Positions 1 to 64,000 of a stretch of DNA of 64,000 nt are shown one piece after another. A program made the translations under genes and the position numbers. This stretch comes from Aulosira sp. ZfuVER01 (lineage in GTDB: Bacteria > Cyanobacteriota > Cyanobacteriia > Cyanobacteriales > Nostocaceae): NCBI GenBank assembly GCA_034530615.2, contig JAVRCV020000079.1, positions 64,001 to 128,000 of the forward strand, in the 5' to 3' direction. A model generated the notes under the pieces. That model worked only from the letters and a program-made list of their open reading frames with translations, searched no databases and had not been told where the DNA came from. Within the stretch, counting starts at the first letter, position 1, and each line of letters begins with the position of its first letter.

Positions 1-221
1 CCTGGACATGGAGTAGAGATACATGCTATATCACTACCACCTTCTTCACCTAAAGCCTTAGTACTGACACGATCGTCACCACCTTCTTCACCTAAAGCCA
101 AAGTAGTGAAAGTATCACTTCCGCCTTGAACTTGAGCAGCTTCTTCATCTGTTAGCGGTTCGGGAAAATCTAAGTCTATTGCTGCTAAGTCAGAAAGATT
201 TAGCCCAAAAGGATGATTCAT
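1..221 (-). CDS. Graspetide (omega-ester RiPP) precursor peptide, 3'-truncated by the window edge; not in the ORF track
   Basis: Manual translation from ATG at 221 (AGGAG RBS upstream): MNHPFGLNLSDLAAIDLDFPEPLTDEEAAQVQGG-SDTFTTLALGEEGG-DDRVSTKALGEEGG-SDIACISTPCP... Repeated (T/S)TxxxxEE cores; lies directly downstream of an ATP-grasp ligase on the same strand. Confidence 0.88.
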   Translation of the reverse strand, partial: MNHPFGLNLSDLAAIDLDFPEPLTDEEAAQVQGGSDTFTTLALGEEGGDDRVSTKALGEEGGSDIACISTPCP

Positions 222-461
222 AAATTTCTCCTATAATTTTAGACAATTCATCTATAAACTACTAATAATTTTAGCTGCCAGTAATTAAAAATTTCTACTT
301 CTAGCTGTATTTAATTAGTATTATTATATAATACTTAAAATTATTTTTTGTTAGAGCTATTTTGACTGATTTTTAGAAAAAAATTCTTAAACCTTTACAA
401 ATTGATCGTATAGCAGTCTGAGATATTTAAAAATCTTTTTTAAATTATATTTTCAATTAAC

Positions 462-1367
462 TTAATTCATCAATAAATTAATTAATGCCTCTGTAATAGG
501 AAAACCAGTTTGTTTTTCAAAATACAAAAACATGGGGCTGGGATTTGCTTCGAGGAATATGTATTCACCTGTTGGTTTTAAGCGCCAATCAATTGCTGTC
601 CACTCTAGCTTCAAAGCTTTAGTAATGGCTAGACACTGCTGTTTTACAGACTCAGGTAGTTCTAGGGGAATTAACTCAGCTTCTGTGTCTTCGCGAAAAT
701 CTAAAGCAGCACTACGGATTTCGGCAGAGTAAACTGCATCAGCTATGACATAGCTACGAATGTTTGTGCCAAGAATGTATTCTTGGAGAGTAACAGGCGA
801 AATTTTTAGGGACAAATTCAATCGTTTAGATTCTAAATGAGACTCTGTAACTAACTGGGTATGAGCGCCACCATACACAGGTTTAAAAATCGTTTTCTCC
901 TGAGATTTAGCAAACTCTGTAATTTCTTTTGTATCGTTACTAATCAGAGTGGCTGGAATGTTGACTCCAATTTGTTTAACTGCTCTCAGTTGTAAGGGTT
1001 TCTCTTTATGAAATTCGTAAGCTTGCCAAGAATTTACCCAGCGGCATGGACAAGCTTGCATGAGCGATCGCAATGTACTCATTGAATCATTCATAGCGAT
1101 TCTTTGTTGTTCGGCATCCTGTAAATCAGGAATATAAACCCCAGTCAACTGACGCCAAAATACACTTTTAATATCTGTGAAATTTAAACGATGCTCTCCT
1201 GGTAAAAAGAATGTTCCCATTTCCGTATCGGGTCGCCAAGACATTTGCAACTGAGAGGGAAATAGAGCAGTATCTAAATAATCTACTGTTGCGCCTGCTT
1301 GTGTTAGAGCTTGTTTGATATGTGCAGCATGTGCATCTTCCGCATTACCCAAAATTAAAATATTCAT
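462..1367 (-). CDS. RimK-family ATP-grasp ligase (probable graspetide synthetase)
   Basis: ATP-grasp motifs: EKPLQL, IPATLISN, IFKPVYGG, LQEYI, DFR, AIDW, FLEANP; adjacent to the precursor. Confidence 0.88.
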   Translation of the reverse strand: MNILILGNAEDAHAAHIKQALTQAGATVDYLDTALFPSQLQMSWRPDTEMGTFFLPGEHRLNFTDIKSVFWRQLTGVYIPDLQDAEQQRIAMNDSMSTLRSLMQACPCRWVNSWQAYEFHKEKPLQLRAVKQIGVNIPATLISNDTKEITEFAKSQEKTIFKPVYGGAHTQLVTESHLESKRLNLSLKISPVTLQEYILGTNIRSYVIADAVYSAEIRSAALDFREDTEAELIPLELPESVKQQCLAITKALKLEWTAIDWRLKPTGEYIFLEANPSPMFLYFEKQTGFPITEALINLLMN

Positions 1368-1937
1368 CTGTTTTGAAATAGTGACGAGAAGCTAGGTAAT
1401 ATATAACCAAGAATTAATCCTAATTCTTAACAAGATAACCAATTATCTATAGTAAATAAGATTTGAGGTTATACATTAAATTTTTCTTTAATTTAAAATC
1501 TAACTGTTTTGCTCACAATTTTGTGGTCATTGTGGCGTAAAAATGCTGACTAATTGTAAGTTTATATGGTAAATGCCGCTTAAATCTACATGGAAGGCAA
1601 AACAAAATCTGTTTCTCAGCGTTTATGGAAGAATCAAAAGTTTGGATAAGTTTGTAGTGAGTTAGCGCGGTGAGTCCAGCACTGCGGGAAGCTGCTTCGC
1701 GTCTACAGTGCTGGAAAATACAGGAATAAAGTCCTGACTCCAAACTTATTTCAATCCTCAGAGCTAATGAATTCCGATTCGGCTATAGTAGCTTAAAGAC
1801 ACATCTCCCCGATCTCCTCAGCCTATTGGCCGGAGATTATGCCATCTTGTCTTCAATTGGATACTATTGATGCTAGATAATGGGAAAGCTTTGACATTTA
1901 CTTGCCCATCTAGAGCGGAAGAACAGAATTAACTACT

Positions 1938-3725
1938 ATGCGAACTCACTATTGCGGCGCACTCCGAAAAGAAGATATTGGAGAAACTGTTACCTTGTAC
2001 GGATGGGTAGACCGTCGCCGCGATCATGGGGGCGTGATATTTTTAGATTTGCGCGATCGCTCTGGCATTGTCCAAATTGTTAGCGATCCGCAACGCACCC
2101 CAGATTCCTATGCGCAGGCGAATGCTCTGCGGAATGAATACGTTGTCGAAATTACTGGTAGGGTGACGCAACGTCCCGACGAATCCCTAAATCCTCGCTT
2201 ACCCACAGGCGAAGTAGAAATCTACGCGGATAAGATTGAATTGCTCAACGGTGTCCGCAAACAATTACCTTTCCAAGTTTCCACAGCTGACACTGAGACG
2301 GTGCGGGAAGACTTGCGGCTGAAGTATCGGTACTTAGATTTGCGCCGCGAACGGATGGCGCGCAACATGCAATTGCGTCATCAAGTTGTTAAATCCATGC
2401 GCCGCTACTTGGAAGACGTAGAAGGTTTTATTGAAATTGAAACCCCTATACTTACCCGTTCTACCCCAGAAGGAGCGCGGGATTACATCCTCCCCAGTCG
2501 CGTCAACCCTGGTGAGTGGTTTGCTTTACCGCAATCACCGCAGCTATTTAAACAATTGCTGATGGTATCTGGTATGGACAGATACTATCAGATTGCTCGT
2601 TGCTTCCGCGATGAAGACTTACGCGCCGACAGACAGCCAGAATTTACTCAGTTGGACATGGAAATGAGTTTCATGTCTCAAGAAGAAATTATCGAACTCA
2701 ATGAGAAGTTAGTTTCTTATATTTTCAAAAGCGTCAAAGGAATTGAGTTACATCATCCTTTCCCCCGTCTTACCTACGCCGAAGCGATGGAACGCTATGG
2801 TAGTGATAAACCAGATACCCGCTACGGTTTGGAACTAGTTAATGTCTCTGATGTCTTAAAAGATTCTGGCTTCAAAGTCTTTCGCGATGCTGTAGCCAAC
2901 GGTGGTATAGTTAAAATTCTGCCTATTCCCAATGGTAACGATGCAATTTCCAATGTCCGCATCAAACCAGGCGGCGACATCTTTAAAGAAGCCAGTGAAG
3001 CAGGGGCTAAGGGTTTAGCTTACATCCGCGTCAGGGAAGATGGTGAAATTGACACCATTGGCGCAATTAAAGACAACCTCAGCGCCGAACAAAAAGCAGA
3101 AATTTTACGCCGTACAGGTGCAAAAGCTGGTCATTTGTTGCTATTTGGGGCTGGCGATGCGCCTACAGTTAATAAAACTCTAGATAGATTGCGCCAATTT
3201 GTTGCTAAGGAGTTTGGGTTAATCGATCCTGAAAAAATCAACTTGCTCTGGATTACCGATTTCCCCATGTTCGAGTGGAATGCTGATGAAAAACGCTTAG
3301 AAGCATTGCATCACCCATTTACTGCACCCCATCCAGATGATTTGCATGACTTAAAAACAGCCCGCGCCCAAGCTTACGATTTAGTATTCAATGGCTTTGA
3401 AGTTGGCGGTGGTAGTCGGCGGATTTATCAGCGAGATATTCAAGAACAAGTGTTTGAAGCTATAGGTTTATCTCCCGAAGAAGCACAAAATAAATTTGGC
3501 TTTCTCTTGGAAGCATTTGAATATGGTACACCCCCTCATGGTGGCATCGCCTATGGTTTAGATCGGTTGGTGATGTTATTCGCTGGGGAAGAATCTATTC
3601 GGGATGTCATCGCTTTTCCGAAGACACAGCAAGCCCGTTGTCTGTTGACGGATGCGCCTTCTGGAGTAGATGCGAAGCAGTTGAAAGAATTGCACGTTGC
3701 TTCCACTCACAAGCCAAAAACTTAG
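1938..3725 (+). CDS. aspS: Aspartate--tRNA ligase
   Basis: MRTHYCG N-terminus, [45 protein letters not shown]. Confidence 0.98.
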
Positions 3726-3975
3726 GCAATAATTCGTAATTCGTAGTTGCAATCAGTGCTTGCTCTGTCCTTGCACGTAGAAGCGCCAGGTTCATTAAAA
3801 ATTTAGTGGTTGTTCTGTTCCACTTAATTACGAATTACGAATTAAACCTCATTAAGAACAAGGAACAGGGAAGAGCATAGGATTGGGGAGTAAAACCCGA
3901 TCGAGAAAAAACTATGGGTTTCAAAATAGACGCAGTTTACTAAGTATTTGCTGCTATTGCCCAATGACTATTGAC

Positions 3976-4001
3976 AAATAAAAACCCGCTACGGCGGGTT
4001 T
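3976..4001 (-). terminator. Rho-independent terminator downstream of pirA
   Basis: AAACCCGC-cgta-GCGGGTTT stem followed by a T-run on the minus strand. Confidence 0.8.
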
Positions 4002-4035
4002 ACACACAACAAAACTATAACTCTGAAGATTTGAT

Positions 4036-4191
4036 TTAAGCGTAGTACCGCATTTCATCTTCCAATTGGCGAACTAGTTTGTCGTCGCCCTTGGCTCTGG
4101 CTACTTGCAAACGACGTTCTATATCTCTTTGAATATTTTGTCTGTGAGCTTCTTTAGCTTTATTAGCAGCTTGTAGTCTAGTTGTATTCAT
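4036..4191 (-). CDS. pirA: PII-interacting regulator of arginine synthesis PirA-like small protein (51 aa from MNTTRL)
   Basis: HRQNIQRDIERRLQVARAKGDDKLVRQLE matches my recollection of the PirA/Ssr0692 pattern; 51-aa length; NtcA box upstream. Confidence 0.75.
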   Translation of the reverse strand: MNTTRLQAANKAKEAHRQNIQRDIERRLQVARAKGDDKLVRQLEDEMRYYA

Positions 4192-4235
4192 AATGATTAC
4201 CTGGTTATCTGTCATCATCTTTGTCTTGTCTTCTT

Positions 4236-4266
4236 AATATAGCACAAATTTCGTAGTCTTTGTTAC
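4236..4266 (-). promoter_or_regulatory. pirA promoter: extended -10 (TGcTATATT, 4244-4236) and NtcA box GTA-N8-TAC (4253-4266) in a repressor-type position
   Basis: GTAGTCTTTGTTAC read directly; only 11 nt from the -10 hexamer, whereas activator sites are typically ~22 nt away. Confidence 0.7.
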
Positions 4267-4315
4267 AGAAAAATCTGCTTTATTATATATTTATAGATAC
4301 ACATCGTGTATACCA

Positions 4316-5158
4316 ATGGATTCACTACAAATCCTTGATGCCAAAGCAAGTATCCTCACCTTAATGAGCGATTTTGGCGATCGCGATGTGTATGTGGGTG
4401 TAATGAAAGGAGCGATCGCCCAAATCAACCCCAAGCTTACGGTGATAGACTTGACTCACCAGATTCCGCCACAAAGTATTGCCGCCGCTAGGTTTTGCTT
4501 AATGAATGCTTATGCTTATTTCCCTATGGGGACAGTGCATATAGCTGTGGTAGATCCGGGAGTGGGAAGCAAGCGACGCGCGATCGCAGTAGAATTTGCC
4601 CAAGGATTTCTAGTAGGGCCAGATAATGGCATCTTCAGTGGAATACTCAGTCAAAATCCCGCGATCGCAGCGGTTGAGTTAACAAATCGTAACTATTGGC
4701 GAACCTCCCAACCCAGCAGTACATTCCACGGTAGAGATATCTTTGCACCAGTGGGAGCTAATCTTGCTAGTGGTGTACCCATCCAAGAGCTAGGACAAGA
4801 AATAGATGCGGCAACTTTGGTACAGCTAAATTTAGGTGAATGCCAAAAAACAACAACTGGTGTAGTAGGTTGTATTCAATATATTGACCACTTCGGCAAC
4901 TTAGTCAGCAACATTCCTGGAGATTATGTCCAAGGTAAAACCTGGTGCGTACAAGTTCGTAGTTTGACTATACCAGGGTGTGCGACTTACAGCGATGTCG
5001 AGGTTGGAGAGGCGATCGCTTTAGTTGGAAGTCACGGTTGGGTAGAAATTGCCATCAATAGCGGTAATGCCAATTCACAATTACAGATCGAGTTGCAAGA
5101 TAGTCTAGAAGTCACGTCGCTTCACTCCGAATTCAAAATTAATGACGCCTATAAATAA
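4316..5158 (+). CDS. SAM hydrolase / SAM-dependent halogenase family (DUF62) protein
   Basis: SDFG, DLTH, VVDPGVG, GPDNG, STFHGRDIFAP, IDHFGN motifs. Confidence 0.92.
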   Translation: MDSLQILDAKASILTLMSDFGDRDVYVGVMKGAIAQINPKLTVIDLTHQIPPQSIAAARFCLMNAYAYFPMGTVHIAVVDPGVGSKRRAIAVEFAQGFLVGPDNGIFSGILSQNPAIAAVELTNRNYWRTSQPSSTFHGRDIFAPVGANLASGVPIQELGQEIDAATLVQLNLGECQKTTTGVVGCIQYIDHFGNLVSNIPGDYVQGKTWCVQVRSLTIPGCATYSDVEVGEAIALVGSHGWVEIAINSGNANSQLQIELQDSLEVTSLHSEFKINDAYK

Positions 5159-5186
5159 ATTGCGCTGTGGTTGAAGCTGCGATCGC

Positions 5187-5726
5187 CTAATGCACAGGAC
5201 AAGTGATAATGCATCCTTGCGGCCATATCGATAACAGGTCTTCTCTCACCCAACCAGTAACATTATTTGGGAACTTAATGCGATACCAACGATATTGACC
5301 TGCTTGTTGATAGGAATCTTCAACAGTTACCAAATCACCTGACAGCGCATTATGTAGAACTTTGCTTTTTAAGTTGGGAGACGAACGTACATTAATTTTA
5401 TATCCGCGCTCCCCAGCAATGGTTGCATAACGCTTCTTGCTCGACTTAAAGCTGACTAAATCGCTCCGTATCCAACCGCTTGCTGTCCCTTCCACCTTTG
5501 GTTGGACAAAGTACCAGTAATCGCCATCATCTCCAACTGTAATATTCAAAACTTCAACATTACTGTCCAATGGTAAAATTTCCTCTACGCTTGCTGTCAA
5601 AGATGCACTTGTTCGCAGATTACTTCTACTTGTCAAGGTCGCCGGACGAGCCATTGCAGGTAATATTCCAGCCATCAATGTTGCAAAAGTCAACAATCCC
5701 GCTGTCAACTTTGTCATTAAACTCAT
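5187..5726 (-). CDS. Secreted protein with two bacterial SH3 domains
   Basis: N-terminal signal peptide; two N(L/V)R...WY...GW(I/V)R repeats. Confidence 0.8.
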   Translation of the reverse strand: MSLMTKLTAGLLTFATLMAGILPAMARPATLTSRSNLRTSASLTASVEEILPLDSNVEVLNITVGDDGDYWYFVQPKVEGTASGWIRSDLVSFKSSKKRYATIAGERGYKINVRSSPNLKSKVLHNALSGDLVTVEDSYQQAGQYRWYRIKFPNNVTGWVREDLLSIWPQGCIITCPVH

Positions 5727-6388
5727 ATATTCTCCAAAAGCCAGGTGATTAAAAAGTATAAAATTGAACTTTTAGCAACTTGAACTAAATACAAATACAT
5801 AACCAATCAAAGATTTTCCGAAAAAGTTGAGTTTTCTTTGAAGATGCGTTTGATATCATGTCCGCTGAATTAATTGCGTTATGTCCGTCGCAAGTGCAAC
5901 GTAGACGTGGAGCGGCTTCCCATTCGCCGTTAGGCGTTCTTGTAGGGTAGGGAAGCAATCCCAAGACAAACAGCGCGAGTAGCAAAGGCAGCCTTTCCCA
6001 AAAGCAACGTCTACATGAAGATGTATGAGCATAGCCACTTCCGAGATGAGCATAGTGGCTTCCGAAGTTAGAGTTGTGGCGAACGCTTATATATTAGTAA
6101 CTAATGCTTAAACAAAACTTATGAATAATGCGTAATTAGAAAAATTCTCAAGACCTGCTTTAAATGGCTATAAACTCAGCGATCGCATACTCTACTTGTC
6201 AAAGAATTTTAGCAGCGTGCGTAGACATCGCTCTTTTTTCAAAATTGCGATCGCCTTTTAATTCAGCTATGAGGTTTGCGATCGCTTTTTTGACGCAGTT
6301 ACACTCAGAACTGACTAAACCCGTATATTTTTTGATGTAGACGGCAAAAAACGATATCTTCAGAAATTGGATGCTGGATTTTCCTTGC

Positions 6389-6417
6389 CCAATGCCCAAT
6401 GCCCCATGCCCCATCCC
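6389..6417. repeat. STRR heptamer tandem repeat (CCAATGC/CCCATGC)
   Basis: Direct 7-bp repeats; related arrays at ~12575-12607, ~14685-14745 and ~26945-26961. Confidence 0.8.
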
Positions 6418-6418
6418 T

Positions 6419-7483
6419 ATGACCAACTATTTCCGTTCTAATATTGATGCAATGGCTAGCTATGTCCCTGGCGAACAGCCGCCACGGGGGACACCAGTTA
6501 TCAAACTCAACAGCAACGAAAACGCTTATCCTCCCTCACCTGCGGCATTAGAAGTCCTGCGCAGTATTGATGGCGAATGGTTGCGACGCTATCCAGAACC
6601 CTTTGGCGGAGAATTTCGGCAAGCTGCAAGTAAAGTTTTAGGGGTTCCTAGCGATTGGATTGTTGTAGGTAATGGCAGTGACGAAATTTTAAGTATCGTC
6701 ATACGTGCTTGTACTGAAGCAGGACGTAAGGTAGTCTATCCTATGCCTACTTATGTGCTATATCGCACGTTAACAGAAATGCAGGCAGCAGATATTTTAG
6801 AAATTCCCTACCCAGAAGATTATAGTTTACCCTTGCAAGAACTAATTGCTGCTGATGGAGCAGTAACATTTATTGCCTCACCTAATAGTCCATCAGGTCA
6901 TGTAGTCCCAACTGAGGATCTGCGAAAATTAGCCAGTCAGTTATCTGGGGTTTTAGTAATTGATGAAGCCTACGTAGACTTTGCCGCAGAAAATGCTTTA
7001 GATTTAGTGCAGGAATACGAAAACGTCATCATTATTCGCACGCTTTCCAAAGGTTACTCCTTAGCTGGGTTGAGGTTAGGGTTTGGCGTAGCAAATCCCC
7101 AGTTATTGGATGGGTTGTTTAAGGTAAAAGATAGCTATAACATAGATGCGATCGCCTGTGCAGTTGCAACTGCTGCCATCACCGATCAAGCTTATAAAAA
7201 CGCTTGCGTAGCCAAGATTAAAGCCTCCAGAACTCAGCTAGCATCCGACTTAAAACAATTAGGTTTCCGTGTTTGGGACTCTCAAACTAATTTTTTATTA
7301 GCCCAACCTCCTCAAGGAAATGCAGAATACCTCTATCAAAAACTCAAAGAACAGAAAATTTTAATTCGCTACTTCAAACAGCCAGGATTGGAAGATAAAT
7401 TACGCATCACTGTTGGCACTGATGAACAGAATCACACTTTGGTGCAGGCGTTGAATAATTTGCTGGAAACTAGCAGATATTAA
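6419..7483 (+). CDS. hisC: Histidinol-phosphate aminotransferase
   Basis: YVPGEQP, KLNSNEN, GNGSDE, SPNSPSG, IDEAY, RTLSKGYSLAGLRLG; true start is probably ATG 6419, after the STRR repeats. Confidence 0.93.
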   Translation: MTNYFRSNIDAMASYVPGEQPPRGTPVIKLNSNENAYPPSPAALEVLRSIDGEWLRRYPEPFGGEFRQAASKVLGVPSDWIVVGNGSDEILSIVIRACTEAGRKVVYPMPTYVLYRTLTEMQAADILEIPYPEDYSLPLQELIAADGAVTFIASPNSPSGHVVPTEDLRKLASQLSGVLVIDEAYVDFAAENALDLVQEYENVIIIRTLSKGYSLAGLRLGFGVANPQLLDGLFKVKDSYNIDAIACAVATAAITDQAYKNACVAKIKASRTQLASDLKQLGFRVWDSQTNFLLAQPPQGNAEYLYQKLKEQKILIRYFKQPGLEDKLRITVGTDEQNHTLVQALNNLLETSRY

Positions 7484-7607
7484 GTTAAAAGACAGAAATT
7501 TTTCATTTAGACTTCTGGCAAGCGCAAATTGCCTTAATTTACGTGAATTTAAGTATTTTTGAGGTAGCGAAACTAGTTTATTCGGTTTAAGACAGTTAAG
7601 GGCATCT

Positions 7608-8396
7608 ATGGTAAACGAGTCCATGTTTTCAGATATTCAAAACCATTGGGCAAAAACATCGATTCTTGCTGCCGCCCAGCGCAATATATTAAAAGGTTAT
7701 CCAGATGGTACTTTTCGCCCTGCTGCACCTGTGACTCGTGCTGAATTTGCGGCGATTATTTCGATTGGCTTACCAAAACAGCCGTCATCTCGTCCTGAAA
7801 TTAGCTTTAGCGATGTACCAGCTACTCACTGGGCGGTTAAGGCAATAGCCGAAGCATATCAGGCAAATTATCTGTCTGGATATCCCAATCGGATGTTCAA
7901 ACCTAATGAATTAATTCCGCGCGTGCAAGCTTTAACGGCTTTAGCTTCAGGTTTGAATTATGGCGTAACAGCAGACCCGATAAATACTGTGAAAAAATAT
8001 TATGATGATTTCGGGCAAATTCCCGGTTATGCTACACGTGCGATCGCAGCTGCAACAGAAAAGGGCATTGTTGTTAACTATCCAAACGTTAAACGCTTGC
8101 AGCCTAATCAAAATATTACAAGAGGCGAAATAGCCGCCTTGATTTGTCGAGTTCTGGAAATTCCTACTGTACCTCACAAGTATATTCTTGGTATAGAATT
8201 ATTCGTGATTCCACCACAATTTGACACTGCCGATGCTTTTGTAGAAGGTATGGCACGAGTGCAAATTAATAATAAGTGGGGATATATCGACAAAACCGGA
8301 AAATTTGTGATTCCGCCACAATTTGAGGAAGTTCATCCTTTTTCCGAAGGATTAGCATTAGTCCGAGAAAATCTCAATAAATCAAGCGCAACCTAA
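7608..8396 (+). CDS. S-layer homology (SLH) domain protein with C-terminal WG repeats
   Basis: FSDIQNHWA, GYPDGTFRP..TRAE, three SLH-like units; KWGYIDKTG WG repeat. Confidence 0.88.
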   Translation: MVNESMFSDIQNHWAKTSILAAAQRNILKGYPDGTFRPAAPVTRAEFAAIISIGLPKQPSSRPEISFSDVPATHWAVKAIAEAYQANYLSGYPNRMFKPNELIPRVQALTALASGLNYGVTADPINTVKKYYDDFGQIPGYATRAIAAATEKGIVVNYPNVKRLQPNQNITRGEIAALICRVLEIPTVPHKYILGIELFVIPPQFDTADAFVEGMARVQINNKWGYIDKTGKFVIPPQFEEVHPFSEGLALVRENLNKSSAT

Positions 8397-8399
8397 TTC

Positions 8400-10292
8400 A
8401 TGGAAATTCGTGGTATTTGGCTGACTACAACAGCTAGCAAAGTCTTTAACTCCAAACAAAATATTGCCGAAGCGATGAACTTTCTCGCTGAAACTGGATT
8501 TAATGTAGTGTTTCCTGTTGTTTGGAATAACGGCCTCACCACTTATCCTAGTCGAGTGATGCGAGAGAACTTTGGCATGGAAATAAATCCGCAATTTAAA
8601 GGTAGAGATCCTTTAGCCGAATTAGTTGTTGAAGCCAAACGAGTTAATCTTGCTGTCATCCCTTGGTTTGAATATGGCTTTGCTAGTTCTTATCAAAAAA
8701 ATGGTGGTACAATTATCGCCAAAAAACCAGAATGGGCAGCGCGAGACTATGCTGGTAATTTACTGACTAAAAATGGTTTTGAGTGGCTTAATGCTTTTGA
8801 TAGCGAAGTGCAAAACTTTTTATTAAGTTTATTTTTAGAAGTCGTTAAAAACTATCAAGTTGATGGTATTCAAGGAGACGATCGCTTTCCTGCTTTACCA
8901 AGTGAAGGTGGTTACGATCAAAAAACTGTGGAACGCTATCGCCAAGAATTTAATCAACTACCACCACAAAATTCCAAAGATCCACAATGGTTAAGGTGGC
9001 GGGCAGATATTCTTTCCAATTTTTTAACCCGCGTCTACCGTGAAGTTATTAATATCAATCCTGAATTAATTATCTCAATGGCTCCAAGTGCTTATCCTTG
9101 GAGTTATGAAAACTACCTCCAAGATTCTCAAGCTTGGGTTAACCTTGGGTTAGTCGATTTAATTCATCCCCAGTTATATTGGCGAGAATTTGAACTTTAC
9201 CAGAGAGATATAAATCGGCTTATCGCTAATCAATTTACGCAACAACAATTACCACAACTAATTCCTGGTGTGCTGTTAAAGCAAAATACATATCGGATAG
9301 ATCCAGCACATTTAACCCAAGCACTAAACTATAACCGTTCTGTTGGTATTCAAGGGGAAGTTTTCTTTTTCTATGAAGCCTTGCTAGAAGAAGATAAGCT
9401 TTTAGCTAAATTGCTCAAATCTGAATTCTATTCTAAAACTCCGAGAAACCTTGACATCAAAGCAATTAAAAATAATAGCTTTACCCATCGACGCATCAAT
9501 AGTAACTATGCTTACATCCATACATCGCAGCCAATTAACTTAAAGATACAATTTGATTGGGTTGAGCCATTCTCTGAAGGTATGGCAGTCGTCAAGATGG
9601 GTTACAAATACGGTTACATTGATAAAACAGGTCAACTTGTCAGCCGCCTTCAGTTTGATACTGCCGAACCTTTTACCGAAGGACTAGCCTTGGTAAGATT
9701 TAATAATAAATATGGCTATATCGATAAAACTGCTAACTGGATAATTAAGCCACAATTTGATTATGCTAAATCATTCTCTCAAGGACTGGCAGCCATAAAA
9801 TTAGCTAGTACATGGGGATATATAGATAAAACAGGTCAAATTATTATTGCTGCCAAATATGATGATGTCAAATCATTCTCTGAAGACTTAGCAGCCGTAA
9901 AATTAGCTAATAAATGGGGATATATAGATAAAACGGACAACATTATCATTCAAATTCAGTTAGATGATGCTACCAGCTTTTCTGAAGGTTTAGCCTTAGT
10001 TAAAATTGCTAATAAATTAGGTTATATAAATAAAACTGGAGAATTTGTTATCGAGCCGCAATTTTACGAAGCCGATATTTTTTCAGAAGGATTAGCCCCT
10101 GCCAAAATGGGAGGTAAATGGGGATATATTAATCAGTTTGGTGAGTTTATCATTCCCCGAGATTACGATTTTGCTAAACCTTTTGCAGAAGGCGTAGCAT
10201 TAGTTAACGTTGGTGGAGAGTTAAAACAAGATCCGGCACAAGGAACAGCCTACTTTACAGGTGGTAAATGGGGATATATTCGCAAGCCCTAA
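8400..10292 (+). CDS. Glycoside hydrolase-like 10 (DUF187) domain plus WG repeats
   Basis: EIRGIWL, IPWFEYG, VDGIQGDD, IHPQLY; multiple FSEGLA..K.GYIDK repeats. Confidence 0.88.
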   Translation: MEIRGIWLTTTASKVFNSKQNIAEAMNFLAETGFNVVFPVVWNNGLTTYPSRVMRENFGMEINPQFKGRDPLAELVVEAKRVNLAVIPWFEYGFASSYQKNGGTIIAKKPEWAARDYAGNLLTKNGFEWLNAFDSEVQNFLLSLFLEVVKNYQVDGIQGDDRFPALPSEGGYDQKTVERYRQEFNQLPPQNSKDPQWLRWRADILSNFLTRVYREVININPELIISMAPSAYPWSYENYLQDSQAWVNLGLVDLIHPQLYWREFELYQRDINRLIANQFTQQQLPQLIPGVLLKQNTYRIDPAHLTQALNYNRSVGIQGEVFFFYEALLEEDKLLAKLLKSEFYSKTPRNLDIKAIKNNSFTHRRINSNYAYIHTSQPINLKIQFDWVEPFSEGMAVVKMGYKYGYIDKTGQLVSRLQFDTAEPFTEGLALVRFNNKYGYIDKTANWIIKPQFDYAKSFSQGLAAIKLASTWGYIDKTGQIIIAAKYDDVKSFSEDLAAVKLANKWGYIDKTDNIIIQIQLDDATSFSEGLALVKIANKLGYINKTGEFVIEPQFYEADIFSEGLAPAKMGGKWGYINQFGEFIIPRDYDFAKPFAEGVALVNVGGELKQDPAQGTAYFTGGKWGYIRKP

Positions 10293-10329
10293 AAACATCT
10301 TGATTTGCTGGCTGGAAAAGAAGGCAAAA

Positions 10330-10520
10330 GAAAGGGTGTGTTATGCCGCAGGCTAACGCACCGAAAATCTCGGACGGTGCGTTATGGACGTTAGTCCTAA
10401 CGCAACCTACTGGCGTGGCAAGGCTAAAATAGTGCAATAAAAAATGTTCGTAGTTGCGCTTTAGCGCCCTAGAAATTAGAAATCTAATACACAAATTTAG
10501 CCTAGACACGCCACTACGCA
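10330..10520. repeat. REP-like palindromic elements
   Basis: AACGCACC...GGTGCGTT hairpin ending in CTAC; GTAG...CTAC-bounded pair at ~10449-10518. Confidence 0.5.
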
Positions 10521-11406
10521 GACTAATTATGAGCAAGCTTGTACTAACTACCTCACCGAAGTCTTCAACGAACAACAATCACCAGAAGATAGCCGCGAAA
10601 AAGCCTAAGAATTTAATGCTTGTTTTGGAGCGTTGCGGGTGTTATGTCAACAACAACGGCAAATATCACTGCTAATTGCTGATGTGCATCCCGATTGCAA
10701 CCGCATTAATGCTTGGACACAATCAGGAGTTGCGACAAATCCGGTGTTTAGCTTCTTCAAAGAAATCTTTTTACCGCCTTTCTCGCAGGGAGAAACCCAA
10801 GAAATGCTGGTGAATCTGGGTAAATTGATGGGGTTAGAGTTTGATGCAGCCACACCGCAACAAATCCATTACCAAACTGGCGGACATCCGTTTGTATCTC
10901 GCCAATTAGCGCACTTTTTAACAGAAAAGGTAAAAGATAATCGTGGCAATCAGCAGATTGTATGGTCAATGGTAGAGCCATATTTAGCCAGAACAATAAC
11001 TCAAAGTGGCGAGTTAAAAAATTACCTAGAAAGAAGCATTTGGGAAGATTTAACAAAACGCGACTTTCAAGTTGCAATCTCTATTCTGCGCGTCATGGAC
11101 TGTAACGAACAATTCCGCAACAAAATACCACAAACAACCTTACTCAACCACTTGAAAAGCCAGTTCACAACCAACCAATGCTTAGACGCTTGTAATTGGC
11201 TCACAAATGTTGGATTGTTGGATCAGGAGGAAGTGGAGCATCAGGATTTCTACCATATCCGAATTCCTCTCTTATCACGGTGGATTCAAATGCAGATGAC
11301 AGCAGAGGAAAGCGAACAATGCCGGATTTTGATGGAGAACGACCCTTTGATAACTACCGCGTCGCCATTACAGACCCCTCCCACTTCTTCGGACGCAGCG
11401 ACTTAA
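10501..11406 (+). pseudogene. 5'-truncated P-loop NTPase (AAA/STAND-like) C-terminal fragment with an in-frame stop at 10606-10608
   Basis: Retains LPPFSQGET and TGGHPFVSRQL (GxP motif) and a wHTH-like tail but has no Walker A; the frame continues upstream through TAA (PEDSREKA*EFNACFGALRVL). Confidence 0.65.
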
Positions 11407-12515
11407 TTAATACTATGCTCAAGTCGCCTTTTCAGGTGCGGATACTTTTAGGAGGAAGGCGTTTAGGTAAAACCAGCGCTTTACGTGCTGTCGAGTGGAA
11501 TTTACTAAATCCCCAGAGCAAATATCCCCGCCGCGCTTTCCCCGTATTAATTGACCTCCAGTTAGAACAACCCAAAGACCTAGATAACCTGCGTTACCTC
11601 CTTATCGCTAGACTCCGGGAAGCCATAGAACGCTGGCGACAAGTTCCTTTAGCCGAAATTCGCCAAATGTACCGCGACTTTCTCAAGAAAATTACAGGTG
11701 GTGAAGTTACCCTCAAATTCCTCAGCCAAGCAGATATTAAATTAAATTTAACTAATTCCGATACTGAAAAGCGGTTAAATAACGATAACTTTCGGTCAGC
11801 TTTCTTAAAAACTACAGAAGAACTGCGAAAGATAAACTTTCAAGGCGTTTGCTTCCTCATCGATGGCGCTGAGTTTATTGTCCACAAATCTTGGGCGAAT
11901 GACGCTTGGGCTTACCTGCGCGGCTTAAAAGATACAGACACCGCGATTAAATCTTGCTTAGGTTTGTTATTCTCCGGCTATCGAGACTTAAAAGAATATC
12001 AGCAGCGCGTCGGTTCGCCATTATTAAACATTGCCGAAATCGAAGGGTTAGCGGCTTTAAATGAAGAAGATAGCAAAAAACTGATAAGCGATCGCGCCGA
12101 ACAAGAAAACATATCCTTAACTGAAGATAGCATCATCTCAATTCTCGAATGGTCAGGATGTTATCCCTACTTGACGCAACAATCACTCAACATGATTTTT
12201 GACTCCAACCAGCAAGACTCCCGCGATAATCTCATAGATAAATTACTCCAGCATCACGACAGAGACTTCTCCGCCTGGTGGAACTCCAAAAAATCCTCTG
12301 GTTGCTTTAGCGAAGACGAACGCACAGTTTATTTTTCCCTAACCCAGAACTCCAAAGCCACCCTCCAAGATTTAGCCAAAGATACAGGCTTCAGCCGAGC
12401 CAAAGTGTCCGAAGCTTTAGAAGTTATAGCTGGTACAGGTGTAATCAGCCCCTTGGATGATGATTTTTATACCGTAGGCTCTCGCCTGTTTGCAGAATGG
12501 GTGAAGCAGCAGTGA
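11319..12515 (+). CDS. AAA/STAND-like ATP-binding protein with C-terminal HTH
   Basis: FFGR, Walker A GGRRLGKTS, Walker B FLIDGAE, SGCYPYL; likely start ATG 11319 (MPDF). Confidence 0.82.
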   Translation: MPDFDGERPFDNYRVAITDPSHFFGRSDLINTMLKSPFQVRILLGGRRLGKTSALRAVEWNLLNPQSKYPRRAFPVLIDLQLEQPKDLDNLRYLLIARLREAIERWRQVPLAEIRQMYRDFLKKITGGEVTLKFLSQADIKLNLTNSDTEKRLNNDNFRSAFLKTTEELRKINFQGVCFLIDGAEFIVHKSWANDAWAYLRGLKDTDTAIKSCLGLLFSGYRDLKEYQQRVGSPLLNIAEIEGLAALNEEDSKKLISDRAEQENISLTEDSIISILEWSGCYPYLTQQSLNMIFDSNQQDSRDNLIDKLLQHHDRDFSAWWNSKKSSGCFSEDERTVYFSLTQNSKATLQDLAKDTGFSRAKVSEALEVIAGTGVISPLDDDFYTVGSRLFAEWVKQQ

Positions 12516-12603
12516 GGAGAGGGTGGGGAGTGTGGGGAGTGTGGGAAGTGTGGGAGGTGTAGGAAGAAATGCACGATGCCCAATGCACAATGACCAATGA
12601 CCA

Positions 12604-13575
12604 ATGACAAACAAAGTTTTTATCACTCGCCATCTACCTACTGATTTAGCACAACTAAATGCGATCGCATCTGTGGAAGTTTGGCCGGAACGTCAGCCGC
12701 CGCCTTACGAGGTGTTGCTGGCTAAGGTAAAGGAGGTAGATGGATTATTGTGTCTGTTAACTGACAGAATTGACCAACAACTAATCGCAAGTTCTTCGCT
12801 GAAAGTCATTAGCCAGATGGCTGTGGGTTACGATAACATCGATGTCACGGCGGCTACAGCAAAGAAAATTCCTGTAGGGAATACTCCTGGTGTATTAACA
12901 GATGCTACCGCAGATTTAACTTGGGCGTTACTCATGGCTGCTGCGCGGCGAGTTGTGGAAGCAGATAGATTTACTCGCGCTGGTTTGTGGCAAACTTGGG
13001 AACCGGATTTATTACTAGGGCCGAATGTTGCAGGCGCTACTTTAGGAATTATCGGCTTCGGGCGCATTGGACAAGCTGTTGCGCGTCGTGCCCAAAGTTT
13101 TGATATGAAAATACTGTATACAAGCAGACATCGCTCAGAGCCGGAAATTGAGAAATCCCTGAGTGCGGAGTTTGTACCCTTAGAAACTTTACTGCAAGCA
13201 TCCGACTTCATCAGCATTCATACACCCGGCGCTGATGACACCTATCATTTATTGAGCGATCGCCAATTTGCTTTAATGAAACCATCAGCCATCTTAATTA
13301 ACACCGCACGGGGAACCATCATCGACCAAGAGGCATTGTATCGCGCACTTGACCAACAGCAAATCGCCGCCGCCGCCATAGATGTCACAGAAGTAGAACC
13401 AATCCCAATGGATAGCCCCTTACTAACGCTAGAGAACATAATTATTACACCCCACATCGGTAGCGCCAGCCGCCAAACACGGGCAAAAATGGCAGACATT
13501 GCGATCGCTAATTTAATTGCTGGATTAAAAGGCGATCGTCTTCTTCATTGCGTCAACCCAGAGGTTTATGGTTAA
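12604..13575 (+). CDS. D-isomer-specific 2-hydroxyacid dehydrogenase (glyoxylate/hydroxypyruvate reductase type)
   Basis: AVGYDNID, GIIGFGRIG, INTARG, PHIGSA. Confidence 0.92.
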   Translation: MTNKVFITRHLPTDLAQLNAIASVEVWPERQPPPYEVLLAKVKEVDGLLCLLTDRIDQQLIASSSLKVISQMAVGYDNIDVTAATAKKIPVGNTPGVLTDATADLTWALLMAAARRVVEADRFTRAGLWQTWEPDLLLGPNVAGATLGIIGFGRIGQAVARRAQSFDMKILYTSRHRSEPEIEKSLSAEFVPLETLLQASDFISIHTPGADDTYHLLSDRQFALMKPSAILINTARGTIIDQEALYRALDQQQIAAAAIDVTEVEPIPMDSPLLTLENIIITPHIGSASRQTRAKMADIAIANLIAGLKGDRLLHCVNPEVYG

Positions 13576-13609
13576 CACAAAATAGAAAATAGTCTATTTT
13601 ATTCCCCTG

Positions 13610-13668
13610 CTCCCCACACTCCCCACACTCCCCACACTCCCCACACTCCCCACACTCCCCACACTCCC
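13610..13668. repeat. 9-bp tandem repeat (CTCCCCACA) x6; a degenerate reverse-complement array lies at ~12521-12563
   Basis: Seen directly in the sequence. Confidence 0.9.
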
Positions 13669-13679
13669 TTCTCTCCGCG

Positions 13680-14690
13680 TCATATTGTCGGGTCTTCGCT
13701 GACCTTAACAATCAGCTTGCCAAAGTTTTCTCCTTGCAACAAACCAATAAAAGCCTTGGGAGCATTTTCCAGACCTTCTACAACGTCTTCTTTATACTTC
13801 AACTTCCCAGCGCGCAACCACTGAGAAACATCATTTAAGAACTCTGGCTGACGGTGTAGATAATCACCGACAAGAAAACCTTTGATTAACGCACGTTTAA
13901 CCAAAATTGGTAACAAATTAGGGCCGGGAGGCGCACTTTCGGCGTTGTACTGCGAAATTAAACCGACTAAGGGAATTCTCGCTGCAAGATTGATTTGCTG
14001 TAACACTGCTTCTAAAATTGGGCCAGCAGTATTGTCATAGTAAACATCGATACCATTAGGGCAAGCTGCTTTGAGTGCGCCATCAAGGTCTTGAGTCTTG
14101 CGGTTGATACAAGCATCAAAACCCAACTCTTTGACTACGTAATCGCATTTTGCATCACTCCCGGCAACTCCCACCACTCGACAGCCTTTAATTTTGGCAA
14201 TTTGACCAGCTACAGAACCGACTGCACCCGAAGCAGCAGAGACAACAACTGTTTCGCCTGCTTGCGGTTGACCAATATCAAGCAAAGCGCAATATGCAGT
14301 CATTCCCGGCATACCTAGGACACCCAAAGCATAGGAAATAGGTGCTTGATTGGGGTCAAGTTTACGCAAAGTCTCGCCTTTAGCTACAGCGTAGCTTTGC
14401 CAACTGTCATAACCAAGCACAAAATCACCCACCGAAAAATTAGGATGGTTAGATTTAATCACTTGGCTAACAGTGTGACCAACCATTACAGACCCCAACT
14501 CCGCAGGCGCAGCATAGGACTCGCGATCGCTCATGCGACCACGCATATAAGGGTCAAGAGACAGATAAATAGTCCGGTTGCAAACTTCCCCTTCTCCTGG
14601 TTCTGGAATTGGAGTTTCCACAACAGCGAAATCACTTTCTTTTGGTTCCCCTGCTGGGCGGCTTTTTAGTAAGATTTGTTTATTTGTCAT
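13680..14690 (-). CDS. NADP-dependent oxidoreductase (CurA / alkenal reductase family)
   Basis: LSLDPYMRGRM, LGMPGMTAY, SAASGAVG, GENFGKLIV. Confidence 0.92.
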   Translation of the reverse strand: MTNKQILLKSRPAGEPKESDFAVVETPIPEPGEGEVCNRTIYLSLDPYMRGRMSDRESYAAPAELGSVMVGHTVSQVIKSNHPNFSVGDFVLGYDSWQSYAVAKGETLRKLDPNQAPISYALGVLGMPGMTAYCALLDIGQPQAGETVVVSAASGAVGSVAGQIAKIKGCRVVGVAGSDAKCDYVVKELGFDACINRKTQDLDGALKAACPNGIDVYYDNTAGPILEAVLQQINLAARIPLVGLISQYNAESAPPGPNLLPILVKRALIKGFLVGDYLHRQPEFLNDVSQWLRAGKLKYKEDVVEGLENAPKAFIGLLQGENFGKLIVKVSEDPTI

Positions 14691-14809
14691 TGGTCATTTG
14701 TTATTTGTTATTGGGCATAGGACATGGGGCATGGGGCATTGGGCATTTCTTCCTCTCCTTCCTTGTCCCCCTTATCCCCTTCTGCTCCCCACCCTCCCCA
14801 CACTCCTGT

Positions 14810-16195
14810 TCAGCGCGTTACTGATACTTGTTGTTGCTCGGGTGCAGAAGCCTGATTGGCAATTTGTTTAATTTGTACCTTAAGACCGTATTCTGGGCGA
14901 AGGGTAATTGAGGGTTGCGGTACAATCGGGAATCCTGGTATCAATTCTATGTGGAAGCGTTGGGCGATGGTAGCCAGTAATAAAGCTGCTTCCATTTGCG
15001 CAAAGCCTTTACCGATACAAATGCGCGGGCCATCGCCAAAAGGAAAATATACACCTTTGGGTAGTTGTTTCTCAAAATCGGCTGTCCAGCGTTCTGGTTG
15101 GAAGGTTTCGGGATCGGTGAAATATTTGGGATGGCGATGCATTACCCACTGACTGATCATTATCGTTGTGCCTTGGGAAATTTCATAGTCGCCAATGGTG
15201 GTATCTTGCGCTGCTTCTCGCCCTAAGAGTGATACGGGAGGATACAACCGCATTGATTCTTTAATTACTTGCTGAGTATAAGGTAAGCGGGGAAGGTCTT
15301 GGATTGTAGGTAATTTTCCTTGCAAAACTTGGTTTAACTCGGTAGAGAGTTTATCTTGAACTTCGGGATGTTGCGATAACAGCATCCATGTCCAAGATAA
15401 AGTATTGGCGGTGGTTTCATGACCTGCCAGCATTAAGGTTGCTACTTCATCTCGCAGTAGCTTATCGTCCATTTGTTGCTGAGTTTCTTCGTCCCGTGCT
15501 TCCATGAGCATCGACAGCAAATCGTTGGTTTTCTCGCCACTTTTACGGCGATCGCTTATTAGTTTATAAATAGCTGCATCCATTTCCGCCACGGCTTGAC
15601 GATACCGAACGTTTTCTTCCCTTGGGAACCACTCCCACACCAAAAAATTCTGTCGTCGCTTGCTTTCAAACCAATGCATTGTCACATCTAAAGCATTAGC
15701 AACCACTTTCGCTTCACCTGCATCCACATCGGCGTTAAAAATGCACTTCATTACAATCGCCAAGGTGAGGTGCATCATATCTGCGTGAATATCATGAATT
15801 TCACCATCATGCCAAGTTTGCAACATTCGGCTGGTGTACTCTACCATTGTTTCACCGTATTCATTAATCCGCCTTTGGTGAAATACAGGTTGAGCTAGGC
15901 GACGTTGCCATAACCAAGATTCTCCTTCTGCGGTTAACAATCCTTCACCTAGTAGAGTTTTTAAAACACGGAAGCCTCGGCTTTTGATAAAACTCTCGCG
16001 ATTTTTGAGAACTTCTTCAATATATTCAGGATTAGTCAGCAAACAAGAAGGTGTTAATCCTAAGCGTAACGGGACAATATCACCATAGTCACGACAACGA
16101 GTGAGAAAGCCTAACGGATCGTCTCCTAATTCAACCAAATGCCCGACGATAGAGTTAATTGGTGGTGCTGGTAACTCGAATATATGTTGAGCCAT
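14810..16195 (-). CDS. Cytochrome P450
   Basis: AGHETT I-helix, ESMR (ExxR), PERW, FGDGPRICIG heme ligand. Confidence 0.96.
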   Translation of the reverse strand: MAQHIFELPAPPINSIVGHLVELGDDPLGFLTRCRDYGDIVPLRLGLTPSCLLTNPEYIEEVLKNRESFIKSRGFRVLKTLLGEGLLTAEGESWLWQRRLAQPVFHQRRINEYGETMVEYTSRMLQTWHDGEIHDIHADMMHLTLAIVMKCIFNADVDAGEAKVVANALDVTMHWFESKRRQNFLVWEWFPREENVRYRQAVAEMDAAIYKLISDRRKSGEKTNDLLSMLMEARDEETQQQMDDKLLRDEVATLMLAGHETTANTLSWTWMLLSQHPEVQDKLSTELNQVLQGKLPTIQDLPRLPYTQQVIKESMRLYPPVSLLGREAAQDTTIGDYEISQGTTIMISQWVMHRHPKYFTDPETFQPERWTADFEKQLPKGVYFPFGDGPRICIGKGFAQMEAALLLATIAQRFHIELIPGFPIVPQPSITLRPEYGLKVQIKQIANQASAPEQQQVSVTR

Positions 16196-16607
16196 AGCAG
16201 AAATTCTCCACGCTGATTGCCTTTTTGCAGGTTAATTTACTGTGACCAAAAATTCCTCATCAAAAAGAAAGATTTTAGGGCTGAAGCAAGTGCCATATTT
16301 TTTTCGTGGAGGTTGTCCAGTGCCATTCGGCGTTGCACAATAGTGGAATTAATTGAGGCAAGCAGGGGAAGTAGAGAGAGAATTTGATAAGTTATTAAAT
16401 CATCCTTTGATTTTACCTTCTGCCTCCTGCCTTCTGCCTTCTTCATGAGAAAAGCAAACACAGCAGTATTTATACACAACAAGTTGTAAAAAAATCCCTG
16501 TAAATTTATCACATTGCTGAATAATCGATCTAATCAGCGATCGCTTTGCTTTGAAAGCTCAAAAGCGATCGCCAATTTAAAACAGTTTAAATTCTAAGAA
16601 CATAAAT

Positions 16608-17918
16608 ATGAAACAGTTACAGATAAATTTGTCGTTGGTGCCAATTTTTGTGGTGCTTACAGCAAACTCTGCGTTGGCTGGTGGATTTGCTCTCAACGAA
16701 CAAAGTGTCAAAGCTCTAGGAAATGGCTTTGCTGGTAGTGCTGCTAGTGCGGAGGATGCTAGTACAATTTTCTATAATCCTGCGGGATTAACTCGATTAG
16801 AAGGTAATTCTTTAGTTGGGGCTACCTTTGTGATTTTCCCAACAATTAGGTTTCAAAACCAAGGTTCTCGCGTAGTAACAGGTGCGCCATTAACGGGTGG
16901 TAACAGTGGCGATGCTGGTGTAGATGTTGTAGTGCCAAACCTTTATGCTGCTTGGAGCCTATCCGATCGCGTTAAGCTAGGACTGGGAATTAATGTTCCT
17001 TTTGGGCTAATTACTAAATATGACAATAACTGGGTTGGGCGTTACCAAGCAGTTGAATCTAAATTTACCACCTATAATATCAATCCCACTATTGCCGCTA
17101 AGGTGACAGATAATTTTTCTGTAGGCGCAGGTCTGAATATTCAGTATGCTGAAGCCACACTCTCAAATGCCATCGACTTTGGTTTAGTGGGGCGGAGTGT
17201 TGGTTTACCTACCTTACCCCAACAAGCAGACGGCTTTGTGAAAGTCACTGGTTCCGATTGGAGTGTCGGCTATAACCTGGGGATGATGTACGAACCAAGT
17301 AAAAGCACGCGCATTGGTTTAAGTTACCGTTCTCCGATTACTCAAGACATCCGGGGTAATGCAGATTTTACCGTCCCAGACAATCTGAGAATATTGACTG
17401 CTAGGGGACAGTTCACAGACACAGGAGCCAGCGCTGTGGTAAAACTACCTGATACATTGTCGCTTGCTGTTTACCAAGAACTTAGCCCCCAAGTATCAGT
17501 TGTTGGCGATGTTACCTGGACACATTGGAGCCGCTTCCAAGAACTGCGCGTGAAGTTTGACAACCCTGCTCAAGCCGATAGCGTACAACCAGAGAACTGG
17601 GACGATACTTACCGTATAGGAGTTGGGTTAAACTACGCAGTTAACGATCAATTAACTCTGCGAACTGGTGTTACCTACGATCCTAGTCCAATTAGCGATC
17701 ACTATAATACCCCACGGCTACCAGGAGGCGATCGCACTTTGCTAGGATTTGGTGCTACCTACAAGCCTTCCAAATCCTTTAATGTAGATATTGGTTATTC
17801 TCATGTGTTCTCTGACGATAGCTCAATTAACCAATCAAGCACCACAGCAGGTACACTTGCTGGGAAATTTGAAAGTGAAGTGGATGTTTTGGGTTTACAA
17901 CTAAACTGGCAGTTTTAG
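16608..17918 (+). CDS. FadL/OmpP1/TodX-family outer-membrane transporter
   Basis: Signal peptide, GFALNEQS..LG, DASTIFYNPAGL hatch motif, C-terminal Phe. Confidence 0.9.
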   Translation: MKQLQINLSLVPIFVVLTANSALAGGFALNEQSVKALGNGFAGSAASAEDASTIFYNPAGLTRLEGNSLVGATFVIFPTIRFQNQGSRVVTGAPLTGGNSGDAGVDVVVPNLYAAWSLSDRVKLGLGINVPFGLITKYDNNWVGRYQAVESKFTTYNINPTIAAKVTDNFSVGAGLNIQYAEATLSNAIDFGLVGRSVGLPTLPQQADGFVKVTGSDWSVGYNLGMMYEPSKSTRIGLSYRSPITQDIRGNADFTVPDNLRILTARGQFTDTGASAVVKLPDTLSLAVYQELSPQVSVVGDVTWTHWSRFQELRVKFDNPAQADSVQPENWDDTYRIGVGLNYAVNDQLTLRTGVTYDPSPISDHYNTPRLPGGDRTLLGFGATYKPSKSFNVDIGYSHVFSDDSSINQSSTTAGTLAGKFESEVDVLGLQLNWQF

Positions 17919-18006
17919 GTAAATTCCAATAATTACACCTCAGTGGGGGCACAACATTGTTGTGCCCTTGGTAATTTAAAGATATATTCCATGCACAGCA
18001 AATGAC

Positions 18007-19482
18007 ATGAGTGATGTCGTAGTTGGCTTAGATTTGGGTACAGGAGGAGTAAGAGCGATCGCGGTTGACCTACAAGGGCAAATTATCGCTCAGACTACGA
18101 GAAGCTATCCCCTGTTAACTCCACACCCCGGTTGGACAGAACAAAATTCATCGGATTGGGTGGAAGCAAGCTTAGCTGCACTATCTGATGTTGCTCAACA
18201 AATAAATGGACACCAAGCCATCGCCTTGGGTTTATCAGGACAAATGCATGGTATGGTTCCTCTCGATGCTGAGGGAAAAGCAATTAGACCAGCAATTTTG
18301 TGGAATGACCAACGTACAGGTAAAGCAGTTGCGGAAATTGAAGCTGTTATCTCCTGCCAGGAGTTGATTCGGCGCACCGGAAATCCGGCAATCACTGGAT
18401 TTCAACTGCCGAAGCTGGTATGGTTGCGGAATGAAGAACCAGATGCTTATGCTCAGTTATGGCAGATTCTTTTACCAAAAGATTATCTAGGATATGTGCT
18501 AACTGGCGAATCATTCACAGAACCTTCTGATGCGTCTGGTATCGGCTGTTTGAACTTGGCAAATCGCCAATGGGATAAAGATATTCTTGACGCTCTCAAT
18601 ATTAATTCAGGATTGTTTCCCCCCGTAATCGAGTCTACTGCGATCACTGGACGGTTGAAATCAGAAATTGCCACTCGTGTAGGACTACCCACCGGATTAC
18701 CTGTAGTCGCAGGCGGAGGCGATAATGCAGCCGCAGCAATTGGTTTGGGCATTTCCTCCAGCAACCTCAACCGGGGTAGTTTGAGTATTGGCACATCAGG
18801 AGTAATCTTTGCACCATGCGATCGCCCAATTCCCGATCCTCAAGGAAGGGTGCATTTATTCTGCCATGTCGATGGTGGTTATCATCTTTTGGGAGTAACG
18901 CTGGCGGCTGGTGGATCTCTGCGTTGGTATCGAGATACCTTTGCACCACAGATATCCTACACCGAGTTAATGGATATGGCAGAGCGATCGCTTCCGGGTG
19001 CGCGTGGCGTTCTCTTTCTCCCCCACCTTGCAGGCGAACGCAGTCCCCACCTCGATCCAGATACGCGCGGGGCTTTAGTTAATCTGTCATTAGCTCATAC
19101 ACAAGCAGATATAACTCGTGCAGTGCTAGAAGGCGTTGCATTTAGCTTGCGGGAAGCCTTGGAAGTAAGTAATGCGATCGCTCCTGTGCATCAACTGCTG
19201 GCAACAGGCGGAGGCGCACGCTCTAAAATCTGGTTAGGAATTTTGGCAGATATTTTGCAAACAGACCTGATTGCACCCAAAGCCGAAGAAGGAGCCGCTT
19301 ACGGAGCAGCGATTTTAGCAATGGTGGGGGTTGGTGCATATCCGAATTTAGAGGCTGCATTTAAGATACTGCCACAGGATAGCCAGGTGGTACAGCCGCA
19401 AGTAAATCCCTTGTATGAAGCAGGGTTTGAGCGATATAAGTTATTGTATGAAGCGCTTAAAAAAATTCGTAATTACGCCTAA
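18007..19482 (+). CDS. xylB: Xylulokinase (FGGY family)
   Basis: GLDLGT, SGQMHG, ILWNDQR, GGGDNAA, GTSG, GERSP, GGGARS. Confidence 0.88.
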
Positions 19483-19515
19483 TGTAAATACGTAACCAGT
19501 GAGGGCACGGCAATT

Positions 19516-19759
19516 CCATACGTGTTAACTTAAACTTAGATGCATACAGCGTCAGTCTTTGGGGTTCTCTTTCTTTGCACCGTAAACTTTCGATCCCCCC
19601 TAACCCCCCTTAAAAAAGGGGGGAAAAGAATCAAAGTCCCCCTTATTAAGGGGAGCCACTGCGTTGGGCGGGTTTCCCGACTTGTAGCAAGTGGCGTGGA
19701 TTTAGGGGGATCGAATATCTTGAGCAACAAAGCCTTTCACGTTAAGTTGACACCAATGG
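19516..19759. mobile_element. MITE-like element with terminal inverted repeats, inserted in a REP-like palindrome and carrying nested repeats
   Basis: Left end CCATACGTGTTAACTTAA versus right end TTAAGTTGACACCAATGG (near-perfect inverted repeats); flanks GGGCACGGCAAT / GCAATGCCATATCCCTAC; the same right end recurs at 33529-33544. Confidence 0.6.
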
Positions 19760-19825
19760 GCAATGCCATATCCCTACTGTTGTCTGATTAGGTTACTGTT
19801 GTGAGATCGCTCCTATGTTGCCAAG

Positions 19826-19878
19826 CTGCTACCCAATATTCAGCAATACCCAAATCTTCATAGAGACTTCGCTTTCTA
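19826..19878 (-). pseudogene. Uma2-family endonuclease fragment
   Basis: RKRSLYEDLGIAEYWV is the typical Uma2 C-terminal motif; no start and no rest of the gene. Confidence 0.65.
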
Positions 19879-19881
19879 CAA

Positions 19882-20955
19882 CTAAGGAAACACAAGTGTA
19901 GCCGCAACCCCAGCGTGATCGGACGGCCAAAGGCCCGATGGTGTTCGGTCAGCCGAGTTGTCTCCGACGACATCCGCACTCAGTGCTTTGATAGTGCCAC
20001 GAAACAGAACGAAATCGATGCGGCTGTTGAGAGCCGAAACAGAATTTAGGAGATCTGCGTTCTGACAACAGGTTGGGATGCTTCCAACTCCCGCCTTGAA
20101 TGCAGCATCAGCAAACCCCGCCGCAAACAAGTCGTTGTACGCCTCACCGCTGCCGTCGCCTGGTGAGTTGAAATCGCCAAGGAGGACAACTGGCAACTGG
20201 GTAGCTGCCGGACCATTCAGCAACTCGACCACCTGTTTTTGCTGGATATCGGGTGAAGGCAGGCAAGCAGCGTCCAAGTGCGTACTAATTAGACGCAAGG
20301 ACTTGCCCCGAATTTTCGCATCGACCGCCACCCACCCTCGCTGGAGTGTTATCGGCCCAGTAATGGGGCTGGGAATTATGCAATTGGTGACGAAGTTCCC
20401 GCCTTGAGCATTGGACAGCTTGAGATCCGCAGTCTTCAAGTCTGCACGGGCAAGGATCACCTCGCGATCGGTGTGGCGGACATCAATGCCGAGATCGCTG
20501 GGGAGTTCGACATCTAAGTTAATTGATTGCACCACAACCTTGTACTTTAGCCCGCGCTTGGCTAAGGCATCTAGAAGGATCTGGACGTAATCGAGCGCCA
20601 CAGTAGTGGCCGGAGTTTTTGGACCATCCGGCGGGGTTTGCGTCCGAACCAGGATAGCTTCCTGTAGACCGATAAAGTCAGGCCGCTTTGCCTCGATTTC
20701 AGCGGCGAGAGCTGCTGCCCGTTCGGGAAACTTTCTGTCAAAATAGCCTTTGTAAACCGTAGCTACTTTATTGAGCAGATCGGAGAAACTCTTAGCGGTA
20801 GGGAGAGCGGAAAGTTCAGCATCCACTCCGTTATAGACGTTTTGGGTCATGACCGTGACGTTGCGATCGCCAGCAAATGGAATCGCCTGTTGTGCCATAA
20901 CCGACGCGGACGATAACATCACTAATACCGGGATAGTGAAAACAGGTGCTTTCAT
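19882..20955 (-). CDS. Secreted endonuclease/exonuclease/phosphatase family protein
   Basis: Signal peptide; TQN, GLQE, STHL, GDFN, IDFV, SDH motifs; visibly GC-richer than its neighbours. Confidence 0.9.
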   Translation of the reverse strand: MKAPVFTIPVLVMLSSASVMAQQAIPFAGDRNVTVMTQNVYNGVDAELSALPTAKSFSDLLNKVATVYKGYFDRKFPERAAALAAEIEAKRPDFIGLQEAILVRTQTPPDGPKTPATTVALDYVQILLDALAKRGLKYKVVVQSINLDVELPSDLGIDVRHTDREVILARADLKTADLKLSNAQGGNFVTNCIIPSPITGPITLQRGWVAVDAKIRGKSLRLISTHLDAACLPSPDIQQKQVVELLNGPAATQLPVVLLGDFNSPGDGSGEAYNDLFAAGFADAAFKAGVGSIPTCCQNADLLNSVSALNSRIDFVLFRGTIKALSADVVGDNSADRTPSGLWPSDHAGVAATLVFP

Positions 20956-21119
20956 GGTTCGCCTCTTCTATTCATGGTTCGGGTCGGAGGCATATTTTCT
21001 TTGACCTCCTCGGTTACTTTCTGCCTAACGATTAAGCTGAACCGCAACGCCGTTTTGCACCGCTGTACAGTTAGTAACAAATTCTACAGTGCTGAAATTT
21101 TACCATATTCCTCTTTTTA

Positions 21120-21205
21120 CTCGGTCATTCGAGTTCAGAACTCGGAGTTTCGACCTTTTTGCTCGGATGTTGCTGTTCTGAAGTTGGATGATGGTGTTCG
21201 GAAGG
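21120..21205. repeat. Degenerate 21-bp tandem repeat
   Basis: CTCGG at 21120, 21141, 21162 and GTTGG at 21183. Confidence 0.6.
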
Positions 21206-21296
21206 CGATCGCTCCTACTCCCCTCCCACAATTGCAAATCCCTCAAAGCATGGGCTAGAGAGGGATTTTGGTTATTAGGTATTGGGTTTTTGACTA

Positions 21297-21527
21297 CTAG
21301 ATCAAATTACTTGCTTTCTTAACTACTTCCTTTAACTGTTCAAAGGTGATACTACCGTCTTTATCTCCATGCATAGCTAGCAATTCCTGGGGGCTACTGA
21401 TACCTGTTTCAGCCGAGATGATTGCACTTAAACCAGGGCTTAAAAAAAGCTCATTAATGGAGATTTTGCCATCTTGATCGGTATCTAAGGTATTAAAAAG
21501 AGATTGAAGCTCTTGTTCGGTTGCCAT
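21297..21527 (-). CDS. cse: Small two-EF-hand calcium sensor (CSE-like)
   Basis: EF loops DTDQDGKISINE and GDKDGSITFEQ; MATEQELQSLFNTLD N-terminus resembles Anabaena CSE. Confidence 0.8.
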   Translation of the reverse strand: MATEQELQSLFNTLDTDQDGKISINELFLSPGLSAIISAETGISSPQELLAMHGDKDGSITFEQLKEVVKKASNLI

Positions 21528-21747
21528 AAGTTTCTATCTGAATTAATTTTTCAATTTAATATGTCAAAATTAAACAAACTTATATCAAAAGACGTAAAAA
21601 TGGGTATCGCTGGGGCTTAGATTGGCAGTACCGCCGTAACTAGCAGTGAAGACCTCATTGCTGCCAAAATTTAACCCCATCGCCTCACAAATGGGGTTAT
21701 GGGTGTAGAAGGATGAAAGTTGAGGGGAAGGGCAGAGGGGCGATCGC

Positions 21748-21853
21748 GCAAACGCTTCACTACCAACTGCCAAGGTAGTATCATCTATCAAATCTTGCAA
21801 TTGGTTGAGCGATCGCAATCAGGGATACAAGGCCTCGAATATTTCTACTATCA
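21748..21853 (-). pseudogene. Internal fragment of a conserved hypothetical gene
   Basis: IVEIFEALYP*LRSLNQLQDLIDDTTLAVGSEAF with an internal stop; bounded by HIP1/HIP1-like sites. Confidence 0.5.
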
Positions 21854-21934
21854 AACGATCGCCTGATTGAATGCGATATCTACGACAAATTGATCCAGCA
21901 TCTACGTAAAATTAACTTTCCTTACCAAAATCAT

Positions 21935-22165
21935 CTCATCCATAGAGAACCTCAACCCATTCACAACCAACGAGATCGGGTTGTCTATCAACGAGTACTC
22001 ATCCATAGAGAACGCGATCGCATTCACAACCAACGAGATCGGGTTGTCTATCAACGAGTACTCATCCATAGAGAACGCGATCGCATTCACAACCAACGAG
22101 ATCGAGTTGTCTATCAACGAGTACTCATTCACACACAACCAGATCTCATTCGTAACCAACGAGTT
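21935..22165. repeat. 63-bp tandem repeat (about 3.5 copies) built from three 21-bp subunits
   Basis: CTCATCCATAGAGAAC at 21935, 21998, 22061; degenerate copy at 22124; no unique spacers. Confidence 0.9.
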
Positions 22166-22296
22166 GATTTTCTGTGCAGAGAGGTTACACCAGGCGATGC
22201 AAAGTTGCGCTAATTCAAGCAGGGAAACCTCAAAGGTAGCATTGCCTACTATACCCTGGTTGTGGTGGGCATTGCCCACCCTACTTAAGTTGACTT

Positions 22297-23796
22297 TCAA
22301 TGTACGAGTGAGAATCGGGCTAGTGTTTCTTTTGCGCCAAACTCATACAATCGGCGTAAATGGTTGCTAACTGCATCAACAAAAGGCGGTGACTGCGATA
22401 AATCGCCAAAAATCTCAGTCAGGTTGAGCAATGGTTTGGCATCAGAACTACTGGTACGAGCAAGTTGCGTGAGAGTTCCAGCTATTGGATCGTCAATGGG
22501 AATGGGGTTCCCTTTGTCATCGTTGGCGTTGAGGTAACGGAACCAAGCTGCAACTGTTAAGCTCATGTATTCAATTGCTCCTTTTTGCCGCAGTGCGTCA
22601 CGGACTGAGCCTAAAACAAATTTTGGCATTTTGGCGGAGCTATTGAGGCAAAGCCGCGGGAGTTGATCGCGGATCTTGGGATTGGCAAAGCGTTCTATTA
22701 AGGTCTGTTTGTAATTATCTAAGTCAATTCCTGGTACGGGTTGGAGTGTTGGCGTAACTTCTGCCATCAAATTCTCGACGGCTTGTCTAATCATGGGATC
22801 GCCCATGACTTCATGGACGTAAGTGTAACCTGCTAACGTTCCCAGATAGCCAATTAACAGGTGACTGGCGTTGAGTAGCCGGATTTTCATCATTTCATAG
22901 GGATGAACATCGTTGGTCATCTGCACGCCAACGTCTTCCCAATCTGGTCTACCCGCACAGAATTCGTCTTCGACTACCCACTGAAGAAATGGTTCGGCCA
23001 CAACAGGAAAGGCATCATCGATTTTAAACTGTTCTGCCACCATTTTGATATCGTCTGGAGTTGTGGCGGGAGTAATGCGATCGACCATGCAGTTGGGGAA
23101 GGTAACATGGTCAGCAATCCAACGTCTCAATTCTGGATCGCGCATCTCTGCATAAGCAGTTAACATTTCGTGGGCAATGTTGCCATTGCCTTGCAAGTTG
23201 TCGCAGGATAATACGGTAAACGGTGCTAGTCCTTGTTGACGGCGGCGATCGAGGGCTGCTGTCAAAAAGCCATATACGCCAATTGGCTGGTCGGGATTTT
23301 GTAAATCGTACTGAATTGTGGGGTGATTGGCATCGAATTCACCGCTACCTTCAATATAGTAGTAGCCACCTTCGGTAATGGTGAGGGTGACGATGCGACA
23401 TTTAGGATCTGCTAAAGCGTCAATCACTGCTTGGCGGTTATCTGGAGCAAAGAGATATTTTGTAATTGCACCAATGACACGCGCGCGATCGCCTTTTGGG
23501 GATCTCTCAACTAAAGTATACAAACAATCTTGAGAATTCAGTGCATCCCGCATTCGTTTGTCGAATTCCAGTAGCCCTACCCCGGTGATTCCCCAATCGC
23601 TGCCGGGATGCTGATGAAAGTAGTTGTCGAGATATAATGCCTGGTGTGCCCGATGAAACCCACCCACACCGATATGGACAATGCCGTTAGTAATTTGGTG
23701 GCGATTGTACTGAGGTACGCGAACGTTACTGGCTAAACGAGACAAAGATGTCTCATTCAGCTTGATTACTGATTCTGCGCTGATATTGCTGTTCAT
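22297..23796 (-). CDS. mtlK: Mannitol dehydrogenase family protein (mannitol 2-/D-arabitol 4-dehydrogenase)
   Basis: HIGVGGFHRAHQA, TITEGGY, LSCDN, MVDRITP, KIRLLNASH, RFANP. Confidence 0.9.
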   Translation of the reverse strand: MNSNISAESVIKLNETSLSRLASNVRVPQYNRHQITNGIVHIGVGGFHRAHQALYLDNYFHQHPGSDWGITGVGLLEFDKRMRDALNSQDCLYTLVERSPKGDRARVIGAITKYLFAPDNRQAVIDALADPKCRIVTLTITEGGYYYIEGSGEFDANHPTIQYDLQNPDQPIGVYGFLTAALDRRRQQGLAPFTVLSCDNLQGNGNIAHEMLTAYAEMRDPELRRWIADHVTFPNCMVDRITPATTPDDIKMVAEQFKIDDAFPVVAEPFLQWVVEDEFCAGRPDWEDVGVQMTNDVHPYEMMKIRLLNASHLLIGYLGTLAGYTYVHEVMGDPMIRQAVENLMAEVTPTLQPVPGIDLDNYKQTLIERFANPKIRDQLPRLCLNSSAKMPKFVLGSVRDALRQKGAIEYMSLTVAAWFRYLNANDDKGNPIPIDDPIAGTLTQLARTSSSDAKPLLNLTEIFGDLSQSPPFVDAVSNHLRRLYEFGAKETLARFSLVH

Positions 23797-24910
23797 GGGA
23801 TTTATTCAGGGTTAGGTGATGACGATGAGCTTTGGGAATAGCTTCACCAGTTTGATCGAACAAATGGCAAAGCTCGCCGTTAATGGAAATAGGGACAAAA
23901 TCGTGCAATTGGACGGGATCATCTCCGTGTGTTTGCACAATCATGGTTTCACCACCGACAATTCTGATGTAGAGATAGGTTTCACCACCCAGTCGTTCTA
24001 CAACTAACACTTCGCCATTGATGCTGGGGTTATTAGCATCCAGCCGCAGATGTTCGGGACGAATTCCTAATGTTGCGCGATCGCCAACCGACAGGGCTTT
24101 GGGCTGCACGGGAATCATCACAGTTGCGTCACCTGGTAGCCTAACTGTTGTCCCAGAGTCATTGACGGCTGACACCGTAACGGGGATAAAGTTCATTTTG
24201 GGCGAACCAATAAATCCGGCGACGAAGAGATTGCGAGGATGGTGGTAAAGTTCTAGGGGAGAACCCATTTGTTCAATGATACCGCCCTGCAACACCACAA
24301 TTTTATCGGCAAGGGTCATTGCTTCAACTTGGTCATGGGTGACGTAAATCATCGTGGCTTGCAGGCTGTCGTGTAAACTAGCAAGTTCAATCCGCATCTG
24401 CACCCGCAAAGAAGCATCCAGGTTAGACAGCGGCTCATCAAACAAAAATACTTTGGGATTCCGCACCAAAGCGCGACCAATCGCCACCCGTTGGCGTTGT
24501 CCTCCCGATAGGTCTTTGGGCTTGCGGTTCAAGAGTGGCTCTAATTGCAGGATGCGAGCAACTTCCCGCGCCCTTTCCAAGCGTTGAGCTTTCTGCATCC
24601 CCGCAAGCCGGAGGCTAAAAGCCATATTTTCCGCTACAGTCATGTGAGGATATAAGGCGTAGGTTTGAAACACCATTGCCAATCCGCGTTTGTCGGGGGG
24701 TACATCGTTGACTTTCTGCCCATCAATGAGCAAATCGCCAGCGGAAATTTCTTCGAGTCCAGCTATCATGCGGAGTAGGGTGGATTTACCGCAACCGGAG
24801 GGGCCGACGAAGACAACAAACTCGCGATCGTTAATATCGAGATCTATGCCTTTGATGATCTCTGTGTCGGCGTAGGTTTTATGGATATCTCTTAAAGCAA
24901 CTGTTGACAT
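23753..24910 (-). CDS. smoK: Polyol ABC transporter ATP-binding protein (MalK/SmoK type)
   Basis: GPSGCGKST, LSGGQRQ, FLFDEP, TOBE-like C-terminus. Confidence 0.9.
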   Translation of the reverse strand: MSTVALRDIHKTYADTEIIKGIDLDINDREFVVFVGPSGCGKSTLLRMIAGLEEISAGDLLIDGQKVNDVPPDKRGLAMVFQTYALYPHMTVAENMAFSLRLAGMQKAQRLERAREVARILQLEPLLNRKPKDLSGGQRQRVAIGRALVRNPKVFLFDEPLSNLDASLRVQMRIELASLHDSLQATMIYVTHDQVEAMTLADKIVVLQGGIIEQMGSPLELYHHPRNLFVAGFIGSPKMNFIPVTVSAVNDSGTTVRLPGDATVMIPVQPKALSVGDRATLGIRPEHLRLDANNPSINGEVLVVERLGGETYLYIRIVGGETMIVQTHGDDPVQLHDFVPISINGELCHLFDQTGEAIPKAHRHHLTLNKSHEQQYQRRISNQAE

Positions 24911-25086
24911 AAAATGTTTCTCTTAAGGGGTTGAAGAAAATGAATTTTCACGCAGAGTCGCAGAGTCGCAGAGAGGAGTGCAAGAGTTTTTTCTCATTCC
25001 TTCTGCCCTTCGGGTTCGCCACTTGCTTTATGCCGGGGAACCCGTCCACCGCAGTGGCTCACCATCTGCCTCCTGCCTCCTGCCTT

Positions 25087-25908
25087 CTACTTCACTGCAC
25101 CAAAGGTTAAACCTCTGACTAGTTGTCGTTGACTTAGCCATCCGAAGATGAGGATGGGTGCGATCGCAAGTGTTGATGCTGCTGAAAGTTTTGCCCAAAA
25201 TAATCCTTGGGGGCTGGAAAATGAAGCAATAAAGGCTGTAAGCGGGGCGGCATCTGCTGTTGTTAAGTTGAGGCTCCAAAATGCTTCGTTCCAGGACAAG
25301 ATAATTGAGAGTAAAGCGGTGGAGGCAATTCCAGGTAATGCGAGTGGGAGCAAGACGTGAAGGAGTTCTTGCTGTGTGGTTGCGCCATCCATGCGATCGG
25401 CTTCAAGAATATCTTTTGGCACTTCTTTGAAGAAGCTGTAGATCATCCAGACGACAATCGGCAAGTTAATTAAGGTATAAATAATAATCAAACCGATGCG
25501 GGTATCTAATAACCCGGCGTTGCGGCACAAAATGTAAATGGGAACGAGTACGCCAACGGGTGGCAGCATTTTGGTAGAAAGCATCCACAGCAGAGTTCCC
25601 TTGGTGCGTTTGGTGGGGAAGAACGCCATTGCATAAGCAGCAGGTACAGCAAGCAGTAATGCAAGTATGGTGGCTCCAAGGGAAACTGCTACGCTATTAA
25701 ACGCATAATTGAAATAATTTGCCCGGTCTTGGATGGTGACATAGTTTTCTAATGTCGGGTGGAAAAATAACTGTGGGGGTGTGGAAACTGCCGCGACTTC
25801 GGTTTTAAAACTGGTGATAAACATCCAGAAGATGGGGAAAAATAACAAGACAGCGGTGAGCCAACCCAGTAAAGTCCATAGCCAAAGCTTCGAGTTTTTA
25901 CGTGCCAT
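25087..25908 (-). CDS. smoG: Polyol ABC transporter permease (SmoG/MtlG type)
   Basis: EAD.MDGA loop, WMLSTKMLPPVG, LVRGLTFGAVK; likely start ATG 25908. Confidence 0.88.
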   Translation of the reverse strand: MARKNSKLWLWTLLGWLTAVLLFFPIFWMFITSFKTEVAAVSTPPQLFFHPTLENYVTIQDRANYFNYAFNSVAVSLGATILALLLAVPAAYAMAFFPTKRTKGTLLWMLSTKMLPPVGVLVPIYILCRNAGLLDTRIGLIIIYTLINLPIVVWMIYSFFKEVPKDILEADRMDGATTQQELLHVLLPLALPGIASTALLSIILSWNEAFWSLNLTTADAAPLTAFIASFSSPQGLFWAKLSAASTLAIAPILIFGWLSQRQLVRGLTFGAVK

Positions 25909-25909
25909 G

Positions 25910-26833
25910 TTAGGTATCCAAATTACGAGCAACACTACGCATCAAGAAGATTGCCACGACGTTGGCAAGGATGACGGCAATTAATCCACCGGCTGAGGCA
26001 CCACCAACATCAAATTCCAGCAAGGCTTTGAGGAAGATGTAATAGGCGAGGTTAGTAGTTGCAAGTCCTGGCCCGCCGCCTGTGGTGACGAAGATTTCTG
26101 CAAAGATGGTGAGGAAGAAAATCGTCTCAATCATGGCGACCACGGAAATGGCGCGGCTCAGATGCGGTAGCATGACGAAACGAAATAGAGCGATCGCATT
26201 TGCCCCATCCATTCGCGCTGCTTCTAATTGATCGCGATCGAGTGACTGAATGGCTGTTAATAAAATCAGCAATGCAAAAGGCAGCCATTCCCAGGAAACA
26301 ATGATGATAATCGCCAGCAACGGAACGCTAGCAAACCAATCAATTGCCCCCAAACCCAAACCCCTGGTAATTTGCGCGAACAGCCCATTCACCGGATGCA
26401 TCAGCATATTTTTCCAGATGAGGGCGCTAACTGTAGGCATCACAAAAAACGGCGAGATTGCCAGCACCCGCGCCACTCCGCGCCCATAAAAATCTTGGTC
26501 AAATAGTACTGCTAGTAATGTACCCAGCCCAATTGTGATTACCAGAACCGAAACAACCAAAATAATTGTGATTGCGATCGAAGTCCATAAAGCTGAGTCA
26601 GTCAGGATGAAAGTAAAATTTTCAATCCCGATAAATTTGCGTGCCTGTGGATTCAGCAAGTTATACCGCTGAAAAGAAAACCATAGCGTCATTACCAGAG
26701 GCACAATCATCCACAGCAACAGGACAACGACCGAAGGTGCAACCAGAGGTAAGGTTGAAGCTTGCCGCTTAGTTCGTTGCCTCGCGGGTGGTGGCGTTTC
26801 CTGTTGAGGTTTTACCGCTAATGAAGAAGACAT
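25910..26833 (-). CDS. smoF: Polyol ABC transporter permease (SmoF/MtlF type)
   Basis: EAARMDGA, PFFVMPTVSALIWKN, TTGGGPG. Confidence 0.88.
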   Translation of the reverse strand: MSSSLAVKPQQETPPPARQRTKRQASTLPLVAPSVVVLLLWMIVPLVMTLWFSFQRYNLLNPQARKFIGIENFTFILTDSALWTSIAITIILVVSVLVITIGLGTLLAVLFDQDFYGRGVARVLAISPFFVMPTVSALIWKNMLMHPVNGLFAQITRGLGLGAIDWFASVPLLAIIIIVSWEWLPFALLILLTAIQSLDRDQLEAARMDGANAIALFRFVMLPHLSRAISVVAMIETIFFLTIFAEIFVTTGGGPGLATTNLAYYIFLKALLEFDVGGASAGGLIAVILANVVAIFLMRSVARNLDT

Positions 26834-26963
26834 AATATCAATTCAAAATTCAAAATTCAAAATGACAGCACTTGCAAAAAATCTCTCTAAAACTCTCTTC
26901 TCTTCGTGTCCTTTGCGTCCTTTGCGGTTCGTTGTAATTCTCTTCCCATGCCCAATGCCCATT

Positions 26964-28310
26964 TCACTCGATATAACCCGTATGTTTCATAAAGCGTTCA
27001 GTCGATCTCTGCGATCGCACCAACGCCTGATCTACTGAAGTACGATTAGTTAATGCTGCTGCTAAAGTCTGGCCTACTGAAGTTCCAATCGCCTGAAATT
27101 CTGGAATATCTACATATTGAACTCCCTTATACGGAGTTGGTTCTGCGGATGGACGGGTAACATCGGCAGATTGAATTGCCCTCAACACGATTGGAGCAAA
27201 AGGAGCAGCTTTTTGATAGTTAGGATTTTGATATGTGGAAGTCCGAGTTCCTGGTGGAACAGCAACCCAGCTATTTTCCTTCGCAACTAGTTGGATATAT
27301 TCTTTTGATGTTGCCCAAGCTACAAACTTTTGCGCTGCTTCCGGTGATTTTGATGTTTTTGGAACTGCTAACGCCCAAGCCCAAAGCCAATTTGAGCCGT
27401 TAGGATATTTTTCAATTGGCGCACGGGCAAAGCCAACTTTGTCATAAACTCGGGATTCTTTCGGATTAGATAATAACCCCGCAGCAACGGTTGCATCTAC
27501 CCACATCCCGCATTTACCTGTGGAGAATAAGGCTAGATTCTCATTAAATCCATTGGAACTGGCTCCTGGCGGCCCATATTTTTGCAGCAAATCAACATAA
27601 AAGGCGATCGCTTCTTTCCAAGCTGGAGTATTAATTGTTGGTTGCCACTTCATGTCAAACCACCGTCCGCCATAAGTGTTAACCAGTGTGGAAACAAATG
27701 CCATGTTTTCACCCCAACCAGGTTTTCCCCGCAAGCAAACTCCGTAAACCCCTTTTGCTGGATTATGAATTTTGCTTGCCCATTCTCTCATTTGGGGATA
27801 AGTTGGCTGTTCGGGAACTGTAATTCCGGCTTTGTCAAACAAGTCTTTGCGGTAGTACAGCATAGAACTTTCTCCATAAAATGGTACGGCATACAGTTTG
27901 CCGTTATGAGAAAGCCCTTCCCGTATAGGTTTGAGCAAATCGTTTACATCGTAGTCTGCGCCAAGATCCAACGGTCTCAACCAATCCCGCCTAGCCCAAA
28001 TTGGTGTTTCATAGGAACCAATCGTCAGCACATCGAATTGCCCACCTTGACTGGCAACATCTGTGGTTGTGCGTTGGCGCAAGACATTTTCTTCAAGCAC
28101 CACCCACCGGAGTTGAATATCACGGTTGGCTTCCTCGAACTTGCGGGAAAGCCCCTGCATAACTACCATGTCGCCGTTATTCACAGTAGCGATCGTCAGC
28201 GTAGTTTTCTCTGCGGCTTGAGAGCGAGGTGCACAAGCGTGTAGCAGTTGCGTCAGCATCACTCCTGCGAGAAATGCCGCCAGTACTTTAGCGAAGCGGG
28301 GAATACGCAT
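26964..28310 (-). CDS. smoE: Polyol ABC transporter substrate-binding lipoprotein (SmoE/MtlE type)
   Basis: Lipobox LHAC; TIATVNNGDM, LEENVLRQR, PFYGESS, LRGKPGWGEN, WLWAWAL. Confidence 0.9.
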   Translation of the reverse strand: MRIPRFAKVLAAFLAGVMLTQLLHACAPRSQAAEKTTLTIATVNNGDMVVMQGLSRKFEEANRDIQLRWVVLEENVLRQRTTTDVASQGGQFDVLTIGSYETPIWARRDWLRPLDLGADYDVNDLLKPIREGLSHNGKLYAVPFYGESSMLYYRKDLFDKAGITVPEQPTYPQMREWASKIHNPAKGVYGVCLRGKPGWGENMAFVSTLVNTYGGRWFDMKWQPTINTPAWKEAIAFYVDLLQKYGPPGASSNGFNENLALFSTGKCGMWVDATVAAGLLSNPKESRVYDKVGFARAPIEKYPNGSNWLWAWALAVPKTSKSPEAAQKFVAWATSKEYIQLVAKENSWVAVPPGTRTSTYQNPNYQKAAPFAPIVLRAIQSADVTRPSAEPTPYKGVQYVDIPEFQAIGTSVGQTLAAALTNRTSVDQALVRSQRSTERFMKHTGYIE

Positions 28311-28352
28311 CGCATTACTCCTTTGATGTGAAATATCGAACGGAGAAAAGTT

Positions 28353-28387
28353 TTGATTTTATGCTCTAACTTTGAGTAAAAGCTCAA
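28353..28387. promoter_or_regulatory. Tandem 16-bp operator-like palindromes (TTGATTTTATGCTCTA / TTGAGTAAAAGCTCAA)
   Basis: Between the divergent SBP and SDR genes; the same tandem layout (starts 19 bp apart) recurs at 29302-29336. Confidence 0.7.
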
Positions 28388-28484
28388 TAATAGAATCATA
28401 CCAACCACACTTCACTGACGGGCATTTGCAACAATTCTTCAATTAATCAATCTCCAATCCAAAATTTTTGAAGAGGTGGAAATT

Positions 28485-29288
28485 ATGACTGCAACAGCAA
28501 CCTATGAATTTGCAGGTAAAACTATCCTAATTACAGGCGGTGCGGGCGATATTGGCAAGGGAACTGCACACCGTTTTGCCGCCAATGGTGCAGGTGTAGC
28601 CTTGCTAGATTTAAATGAACCGAAAATGGCAGAAGTGGCTGAGGAATTGAAAAGTTACAATGTTCCTGTCGGCACATTTGTCTGTGATGTTACAGATGCT
28701 GATGATGTTGCCAAAGCTTTTACTAGTGCAGTGAAACAGCTGGAGCGGATTGACTATATATTTAATAACGCTGGTTATCAAGGTGCGTTTGCCAAAACAG
28801 ACCAATATCCTAAAGATGACTTTGAAAAGGTGATTAATATTAACGTTGTCGGCGTTTTCCACGTTCTTAAAGCGGCTGCACAATATTTGATTGATGCGGG
28901 TGGAGGTGCGATCGTGAATATGGCAAGTTATGCAGGGGTAGTGGGGCCGCCAAATATGTTGGCTTATGGTGCTTCCAAGTTTGCGGTGATTGGCATGACT
29001 CAGACAGCAGCGAAAGATTTAGCACCTTACAATATCCGGGTAAATGCGCTTTCGCCTGCGCTGATTGGCCCTGGTTTTATGTGGACTCGGCAAACAGAAT
29101 TGCAAGCCGCAGTAGGTTCTCAGTACTTTGATTCTAACCCCAAGGTAGTGGAGCGACAGATGATTAATTCAGTGCCGATGCGGCGTTTAGGAACTTTAGA
29201 AGAAGTGGCGAATGGGGTAGCATTTCTGATGAGTGATGAGGCAAGCTACATAACTGGGTTTAACTTGGAGGTGACTGGTGGTGAATAG
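28485..29288 (+). CDS. Short-chain dehydrogenase/reductase (probable polyol dehydrogenase)
   Basis: TGGAGDIG, NNAG, YGASK; GAGG RBS favours ATG 28485. Confidence 0.9.
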   Translation: MTATATYEFAGKTILITGGAGDIGKGTAHRFAANGAGVALLDLNEPKMAEVAEELKSYNVPVGTFVCDVTDADDVAKAFTSAVKQLERIDYIFNNAGYQGAFAKTDQYPKDDFEKVININVVGVFHVLKAAAQYLIDAGGGAIVNMASYAGVVGPPNMLAYGASKFAVIGMTQTAAKDLAPYNIRVNALSPALIGPGFMWTRQTELQAAVGSQYFDSNPKVVERQMINSVPMRRLGTLEEVANGVAFLMSDEASYITGFNLEVTGGE

Positions 29289-29301
29289 AGATTTCTAGTT
29301 A

Positions 29302-29336
29302 TTGAGCAAAAGTTATAACTTTGGGCATATACTCAA
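29302..29336. promoter_or_regulatory. Tandem operator-like palindromes (TTGAGCAAAAGTTATA / TTGGGCATATACTCAA) upstream of the regulator
   Basis: Matches the 28353-28387 motif; consistent with autoregulation. Confidence 0.7.
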
Positions 29337-29385
29337 AATGATGCGATCGCTCTTTTGATAGGGACATAGTTTTTAAAGGTGGGAT

Positions 29386-30357
29386 ATGGGAGAAGCTTTC
29401 TTGGATCGAAGAGATCGCAAGTTGGATTTAGCTGCTCATGCTGCTTGGCTGTATTACATCGCCGGTAATACACAAGAGGAGATTGCAGCCAAGCTTAATG
29501 TATCCCGGCAAGCGGCACAACGTTTAGTTGCACTGGCGGTTAGTGAAAAATTAATCAAATTTCGGCTCGATCATCCCCTAAGTGAATGTATTGCGCTGGC
29601 TGAGTCGTTACGCGACAAGTTTGAGCTATCGCTTTGTGAAGTGGTGCCAACTGACGCAGGCAGCGGTGATACACTCAATGGTATTGGTGTATGTGCTGCC
29701 ACCCACCTAGAAGCTTACTTGATGGCGAAAACTCCCACCATACTCGCTTTATCCTCCGGTCGCACATTACGAGCAATGGTGGAGCAAATCCCCTCAATGA
29801 ACCAACCCCAGCATAAAATTGTTTCCATAATTGGGAATATGTCCCACTATGGGCGTGCTGGTCGCCACGAAGTTGTCATGCATTTATCCGATCGCGTCGG
29901 TTCTCAAGCTTACCCAGTACCGACTCCGGTTGTGGCGACTAGCATTGAAGAACGAGAACTTTTGCAGACACAGCGATCGTTTATCGTTGTCAAGACTCTT
30001 GCAGAGCAAGCCAAAGCAACGTTTGTGGGAATTAGCCATATTGCCTGGAATGCTCCATTACATCAAGATGGCTTTATCAATGACGATGAAGTAGCGGAAT
30101 TGATTGAACTAGGGGCAGTAGGAGAAATTGCGGGTTGGGCTTACGATGCTCAGGGAGTGTTACTTCAAAAAGGAACGAACAACCGAGTTGCTAGCGTACC
30201 CCTTGAACAACCTGTGCACCGACTAATGATTGGTGTAGCAGGTGGCGAGAAAAAGGCGGAGGCGATTCTGGCTGCGCTGCGTGGCAAGTTAATTAACGCA
30301 CTGATTACTGATGAAGCCGCTGCCCAAGGGATTCTTGCTAAAATCGCTTTAAGCTAG
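29386..30357 (+). CDS. SorC/DeoR-family sugar-binding transcriptional regulator
   Basis: AWLYY..G.TQEEIA..L.VSR HTH; GAVGEI; VAGGEKKAEAI..AL....LITDE. Confidence 0.92.
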   Translation: MGEAFLDRRDRKLDLAAHAAWLYYIAGNTQEEIAAKLNVSRQAAQRLVALAVSEKLIKFRLDHPLSECIALAESLRDKFELSLCEVVPTDAGSGDTLNGIGVCAATHLEAYLMAKTPTILALSSGRTLRAMVEQIPSMNQPQHKIVSIIGNMSHYGRAGRHEVVMHLSDRVGSQAYPVPTPVVATSIEERELLQTQRSFIVVKTLAEQAKATFVGISHIAWNAPLHQDGFINDDEVAELIELGAVGEIAGWAYDAQGVLLQKGTNNRVASVPLEQPVHRLMIGVAGGEKKAEAILAALRGKLINALITDEAAAQGILAKIALS

Positions 30358-30507
30358 AGAAAATTTTAAAATATCAATATAAATAAGTATTAAGCTGTGC
30401 TTTCTGCAAACATATAAAAGTTTACCAAGCTCTGCTTTTATTTCCGAGGAGAGGTTTATAAAATCAGTATGCAAACAAATACTGATTTTTAAGTTTGGCT
30501 TATAAAG

Positions 30508-31083
30508 ATGTCAACACAGCCTTTCGATCCCACAAAATATTACCCATCTTATATCAATCCCAATCCTCAATTGACACCTGAGCAGTTTCACCAGATCCAG
30601 AATTCTTGGCAGCTGGTTAAAAATGGTCAATTTGATGCTTTTAAACAACAACAGTTGATTTCCGACTCATTAGGTTTTTGGGGGCTAGAGTTTTACGAAA
30701 CACTTTTTGAACTCGATCCAGCCCTAAAACCGATGTTCAAAAACAAGTTTAATCAAAGTCGAATGCTGACGCAGATGGTTGATGCTGCCTTGGGTTTGTT
30801 ACCCGGTACCATAGATCCAGTTTTGGGTGAAGAGAAAACAGAAATAGACCCTAAACTTATACCTATACTAGTAGACTTGGCATCAAAGCACGTTTCTTAT
30901 AACGTCAAAGCAGGTCATTATCATATTGTAGGTTTGGCACTTGTAACTACTTTACAAAAAACATTAGGAAACAATTTTGATGAGGAAACTAAGGCTGCGT
31001 GGGTAGAGCTTTGGTCTTTGATGTGTACGGTGATGATTCCCGAACATATAAAGAAAGCTCAGGAATTAGAGGTAGAAGTGTAA
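30508..31083 (+). CDS. Single-domain globin with N-terminal extension
   Basis: FYETLFELDPALKPMF, Q at E7, LASKH (proximal His), HYHIVGLAL, AAW. Confidence 0.85.
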   Translation: MSTQPFDPTKYYPSYINPNPQLTPEQFHQIQNSWQLVKNGQFDAFKQQQLISDSLGFWGLEFYETLFELDPALKPMFKNKFNQSRMLTQMVDAALGLLPGTIDPVLGEEKTEIDPKLIPILVDLASKHVSYNVKAGHYHIVGLALVTTLQKTLGNNFDEETKAAWVELWSLMCTVMIPEHIKKAQELEVEV

Positions 31084-31335
31084 GTTTTGGCTTTGAAGAA
31101 TTTCCACGGTTCAAGGATTTAAAATTTACTGCGATCGCGTTAGTGAATCAAGCAATTGTCAGGACTCAAAATTTCTTTGACAATATACAAGATTACTTTG
31201 AGAAGCTCGTGGTAGCAAATAACAAGTCTGCTGCTCTAGAACGGATCTATGCTATGGTTGAAATGCGAAAGTTGCTTGTGTCTGATAGGCGAGAATTTTA
31301 CTAGGTAAAAACATCAATTTGGCTGATTGTCCCCG

Positions 31336-31752
31336 ATGTCCGCAAGAGATACGTTTCATGCACTTGTTAGGAATGCCCTTGAAAATGAAGGGTGGGTAAT
31401 TACTCACGATCCGTATCACATTGATTTAGGGTTTGTTGATTTTTACATCGACTTAGGTGCAGAGCATCTGCTAGCAGCAACAAAAGATAATCAAAAGATT
31501 GCAGTTGAAATCAAAACATTCTTGGCAGCTTCAACAATTTCTGAGTTCCATACGGCAATTGGACAATTTATTAACTACCGCATTGCTTTGGAAGATGACG
31601 ATCCAGAACGGCGGTTGTATTTGGCAGTTCCTCTCGACGTTTACAAGCGATTTTTTCGATATCCATTTATTCAAACAGTTATTCGCCGTAACCAAATTCC
31701 GCTTTTGGTGTACGACACAGAAAAACAGGAGATTGCAGAATGGATAAGCTAA
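31336..31752 (+). CDS. xisH: XisH family protein
   Basis: MSARD..H..V..AL...GW.ITHDP, IDLGAE, AVEIKTF, AIGQFINY. Confidence 0.92.
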   Translation: MSARDTFHALVRNALENEGWVITHDPYHIDLGFVDFYIDLGAEHLLAATKDNQKIAVEIKTFLAASTISEFHTAIGQFINYRIALEDDDPERRLYLAVPLDVYKRFFRYPFIQTVIRRNQIPLLVYDTEKQEIAEWIS

Positions 31753-32078
31753 ATTTCTATCGAGAATTAATTCAAAGATTACTGACAGCACGGGCAAAGT
31801 TTCGCTCCGCAACCGATCCAGTAGAAAGTCAAACCATTTTTGATAAGACACAAGATCGCTATCAGCTTGTGCATGTAGGATGGAAAGATAACAATACGCG
31901 AATTTACGGCTGTGTGCTGCATTTAGACATCAAAGATGGGAAAATTTGGGTGCAGCATGATGGAACCGAGGATGCGATTGCGGATCAACTTGTAAGAGAG
32001 GGAGTAACTCCGCAGGACATTGTGATCGCATACCATGCACCTCATGTACGAAAGTATACAGAATTTGCTGTAGGGTAA
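31740..32078 (+). CDS. xisI: XisI family protein
   Basis: MDKL..YR, D...DRYQL..VGW, HLDIKDGKIWVQHDGTE; overlaps the xisH stop. Confidence 0.92.
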   Translation: MDKLNFYRELIQRLLTARAKFRSATDPVESQTIFDKTQDRYQLVHVGWKDNNTRIYGCVLHLDIKDGKIWVQHDGTEDAIADQLVREGVTPQDIVIAYHAPHVRKYTEFAVG

Positions 32079-32112
32079 CTCACAAGCATAAAATTAATTC
32101 ACAAATGAAAGT

Positions 32113-33012
32113 ATGAACAATCTTGTGACACCACCCGAAAGACAGGCAACAATGCAACTGCAAGATGGTCGTGTCCTTGCTTGGTCGGAATGGGGGCCTG
32201 TTGATGGAGTTCCAGTTTTGTTTTGCACTGGAGCAGGAATGAGTGGATGGCTTGGTTTTGGCGAGAAAGACCTCCCCGATTTAGGCTTGAAACTCATTGC
32301 TATTGACCGCCCTGGCTTGGGTTTATCTCATGCTCATCCTCACAAAACTTTGTCTTCTTGGGTGGATGACACACAGGAGTTTATTCAGGCTAACAATTTC
32401 CATAATGTTCTTGCCGTTGGTTTCTCTCAAGGCGCACCATTTGCTTTCTCTCTCGCAGGATGTAACCTGGTGAAGGCTATAGCAATTGTGTCGGGACAGG
32501 ATGAACTTACCCACCCGCGTCTGAAACCGCTGTTGCATCCCGATGTAGCGGGTATGATTGCTGCTGTTCAACAAGATGCTGTGGAGTTTGAGCAGCATTT
32601 TGCGCAGATGGCTACATGGGAAGGGCTGTGGGGGTTAATTATTGGTATGAGTGGGGAATGCGATCGCATATTGTATGAGAGTGACACTTTCGGCAAAGCA
32701 TATCAACGGGCGTTACAGGAAGGTTTTTCCCAAGGCGCACAGGGATACGCGCGAGACCTTGTGAATACATTCAGTTCATGGCCTGTAGAGTTGGAGAACA
32801 TCAGCGTTCCTGTGGATCTCTGGTATGGTGGTGCAGATACTAGCACAGTTCACTCCCCCGATTTTGGCGCAACTCTGGCTTCACGCTTGCCGAACGCTTC
32901 CCATACAGTTGATCCAGAAGCAGGAGGCTCGATTCTCTGGACGAGAACTAGGGATATTTTGGCAAAACTGAAATCTCATCTCTCCTTGAAGAAAGGCAGA
33001 AGGAGTAATTAG
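32113..33012 (+). CDS. Alpha/beta fold hydrolase
   Basis: DRPGLGLS; GFSQG nucleophile elbow. Confidence 0.85.
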   Translation: MNNLVTPPERQATMQLQDGRVLAWSEWGPVDGVPVLFCTGAGMSGWLGFGEKDLPDLGLKLIAIDRPGLGLSHAHPHKTLSSWVDDTQEFIQANNFHNVLAVGFSQGAPFAFSLAGCNLVKAIAIVSGQDELTHPRLKPLLHPDVAGMIAAVQQDAVEFEQHFAQMATWEGLWGLIIGMSGECDRILYESDTFGKAYQRALQEGFSQGAQGYARDLVNTFSSWPVELENISVPVDLWYGGADTSTVHSPDFGATLASRLPNASHTVDPEAGGSILWTRTRDILAKLKSHLSLKKGRRSN

Positions 33013-33615
33013 TAGGGAATTCAGACCTGCAACGAATTGAAAACTATCAAATCTTCGATAGAGTGTTTCAGTAAATCTGCCATAGCTTTTGCTACAAGCG
33101 CAATCGCTGTCATAATTGCGTGAATTACTCAAAAGACAAATCATTGAAGCCAAATTAGAAAGCAAACTCCGGTTTGCTTGCCGAATCTACTGAAATGAGA
33201 AAGTATTGTTCTATGCTGCGATCGCCATAACCGATCGCCAAAATCTAAAATTAAAACTGGGTGCGATCGCTGTTTGCTTAGTGGAACTTAAACAAAAAAC
33301 ATCAATAAAATAACCTCAAACGCATATCCACAAGACTTTGACATCATTTTGCTTGTTTTGTTGATATATCTGAGTTTCAGGCATTTTTGGGTATTTAGTG
33401 TATTTCCCTTTCCCTGCAAAGGTTTGAGGCTTGTTTTGACCTTAAAAATGTTGAAGTCCCGTTAAAACCAGGCGTAAGCGTCGATCTTTCGATGACGCTT
33501 ACACTCAACAAATTTGGGCTTTATCTTCTTAAGTTGACACCAATCACCCCTACAGATAGATTGCCAACAAGCTTAGTCAGTAACTTTTTCACAATCCAAG
33601 ATGGTATTAGGTTGA

Positions 33616-36600
33616 TTAGGCAAACCGCCAGCGACCAACTGAACCATTATCTAAATCAACGAAGTATAAGTTACCGTCTGACCCCATATTCATCTGCACC
33701 ACGTATTGTGCATTCATAGTAAAAGTTTCCACTGATGTAACGTTCCCAAGTGAATCGAAGCTGAGATTGCGGACAATACCTTGACCCAAGTCATTGAAGA
33801 ACAAATCGCCCCAATACTGTTCTGGATATGCACTACCAGTGTAAAGATCGCCCATGATAATAGCGTTAATTCCAGTAGTACCATGATTAAGGGCATAAAT
33901 AGCTGGTGTTGTTGTTTGCCCACTGGCATAAAAGGTTTGGGATTGAGATAAATCTTTGTAGCCACTAGTCATCAAGTTAACGCCACTACCTCCTTCATAG
34001 TAGGGCCAACCAAAGTTAGTCCCAGGGCCGCCTGCATTGATTTCTTCCCACTGAGTCCAACCCACTTCCCCGATATAGACCTTTCCGGTTTGAGGATCGA
34101 TGGTAAAACGGAAGGCATTTCGCAATCCATATTGGTAGACTTTAGAACGGTTACTGTTGGGATCGCCGTTGTAGAAGGGATTATCTGGTAAACCCTGACC
34201 CGTGATTGGGTCGATACGCAAAATCTTACCAGAAAGGTTATCAATATCTTGGACGCGATACGTCCGAGGGTCAACTTGGTTGTAGGAAGTTGCATCCCCA
34301 TTGCTAAGATAAAGTGCGCCGTCTGGTCCAAACCTCACTGTACCAACACTGTGGGTTGTACTGTCGCCAGCGAGGAAATCTTGGATATTTTCGCCATTGG
34401 GCAAAATACCCGCTGGAGGTTGGTTAAAGTCCACTGTGCTGTTGACAAACCCATTGAAATTGTTCCAAGTACTATTTTTCCCAACTAGGATAACTTCACT
34501 ACCAGGTATAGCAGTGGTGTAGCCTTTGCTAGCATCAGCAGTGACTCGAATCAGTCGACCGGCTCGATTACCTTCTTGATCTGGGCCTGCTAAACCAGTG
34601 TTTTGGTAAACTTCTGGAGGATCGTAGGTAAAAGCCAAGTAAACATAGGGATTGTTAACAAAATCGGGATGAACAGCAATATCAAGTAGGCCGCGATCGC
34701 TAACATTGTTTACCTGTCGAGAAATATCAATAAAAGGAGTTGGTAGTAAAGAACCATTTTTGAAGACTTTTACTACTCCACTCTTTTCGGCAATAAACAT
34801 TAGCTGTCCATCAGGTAGCTGTCCAGCAGGTGTCCAGTCCATAGCCGTTGGTTGTATTAAGCCAGATATCACCGTATCTGTGAATAATTGCCGCTGATCT
34901 GGCATAGGTTGAGCTTGATACATCTGCTGGATTTCTGCTGCGCTTAAAGCAGTGTTATAAATGCGCACATCATCAATTTGCCCTGAGAATCCGTTATCAA
35001 CTCGCCCAATACTGAGTTGTTGAGTTGCATAGGGTTTGCGTCCAGCAAAGTCATTGGTGGAGTAAACTTCCTGTCCATTCACATAAGCCTTGTATGTAGT
35101 CCCGTCAAATGATGTGACCACTTGGTTCCAGGTATTGAGCCTCAAGACATTTCCTGTGGTAAACGAGTTCCAGTTAGTCCCATCCCCAAAGCCCGCATGA
35201 ATTTGTGTTTGGTTATACAGCCAAATTCCTGGGTAGCGTTGCGCATTGCCACCAGCTGGCTGATAACCAAGAATGCCATAATAGCCATTATTTGTAGTGT
35301 TGGAATAGATCCATACTGATTGAGTAAATGTACCGTTACTCAAATTCAAGGTAGGGCTGCTAGGTATATTAACGTAATCATTTATGCCATCAAATGTCAA
35401 ACTGTGAGTGTCAACAAAGTTTAACAGAGGGACTTTCGTTGTCGGGCCGCTTGGTGGAGCAATATTAACATGGTTGCCATTATTGTTAAACCCGGACGAA
35501 TCAACCACAGTAGCACCAATACTACTCTCATCTAACTTCCAATACCCCACCAAACCGGAAACATTTTCGTTATCTACAATCGTAATTTGAGCAGTCCGGG
35601 GTGCTAATAGAGTCGCGCCACCAGTAATGTTATCAATGGCAAAGCCAAAAGTTTCATTTCCTTCGGTGAGTGTATCATCCAGAATCGGAATTATCACAGA
35701 CTTACGAGTTTCACCAGGAGCAAATGTCAGTGTCCCCGATTGTCTGATATAGTCTGCACCAGGAGTAGCAGTACCATCAACTGTTTGATAGTCAACTGTC
35801 ACCGTACCATCACTTCCCTGTTGTCGCAGTACGGTGACTGTGGCAGTACCGTTGGCTTCATTGACAGCGATCGTGCTACTTTCTAACCCAATTACACCAG
35901 GGCCAGAAGTTGGAGAAGGTGGAGGCGGTGTTTGAATCTGTGCCAAGGTGGCAATATCAGCAGCAGTGAGGGCGCGATTATAGATGCGCACATCGTCAAT
36001 TTGCCCAGAGAAGTTGTTATCAACTCGCCCAATATTGAGTTGTTGAGTTGCATAGGGTTTGCGTCCAGCAAAATCAGTGGTGGAGTACACTTCTTGCCCA
36101 TTGACATAAGCCTTGTATGTAGTGCCATCAAACGATGTGGCTACATGATTCCAAGCATTGGTTTTGAGGACATTTCCAGTAGTAAACGCATTCCAGTTGC
36201 TACCATCTCCAAAACCCGCATGAATTTGTGTTTGGTTATAAATCCAAATGCCTGGGTAGCGCTGATTAACTGCGCCTCCTGGTTGATAGCCGAGAACGCC
36301 ATAATAGCCATTATTTGTAATTTTGGAGTAGATCCAGGCTGATTGGGTGAAATTCCCACTACTGAGATTCAAGCTAGGATTACTAGATATACTCACATAG
36401 TCATCTACCCCGTCAAATGTCAAACTGTTGGGGTCAGTAAAATTTAATAGAGGGACATTTGTTGACGGGCCGCTAGGTGAAGTAATATTCACATGGCTGC
36501 CATTATTGCTAAAACCTGATGAATCAACGACAGTAGCACCAATACTTGTCTCATCCAGCTTCCAATACCCTACCAAACCAGTGCTAGTGCTATTCTCGTT

Positions 36601-38340
36601 GTCTACAATTGTGATTTCAGCAGTTTGAGGTGCTGATAAGGTTGCTCCACCAGTAATGTTATCAATGGCAAAGCCAAAAGTTTCATTTCCCTCTGTGAGA
36701 GTATCATCCAAAATCGGAATTGTTACAGACTTGCTGGTTTCGCCAGGGGCAAATGTCAGCGTCCCCGATCGCCTGGTATAGTCTGCATCAGCAATAGCAG
36801 AATTATCAACTGTGCGATAGTCAACAGTTACTGTACCATCACTTCCCTGTTGCCGAAGCACAGTCACAGTAGCTGTGCCATTGCCTTCATTGACAGCGAT
36901 CGCATTGGTTTCTAAGCTAATTACGCCAGGATTGGGTGTGCCAAGTTGCGCCAAAGAGGCAATATCAGCAGCACTGAGAGCGCGGTTATAGATGCGTACA
37001 TCGTCAATTTGCCCAGAGAAGTTGTTATCAACTCGTCCAATATTTAGTTGTTGAGTTGCATAGGGTTTGCGTCCGGCAAAGTCAGTGGTGGAGTACACTT
37101 CCTGCCCATTCACATAAGCCTTGTATGTAGTGCCGTCAAAGGATGTAGCTACATGATTCCAGGCATTGGTTTTGAGGACATTTCCAGTAGTAAACGCATT
37201 CCAGTTGCTACCATCTCCAAAACCCGCATGAATTTGTGTTTGGTTATAAATCCAAATGCCTGGGTAGCGTTGATTGTTTCCAGCGACTGGTTGATAACCG
37301 AGAACGCCATGATAAGCGTTATCTGTAATGTTGGAATAAATCCATAGTGATTGAGTGAATGTCCCACCGCTCAGATTCAAGCTAGGATTACTAGATATAC
37401 TTACATAGTCATCTACCCCGTCAAATCGTAAAGAGCCGTTAACCTTCCCAGTAGTAGACCACTGGGGATTATTTAAAAGGGTGCCATTATTGCTGCCAAT
37501 GGTATCTGTTGCTGTTAAACCGCTACCTTCATCAAATTGCCAACGAGCAATTAAACCATCGTCAATGCTTGCAAGATTAGCACCGTCATAATCTGCAATG
37601 ACAGATTTATCTAGTAAATCAATGCTCTCAATGCTGCCAGTCGCTACTTCTAAATTCCAGTCTCCCCCGAACTGGGAACTACCTGTAAGGTTATTGGAGG
37701 CCGCAATATCTGCACCAGTTAATTGACTCAGCTTTTGGATAAATGACTGTCCTTCAGTGCCTGCTCCTACATTACAGCCGTAGAACAACACATCAGTATC
37801 TTCAGTAAAAGCATGGCTCCAACTTTTGAGATTACTGCTGTATAAACTGAGGTTCTGTAAATTTAAATGAGTGTTGCCTAATGTCACATCCCCAACATTA
37901 CCGTGAGAGACGATATGTACACTCGCAACGTTTTGGTAATGCGCCAAAATATCCGATATTTGTACTACACCATCAAGATTAGGATCGAGTGTAAACACCT
38001 TTGCATGACTAAAGCTTTTAGTTAGATTGGAGCTGTTAGCAATAGCACCATCAATAAAAACCAAATTATGGCTACTTGCAGCCCCAAGCTCTGTCCCTGG
38101 TAATATGAGGTCACTACCTAAAATAGTCTTTTCGCCTACACCTGAGGCATCATTTAAATAATTATATGTTCCGAATTCAAAAGAATTAGTTTCTAGACTT
38201 GGAGAATTTAACATTTTATTTTTAGTCAACCCAACATCAATAAGTCCAAAAATTAGTTTTTTTTTGGACTCATTGCCGTTGATAACTACTGCCGCAAAAT
38301 GGTATAAAAATTTTGCACTAATTAAATCAATGATTGTCAT
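33616..38340 (-). CDS. Large modular protein: DUF4347 + 3 LamG-like + 2 Calx-beta + glucose/sorbosone (PQQ-type) dehydrogenase-like beta-propeller
   Basis: LVFID...HIVSHG...FYGC...GADIAAS; three FDG.DDYV...GQIDDVRIYN units; two GTLTFAPGET...DD..EGNETF units; RGLLDIAVHPDF, FGPDGALY, GKILRIDP, YGLRN, NFGWP. True start may be ATG 38214. Confidence 0.85.
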   Translation of the reverse strand: MTIIDLISAKFLYHFAAVVINGNESKKKLIFGLIDVGLTKNKMLNSPSLETNSFEFGTYNYLNDASGVGEKTILGSDLILPGTELGAASSHNLVFIDGAIANSSNLTKSFSHAKVFTLDPNLDGVVQISDILAHYQNVASVHIVSHGNVGDVTLGNTHLNLQNLSLYSSNLKSWSHAFTEDTDVLFYGCNVGAGTEGQSFIQKLSQLTGADIAASNNLTGSSQFGGDWNLEVATGSIESIDLLDKSVIADYDGANLASIDDGLIARWQFDEGSGLTATDTIGSNNGTLLNNPQWSTTGKVNGSLRFDGVDDYVSISSNPSLNLSGGTFTQSLWIYSNITDNAYHGVLGYQPVAGNNQRYPGIWIYNQTQIHAGFGDGSNWNAFTTGNVLKTNAWNHVATSFDGTTYKAYVNGQEVYSTTDFAGRKPYATQQLNIGRVDNNFSGQIDDVRIYNRALSAADIASLAQLGTPNPGVISLETNAIAVNEGNGTATVTVLRQQGSDGTVTVDYRTVDNSAIADADYTRRSGTLTFAPGETSKSVTIPILDDTLTEGNETFGFAIDNITGGATLSAPQTAEITIVDNENSTSTGLVGYWKLDETSIGATVVDSSGFSNNGSHVNITSPSGPSTNVPLLNFTDPNSLTFDGVDDYVSISSNPSLNLSSGNFTQSAWIYSKITNNGYYGVLGYQPGGAVNQRYPGIWIYNQTQIHAGFGDGSNWNAFTTGNVLKTNAWNHVATSFDGTTYKAYVNGQEVYSTTDFAGRKPYATQQLNIGRVDNNFSGQIDDVRIYNRALTAADIATLAQIQTPPPPSPTSGPGVIGLESSTIAVNEANGTATVTVLRQQGSDGTVTVDYQTVDGTATPGADYIRQSGTLTFAPGETRKSVIIPILDDTLTEGNETFGFAIDNITGGATLLAPRTAQITIVDNENVSGLVGYWKLDESSIGATVVDSSGFNNNGNHVNIAPPSGPTTKVPLLNFVDTHSLTFDGINDYVNIPSSPTLNLSNGTFTQSVWIYSNTTNNGYYGILGYQPAGGNAQRYPGIWLYNQTQIHAGFGDGTNWNSFTTGNVLRLNTWNQVVTSFDGTTYKAYVNGQEVYSTNDFAGRKPYATQQLSIGRVDNGFSGQIDDVRIYNTALSAAEIQQMYQAQPMPDQRQLFTDTVISGLIQPTAMDWTPAGQLPDGQLMFIAEKSGVVKVFKNGSLLPTPFIDISRQVNNVSDRGLLDIAVHPDFVNNPYVYLAFTYDPPEVYQNTGLAGPDQEGNRAGRLIRVTADASKGYTTAIPGSEVILVGKNSTWNNFNGFVNSTVDFNQPPAGILPNGENIQDFLAGDSTTHSVGTVRFGPDGALYLSNGDATSYNQVDPRTYRVQDIDNLSGKILRIDPITGQGLPDNPFYNGDPNSNRSKVYQYGLRNAFRFTIDPQTGKVYIGEVGWTQWEEINAGGPGTNFGWPYYEGGSGVNLMTSGYKDLSQSQTFYASGQTTTPAIYALNHGTTGINAIIMGDLYTGSAYPEQYWGDLFFNDLGQGIVRNLSFDSLGNVTSVETFTMNAQYVVQMNMGSDGNLYFVDLDNGSVGRWRFA

Positions 38341-39045
38341 AGCGCAAAATTAATATTAAATTTTTAAGTTTTCAATTGTGTAGTTTTGAACTAATAAACG
38401 ATCGCAACACTATTGGCAAAATATAGACTCTCACTCGCTGTAGATACAGTACTAAAATATCTAAGTTTTTTTAGAGATATGTTATTTCATCCTTTACCAG
38501 CAGGGAGTAACTATTATTGGACAGCAAATTTATATGGGATGTCAATTCTACTGAGACTATTTCTTAAAAAATTTATATTTACCACTATTTTTTAGCTAAA
38601 TATCAAGTATTTTTAAAGTTAAAAAGCTAAATACAGGTAAAATACATAGTTTTATATCGGAGATTAGATATAAGTTTTTGATATTACAAAATTATATTTT
38701 TTATTGATATGGCATAGTTATCAAAATCATAATTTAAATTATGTAATTCTAAATTAGAAGATTCTATGTAGTACAATTATTTTTTTTATAAATATAAAGA
38801 TAATTTAATGATATCGTGTCTTAGAGAAGAGTGTTTTTTCGCTTTCTCTAGTCGTAGTATGCCGATACAAAGTCAGTTTTACTCATCACATAATTACTAA
38901 AATGGGTTGATAGCTACTATCTAACTAAGCATCTCTAGTAAGAGAACAAGCAATTTAATTCGGTAAAATCATGAAGTTAGATGTTTCACATTGCCACTTT
39001 CCCTTAGACTAAGGGCAGCAACCTTGTTAAAACTGCCTGAGGAAG

Positions 39046-40455
39046 GTGGAATTTGTGACAGAGACGAACAACTTAACCTCTACCCTCCAGGATATGTCGC
39101 GTAGAGAATTGCGAGATTTAGTGCGAACTCAGCTACAAATGCTGCTGGAAGAGGGAGATTTACGAGGCGCAAAAGCTATTCTAGTACCTGTACAACCTGC
39201 GGATATTGCCGAGGCCATTGAAGGTTTGCCAGAAGCAATGCACGCTTTAGCTTTTCGCTTGCTTTCTAAGGATGAAGCGATCGCAGTTTATGAATATCTC
39301 GATTACAGTATTCAAGAACGGCTAATTGAGGAACTTAGAAGTCAAGATGTCCGCGATCTTGTGGATAAAATGTCCCCAGACGATCGAGCTAGGTTATTTG
39401 ACGAACTCCCAGCAAAAGTCGTCAATCGCCTACTAGAACAACTGAGTCCGGCGGAACGTACAGCTACAGCTCAACTGTTGGGTTATGAAGCGGGCACTGC
39501 GGGGCGAATCATGACACCAGAATTAATCTCACTCAAAGAAAATTTTACTGTAGCTCAAGCTATAGAGAAGATTCGCCGTTTAGCTAAAGCCAGTGAGATG
39601 ATTTATTACCTTTACGTCACTGATGCAGCAAGGCGATTGACGGGGATTGTATCACTGCGGGAGTTGGTAACATCTCAAGCTGAGGAATTGATTGACGAAA
39701 TTATGACCCGTGACGTGGTATTTGTCCACACCGATACAGATCAAGAAGAAGTCGCCAGATTGATTCAACGATATGACTTTCTCGCTGTGCCTGTAGTGGA
39801 TCGAGAACAGCGTTTAGTAGGTATTATCACGGTGGATGATGTGATTGATATCCTCCAACAGGAAACGACTGAGGATATCTACGCCTTGGGTGGTGGTGTG
39901 CAGTCGGGGGGTGACAATTATTTCCAGATGAATTTAATGGAAGTTGCTCGCAAACGTGTTGTGTGGTTGTTTGTCTTATTGATTACAAATACCGTTACCG
40001 GAACGATTATTAAGTCGCAGGAAGATATTTTGACAAAAGTCGTGACACTAACAGCTTTTATCCCCTTACTGACTGGTACTGGTGGGAATGTGGGGGCGCA
40101 ATCTTCTACGGTAGTGATTCGCGGGATGAACACGGAAGAAATAAGATTGTTGGGACCACTACAGGTGATTGGAAGAGAAGCGATCGCTGGTGGATTATTA
40201 GGAGTAATGTTAGGTACGATCGCCACTGTATGGGCTTACTTTCTCCAAGGGAGATTAGAAGTAGCGATCGCTGTAGGCAGTAGTTTGGTAGCTATTTCTC
40301 TGTTAGCTTCGATTTCTGGTTCCGCACTGCCGTTTTTATTCCGCTTACTCCGTCTAGATCCCGCATTGATGTCTGCACCGTTTATTACCACCGCCGTTGA
40401 TGTACTTGGTGTCTTGATTTACTTCAACCTGGCGCGGGTTATTTTACAATTATAA
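39046..40455 (+). CDS. mgtE: Magnesium transporter MgtE
   Basis: MgtE N-domain, CBS pair (TAGRIMTPE, GIITVDD), GGNVGAQ, DPALMSAPFITT. Confidence 0.96.
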   Translation: MEFVTETNNLTSTLQDMSRRELRDLVRTQLQMLLEEGDLRGAKAILVPVQPADIAEAIEGLPEAMHALAFRLLSKDEAIAVYEYLDYSIQERLIEELRSQDVRDLVDKMSPDDRARLFDELPAKVVNRLLEQLSPAERTATAQLLGYEAGTAGRIMTPELISLKENFTVAQAIEKIRRLAKASEMIYYLYVTDAARRLTGIVSLRELVTSQAEELIDEIMTRDVVFVHTDTDQEEVARLIQRYDFLAVPVVDREQRLVGIITVDDVIDILQQETTEDIYALGGGVQSGGDNYFQMNLMEVARKRVVWLFVLLITNTVTGTIIKSQEDILTKVVTLTAFIPLLTGTGGNVGAQSSTVVIRGMNTEEIRLLGPLQVIGREAIAGGLLGVMLGTIATVWAYFLQGRLEVAIAVGSSLVAISLLASISGSALPFLFRLLRLDPALMSAPFITTAVDVLGVLIYFNLARVILQL

Positions 40456-40587
40456 AATCAATTGCTAGCAGTTAGCCTAATTGCAAAATGCACCCAGAGA
40501 AATATGATTAATTTCTTCTATTAGATGTATGCGAGTTTGTGACTTGTCAAGTTAAGTTAACAGTAGTAGCTATTCAAGGTGAAAGAA

Positions 40588-40755
40588 ATGAGTAGGGTAC
40601 TGATAGCGATTTTGTTATTTGGATTTTTAGTATTGTTCATTTTCTCTCCCTTTGCTGCACTTGCTGGTTTAATGCTCGTATTGTTAGTTGCAAGTTTTTT
40701 CTCATTACTAGGCAATATATTTCAAGCAATTCTTGGTACAGACAGCGATTCTTAA
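40588..40755 (+). CDS. Small hydrophobic membrane protein (55 aa), not in the ORF track
   Basis: MSRVLIAILLFGFLVLFIFSPFAALAGLMLVLLVASFFSLLGNIFQAILGTDSDS*; AAGGTG RBS-like sequence upstream. Confidence 0.65.
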   Translation: MSRVLIAILLFGFLVLFIFSPFAALAGLMLVLLVASFFSLLGNIFQAILGTDSDS

Positions 40756-41341
40756 TATTTATATAAAGTACAGATCGTTGTAGAGGCAAAACATATTGTG
40801 CCCCTACCTGTGTACTTCATTTACCTGAAAACGGATTGCCTTGGAAACCCACACAACGCAATGCCTCCCCCTGCGGTCTTAACGATCCGTCTTTAACCAA
40901 ACACGATGTTATTTCTCCGAACTGTATTGGACAAGATACGTATATAAAGTAAATAATTATACTTTTATTGCATATTAACTACACATCAATAATATTCCCT
41001 ATTCTTATGCCAATTGAGTTTTCGCCAATTACTTAATATTCACATTGCAAATTGGCTCTAAAGTTTTAATTTTCAGTAAAGTTGTAGTAAAAATAATTAC
41101 GATTTTTAGAAAATAAGCCAGAATGAAATAACTAAATTTCAGGCTAAGTGACAATTAATACAACCCTTGTAAAATTCCACGATTATTTAGAAATTTAGCA
41201 TTTAAATTCATTTTTTTTAGAACACAATTTTTTAGCCCTAGTAATCACAGCATTAACTTGTTAATTGCTGAAATTTAAGTTATGGGCATAAGTAAATACC
41301 ACATATTTTCTAGGAAAATATATTTTTTGAAAAATTTTAAC

Positions 41342-43348
41342 ATGGAATTGATAACTAATTCATTAGCTTCAACTGAAAACGAATTATTTATAAACACTAA
41401 TGCAGAACAAGATAGCTTCAGAGTAACTAGCTTGAAAGAATCCGAACAATGGCAATTACTAGACAAGTGGAATCATACTCAAACTGATTACCCTAGACAA
41501 GCGTGTATTCATCAGCTGTTTGAAGCACAGGTAGAGAAAACACCTGATTCTATAGCGCTAGTATTTGAAAACCAGCAGATTACGTATCGAGATTTGAATA
41601 GTCGTGCTAATCAACTAGCACAATATCTACAAACACTAGGAGTAGGTGCAGAAGTTCTCGTAGGAATCTGCGTAGAACGCTCAGTAGAGATGGTTGTAGG
41701 ACTTCTAGCCATTCTCAAAGCAGGTGGAGCTTATGTACCATTAGATCCAGGGTATCCGCAAGAACGTTTAGCTTTTATGCTGTCAGATACCAATGTATCG
41801 GTACTATTAACTCAAAAAGAACTAGTTGCTAAATTACCTATTCATACTGCATCTGTAATTTGTCTAGATACAGATTGGAATGCTATTGCTCAAAATAATC
41901 AAGAGAACCTAAACACTCACATCACCGCCGACAACTTAGCTTACGTGATGTACACCTCAGGTTCTACAGGTAAACCCAAGGGTGTTTGTGTAATTCATCG
42001 CGGTGTAGTGAGGTTAGTCAAAGAAACTAACTATGCTCAACTAACGGCTGAAGAAGTAATTCTGCAACTGGCCCCTATTTCATTTGACGCTTCAACTTTA
42101 GAAATTTGGGGTTGCTTACTTAATGGTGGAAAATTAGTAATTTGTCCTCCCCATACACCATCTTTAGAAGAATTAGGGCAGATTATTCAGCAAAACCAAG
42201 TGACAACTCTGTGGCTGACGGCTGGTTTATTTCACTTGATTGTAGATGAAAAAATTGATGCTTTAAAATCCTTGCGTCAACTTTTAGCGGGTGGTGATGT
42301 TTTATCAGTTCCTCATGTGCAGAAGTTTCTGCAAACAGTAAAGAACTGTCAACTAATTAATGGTTACGGCCCTACTGAAAATACAACTTTTACCTGTTGC
42401 TACAGCATAACAGCACCATTGCAGCCAGGTGTATCCATTCCCATTGGTCGCCCAATTGCCAATACCCAAGTCTATATATTAGATGAGAACCTCCAACAAG
42501 TCGCGATCGCAGAAGTTGGCGAGTTGTATATTGGCGGTGATGGGCTTGCTAGAGGCTATCTGAACCGTCCTGATTTGACAGCTGAAAAATTTATTTCTCA
42601 CTCATTTAATAACAATTTCCAAACGCCCCTTTACAAGACAGGAGATTTAGCTCGTTTTCTTCCAAATGGCAATATCGAATTTTTAGGTCGAATTGATAAT
42701 CAAGTAAAAATTCGTGGCTTCCGAATTGAACTTGGGGAAATCGAAAGAGAAATTGCCCAACATCCTGACGTTCGCGAAGTTGTTGTTTTAGCACGTCAGC
42801 AAGAAACAGGCGAAAAGCAGTTAGTTGCTTATATTGTTCCTCATCAGAACAGTAGTTACACCCATAATCAATTGCGTAGCTTTTTACAACAGCGACTACC
42901 CAATTACATGGTGCCATCAGCATTTGTGTTGTTAGAAGCAATGCCTTTAACTGCTAATGGCAAAGTTGATAGACATAAATTACCTGCACCCAGTAGAGAA
43001 CGTCCGCAACTCGAACAAGCGTACATTTCTCCCCAAACCGATTTAGAGCGTCAGCTTGCAGATATTTTGTGCGAGTTACTGAAAATCGATCGTGTAGGTA
43101 TTGATGATAATTTCTTTGATTTGGGAGCAACTTCCATGTCAATTTTGCAAGTTGCTGCTCGGGTGCAACAGGAAATTAGTATCGAGCTATCTGCTGTCAA
43201 GCTCTTTCAATATTCCACGATTGGCGCATTAGCAAAATATTTGCAATTAAAACACAACAGCCAACCTTCTTATGACAAGCTGCAAAGTCGTGCCCAACGC
43301 CAGCAAGCAGCTCGTACTCGTCGCCGTAATCATCAACAAGGTGTTTAA
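41342..43348 (+). CDS. NRPS loading module A-T (Val-type code)
   Basis: YTSGSTGKPKG, FDAST, NGYGPTE, YKTGD, GRIDNQVKIRG, NGKVDR; T-domain LGATS; the ORF track opens at 41282. Confidence 0.93.
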   Translation: MELITNSLASTENELFINTNAEQDSFRVTSLKESEQWQLLDKWNHTQTDYPRQACIHQLFEAQVEKTPDSIALVFENQQITYRDLNSRANQLAQYLQTLGVGAEVLVGICVERSVEMVVGLLAILKAGGAYVPLDPGYPQERLAFMLSDTNVSVLLTQKELVAKLPIHTASVICLDTDWNAIAQNNQENLNTHITADNLAYVMYTSGSTGKPKGVCVIHRGVVRLVKETNYAQLTAEEVILQLAPISFDASTLEIWGCLLNGGKLVICPPHTPSLEELGQIIQQNQVTTLWLTAGLFHLIVDEKIDALKSLRQLLAGGDVLSVPHVQKFLQTVKNCQLINGYGPTENTTFTCCYSITAPLQPGVSIPIGRPIANTQVYILDENLQQVAIAEVGELYIGGDGLARGYLNRPDLTAEKFISHSFNNNFQTPLYKTGDLARFLPNGNIEFLGRIDNQVKIRGFRIELGEIEREIAQHPDVREVVVLARQQETGEKQLVAYIVPHQNSSYTHNQLRSFLQQRLPNYMVPSAFVLLEAMPLTANGKVDRHKLPAPSRERPQLEQAYISPQTDLERQLADILCELLKIDRVGIDDNFFDLGATSMSILQVAARVQQEISIELSAVKLFQYSTIGALAKYLQLKHNSQPSYDKLQSRAQRQQAARTRRRNHQQGV

Positions 43349-43351
43349 GCA

Positions 43352-46300
43352 ATGGTGAATATACAAGCATCGGATAGTCAAGATCCTATTGATGGTATTG
43401 CCATTATTGGCATGGTAGGGAGATTCCCTGGCGCTAGAAATGTCGATGAATTATGGCGCAATCTCTGTGAGGGAGTAGAGTCAACAACTTTTTTTGCAGA
43501 AGAAGAGTTAGATCCAAGTATTGACCCGAATCTTTGCAAAGATGCTAGCTACGTCAAAGCCAGAGGAACTATCCCTGGAGGTGAAACCTTTGATGCAGCC
43601 TTCTTTGGCATTAATCCCTCAGAAGCTGTGGTTATGGACCCCCAAGCGAGAGTCTTCCTAGAGTTGGTGTATGAAGCTTTAGAAAATGCTGGTTATGAAT
43701 CAGAGTCTTTCGACGGTTTGATAGGTTTGTACGCTGGTTGTGGTCAAAATACTTATTTTGCCAACCACATTTGTGGCCGGATGGAAATTGTCGATCGCAT
43801 CGGTGAATTTCAGACGATGCTAGCTAATGAAAAAGACTTTTTAACCACCCGTGCTGCTTACAAGCTTAATCTGAAAGGCCCGGCTGTCAGTGTAAATACT
43901 GCTTGTTCTACTTCTTTAGTAGCAATTATCCAGGCTTGTCAAGCTCTAAGCAACTATCAATGCGATATGGCTTTAGCTGGTGGTGTATCTATGACTACAC
44001 CCCAAAATAGCGGTTATATAGCTCAAGAAGGCAGTATGCTTTCTGGTGATGGGCATTGTCGCCCCTTCGATGTCAACGCTCAAGGCACAATGTTCAATAA
44101 CGGTGCAGGAATAGTTGCCCTGAAACGTTTAGAAGATGCATTACAAGATGGCGATCGCATTTATGCCGTAATTCGGGGGCTGGGTATTAATAATGACGGT
44201 GGTGACAAAGTGAGCTTTACGGCTCCCAGTGTAGACGGACAAGCAGAAGCCATTGCAATGGCGCAAGCTTATGCCAACATTCACCCCGAAACCATCTCTT
44301 ATATTGAAGCCCACGGTACAGCTACACCCTTAGGCGACCCAATTGAAATTGAGGCGTTAACGCAAGCATTCCGAGTGCATACAGATGCTAAACAATTTTG
44401 TGCGATTGGCTCAGTTAAAAGCAATGTCGGACATTTAGTAGCGGCGGCTGGAGTAACAGGGTTAATTAAAACTGCGCTCTCGCTCTATCAAAAAAAGCTA
44501 CCCCCAAGCCTGAATTTTACAGCACCAAACCCCAAAATTGACTTTGCCAACAGCCCCTTCTATGTTAATACCAAATTAGTCGAATGGCCAGAAGGTGAAA
44601 CTCCGCGCCGCGCTGGTGTGAGTTCTTTTGGTGTGGGTGGGACGAATGCTCATGTAGTTCTGGAAGAAGCACCACAAATTCAACATTCAGGTGCTTCTCG
44701 CCCACAGCAGCTATTGTTGCTCTCAGCAAAAACGAGTCAAGCCTTAGATGCTGCAACAGCCAATTTGCAGCAACATCTCCAATACAACGCCGAAATTAAC
44801 TTAGCCGATGTCGCTTATACCTTACAGCGCGGACGTAAAGCCTTCAACTATCGGCGCTATGTAGTTTGTCACGATATTACAAATGCGATCGCCTCTCTTC
44901 AATCTTTAGACCCCAATCAAGTAAGTACCCGTTATACAGAAATCCGCAATCCCCCTGTTGCTTTCATGTTTCCTGGGCAAGGGTCGCAATATGTGAACAT
45001 GGGATTGAATCTCTACAATCGCGAACCTGTATTTCGTGAGGTAGTAGATCGATGTGCTGAAATCCTCAAACCTTTGCTGGGTAGAGATTTACGAGAAATC
45101 ATGTATCCCGCACTAGGCGATCGCGAAACTGCGGCTATTTCTTTAAAACAAACCTTCTTTACCCAGCCAGCATTATTCGTGATTGAATACGCCCTAGCGC
45201 AACTATGGCAAAGTTGGGGAGTTAAACCCCAAGCCATGATTGGGCACAGTATTGGTGAATTTGTCGCCGCCTGTATTGCGGGTGTATTTAGCTTAGAAGA
45301 TGCGTTACTGTTGGTTGCAACTCGCGGTCGCTTAATGTGGGAATTACCGGGAGGAGCTATGCTTTCAGTCCGCCTCCCAGCCAAAGAAGTAGAGCCGCGA
45401 TTGAGTGCAGAATTAGCGATCGCCGCGATTAACGGCCCTTCCCTATGTGTAGTTGCAGGCCCCACAGATGCGATCGCATCGCTGCAACAACAACTAGAAA
45501 GTGAAGAGATTGTCTGTCGCCATCTCCATACCTCTCATGCTTTCCACTCTCCAATGATGGATAGTATTGTGGCTCCCTTTGCAGAGGTAGTTGGACAAGT
45601 TAAATTATCAGCACCTCAAATTCCCTTTGTTTCCACTGTCACCGCCAACTGGATTACAGATGAGCAAGCCACCAATCCAATGTATTGGGCAAATCATCTC
45701 CGCCAAACAGTGCGATTTGCGGAAGGCGTACAAACTCTCTGGCAACAGCCAGAACGAGTATTACTGGAGGTGGGGCCACGCGCCACAACTGCAACCCTAG
45801 CGCGCCAACAAGCTAAAGATATCAAACAACAAATTGCGATCGCTTCTCTAAGTGATAACGCTGAGAACAATGCGGAATGGAATGCATTACTCAAAGCAGT
45901 AGGACAACTGTGGTTAGCAGGAGTGACTATTGACTGGAGCAATTTCTATCAAGATGAAACACGCCAGCGAATTCCACTTCCGACTTATCCCTTTGAACGC
46001 CAACGTTTTTGGATCGATCCGCTACCCCATCCAAACCGCACCAAAACTGCTCAACTTCCTAATCCCCAAAGTGTAGAGAAACCTGCAACTATGTCATCGC
46101 CCAAGCAAAAACTTATTCCCCTGCTCAAAGAAGTTCTCGAAGAAACCTCTGGATTGGAAATCGCTGGTTTTGACGAATCGACAACGTTTTTAGAAATGGG
46201 GTTAGATTCCCTATCTCTAACTCAAGTTGGGCTAGCGTTAAAGAAAAAATTTAAAGTCAAGGTCACACTCAGGCAGTTATTAGAAGTTTGCCCGAATTTA

Positions 46301-48244
46301 GGAACTTTGGCTGACTTAGTTAATGAAGGTTTATCTCCAGAAACTGTATGCGCGCTTGGTTTGACAGAAACCATTGCAGAACCTATTCCCGAAGCACCAT
46401 TACCAACACCTGCAACCATAGTTCCCACGACTGTATCTGCACCGCAACAAATTGCTGCTCAACCTGTTGTTGCATCCAGTTTCTTGGAAACTGTGATTAA
46501 TCAGCAGCTACAAATCATGACTCAACAATTGGCGTTACTGGGTAACAACAATTTATCCCTAACAACGCCAGTTGTTCCGACAGTATCCACTCCGCAAAAT
46601 ACTATATCTGTAACCCCCACCCAAACTCCCAAAGAAGCAAAACCAACAGTAGAAGCTGAATCCAACGGCGCTAAAAAGGCATTTGGTGCAGCAGCGCGAA
46701 TTGAAAAAACCCAGAAAACTCTGACAACAGCACAACGCGCTTATCTAGATAAATTTATCCAACGATATACAAAACGGACGCAACAATCCAAAGAATATAC
46801 CCAATCTCATCGCCGTTACTTGGCAGATCCCAGAAGTGTTTCTGGCTTCAACCCCACGATGAAAGAGATGGTTTACCCGATTGTGGTATCTCGTTCATCA
46901 GGTTCTAAACTTTGGGATATTGACGGTAACGAATATGTTGATTTAAGTAATGGTTTTGGTTTGAATTTATTTGGTTGGTCACCAGCTTTCATTACTGAAG
47001 CAATTGAAGCCCAACTGAAACTGGGTATGGAAATCGGCCCCCAAACTCCTTTGGTGGGAGAAGTCGCAAAGTTAATGTGTGAATTAACCAACTTTGACCG
47101 CGCCGCTTTTTGCAACACAGGCTCAGAAGCTGTTTTAGGGGCGATGCGGTTGGCGCGAACAATCACAGGTCGTAACTTAATCGCCATCTTTTCAGGAGCC
47201 TATCACGGCATTTTAGATGAAGTCATTGTTCGCGGTAGCAAGCAACTGCGGTCAATTCCCGCCGCGCCTGGTATTCCTCCAGAAAAAGTAGAGAATATTT
47301 TGGTACTAGATTATGATTCACCCGAATCCTTAGAAATCCTCAAAAGTCGGGCTGATGAATTAGCTGGGGTGATGGTGGAATCTGTACAAAGCCGCCGCCC
47401 AGAATACCAACCCAAAGAATTCTTGCAGCAATTGCGTCAGTTCACTGAAGAGGCTGATATTGCTCTAATTTTTGATGAAATCGTTACTGGATTTAGAATT
47501 CATCCCGGTGGCGCGCAAGCTCACTTCGGTATTAAAGCTGACATTGCTACCTACGGTAAGATAGTCGGCGGTGGGCTACCGATTGGGGTCATTGCTGGGA
47601 CATCAAAATATATGGATGCTCTAGATGGTGGCTTTTGGCAGTATGGTGATGATTCAGTTCCAGAAGTAGGTGTCACTTACTTTGCTGGTACTTTCGTCCG
47701 CCATCCCCTAGCACTAGCAGCCGCAAAAGCAGTACTACAACATTTAAAGCAGAGTGGCCCTAGTTTACAGCAAAACCTCAATGCGAGAACCGATAAGTTT
47801 GTAGCAGAAATTATGGCTTGTTTCCAACAAGTAAAAGCACCCTTCACAGCCTATAATTTCGGTTCCCTATTCATGGTGAAACCTGCGCCAGAGTTCATCT
47901 ATGGAGATTTGTTCTTTTACTTGATGCGGGAAAAGGGAGTGCATATTTGGGATCACCGTCCTTGCTTCCTCACCACAGCCCATTCCGAAGCTGATTTGGC
48001 TTTTGTGATGACGGTCTTTAAAGAGAGTCTTGCTGAAATGCAAGCTGCTGGCTTCTTTGCTACACCTGCTGAAGAAGTCACAAGCCGCAGCCAAAATGCA
48101 GTTGTCGTTACCAATAACAGCCTCCGCAATTGTCCTCCCCAACCTGGTGCAAAATTAGGACGCGATCCGCAAGGTAACCCCTCTTGGTATATCCCCGATC
48201 CTGAGCGTCCTGGGAAATATTTACAAGTCGCCGGTGTTTCCTAG
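43352..48244 (+). CDS. Type I PKS KS-AT-ACP fused to a class III PLP aminotransferase
   Basis: KS TACSTS/EAHGT/NVGHL; AT GHSIG + HAFH (malonyl type); ACP GLDSL; aminotransferase NTGSEA, FDEIVTGFR, ATYGKIVGGG. Confidence 0.95.
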   Translation: MVNIQASDSQDPIDGIAIIGMVGRFPGARNVDELWRNLCEGVESTTFFAEEELDPSIDPNLCKDASYVKARGTIPGGETFDAAFFGINPSEAVVMDPQARVFLELVYEALENAGYESESFDGLIGLYAGCGQNTYFANHICGRMEIVDRIGEFQTMLANEKDFLTTRAAYKLNLKGPAVSVNTACSTSLVAIIQACQALSNYQCDMALAGGVSMTTPQNSGYIAQEGSMLSGDGHCRPFDVNAQGTMFNNGAGIVALKRLEDALQDGDRIYAVIRGLGINNDGGDKVSFTAPSVDGQAEAIAMAQAYANIHPETISYIEAHGTATPLGDPIEIEALTQAFRVHTDAKQFCAIGSVKSNVGHLVAAAGVTGLIKTALSLYQKKLPPSLNFTAPNPKIDFANSPFYVNTKLVEWPEGETPRRAGVSSFGVGGTNAHVVLEEAPQIQHSGASRPQQLLLLSAKTSQALDAATANLQQHLQYNAEINLADVAYTLQRGRKAFNYRRYVVCHDITNAIASLQSLDPNQVSTRYTEIRNPPVAFMFPGQGSQYVNMGLNLYNREPVFREVVDRCAEILKPLLGRDLREIMYPALGDRETAAISLKQTFFTQPALFVIEYALAQLWQSWGVKPQAMIGHSIGEFVAACIAGVFSLEDALLLVATRGRLMWELPGGAMLSVRLPAKEVEPRLSAELAIAAINGPSLCVVAGPTDAIASLQQQLESEEIVCRHLHTSHAFHSPMMDSIVAPFAEVVGQVKLSAPQIPFVSTVTANWITDEQATNPMYWANHLRQTVRFAEGVQTLWQQPERVLLEVGPRATTATLARQQAKDIKQQIAIASLSDNAENNAEWNALLKAVGQLWLAGVTIDWSNFYQDETRQRIPLPTYPFERQRFWIDPLPHPNRTKTAQLPNPQSVEKPATMSSPKQKLIPLLKEVLEETSGLEIAGFDESTTFLEMGLDSLSLTQVGLALKKKFKVKVTLRQLLEVCPNLGTLADLVNEGLSPETVCALGLTETIAEPIPEAPLPTPATIVPTTVSAPQQIAAQPVVASSFLETVINQQLQIMTQQLALLGNNNLSLTTPVVPTVSTPQNTISVTPTQTPKEAKPTVEAESNGAKKAFGAAARIEKTQKTLTTAQRAYLDKFIQRYTKRTQQSKEYTQSHRRYLADPRSVSGFNPTMKEMVYPIVVSRSSGSKLWDIDGNEYVDLSNGFGLNLFGWSPAFITEAIEAQLKLGMEIGPQTPLVGEVAKLMCELTNFDRAAFCNTGSEAVLGAMRLARTITGRNLIAIFSGAYHGILDEVIVRGSKQLRSIPAAPGIPPEKVENILVLDYDSPESLEILKSRADELAGVMVESVQSRRPEYQPKEFLQQLRQFTEEADIALIFDEIVTGFRIHPGGAQAHFGIKADIATYGKIVGGGLPIGVIAGTSKYMDALDGGFWQYGDDSVPEVGVTYFAGTFVRHPLALAAAKAVLQHLKQSGPSLQQNLNARTDKFVAEIMACFQQVKAPFTAYNFGSLFMVKPAPEFIYGDLFFYLMREKGVHIWDHRPCFLTTAHSEADLAFVMTVFKESLAEMQAAGFFATPAEEVTSRSQNAVVVTNNSLRNCPPQPGAKLGRDPQGNPSWYIPDPERPGKYLQVAGVS

Positions 48245-48257
48245 CGTGTTTTAAAAC

Positions 48258-48312
48258 TTTGGCGTTGCATATTGTTGGGATGATTTGTTTAATCTACTTC
48301 AGCAACGCCAAA
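48258..48312. repeat. Short inverted-repeat element between the PKS and JmjC genes
   Basis: TTTGGCGTTGC ... GCAACGCCAAA. Confidence 0.6.
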
Positions 48313-48379
48313 CATCAATCCCACAGAAAAATATTGAGAGTCAGTCATTTTTGCAAATACTTACCAATCAAGATTTTTT

Positions 48380-49402
48380 ATGCCAGTTGATAATTTACTT
48401 GAAAGTATTTCTATTCAGTCCGATTCAAAACTTCCTGAACAAATCATTCAAGCTGAACCTTTAAGCTTTAAAGAAAATTTCAACTCTTCTCACTTCATGT
48501 TTTCTCATAACCTGGCGGGACATCCTTTGTTTGAAATTCCCCGCTTGGTTGAGTTGGCTGATACTATCCTCAGTCAGGGGAGAACGAACAAAATTCAGAC
48601 TTATACCAGCAGAGTCCCTGTTGAGCAAAAGTGGAATCATCGACCCAGAATCAAGCAAATTTCCGAAGTTAAGGAAGCGATCGCAGAAATTGCGGAATCA
48701 GATTCCTGGGTGATGCTGGAAGATGTGCAAGTAGACCCACAATACGCCGCTTTGCTTGACCAAATCTTCACTGAACTCGAAATTCTTACAGGTAGACCGC
48801 TTCGCCAAGAAATGACTTGGTTCGGTGCTTACATCTTTATTGCTTCTCCCCATTCTGTTACGCCTTACCATATCGATAGCGAGTTGAACTTCCTCTTTCA
48901 GATTCATGGCGAAAAACAGATGAGTCTCTTCGATCAAAACGATCGTTCTGTACTCAGCGAGGAAGCAATCGAAAAATTTTACATGGGCGAGCTAAATGTA
49001 GCTAATTATCAAGAAGAGAATCAAATTAAAGCCAGCGTTTACGATTTACAACCAGGTAAAGGATTGCATCATCCAATACTGGCACCTCATTGGGCTAAAA
49101 ATGGTAGTCAGGTTTCTGTGGCTTTAAGTATCCTCTTTTATCTGCGACCTTATGATTTGAAAGCCAGAGTCTATCAAGTCAACAACTACCTGCGCCAACT
49201 CGGATTAGAACCTACCCCACCAGGAAAATCTGCACTGCTTGACCAAATCAAAATCTCTGCTTTAGGTCTTTTGTGCGATCGCCAGCCAAAAAGTAAATTT
49301 GCAATCCCACGTTCTGGAGCATTAAGACTCAAATCAATTGAGAAAAGGCTCAAACAATTTACTAACAAAATCGTGAATAAAATTAAAAATTTATCAAAAT
49401 AG
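48380..49402 (+). CDS. JmjC/cupin-like Fe(II)/2-oxoglutarate oxygenase
   Basis: TPYHIDSELNF (HxD), QIHGEK, L.PG...HHP...PHW (distal His). Confidence 0.75.
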   Translation: MPVDNLLESISIQSDSKLPEQIIQAEPLSFKENFNSSHFMFSHNLAGHPLFEIPRLVELADTILSQGRTNKIQTYTSRVPVEQKWNHRPRIKQISEVKEAIAEIAESDSWVMLEDVQVDPQYAALLDQIFTELEILTGRPLRQEMTWFGAYIFIASPHSVTPYHIDSELNFLFQIHGEKQMSLFDQNDRSVLSEEAIEKFYMGELNVANYQEENQIKASVYDLQPGKGLHHPILAPHWAKNGSQVSVALSILFYLRPYDLKARVYQVNNYLRQLGLEPTPPGKSALLDQIKISALGLLCDRQPKSKFAIPRSGALRLKSIEKRLKQFTNKIVNKIKNLSK

Positions 49403-49450
49403 TATAAGCATAAATTTGTATCTGAAGATAAATTAGATAGCAAAATATCA

Positions 49451-50590
49451 ATGTACAAACATATTAATTCGCTCACCTCTCTACGAGGTATTGCATCTGT
49501 AGTTGTTGTTATCCATCATTTCTCTTACTACACATTACCTAAAACTGGTTCAACTTTATCAACATATAGCAATTTTTTTCATAATGGATATTTGTGGGTA
49601 GACTTCTTTTTTATGTTGAGTGGTTTTATCATGACCCACGTTTATGCTAGAGATTTTTCTACAAAAGTGACTTCAGATAATTATCGCTCATACTTACTCT
49701 CACGTTTTGCAAGAATTTATCCTCTACATATATTTATCTTGTCTTTATTCGTTGGATTAGAGATTTTTAAAACATTTTTACTGCATCATTTTGTATTCAC
49801 GGGTAAGTTTAACTTAACAGCATTATTTGCCAATATTTTTCTTCTCCAAGCCTTTGACCTCAACTGTCCACCTTTATTTTGGTGTAATACCTACTGGAAT
49901 GAACCTGCGTGGTCAATTAGTGTAGAGTTTTTTATTTACTGTATATTTCCTTTTTTATTGTTTTTTCTATTAAAGAATAGTTATAAAAATGATTTGATGA
50001 TTTATCTTTCTAGCCTCATAGGTATATTATTATTAGTTACTTTTACTCGTGGGAATTTAGATAGTATTATCGGTGTACCTGCGATAGCTAGATGCGGACT
50101 AGAATGTGTACTTGGCATTATCACTTACAAAGTCTATCGTCGAGGTAATTATCAAAAGTATTTCAATCTGAATTTACTGGCAATCATAGCTATAACTTGG
50201 ATAATGCTAATTATGCATAATTACTGGCATCATTGGCGTAGTCTTCATGACTGCCTGATTTTACCTGCTTTTTCTTTACTAATTTTAGCTGTAGCAGTCA
50301 ATAATAAGGGTGTGATATCAAAATTTTTAAATTCACAGCTAATGCTATATCTCGGAACAATATCTTACTCAGTTTATCTAGTTCATTGGTTTATTCAAGA
50401 AGTAATTAAATTTTCCTGGGTTTATGAATTTAACGAAATTTTTGGACAAAGTTTTACTGGATTGGAAAACTTTCTAGCTCTAGGAGTATTTCTAACCATC
50501 ACCTTATTACTTGCATCACTAACATATAGATTTGTAGAGGTTCCTATGCGTAAATATTTAAAGTCAAAACTCTTAGCTAACCAGTATTGA
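49451..50590 (+). CDS. Membrane-bound acyltransferase family 3 (OafA-like)
   Basis: LTSLRGIA...VV.HH, VDFFFMLSGF, RFARIYP, WSISVE, LGTISYS.YL.H, FVEVP. Confidence 0.9.
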   Translation: MYKHINSLTSLRGIASVVVVIHHFSYYTLPKTGSTLSTYSNFFHNGYLWVDFFFMLSGFIMTHVYARDFSTKVTSDNYRSYLLSRFARIYPLHIFILSLFVGLEIFKTFLLHHFVFTGKFNLTALFANIFLLQAFDLNCPPLFWCNTYWNEPAWSISVEFFIYCIFPFLLFFLLKNSYKNDLMIYLSSLIGILLLVTFTRGNLDSIIGVPAIARCGLECVLGIITYKVYRRGNYQKYFNLNLLAIIAITWIMLIMHNYWHHWRSLHDCLILPAFSLLILAVAVNNKGVISKFLNSQLMLYLGTISYSVYLVHWFIQEVIKFSWVYEFNEIFGQSFTGLENFLALGVFLTITLLLASLTYRFVEVPMRKYLKSKLLANQY

Positions 50591-50660
50591 TTATCAGCAG
50601 TTGCTCGCAACGGAAATCCGTCCAAACCCATTAAATAACTTGAGAAAATAAGAAATTTTT

Positions 50661-53600
50661 ATGACTTTATCACCTGTAAATTTCCAGTCTGAATTAACTG
50701 CTGTTGAGTTTGACCCATTTGCAGAGGGAGAATTACTATTAACTGCTCCTGCTACTGAATCTCAAAAAGAAATTTGGGCTTCTGTGCAAATGGGAGATGC
50801 TGCCAATTGTGCTTATAACGAATCCCAATCTCTGCGATTCAAAGGCGAACTAGATACCACAGTTTTTCAGTCTGCACTGCAAGAGTTAGTGCTACGTCAT
50901 GAAGCGCTCAGGACAACTTTTAGCACAGATGGTAATACACTCTGCATTGTTGGTTCTTTGCAAATTGAAATCCCGATTATTGATATTTCTAGCCTTGAAC
51001 CACAAGAGCAAAAAGAAAAATTAGCTAGTATCAGACGACAAGAAGTAGAAAAGCCTTTTGATTTGGAACATGGTCCTCTATTCCGGGCGCAAATTATCAA
51101 ATTGCAGCCGCAAGAACATATAACTATTTTGACTGCTCATCATATTATTTGTGATGGTTGGTCTTGGGCTGTGCTGATGCCAGATTTGGGTAAACTGTAT
51201 TCTGGCTTGCTAGAGGGTATTGTTCCAGAGTTAGAAGAAAGCGATCGCCTCAGTGATTATGCTGTTTTACAAGAAGAAGAGGTGGATAGCCCAGAAGCGA
51301 TCGCCACTGAACAATATTGGCTAGAACAATTCGCTGACTCTGTACCTGTACTAGATTTCCCCTGCGATCGCCCTCGCCCACATATCAGAACTTTTAACGC
51401 CGCGCGAGAAGATTCGCAATTAAATCCGCAACTAGTTGCAGATCTCAAACAGCTAGGCACAAAATTTGGTTGTAGTTTTATGACTACTATCCTGGCAGGA
51501 TTTGAGGCTTGGCTACACCGTATCACCGGACAAAATGACTTGGTTGTCGGTATTCCCGCCGCCGGACAAGCTGCTTTAGGGCAATATAATCTCGTAGGAC
51601 ACTGTGTAAATTTATTACCACTGCGTAGCCAAATTAATGGCGCAAAATCTTTCAGCGAATATTTGCAAAGCCGTCGTTCTAATGTTTTAGATGCCTACGA
51701 TCATCAACAATTTACCTTTGGTAGTCTAGTTAAAAAATTAAGTATTCCACGGGATTCTAGCCGGATTCCCTTGGTTCCCATTACATTTAATATCGATCAA
51801 GGTTTAGATAGCGATAAGCTCCCCTTTGCAGGGTTAGAGGTAGAGTTTTTCTCTAATCCTCGTTCCTTTGAGAACTTTGAACTATTTATTAATGCTACAG
51901 AATTACGCGGTCAACTAACTCTGGAATGTCAGTACAACACTAATTTATTTGATGCTGACACTATCCGCCGCCGGATGGCAGAGTTTGAAACTTTGTTGCA
52001 TGGTATAGTTGCAAACCCCAATCAAACTATTGCGAAATTGCCGATTTTGCCAGCAGTTGAGCAACAGCTATTAGCAGCATGGAACCAAACTCAAACCAAC
52101 TATCCTCAAGATAAATCCATCCATCAATTATTTGAGGAACAGGTAGCGCGTACTCCTGATGCTGTAGCTTTGGTATTTCAAGGACAGCAACTTACTTACC
52201 GAGAGTTAAATACTCGCGCTAATCAATTAGCACAATACCTACAAACATTAGGAGTAGGCGCAGATGTGCTGGTGGGAATCTGCGTGGAACGCTCATTAGA
52301 AATGATAGTAGGTCTATTAGGTATCCTCAAAGCAGGTGGGGCTTATGTACCTTTAGATCCGGGTTATCCTCAAGAACGTTTGGCGTTCATGCTTGCGGAT
52401 ACCCAAATTAAATTATTAGTCACCCAAAAACGACTAGTTGAAAAACTACCTACTCATACTGCAAATATCATTTGCTTGGATGCAGATTGGCATACTATCA
52501 GCCAACAAGCAACAGAGAATTTAATTACTAATGTCAAGCCTCATAACTTGGCTTATGTAATGTATACCTCTGGTTCTACAGGTACACCCAAAGGTGTTAG
52601 TGTTATTCATCAAGGTGTAGTCAGGTTAGTTAAAGAAACTAACTATGTCAGCCTCACTGAAAAAGAAGTATTTCTGCAAATTAGTCCTGTTTCTTTTGAC
52701 GCTTCCACTTTTGAAATTTGGGGTTGTTTACTTAACGGTGGCAAATTAGTTATCTTCCCTCCTCATACTCCATCTTTAGATGAATTAGGGGGAATTATTC
52801 AGCAATACCAAGTAACAACTCTCTGGCTGACAGCGGGTTTATTCCACTTGATAGTTGATGAAAAAATTGAGGCTTTAAAACCCTTGCGTCAACTGTTAGC
52901 TGGTGGTGATGTTTTATCTGTTCCTCACGTTCAGAAATTTCTCAATACAGTAGAAAACTGTAAATTAATTAATGGTTACGGGCCGACAGAAAGTACAACT
53001 TTTACTTCCTGTTATGAAATCACAGCGCCATTAAAGCCAGGGGCTTCTATTCCTATCGGTCGTCCAATTGCTAATACCCAAGTTTATATTTTGGACTCCT
53101 ATTTACAACAAGTCCCCATTGGCATTACAGGTGAGTTGTATATTGGTGGTGATGGTTTAGCACGAGAATATTTCAATCGCCCAGATTTAACTGCTGAGAG
53201 ATTTATTGCTAACCCCTTGAGCGCAGATTCTCAATCACGCTTATATAAGAGTGGTGACTTGGCGCGCTATTTGCCTAATGGCGAGATTGAATACCTCGGT
53301 CGAATTGACAATCAGGTAAAAGTTAGTGGTTTCCGCATTGAATTGGGTGAAATTGAAATCGCACTTTTACAATCTCCGCTAGTGAAAGAAGCTGTAGTAA
53401 TTGTGCGTGAAGATTCTCCTGGTGAGAAAGTGCTAGTTGGGTATTTTGTAGCTGAAACTAATGAAGATAGTCCGCAAATCATCTCAGAATTACGGCGATT
53501 CTTAAAACAACAATTGCCTGAGTATATGGTGCCAAAGATTTTTGTGGCACTAGAAGCTTTACCTTTGAATGCAAATGGCAAAGTAGATCGCCGCGCCTTG

Positions 53601-53942
53601 CCAAAGCCTGATGCTTATAGTCCAGAACTAGAAGCAAATTATGTTGCACCTCGTACTCCCATTGAGCAGCAAATTGCAGATATCTGGACACAGGTTTTAA
53701 ATGTCAAGCAGGTGGGAATTTATGACAACTTTTTTGAATTGGGCGGATATTCTCTCCTCGGAATTCAAGTAATTTCTCGTCTGAGACAGGCTTTGCAAGT
53801 AGAAATTTTGATGTCCAATTTATTTGAATTACCCACGGTAGCAGATTTGGCTGAACGAGTGGAAACTCTGCGTTGGGCTGCCCAAGGTATTCAAGCTGCT
53901 GAGAGTGATTCAGCAGATGATTACGAAGAAGGTGAGCTTTGA
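50661..53942 (+). CDS. NRPS elongation module C-A-T (Val-type code)
   Basis: C HHIICDG; intact A3-A10; T LGGYSL; acidic C-terminal tail DDYEEGEL. Confidence 0.95.
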   Translation: MTLSPVNFQSELTAVEFDPFAEGELLLTAPATESQKEIWASVQMGDAANCAYNESQSLRFKGELDTTVFQSALQELVLRHEALRTTFSTDGNTLCIVGSLQIEIPIIDISSLEPQEQKEKLASIRRQEVEKPFDLEHGPLFRAQIIKLQPQEHITILTAHHIICDGWSWAVLMPDLGKLYSGLLEGIVPELEESDRLSDYAVLQEEEVDSPEAIATEQYWLEQFADSVPVLDFPCDRPRPHIRTFNAAREDSQLNPQLVADLKQLGTKFGCSFMTTILAGFEAWLHRITGQNDLVVGIPAAGQAALGQYNLVGHCVNLLPLRSQINGAKSFSEYLQSRRSNVLDAYDHQQFTFGSLVKKLSIPRDSSRIPLVPITFNIDQGLDSDKLPFAGLEVEFFSNPRSFENFELFINATELRGQLTLECQYNTNLFDADTIRRRMAEFETLLHGIVANPNQTIAKLPILPAVEQQLLAAWNQTQTNYPQDKSIHQLFEEQVARTPDAVALVFQGQQLTYRELNTRANQLAQYLQTLGVGADVLVGICVERSLEMIVGLLGILKAGGAYVPLDPGYPQERLAFMLADTQIKLLVTQKRLVEKLPTHTANIICLDADWHTISQQATENLITNVKPHNLAYVMYTSGSTGTPKGVSVIHQGVVRLVKETNYVSLTEKEVFLQISPVSFDASTFEIWGCLLNGGKLVIFPPHTPSLDELGGIIQQYQVTTLWLTAGLFHLIVDEKIEALKPLRQLLAGGDVLSVPHVQKFLNTVENCKLINGYGPTESTTFTSCYEITAPLKPGASIPIGRPIANTQVYILDSYLQQVPIGITGELYIGGDGLAREYFNRPDLTAERFIANPLSADSQSRLYKSGDLARYLPNGEIEYLGRIDNQVKVSGFRIELGEIEIALLQSPLVKEAVVIVREDSPGEKVLVGYFVAETNEDSPQIISELRRFLKQQLPEYMVPKIFVALEALPLNANGKVDRRALPKPDAYSPELEANYVAPRTPIEQQIADIWTQVLNVKQVGIYDNFFELGGYSLLGIQVISRLRQALQVEILMSNLFELPTVADLAERVETLRWAAQGIQAAESDSADDYEEGEL

Positions 53943-54036
53943 TCCTTCTATAGCTAATCAGGTTTGGTGAGGGAAGGGGAGAAATCCCTATTCCCATTAC
54001 CAATTACCCACACAGCCACATTTTCCACGAGGTTTT

Positions 54037-57000
54037 ATGAAAACATTGGATGAACTACTATCTGAGCTACGCCAGCGCGATGTCAAACTTTGGTTAGAGG
54101 GCGATCGCCTGCGTTATCGCGCAGCAAAAGACAGCCTAACGCCAGAATTGCTGAACGAGTTAAAAACGCAAAAAGCCGAAATTATCAACTTTCTGCGTCA
54201 AGTTACCACAGTCACTACTGCCAAAATTCCGCCAATTGTCGTTTGTGAAAGAACTGGTAATTTGCCCGTTTCTTTTGGACAGCAACGCTTGTGGTTTCTG
54301 CATCAGTTTGAACCCAATAGTTCCTCAAATAATATGCCCGTGGTGGTGCGGTTTACGGGGAATCTCAATGTTGCTGTGTTGGAGGAAAGTTTGCGAGAAG
54401 TTGTCCGTCGTCATGAAGTATTGCGGACAACTTTTCCGGCTGTGAATGGTAAGCCGACTCAAGTCATCGCCACGGATGTTTCCTTGAAGCTACCAGTTAT
54501 TGACTTACAGCAAGTACCAGAAGAACAAAGAGAGACAGAAGCTCACATCTTAGCAACTAAAGAAGCTCATCAACCTTTTGATTTAGCTAATGGGCCAGTT
54601 TTGCGAGTGCTGCTGCTGCGGTTGAGCGATCGCGAACATCTGCTGATTTGGAATATGCACAGTATAGTTTGCGATGGTGCTTCTTCTGATGTGTTCTATC
54701 AAGACTTTACTACCATCTACAAAGCACTTTCAGCCGGTCAGCTTTCGCCTTTACCGCCCTTACCAGTACAGTATGCTGATTTTACTCATTGGCAACATCA
54801 ATGGCTGCAAGGTGAAGTTTTAGAGTCACAGGTAAACTACTGGAAGCAAAAGCTAGAAGGCCATTTACCGATTATAGACTTACCTTACGATCATCCTCGT
54901 CCTCAAGGAGCGCAAACATACCGAGGCGATCGCGCGGCGCTGTTACTACCCAAGGCGCTCAACCATGCGTTGACAGACTTGAGTCAAAAATGGGGAGCCA
55001 CCCTGTTTATGACTTTATTAACAGTGTTTGAGTTATTGCTTTACCGCTATTCTGGGCAAGAAGATTTACTAGTTAGCTTTGCCAGTGCTGGACGCGGACA
55101 AGTTGAAACCGAAAGACTGGTTGGATTTTTCTCGAATACTTTGGTACTGCGGAGTAACTTAGCTGGTAATCCCACTTTCCGAGAATTATTAGACCGAGTA
55201 CGTAAGGATTGTTTAGAAGCTTATAGCCATCAAGATTTACCTTTTGAAAGACTTATTGAAGAACTTAAACCAGAACAACAAAGCCGTAATACTTCCTCAC
55301 TATTTCAAGTAAAATTCTCCCTCAATCCGCCTTGGTCAAATGGTCGTGGTATGGCAGCGGTAGAACTGCCCGATTTGACGATCGCTTCTCTATTTGGCTA
55401 CATATATCATGGTAAGACCAAATACGATCTGACATTGGTATTACGGGAACAGGATAATGGTCTGGGCATGGTATTCGATTACAATGCCGATATGTTTGAT
55501 ACCAGTACCGTAGAGCGGATGCTGGGACATTACAAAACTTTACTGGAAGGTATTGTTGCCAACCCAGATCGGCCGATTTCGGAGTTACCGCTGTTAACAG
55601 CTGGGGAACAGCAATTATTAGTTGATTGGCATGGCAAACAAGCTGATTATCCCCAAGATATTTGCATACATCAGTATTTTGAGAATCAAGTTAAACTCAC
55701 TCCCAATAATATTGCAGTCAGTTTTGCAAATCAGCAGTTCACCTATCTAGAACTCAATCACCGCGCAAACCAGCTAGCTCACTATTTGCAAACTTTAGGC
55801 GTAGGAGCCGGAGTAAATGTCGGTTTGTATTTAGAGCCTTCCCTAGACACGATTGTGGGGCTATTGGGTATTTTAAAAGCCGGGGGAACCTATGTAGCGA
55901 TCGCACCGACATCTGGGGCTGAGATTTTAGCAGATGCTCAAGTATCTTTTCTCTTAACTCAAAGTTCCTTAGTTAAGAGAGTTCCTGAGCATCAGGTGCA
56001 AGTTATCTGTATAGATACTGAATTAAAAAGTATCACTATTTACTCAACTGAAAATCCAGTTTGTCAGGCTACAGGGGAGAATCTCGCCTGTGTAATGTAT
56101 GTTTCTGGCGTAAATGGTGTAGTGATTACACACAGCAATCTTGTTACCCACAGCCTTGCAATCAGCGAAACTTGGGAATTGGCAAAGAGCGATCGCGTCT
56201 TACTTCAACCTAGTCTCAGAGGCGATACGTTTATTGAATCACTCTTTCCTACTTGGGTTACAGGTGCTACTGCAATTCTGCAATCTCAAGAAGTACAAAA
56301 CTCAGCGGCGCAGTTTTTCTCATTCGTTGCTCAACAACAAATTACCGTTGTTAATTTAGCTACTGCTTTTTGGTATGAGTTAGTCAAAGAATTATCTGCA
56401 TCTCCTCAAACCTTACCAGCTAGTTTGCGTTTAGTGATGGTTGGTGGCGAAAAAGTCTCCCGCAATGCTTATTTAACTTGGGTAGAAAAGGTTGGTAAGC
56501 AAGTACGCTGGCTGAATGCTTATGGAACGCTAGAAACGACTTTAACCGCCACGGTTTACGATCCGGAGACTGCGACGGAAGCTAGTGAAACACGCTCAGA
56601 AATTCCTCTAGGAAAAGCGATCGCTAATACCCAAGTTTACATCCTCGATAAGCGATCGCAACCTATACCCATCGGCGTGACTGGTGAAATATACATCAGT
56701 GGTATTGGTGTTGCTCAAGGCTATTTCAACCGTCCGGAGTTAACATCTGAGAAATTTATCCCTAATCCCTTTAGCAGCGAATCTGGAGCATATCTTTACA
56801 GAACTGGCGATTTAGGACGCTACTTAAGTGATGGCAATATTGAGTTTGTGGGAAGTTTAGATAATCAAGCCAAAATTTGCCTGAATACAACTAATACTCA
56901 AATAGAAAAAATATTTGTTCCAGCAGAAGACCAATTGCAAATTCAGTTAACAGAAATTTGGGAGAATTTCTTAGGCATTCATCCTATTGGCATCACAGAC

Positions 57001-58131
57001 AACTTTTTTGACTTAGGTGGACACTCACTAATTGCAGTACGCCTATTTGCTGAGATTGAAAAAGCTTTTGGCAAAACTCTGCCTCTATCTATTCTTTTAC
57101 AAGCACCAACTATTGAGCAATTAGCTCATTTCCTCCGCGACAAATCACCCGAAAGCCAACCGAATAGCGAGCAACCGCTGCATTTAGTTAAAGACTTTTT
57201 TGGGAAAGCGATCGCCAAAGTTTTCAAAGGCAATAAGTCGCAACAAATTGTAGATGAAAATCCAACTAATCTAGAGACAGGAGAATGGCTACCTTGGTCA
57301 TCACTAGTACCGCTTCAACCCAACGGTGATAAGCCACCTCTATTTTGTGTTCATGGTGCTGGTGAAAGTGTTCTTTACTATCGTAATTTCGCTAATTATC
57401 TCGGTGCAGACCAGCCATTTTATGCACTCCAAGCTAGAGGTGTAGATGGAAGAAAAGCCCCTCTAACTCGGGTTGAGAAAATGGCGGCTCACTATATTAA
57501 GGAGATCCAAACTATTCAACCTCAAGGGCCTTATTTTCTAGGAGGCTATTCTTTTGGTGGTTTAGTTGTTTGGGAAATGGCTCGACAGCTAGTAGCACAA
57601 GGTCACAAAGTTGCTTTGTTAGCTTTATTTGATACTAGTAATACAACTCGTCGGCAAACTACTATTAAACCCATACCTGCACAAAAGCGTATTTCTCGCC
57701 ATTTAAATAACCTTTTAGAAGTCGGCCCTAACTACATTCTTCAGCAAATAGAAGGAAAGAGCAGTTGGGTTGAGTATATGGTTAAACAAATGTTCAGAAA
57801 ATTTACTTTTAAAGCTTACCTGAACATCTCCCGCATCTTACCTTACACCTACCGCAAACAAGTAAAAATTAAGGATTTTAACAAGCAAGCTGCCAAGGTA
57901 TATATTCCAAAAGCTTATCCAGGCCGAGTCACTGTATTTCGAGCAGAAGAACGTCCTGTAAACAATGCAGGTGAGGTAGATCCAAACATGGGTTGGAGTG
58001 AATTGGCTTTAGGTGGTCTCGATATCCAACATGTTCCAGGAAACCACTTCTCGATTTTTAGCGAACCCTATGTCAAATCTATGTCAGAAAAAATGAAGGC
58101 TTGTATAGAACAAGCTATTGCAGAAACTTGA
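54037..58131 (+). CDS. NRPS terminal protein: docking domain, variant C, degenerate A, T, TE
   Basis: TubC-like N-terminal docking domain; C motif HSIVCDG; A3 reads YVSGVNG, A8 truncated, A9-A10 missing; T GGHSL; TE GYSFG and PGNH. Confidence 0.9.
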   Translation: MKTLDELLSELRQRDVKLWLEGDRLRYRAAKDSLTPELLNELKTQKAEIINFLRQVTTVTTAKIPPIVVCERTGNLPVSFGQQRLWFLHQFEPNSSSNNMPVVVRFTGNLNVAVLEESLREVVRRHEVLRTTFPAVNGKPTQVIATDVSLKLPVIDLQQVPEEQRETEAHILATKEAHQPFDLANGPVLRVLLLRLSDREHLLIWNMHSIVCDGASSDVFYQDFTTIYKALSAGQLSPLPPLPVQYADFTHWQHQWLQGEVLESQVNYWKQKLEGHLPIIDLPYDHPRPQGAQTYRGDRAALLLPKALNHALTDLSQKWGATLFMTLLTVFELLLYRYSGQEDLLVSFASAGRGQVETERLVGFFSNTLVLRSNLAGNPTFRELLDRVRKDCLEAYSHQDLPFERLIEELKPEQQSRNTSSLFQVKFSLNPPWSNGRGMAAVELPDLTIASLFGYIYHGKTKYDLTLVLREQDNGLGMVFDYNADMFDTSTVERMLGHYKTLLEGIVANPDRPISELPLLTAGEQQLLVDWHGKQADYPQDICIHQYFENQVKLTPNNIAVSFANQQFTYLELNHRANQLAHYLQTLGVGAGVNVGLYLEPSLDTIVGLLGILKAGGTYVAIAPTSGAEILADAQVSFLLTQSSLVKRVPEHQVQVICIDTELKSITIYSTENPVCQATGENLACVMYVSGVNGVVITHSNLVTHSLAISETWELAKSDRVLLQPSLRGDTFIESLFPTWVTGATAILQSQEVQNSAAQFFSFVAQQQITVVNLATAFWYELVKELSASPQTLPASLRLVMVGGEKVSRNAYLTWVEKVGKQVRWLNAYGTLETTLTATVYDPETATEASETRSEIPLGKAIANTQVYILDKRSQPIPIGVTGEIYISGIGVAQGYFNRPELTSEKFIPNPFSSESGAYLYRTGDLGRYLSDGNIEFVGSLDNQAKICLNTTNTQIEKIFVPAEDQLQIQLTEIWENFLGIHPIGITDNFFDLGGHSLIAVRLFAEIEKAFGKTLPLSILLQAPTIEQLAHFLRDKSPESQPNSEQPLHLVKDFFGKAIAKVFKGNKSQQIVDENPTNLETGEWLPWSSLVPLQPNGDKPPLFCVHGAGESVLYYRNFANYLGADQPFYALQARGVDGRKAPLTRVEKMAAHYIKEIQTIQPQGPYFLGGYSFGGLVVWEMARQLVAQGHKVALLALFDTSNTTRRQTTIKPIPAQKRISRHLNNLLEVGPNYILQQIEGKSSWVEYMVKQMFRKFTFKAYLNISRILPYTYRKQVKIKDFNKQAAKVYIPKAYPGRVTVFRAEERPVNNAGEVDPNMGWSELALGGLDIQHVPGNHFSIFSEPYVKSMSEKMKACIEQAIAET

Positions 58132-58168
58132 ATTTTTCTAGGCTGAAAGTAAATATAATACAGATAAA

Positions 58169-58203
58169 AAATGGTAGAAAGTCAATTTGACTTTCTACCA
58201 TTT
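58169..58203. terminator. Hairpin terminator after the NRPS cluster (probably bidirectional)
   Basis: AAATGGTAGAAAGTCAA-T-TTGACTTTCTACCATTT perfect inverted repeat between convergent genes. Confidence 0.75.
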
Positions 58204-58237
58204 CCGTCCGCACATAGTAGCTCTTTTTGACAAACTT

Positions 58238-58279
58238 ATCGCTCTTTCATCACTCTCATGAGAATGATGAAAGAGCGAT
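58238..58279. terminator. Second long hairpin between the convergent NRPS and eboD genes
   Basis: ATCGCTCTTTCATCA...TGATGAAAGAGCGAT. Confidence 0.6.
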
Positions 58280-58356
58280 TAACTAGAAAATGAGCAATTT
58301 AAATGTGCATTATCATGTTTACCAGCTTGGAGTATTTTGTCAATTAAATTTTCTTA

Positions 58357-59562
58357 TCAAGAATAAGAAAGTTCCCAATCTTGCAACATCGAAATCGCTT
58401 GTTTATACACAGATAAATCTACTTGATGAACTTCTATTCCTTGTCCAATTCCCTGAAGAAGAGTAATTGTCAATTTGCCACCTAAGTGTTCGCGGAACTC
58501 AGTTAGACCCCTAAATAAATGATGGGGATGGTCTGGTTGATGTAATTGCTCTGTTAGTGCAGCTACGTATAAAGTGAAGCCTAATCTCTTAAGTGTATCT
58601 AAAATCCTTTGCCACTCTAATTGCGATAGTAGCCCAGTTAAATAAGAATAGGTACTATCCAGAGCAATACCGATCGCAACGGCTTCGCCATGACGTAACT
58701 TATAATCTGTGACATGTTCTAATTTATGAGCTGCCCAATGTCCAAAGTCTAAAGGGCGTGATGAACCTTTTTCAAAGGGGTCGCCACTTTTGGCAATATG
58801 TTGTAGGTGCAATTGGGCACAACGATAAATTAGCTTTTCCATTGCCTTCATGTCGCGGTTAGCTAATTTATCGGCATAAGTCAGAATGAACTGGAAGAAA
58901 TCTGCATCTTTGATCAGTGCTACTTTCACAGCCTCTGCAATACCCGATCGCCAATCGCGATCGTCAAGGCTAGTGAGAAAATCAAAGTCATTCAATACTG
59001 CATAAGGTGGCATAAATGTGCCGAGAAAGTTTTTCTTGCCAAAAGCATTGATTCCGTTCTTTACTCCTACACCCGAATCGTTTTGCGCTAATACTGTAGT
59101 TGGCACTCGTAGCAATCGAATTCCTCGGTGAGCAGTTGTTGCGGCATATCCTACCATATCCAACAAGGCTCCACCGCCAATCGCTAACACGTAAGAGTGG
59201 CGACATAAGCCATTGGCATCAATTATCTGATGAATTTGATCTACAAATCTTGCTTCGTTCTTAACTATTTCTCCGCCTGGAATGATGATTGGCTCATCAG
59301 CTAAAGTGATGACATCTCCATAAAATTGAGTATAAACAGATAATTTTTTGAGCAACCCTTGATGTTGTTTTAAAAATCCTCCGTCTACTACCGCTAAAAC
59401 TTTCTTTGGTGTCATTTCTGCATCTGAGGCAATCACTTTTGCTAGCAAAGGATTGTCCAACTCAAACAAACCATGAGTGAAATGAACATCATAGTTAAAG
59501 TTGACGCAGACAGATTGCTTAATTGGTTGCAGTCCAAGCAGAGTCTTATGTGTAATTAACAT
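58357..59562 (-). CDS. eboD: 3-dehydroquinate synthase-like sugar-phosphate cyclase (EboD type)
   Basis: GGE..KN, GGGALLD, PTTVLAQNDSGVGVKN, KNFLGTF, RPLDFGHW.AH, LRHGEAV; divergent from eboABCE. Confidence 0.82.
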   Translation of the reverse strand: MLITHKTLLGLQPIKQSVCVNFNYDVHFTHGLFELDNPLLAKVIASDAEMTPKKVLAVVDGGFLKQHQGLLKKLSVYTQFYGDVITLADEPIIIPGGEIVKNEARFVDQIHQIIDANGLCRHSYVLAIGGGALLDMVGYAATTAHRGIRLLRVPTTVLAQNDSGVGVKNGINAFGKKNFLGTFMPPYAVLNDFDFLTSLDDRDWRSGIAEAVKVALIKDADFFQFILTYADKLANRDMKAMEKLIYRCAQLHLQHIAKSGDPFEKGSSRPLDFGHWAAHKLEHVTDYKLRHGEAVAIGIALDSTYSYLTGLLSQLEWQRILDTLKRLGFTLYVAALTEQLHQPDHPHHLFRGLTEFREHLGGKLTITLLQGIGQGIEVHQVDLSVYKQAISMLQDWELSYS

Positions 59563-60078
59563 TTTTACTTGAATACGTCTTAAGAAAAACTTTTGTGATA
59601 GAAATTTTCAACCAATATGAATAAAGATATTATTACCATTCATATTGGCTACAAAATCATTAGTAAGAGGAAATCATACTAATTGAATACTAAATCTAGA
59701 TAGCTTCAATTCACTAACTCAGTAATTTTAGCTGCCTTTATTTCATATAGCATGATAGCCATAAAATACATTATTTATTTTTGAAGTTTATTTGAAAGGT
59801 CATTATTTAATCAAGGGTGGTAAAAGTATTCTATATAAGATAGCTTTATAATTTGATGCCCTTTAACCGCATCTTTACATTATCTTATTTAAAGCTGAGA
59901 GATTTTTATAGATTCAGTAAAGTTGTTCGCATAATTTTTTTTATAAATTCAGGGAAGTTACTATACTTAGTTAGTTATGATATTCTCGAAATGACTTAAT
60001 AATAAATTTCCATATTTAGCGCCAAATTTTATCTTTTAGTTTGTCATATCAAGAATTAAAGGATCTATTGAATTAATT

Positions 60079-60960
60079 ATGAGTAGTGGAAACCAGTTGT
60101 TGCATGATTGGCTAGCCAAGTCTGTTTCTAGGGACGGATTAGCCTGGCTGGAACAAAAGCAAGCACAGATTGCAAATGGCGCTCTTGAGCGAGTATTTTT
60201 CACAGCTTTTAGTGCTGTACCACGTTATCTAGGTAAAGATAATTTTCAGCTAACACCCCAAGACTTAGCCGCAGCTTCTAACCTGCTTCCAGGTTGTTTT
60301 CCTGGTAATTGGACGGTAGATCAAGCTGGTAGAACATTATTGGTACTGGCTTTACCCAACAATAATACTGAGAATTATGTGCGATCGCTCGATAAAGTCT
60401 TCAGTACTGCGGATATGGGCGAGTTGATTGCACTGTATCAAAGTTTACCGTTATTACCTCGTCCAGAGCTACATCGCCAACGCGCTGCTGAAGGTATTCG
60501 CAGCAATATGACTAATGTTTTCCAAGCCATAGCTCTAAACAATCCTTATCCGGCTAATTACTTAGATAATATTGCATGGAATCAAATGGTGCTGAAGGCT
60601 TTGTTTGTTGGGAGTCCTTTGCATCAGATTTGGGGTCTAGATCGGCGTGCTAACCCAGAATTGGCAAGGATGTTAGCAAACTATGCCCATGAGCGTTGGG
60701 CAGCAAAACGCTCAGTATCACCAGAACTGTGGCGAGCAGTAGGAGCTTTTGCAGATACGGCAATTATTGCAGATTTGGCAAAAGTACTAGCAGACGGAGA
60801 TATGGCTGAACAACGAGCCGCCGCCTTAGCCTGCGCTCAATCTCCTTTACCCGAAGCCCAAGCATTACTCTCTCGTTACCCAAAGTTGCACTCAGCTATT
60901 CAACAAGGCGAACTGACTTGGAGTAATTTTAACTGCGATCGCCTGCTAGTTTGCAAATAA
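60079..60960 (+). CDS. eboA: EboA family protein
   Basis: AAEGIRSNM, NPYP, WNQMVLKALF, YAHERWAA.R. Confidence 0.88.
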   Translation: MSSGNQLLHDWLAKSVSRDGLAWLEQKQAQIANGALERVFFTAFSAVPRYLGKDNFQLTPQDLAAASNLLPGCFPGNWTVDQAGRTLLVLALPNNNTENYVRSLDKVFSTADMGELIALYQSLPLLPRPELHRQRAAEGIRSNMTNVFQAIALNNPYPANYLDNIAWNQMVLKALFVGSPLHQIWGLDRRANPELARMLANYAHERWAAKRSVSPELWRAVGAFADTAIIADLAKVLADGDMAEQRAAALACAQSPLPEAQALLSRYPKLHSAIQQGELTWSNFNCDRLLVCK

Positions 60961-61058
60961 TGTCTAGAGTCCATAGTCAAAGAACTATTGACAGTCTCTA
61001 TTTCTCTGTGACTTTGTGTCTCTGTGGTTAATTTATTTCTTAAAAATCCCTACTTATT

Positions 61059-61967
61059 ATGATGTTTATCGACCCTCACATCCACATGTGTTCCCGTACC
61101 ACCTACGATTACCTAATCATGCGGGAATACGGTATTGTCGCCGTTATTGAACCATCTTTTTGGTTAGGACAGCCAAGAACCACAGCTGGCTCTTTTAAAG
61201 ACTACTTCAGCAGTCTTGTAGGATGGGAGAGGTTTCGTGCAAGCCAATTTGGCATTCAACATTACTGCACCATCGGACTCAACCCTAAAGAAGCTAACAA
61301 CGAAGCCTTAGCAGCAGAAGTTATGGAACTGTTACCGCTTTATGCTTGCAAAGAGGGAGTTGTTGCCATTGGGGAAATTGGCTATGACGATATGACAGAA
61401 GCAGAAGATAAATACTTTTGTCAACAACTAGCATTAGCCAAAGAACTCGATATGCTGGTCTTGATTCATACTCCCCATCGCAATAAAAAAGAGGGTGCTA
61501 GCCGTAGTATGGATCGTTGCATTGAATATGGACTAGATCCCTCACAAGTAATTATTGACCACAACAACGAAGAAACCGTTGAAGAAGTTTTGAAACGCGA
61601 CTTTTGGGCAGCTTTCACAATTTACCCGAAAACCAAGATGGGTAACGCCAGAATGGTAGAAATTGTCCGTCAGTATGGATGCGATCGCATCATTGTCGAT
61701 AGTAGCGCCGATTGGGGTGTGAGCGATCCATTAGCAGTCCCAAAAACAGCAAAATTAATGTTAGAAACAGGCATTCCTGAAGAATATGTACGCGCAGTTT
61801 GTTACGAAAATGCTCTATTTGCTTACGGTCAAACAGGGCAAATGAAAGCATCTGATTGGCTAAATGCTGAATCTACCGACCAGCGTCAAATGTTCAATGG
61901 TAATTCTGTATTACGGGGACAGGAACCAGGGATTAAATCAGTTGCAGATTATGTGCTGATTGAGTAG
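61059..61967 (+). CDS. eboB: TatD-family hydrolase EboB
   Basis: DPHIH, GEIG, IHTPH, IDHNNE, DSSADW. Confidence 0.88.
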   Translation: MMFIDPHIHMCSRTTYDYLIMREYGIVAVIEPSFWLGQPRTTAGSFKDYFSSLVGWERFRASQFGIQHYCTIGLNPKEANNEALAAEVMELLPLYACKEGVVAIGEIGYDDMTEAEDKYFCQQLALAKELDMLVLIHTPHRNKKEGASRSMDRCIEYGLDPSQVIIDHNNEETVEEVLKRDFWAAFTIYPKTKMGNARMVEIVRQYGCDRIIVDSSADWGVSDPLAVPKTAKLMLETGIPEEYVRAVCYENALFAYGQTGQMKASDWLNAESTDQRQMFNGNSVLRGQEPGIKSVADYVLIE

Positions 61968-62029
61968 CAGGAAGGTGCAGGGAGCAGGGGGAAGAAATGC
62001 TCGATCCTTGACTCTTGACCAACGACAAA

Positions 62030-62160
62030 GCGCAAAGTCGAGCCAGTCGTGTGGTGAGGCAGTCCAGTCTTGGGGGTTCCCCCCAGGAGGAACTGCCGAA
62101 AGGGTCTCCCGACTTGAACGAACTGGCGTTGAGCGGAAGAAACCTCCGCTCAGAACTTTG
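62030..62160. repeat. Nested Nostoc-type dispersed palindromic repeats
   Basis: Related to the units at 19651-19697 and 25018-25062 (GCCAC/GCCAG...CCCGAC...TGGCGT). Confidence 0.55.
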
Positions 62161-62191
62161 TAAGAATAACAACTGACAAAGGACAAATGTA

Positions 62192-63124
62192 GTGAATGTT
62201 GCAAGTTTGAATTTTCAAAGCTGGCGTGGGTATTTGGAGTTGATGCGTCCGGCTAATATTGTAACTGCGTGGGCTGATATTTTAGTTGGCTTTGCAGCCT
62301 CAGGTTCGGGAATTATTTTTGCTCAATTAATTAACGGTGAAGCAACTGCTACCAGTTTAATTCCCTTAGCTTGGTTGTTATTGGCTACAACTGGTTTATA
62401 CGGCGGCGGTATAGTTTTTAATGATGTTTTTGATGCCGAATTAGATCGAAAAGAACGGCCATCTAGACCAATTCCTAGCGGTCGCGTGTCTCGTGAGAAT
62501 GCTGCTTTGTTGGGAAGTATATTATTTGCGATCGCTCTTTTTTCAGCGTCTCAAGTTTCTTGGTTGAGTGCCATTTTAGCTCTAGTTATTACCTCTGCAT
62601 CACTGTTGTATGACTCACTAGCCAAGCATCATCCCTTGTTTGGCCCTTTAAACATGGGTTTATGTCGTGGCAGTAACTTGTTATTGGGTGTAAGTGTTGT
62701 ACCAGGAATATTATCAGAACGCTGGTATTTAGCTCTGATTCCGGTGCTTTACATTGCTGCAATCACTGCAATTAGCCAAGGAGAAGTTCATGGCGGTAAA
62801 AGAATTACGGGAGTAATAGCAGTCTTGTTGATTGCAATAGTCCTGACGGCAGTTGTAGCTCTAGGATTTTTCGCAGAATATAGAGCAATTTCAGCCTTAC
62901 CATTCGCTGTTTTATTAGCTGTGCGAGTCTTGCCTAATTTTATTCAAGCTGCTCGTGAACCAATACCAGATAAAATCCGCAATGCAGTCAAAGTCGGTGT
63001 GTTATCTCTGATTATCTTAGATGCCACAGTTGCAGCTGGTTTCGCTGGTTTCGCTTACGGTTTGTTAGTGCTAATTTTGCTGCCCATTTCAATGTCATTT
63101 GCCAAAATGTTTGCTGTTACTTGA
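62192..63124 (+). CDS. eboC: UbiA-like prenyltransferase EboC
   Basis: LMRPANIVTA.AD, NDVFDAELD..ERP.RPIPSG, MGLCRG; multiple TM segments. Confidence 0.9.
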   Translation: MNVASLNFQSWRGYLELMRPANIVTAWADILVGFAASGSGIIFAQLINGEATATSLIPLAWLLLATTGLYGGGIVFNDVFDAELDRKERPSRPIPSGRVSRENAALLGSILFAIALFSASQVSWLSAILALVITSASLLYDSLAKHHPLFGPLNMGLCRGSNLLLGVSVVPGILSERWYLALIPVLYIAAITAISQGEVHGGKRITGVIAVLLIAIVLTAVVALGFFAEYRAISALPFAVLLAVRVLPNFIQAAREPIPDKIRNAVKVGVLSLIILDATVAAGFAGFAYGLLVLILLPISMSFAKMFAVT

Positions 63125-63226
63125 AGTAAGGCATAGGGCAGAAACGAAAATACTGTTTTCATTGAGATAGCCTGCTGATTGCACTAAAATTAGTTGCAAA
63201 TCGCAAATAGGGTATGTATATCTAAG

Positions 63227-64000
63227 ATGAAGATTGCCACAAACAGCCAATTTCACCTAACTTACTGCACAAATATTCATCCTGGTGAAAGTTGGGGAGA
63301 GGTTTTTGCTAATTTAGAAAAATATATTCCTGAACTCAAATCGCGTTTATCACCTCAAGCACCTTTTGGAATTGGCTTGCGATTAGCAGATATAGCCGCA
63401 AAGCAACTTTTAGAAAGTGATAACTTGGCTCAGTTTCAAGCTTGGCTAAATCAAGAAGATTTATATGTTTTCACTTTAAATGGATTTCCCTATGGGGGAT
63501 TTCATCACCAAATTGTTAAAGACCAAGTTTATGTACCAGATTGGTCAACTCAGGAACGACTGAAGTATACATTAAACTTGACAAAAATTTTAGCTGCGCT
63601 GTTACCAGAAGAACTGGATGGTGGTATTTCTACCTTGCCTTTATCTTATAAACCTTGGTGGGGAGACGACCAAGCCACTTGGGATATAGTTCTGAAGAAT
63701 AGCTGTTTTCATATAGCCTCAGTTGTTGCAGAAATGGTTCGTATCCAGAACTATACAGGTAAGTTGCTGCACATTGATTTAGAACCTGAACCTGATGGTT
63801 TAATTGAGAATACTGCTGAAGTAATTGATTTTTATGAGAATTGGTTGTTACCAATTGCTGGTAGTTATTTAGCCCAAAAACTAAATATTGAACAGAGTTT
63901 AGCGGAGAGTAAATTACTCGATCATGTACGCATTTGCTATGACACCTGCCACTTCTCAGTTGAATATGAGCAGCCTGATACTGTATTTACACGTTTGCAA
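63227..64000 (+). CDS. eboE: Metabolite traffic protein EboE, 3'-truncated by the window edge; not in the ORF track
   Basis: Manual translation: MKIATNSQFHLTYCTNIHPGESW...GIGLRL...TLNGFPYGGFH...KDQVYVPDW...ISTLPLSYKPW...LEPEPDG...CYDTCH; open to the window end. Confidence 0.9.
   Translation, partial: MKIATNSQFHLTYCTNIHPGESWGEVFANLEKYIPELKSRLSPQAPFGIGLRLADIAAKQLLESDNLAQFQAWLNQEDLYVFTLNGFPYGGFHHQIVKDQVYVPDWSTQERLKYTLNLTKILAALLPEELDGGISTLPLSYKPWWGDDQATWDIVLKNSCFHIASVVAEMVRIQNYTGKLLHIDLEPEPDGLIENTAEVIDFYENWLLPIAGSYLAQKLNIEQSLAESKLLDHVRICYDTCHFSVEYEQPDTVFTRLQ

Follow-up and report, generated by a model that had tools for sequence, protein, structure and literature searches.

A putatively valine-primed NRPS-PKS-aminotransferase cassette of Aulosira: predicted product and possible role in decorating surface polysaccharide

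A six-gene NRPS-PKS-aminotransferase cassette in the window (the whole stretch of 64,000 nucleotides of Aulosira sp. ZfuVER01 that was analysed) is likely to build a 3,4-diamino-5-methylhexanoyl-Val skeleton. The surroundings of its relatives suggest, with a probability that we put at about one half, that this product is a cationic acyl decoration of surface polysaccharide. The slime layer is the probable target, because close copies elsewhere sit inside surface-polysaccharide operons; since the cassette lies outside a polysaccharide operon in the genome of the window, it would act here in trans.

Architecture and predicted chemistry

Six open reading frames, all on the same strand in the ORF list of the window, fill positions 41282-58131 (Table 1). 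The first opens at 41282 and 41342 is its second ATG; the start at 41342 chosen in the preliminary description is not where the frame itself opens, but the resulting 668 residues agree with the 658-712 residues of same-genus homologues. Pfam finds the order A-T; KS-AT-ACP-class III aminotransferase; Cupin_8; Acyl_transf_3; C-A-T; and TubC_N docking-C-A-T-TE; the large domains have E-values between 1e-43 and 1e-113, which places these assignments far outside chance. The catalytic motifs are all intact except those of the last C domain (His to Ser) and the last A domain. Both results confirm the order proposed before this analysis (A-T, KS-AT-ACP-aminotransferase, C-A-T, C*-pseudoA-T-TE, with an oxygenase and an acyltransferase). 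The cassette contains no transporter gene. A repeat search of the window returned nothing beyond paralogy among the A, C and T domains and sites that we take to be of the HIP1 type, and a promoter scan was uninformative (46 sites against 45.5 expected).

Table 1. Features of the cassette and its 3' border (positions in the window)
Feature	Position	Strand	Details
Loading NRPS, A-T	41342..43348	+	A code DALWLGGTF(K), Val-type; carrier Ser618 (numbered from 41282)
PKS, no reductive domains	43352..48244	+	KS 43397-44671, AT 44963-45877, ACP 46124-46321, aminotransferase 46871-48046
Predicted JmjC-type Fe/2-oxoglutarate oxygenase	48380..49402	+	H164-D166-H230; basic amphipathic C-terminal helix; optional gene
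Stand-alone membrane acyltransferase-3 (AT3)	49451..50590	+	R12-X10-H23, FFMLSG, RFAR motifs; cassette-specific
Elongation NRPS, C(HHIICDG)-A-T	50661..53942	+	A code DAFWLGGTF(K), Val-type
Terminal subunit, docking-C*-dead A-T-TE	54037..58131	+	C* 54259-55620; A 55678-56877; T 56944-57135; TE 57334-58062
18-pair hairpin	58167..58205		terminator-like; between last cluster stop and convergent eboD; listed for - strand, consensus match only

The two live A domains (A1 and A2) both carry a Val-type code, and A1 is identical at 9/9 code positions to the solved pocket of PA1221, the substrate of which is presumably Val. The second Val assigned earlier fits the A2 code of the window, but the second residue differs between strains, the A domain of the elongation NRPS being exchanged for other codes in relatives. 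The C2 motif (HH160-161ICDG) is intact and the carrier serines S618, S1031 and S997 are present.

In the PKS, the KS motifs (TAC185/HGT/KSNVGH), the AT motif GHS633 and the ACP motif DS953 are intact, and no Pfam match to KR, DH or ER at E<=0.01 is found in the module. The AT carries HAFH, the malonyl-type motif on which its earlier assignment was based, and 29 of the 30 PKSs listed, the window's among these, retain it. The aminotransferase (PF00202 at 1174-1509, with DE..TGFR and TYGK1403 motifs) has the MycA domain as its best PDB match (E 1e-125, ~430 residues). The module thus has the make-up of the MycA/McyE type, an ACP-fused class III PLP aminotransferase with the PLP lysine and the Asp motif and no ketoreductase, so that McyE/MycA-type beta-amination, as proposed, stands as a prediction. 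KS has a dN/dS of 0.02-0.08 and the aminotransferase one of 0.02-0.06. The Val-type codes, HAFH and the MycA-like aminotransferase together support the combination of Val, malonate and transamination put forward in the preliminary description.

In the proposed route, A1 would load L-Val, as its code indicates, and KS and AT would add one malonate to give a 4-amino-3-oxo thioester, reductive domains being absent. By analogy with MycA, the in-line aminotransferase would turn the ketone into an amine and yield a vicinal diamine, to which C2-A2 would add Val. The last module is predicted to be non-elongating, with C* likely acting as a docking or chain-transfer scaffold while the chain passes to T3 and on to TE. 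TE and/or the membrane AT3 may then transfer the acyl group to a glycan or lipid-linked repeat unit, which is the least certain step. Where the oxygenase is present, it is likely to hydroxylate the product.

The oxygenase has a weak Pfam cupin match (27.5 bits against a cut-off of 27.4), and a PDB sequence search with the cupin gave nothing useful. Its structure model has a JmjC fold (pLDDT 89.6), with YxbC, FIH, NO66 and YcfD as best fold matches, and in the HxD...H triad H164 and D166 are invariant and H230 is shared by 90% or more of the 30 sequences aligned; as modelled, the protein belongs to the JmjC Fe/2OG class. The oxygenase noted before is present in the window, but it is an optional gene among relatives: it is intact in two of the nine other same-genus copies and missing or broken in seven, which rules it out as a core gene.

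Terminal module and acyltransferase

In the terminal subunit, C* reads HSIVCDG, the second, catalytic His of the canonical LCL motif HHxxxDG being replaced. The domain is of LCL ancestry, its best PDB matches being Txo1/Txo2, and none of its 38 PDB matches was recognised as a dehydrating modAA C domain (McyA, AmbE type), a class with few solved structures. In one set, 39 of 44 loci have Ser, Cys, Ala or Arg in place of the second His, and a further locus set shows such replacements too. Since all four residues are found, no single substitute catalyst has been kept, and the Ala and Arg variants rule out a Cys/Ser transacylase. Purifying selection on C* is nevertheless strong (dN/dS 0.02-0.09 in 11/11 comparisons) though A3 decays, and its conservation equals that of the live C2. 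A role as dock for the oxygenase only is unlikely, as C* persists where the oxygenase is lost.

The features of an active adenylation domain (P-loop, pocket Asp235 and A10 lysine) are lacking in A3: the P-loop is broken (YVSGVNG), Asp235 and the FD motif are absent, and an in-frame loss has removed ~85 residues, the A10 lysine region among them, with no Pfam match to the C-terminal subdomain. The A10 lysine of the last A domain is missing even in the full-length copy of G157. The last A domain is decaying and the last module is vestigial. T3 retains its serine motif, and TE has an ordinary, intact triad (GYS1172/D1199/H1337), its best solved match being a peptide-releasing NRPS TE.

Five Nostoc loci (L023-L027) have a fully live last module, which adds one residue. 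Together with the T3 serine motif and the conservation of C* at the level of C2, they give some ground for a different skeleton, in which a trans-loaded T3 and a C* that still condenses would supply a third residue, or in which the aminotransferase would act on the alpha-amino ketone as a 1,2-aminomutase and give a 3-amino-4-oxo acid in place of the diamine. Glutamate-semialdehyde aminomutases, which work via a vicinal diamine, are indeed the nearest solved relatives after MycA. We consider such a skeleton unlikely, given the widespread loss of the second His without a single substitute catalyst and the score of MycA far above that of the aminomutases (1e-125 against 1e-52).

It is more improbable still that this lineage's detached copy is simply decaying and makes nothing, as might be read from the partial in-frame loss in A3, the loss of the oxygenase in most relatives and the exchange of TE. 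The six frames are open, the other catalytic residues are present, and, apart from A3 and TE, no domain has a dN/dS above 0.21. The counterparts in N. punctiforme are expressed, and RNA-library contigs of a related organism span the cassette, although contigs alone are no proof of transcription (the runs share 8-9% of words, the contigs are those of one study, and expression level and strand are beyond their reach).

The AT3 protein carries the motif set of AT3 glycan acyltransferases (R/K-X10-H, FFXISG-like, RXXR) as given in the accessible part of PMC7448272, and a PDB sequence search with it found no solved relative. Of the 37 cassette genomes, 31 hold a close relative of this AT3 (in one case a broken copy) and six lack it, whereas the 264 cassette-free genomes yield no more than a single broken remnant and a single relative at 39%; the window copy has thus retained a cassette-specific AT3 despite its detachment from polysaccharide genes. 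In seven non-Nostocales-type loci without AT3, a membrane-anchored esterase-like gene stands in its place. AT3 proteins acylate extracytoplasmic glycans but free natural products too (PMC9558356, available portion), and acetyl-CoA binding has been proposed for R-X10-H (PMC7448272, same part), so that the window AT3 may only acetylate.

Genomic context and distribution

With the window's genus and Nostoc proper set aside, 22 relatives are left, and in 18 of them a polysaccharide gene lies within the cassette or <=6 kb away, against 0/20 control loci of other aminotransferase-bearing NRPS/PKS genes; the 18 are not independent (five belong to one genus, and pairs come from Alkalinema, Waterburya and Pseudanabaena), one of them (L045) rests on a weak GT4 match, and the control windows of 20 kb often still lie within larger clusters. 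These relatives point to a polysaccharide-linked role and away from the free peptide of the preliminary description. In G250, which has Val/Val codes and five core proteins 64-84% identical to those of the window, a priming sugar transferase lies 60 nt upstream of the cassette and a Wzx flippase overlaps the final gene of the cassette; GT2, GT4, Wzy, GT4 and WecG come next. The cassette sits in other Wzy-type operons in G560 and in G206/G195/G181/G165, and glycosyltransferases lie between core genes in some relatives. In a quick aminotransferase tree, G560 and the five g46 loci fall in the window's clade of 31 rows, and a separate clade, of 14 rows, consists of relatives that are mostly polysaccharide-linked. 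As both clades hold polysaccharide-linked loci, the linked state looks ancestral.

No polysaccharide genes were found <=6 kb from the window copy or any of the 10 same-genus copies (window included), nor, with wide flanks, at three Nostoc-type loci or, with narrow flanks, at 31 named Nostoc loci. A BLAST screen likewise found none in 8/8 genomes of a proline-primed sister clade. The polysaccharide operon on contig C49 resembles the host operon of G250; its Wzx has matches in 117/301 genomes, cassette-free ones included, and none in the cassette-bearing G157, so that this operon, widespread regardless of the cassette, is unsupported as a specific partner. The window cluster adjoins mgtE and ebo genes, and ebo is adjacent in 8/10 same-genus copies (the window and seven of nine others). 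Because eboC is found in 14/15 genomes of the genus, including all five without the cassette, the ebo genes are ruled out as part of the cluster and represent a shared neighbourhood only. The ScyE family was not found in the window's genome.

The absence of nearby polysaccharide genes in the window and Nostoc copies is consistent with a free small molecule, a serious alternative to which we give a lower probability. TE would release 3,4-diamino-5-methylhexanoyl-Val (free acid C12H25N3O3, predicted [M+H]+ 260.197) or its lactam, optionally hydroxylated, and AT3 would acetylate it at the membrane. The intact, standard TE agrees with this, as do the differences among close strains in second residue, N-methylation, oxygenases and TE alleles, which resemble diversifying metabolite clusters. 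Both annotated plasmid relatives (2/2) lie among copper-resistance genes, a third record being unannotated; copper chelation or inhibition of metallo-aminopeptidases is conceivable for a free vicinal diamine, and the hydroxylated skeleton resembles amastatin. Such a small polar cation would, we infer, be easily overlooked by reversed-phase metabolomics. Against release stand the repeated placement of the cassette inside different polysaccharide operons, in some cases with glycosyltransferases between core genes, the lack of a transporter, and literature searches in which no free product was found.

Close orthologues of the cluster occur in 37 of 301 family genomes, and the cluster is common in Nostocales, not a singleton. 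The architecture, for which no match had been recognised at the outset, has the gene order of a cryptic N. punctiforme cluster, Npun_R6591-R6587, annotated as A-domain protein, beta-ketoacyl synthase, acyltransferase 3, A-domain protein and C-A-T-TE protein; this match is one of annotation and synteny (PMC5702739 supplement), not of sequence alignment. The window has the same five-gene order (A-T, PKS, AT3, C-A-T, C-A-T-TE) plus the optional cupin, and named Nostoc loci including N. punctiforme NIES-2108 are 72-85% identical. The Npun C-A-T-TE protein has its carrier at 1065-1132, like full-length homologues of the terminal subunit. This region is the 'FG-GAP' co-regulated region of Warshan et al. 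2017 (PMC5702739), where it is transcribed and 4/5 of its proteins are in the proteome table. It is apparently also the cryptic, moss-responsive 'pks5' of bioRxiv 10.64898/2026.08.14.744816, a label obtained by joining two sentences in the accessible part of that preprint. As far as the accessible parts of these two sources go, it is induced about two-fold by feather moss and, in one study, is confined to symbiosis-competent strains. No product of pks5 or Npun_R6591-R6587 was found in the literature searched, part of it in excerpt. The accessible parts of PMC12184294, PMC5987646, PMC8073705, PMC7261140, PMC5913679 and PMC9324945 do not describe the cluster, and searches on its chemistry gave no paper on it by title or abstract start.

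The window differs from Npun_R6591-R6587 in having the oxygenase, in lacking the FG-GAP neighbour, and in lying beside mgtE and ebo. A DUF4114 gene follows the cluster in Nostoc L010, L014 and L022, as Npun_R6586 does, and G231 has an FG-GAP/DUF4114 gene too. In the window this secreted protein is absent downstream, convergent eboD being found there; as not all relatives have the gene, it lies outside the cluster core. Family CF-34 of Calteau et al. 2014 (PMC4247773), a hybrid of 5 genes and 16.3-16.7 kb in PCC 73102 and ATCC 29413 with product 'Unknown', is like the window cluster in size, gene count and host only. An AT3 named from ATCC 29413 is 65% identical to that of the window. The link to pks5, the AT3 and the vestigial last module are what this analysis adds.

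Comparison with known systems

The window shares with MycA/ItuA (mycosubtilin, iturin) and McyE-type modules a class III aminotransferase in line behind an ACP. Those modules start from fatty acyl or polyketide chains and lead into long cyclic peptides, whereas the window's is amino-acid primed, has its own AT and is followed by one live elongation module; its aminotransferase clade is separate from the other cyanobacterial aminotransferase modules sampled (tree support 99). Iturin, mycosubtilin and puwainaphycin synthetases start with a fatty-acyl ligase and continue with a long multi-module peptide, in place of which the window has a Val-type A domain and a single live elongation module. Beta-amination modules are known from fatty-acyl-primed lipopeptides; amino-acid-primed beta-amination should yield a vicinal diamino acid, and a literature search by name for this building block found no paper. 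Statine-type units and bestatin/amastatin resemble the predicted product in the malonate-extended amino acid and the branched amino-acyl-Val skeleton. In statines a KR reduces the ketone to the 3-hydroxyl, whereas in the window KR is absent and an amine is predicted instead.

If the product is polysaccharide-bound, assembly lines make cell-surface decorations, and the lack of a known metabolite from a common, expressed cluster would be explained. Oac, ExoH, ExoZ, GumF/G and IcaC share PF01757, R-X10-H, FFxxSG and RxxR with the window AT3, glycan transfer being theirs according to the accessible parts of the AT3 literature. Their donors are there small acyl groups (acetyl, succinyl, isovaleryl), in contrast to the predicted assembly-line peptide of the window, and no donor of that kind was found in these parts. 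The Dlt system, to which the carrier-to-polymer logic is common, relies on an MBOAT protein and transfers one D-Ala. As a tentative proposal, the cassette may represent a Dlt-like system in which an NRPS-PKS polyamine-peptide acyl group passes through the non-condensing C domain to the terminal carrier and, by way of AT3, across the membrane to exopolysaccharide, with the cassette of plant-associated Nostoc detached from the operon and host-responsive and the pks5 product a polymer-bound cationic decoration. Solvent-extract metabolomics would then be blind to the pks5 product. The counterpart of the window cassette lies in a genetically tractable symbiont, N. punctiforme.

The gene cluster and its probable published counterparts

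The cluster is filled by six open reading frames, encoding an A-T subunit, KS-AT-ACP-aminotransferase, a JmjC cupin oxygenase, a stand-alone membrane acyltransferase-3 (AT3), C-A-T and a last subunit in which a non-canonical C domain (C3, here C*) precedes A3, T3 and TE. The domain layout in the preliminary description was borne out by Pfam, which also detects a docking domain at the N terminus of the last subunit. On sequence inspection, the catalytic motifs are intact in the KS, AT (HAFH), ACP, aminotransferase (PLP lysine 1403), C2, the three peptidyl carriers and the TE triad. In C3, Ser stands in the position of the second His, and A3 has lost its P-loop and pocket Asp, along with about 85 residues at its C-terminal end. 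The upstream flank is mgtE and the downstream flank a convergent eboD, followed by eboA-C and an eboE-like gene; the names EboA and EboC are given by NCBIfam, and the other ebo labels in this flank are assigned by us.

Coordinates of the cluster and of other features mentioned in the text
Feature	Location	Strand	Remarks
Gene cluster, six ORFs	window 41282-58131	+	
TE-bearing 3' end, T3-TE	window 56944-58131	+	swapped allele, by TE identity
ebo cluster	window 58357-64000; also L169		eboD divergent from eboA, B, C, E, F
Secreted-type protein, 1574 aa	window 33616-38340		DUF4347, three laminin-G, Calx-beta, sugar-dehydrogenase domains
Sugar-alcohol uptake and catabolism island	window 18007-30357		FGGY kinase, mannitol dehydrogenase, ABC transporter, SDR, DeoR-type regulator
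Graspetide ATP-grasp ligase	window 462-1367		MvdD pre-ATP-grasp and RimK
Wzy-type polysaccharide operon, complete	L168, own contig C49:150070-163390		priming transferase, GT2, Wzx, GT4, Wzy, GT4, WecG, GT2, GH10, Wzc
Second JmjC oxygenase, fused to TubC_N	L006:11149-12318; also L053, L056, L059		
Anchored esterase-like protein, 446-501 aa	L126:17683-19167; also L031, L033, L035, L038, L040, L054		with AT3-less cassettes

The cluster is common and already in print as cryptic; by synteny it very probably belongs to the pks5/CF-34 family. In the available text of Warshan et al. 2017 (PMC5702739), one co-regulated region of N. punctiforme runs from Npun_R6591 (A domain) through R6590 (ketoacyl synthase), R6589 (AT3), R6588 and R6587 (C, A, carrier, TE) to R6586 (FG-GAP, DUF4114), and orthologues of five of the six genes are confined to the two symbiotic strains compared. 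All five cluster genes rose about two-fold (log2FC 0.99-1.13) upon chemical contact with feather moss, and four of the five are present and unchanged in the proteome table. Under physical contact the four NRPS/PKS genes rose (0.66-1.71) and AT3 fell (-4.5); the supplement gives -10.4 for R6586, contrary to the paper's own text. The accessible part of a 2026 preprint (10.64898/2026.08.14.744816) names the moss-responsive cluster pks5 and describes moderate induction by Blasia, and the CF-34 family, of unknown product in the portion available of Calteau et al. 2014 (PMC4247773), fits as well. A DUF4114 gene adjoins the cassette in three named Nostoc loci. No product of the cluster and no paper on such chemistry was found in the literature searched, which mostly did not cover subscription journals.

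Of 301 family genomes, 37 have an orthologue of the aminotransferase (at least 86% identity), among them 10 of the 15 genomes of the genus; phylum-wide, 20 of 401 genomes lie above a looser cut-off. Scanning with the cupin yielded 79 loci, including many from lichen and soil Nostoc with identical gene order. The Nostoc-like copy on one contig binned as Acetobacteraceae (L055) is 64-72% identical to three window proteins; this contig is probably mis-binned.

The predicted chain and the last module

The specificity codes are DALWLGGTF for A1 and DAFWLGGTF for A2. Among solved structures PA1221 matches the A1 pocket best, being identical at nine of nine code positions, and we take both it and this type of code to specify valine. 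Because both codes are Val-type and the aminotransferase is nearest to MycA, the chain expected from established module logic is probably 3,4-diamino-5-methylhexanoyl-Val (C12H25N3O3). The loading code is Val-type at all 41 loci where the loading domain of this kind of cassette was present (not counting six distant loci with a different layout), in nine of nine same-genus homologues and in 9 of 11 of a further locus set. The second A domain is variable among relatives (Val-type, DISQITLIW, Gly-type or Pro-type), and in some a methyltransferase is inserted in it. Diamino-acyl-Val chemistry is likely for this cluster, and another skeleton is improbable.

The second His of C3 is substituted at 39 of 44 loci; at the five that keep it (L023-L027) A3 is also live, and the last module would add a third residue. 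In several lineages A3 is deleted in part or whole (subunit of 876-1364 aa versus about 1430). Such losses might be read as decay of the whole cluster, which is very improbable. In all 11 comparisons the dN/dS of C* is 0.02-0.09, no higher than that of the live C2 (0.08-0.14), with 0.14-0.25 for A3. The cluster is real, intact and under selection. C* is LCL-derived and likely serves as a scaffold retained for docking or transfer instead of catalysing condensation. The window TE is 46-50% identical to those of G157, G160 and G156, genomes whose C* is 98-99% identical, and a quick tree gives three TE allele clades, each across two genera; sequence comparison indicates that the T3-TE end has been exchanged.

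Polysaccharide context and the destination of the chain

The context table held 66 loci. Omitted from it were two duplicates, three single loci (one broken by a transposon, one short, one probably mis-binned) and the distant loci that were cupin-only or differently built; the link was tested in cyanobacteria and one Acidobacteria locus. Outside the genus and Nostoc proper, a polysaccharide gene lies inside the cassette or within 6 kb at 18 of 22 loci, which include kin and are not independent; of the four unlinked, three have at most 3 kb of flank on both sides and the fourth has one side missing. The cassette of G250 lies within a complete Wzy operon, with the priming transferase on one side and Wzx on the other, those of G560 and G206/G195/G181/G165 sit in other Wzy-type operons, and the Waterburya and Pseudanabaena copies have a GT8 gene among the core genes. 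Control windows of 16-20 kb around other aminotransferase-bearing NRPS/PKS genes, often within larger clusters, had polysaccharide genes at 0 of 20 loci.

We place the probability that the chain is finally destined for a surface glycan at about 0.5. Release as a free metabolite is a less probable, though sizeable, alternative: none of 10 same-genus copies has linked polysaccharide genes, nor has any of three wide-flanked Nostoc-type loci or of 31 named Nostoc loci, whose flanks are narrow; G142 and G153 have GT2/GT4 genes about 8-12 kb off, past ebo. A quick tree of the aminotransferase suggests that the polysaccharide-linked state is the older. The C49 operon of the own genome is 34-66% identical to the host operon of G250 and lacks the cassette; being common and not tied to the cassette, it is unsupported as the cassette's specific partner.

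Tailoring genes, neighbours and related systems

The cupin, a JmjC oxygenase by structure model, is intact in just two of nine same-genus copies. Close relatives of AT3 occur in 31 of 37 cassette genomes (one copy broken), and the other family genomes hold a single broken remnant and one relative of 39% identity; background on AT3 is found in the available parts of PMC9558356 and PMC7448272. Its fusion to a TubC_N docking domain suggests that the second JmjC oxygenase is a tailoring enzyme, docking on the assembly line as a subunit does. The esterase-like protein, with its N-terminal hydrophobic anchor, could be an alternative acyl-transfer partner.

N-termini like that of the 1574 aa protein are found after the cassette in several Nostoc loci. 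The genome has no ScyE-family gene above cut-off; since eboC is present in 14 of the 15 genus genomes but ScyE in just two, ebo here likely serves something different from scytonemin (background in the accessible text of PMC6282210).

A proline-primed sister family (L152-L164; G310, G436, G491, G526, G591, G603, G607, G623) has a C-A-T with a Pro code and a KS-AT-ACP-aminotransferase, often followed by a JmjC gene, and then a C-A with a Val or Ala code; no polysaccharide genes were seen near it. Plasmid relatives of the PKS-aminotransferase lie amid copper-resistance genes in Spirosoma pSLIN02 (L170) and Variovorax WDL1 plasmid 3 (L171), the latter also close to TIGR04325 methyltransferases, a glycosyltransferase and an FG-GAP protein. 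Among known systems, the KS-AT-ACP-aminotransferase is predicted to work as the MycA module does, but the cluster is not an iturin-type synthetase.
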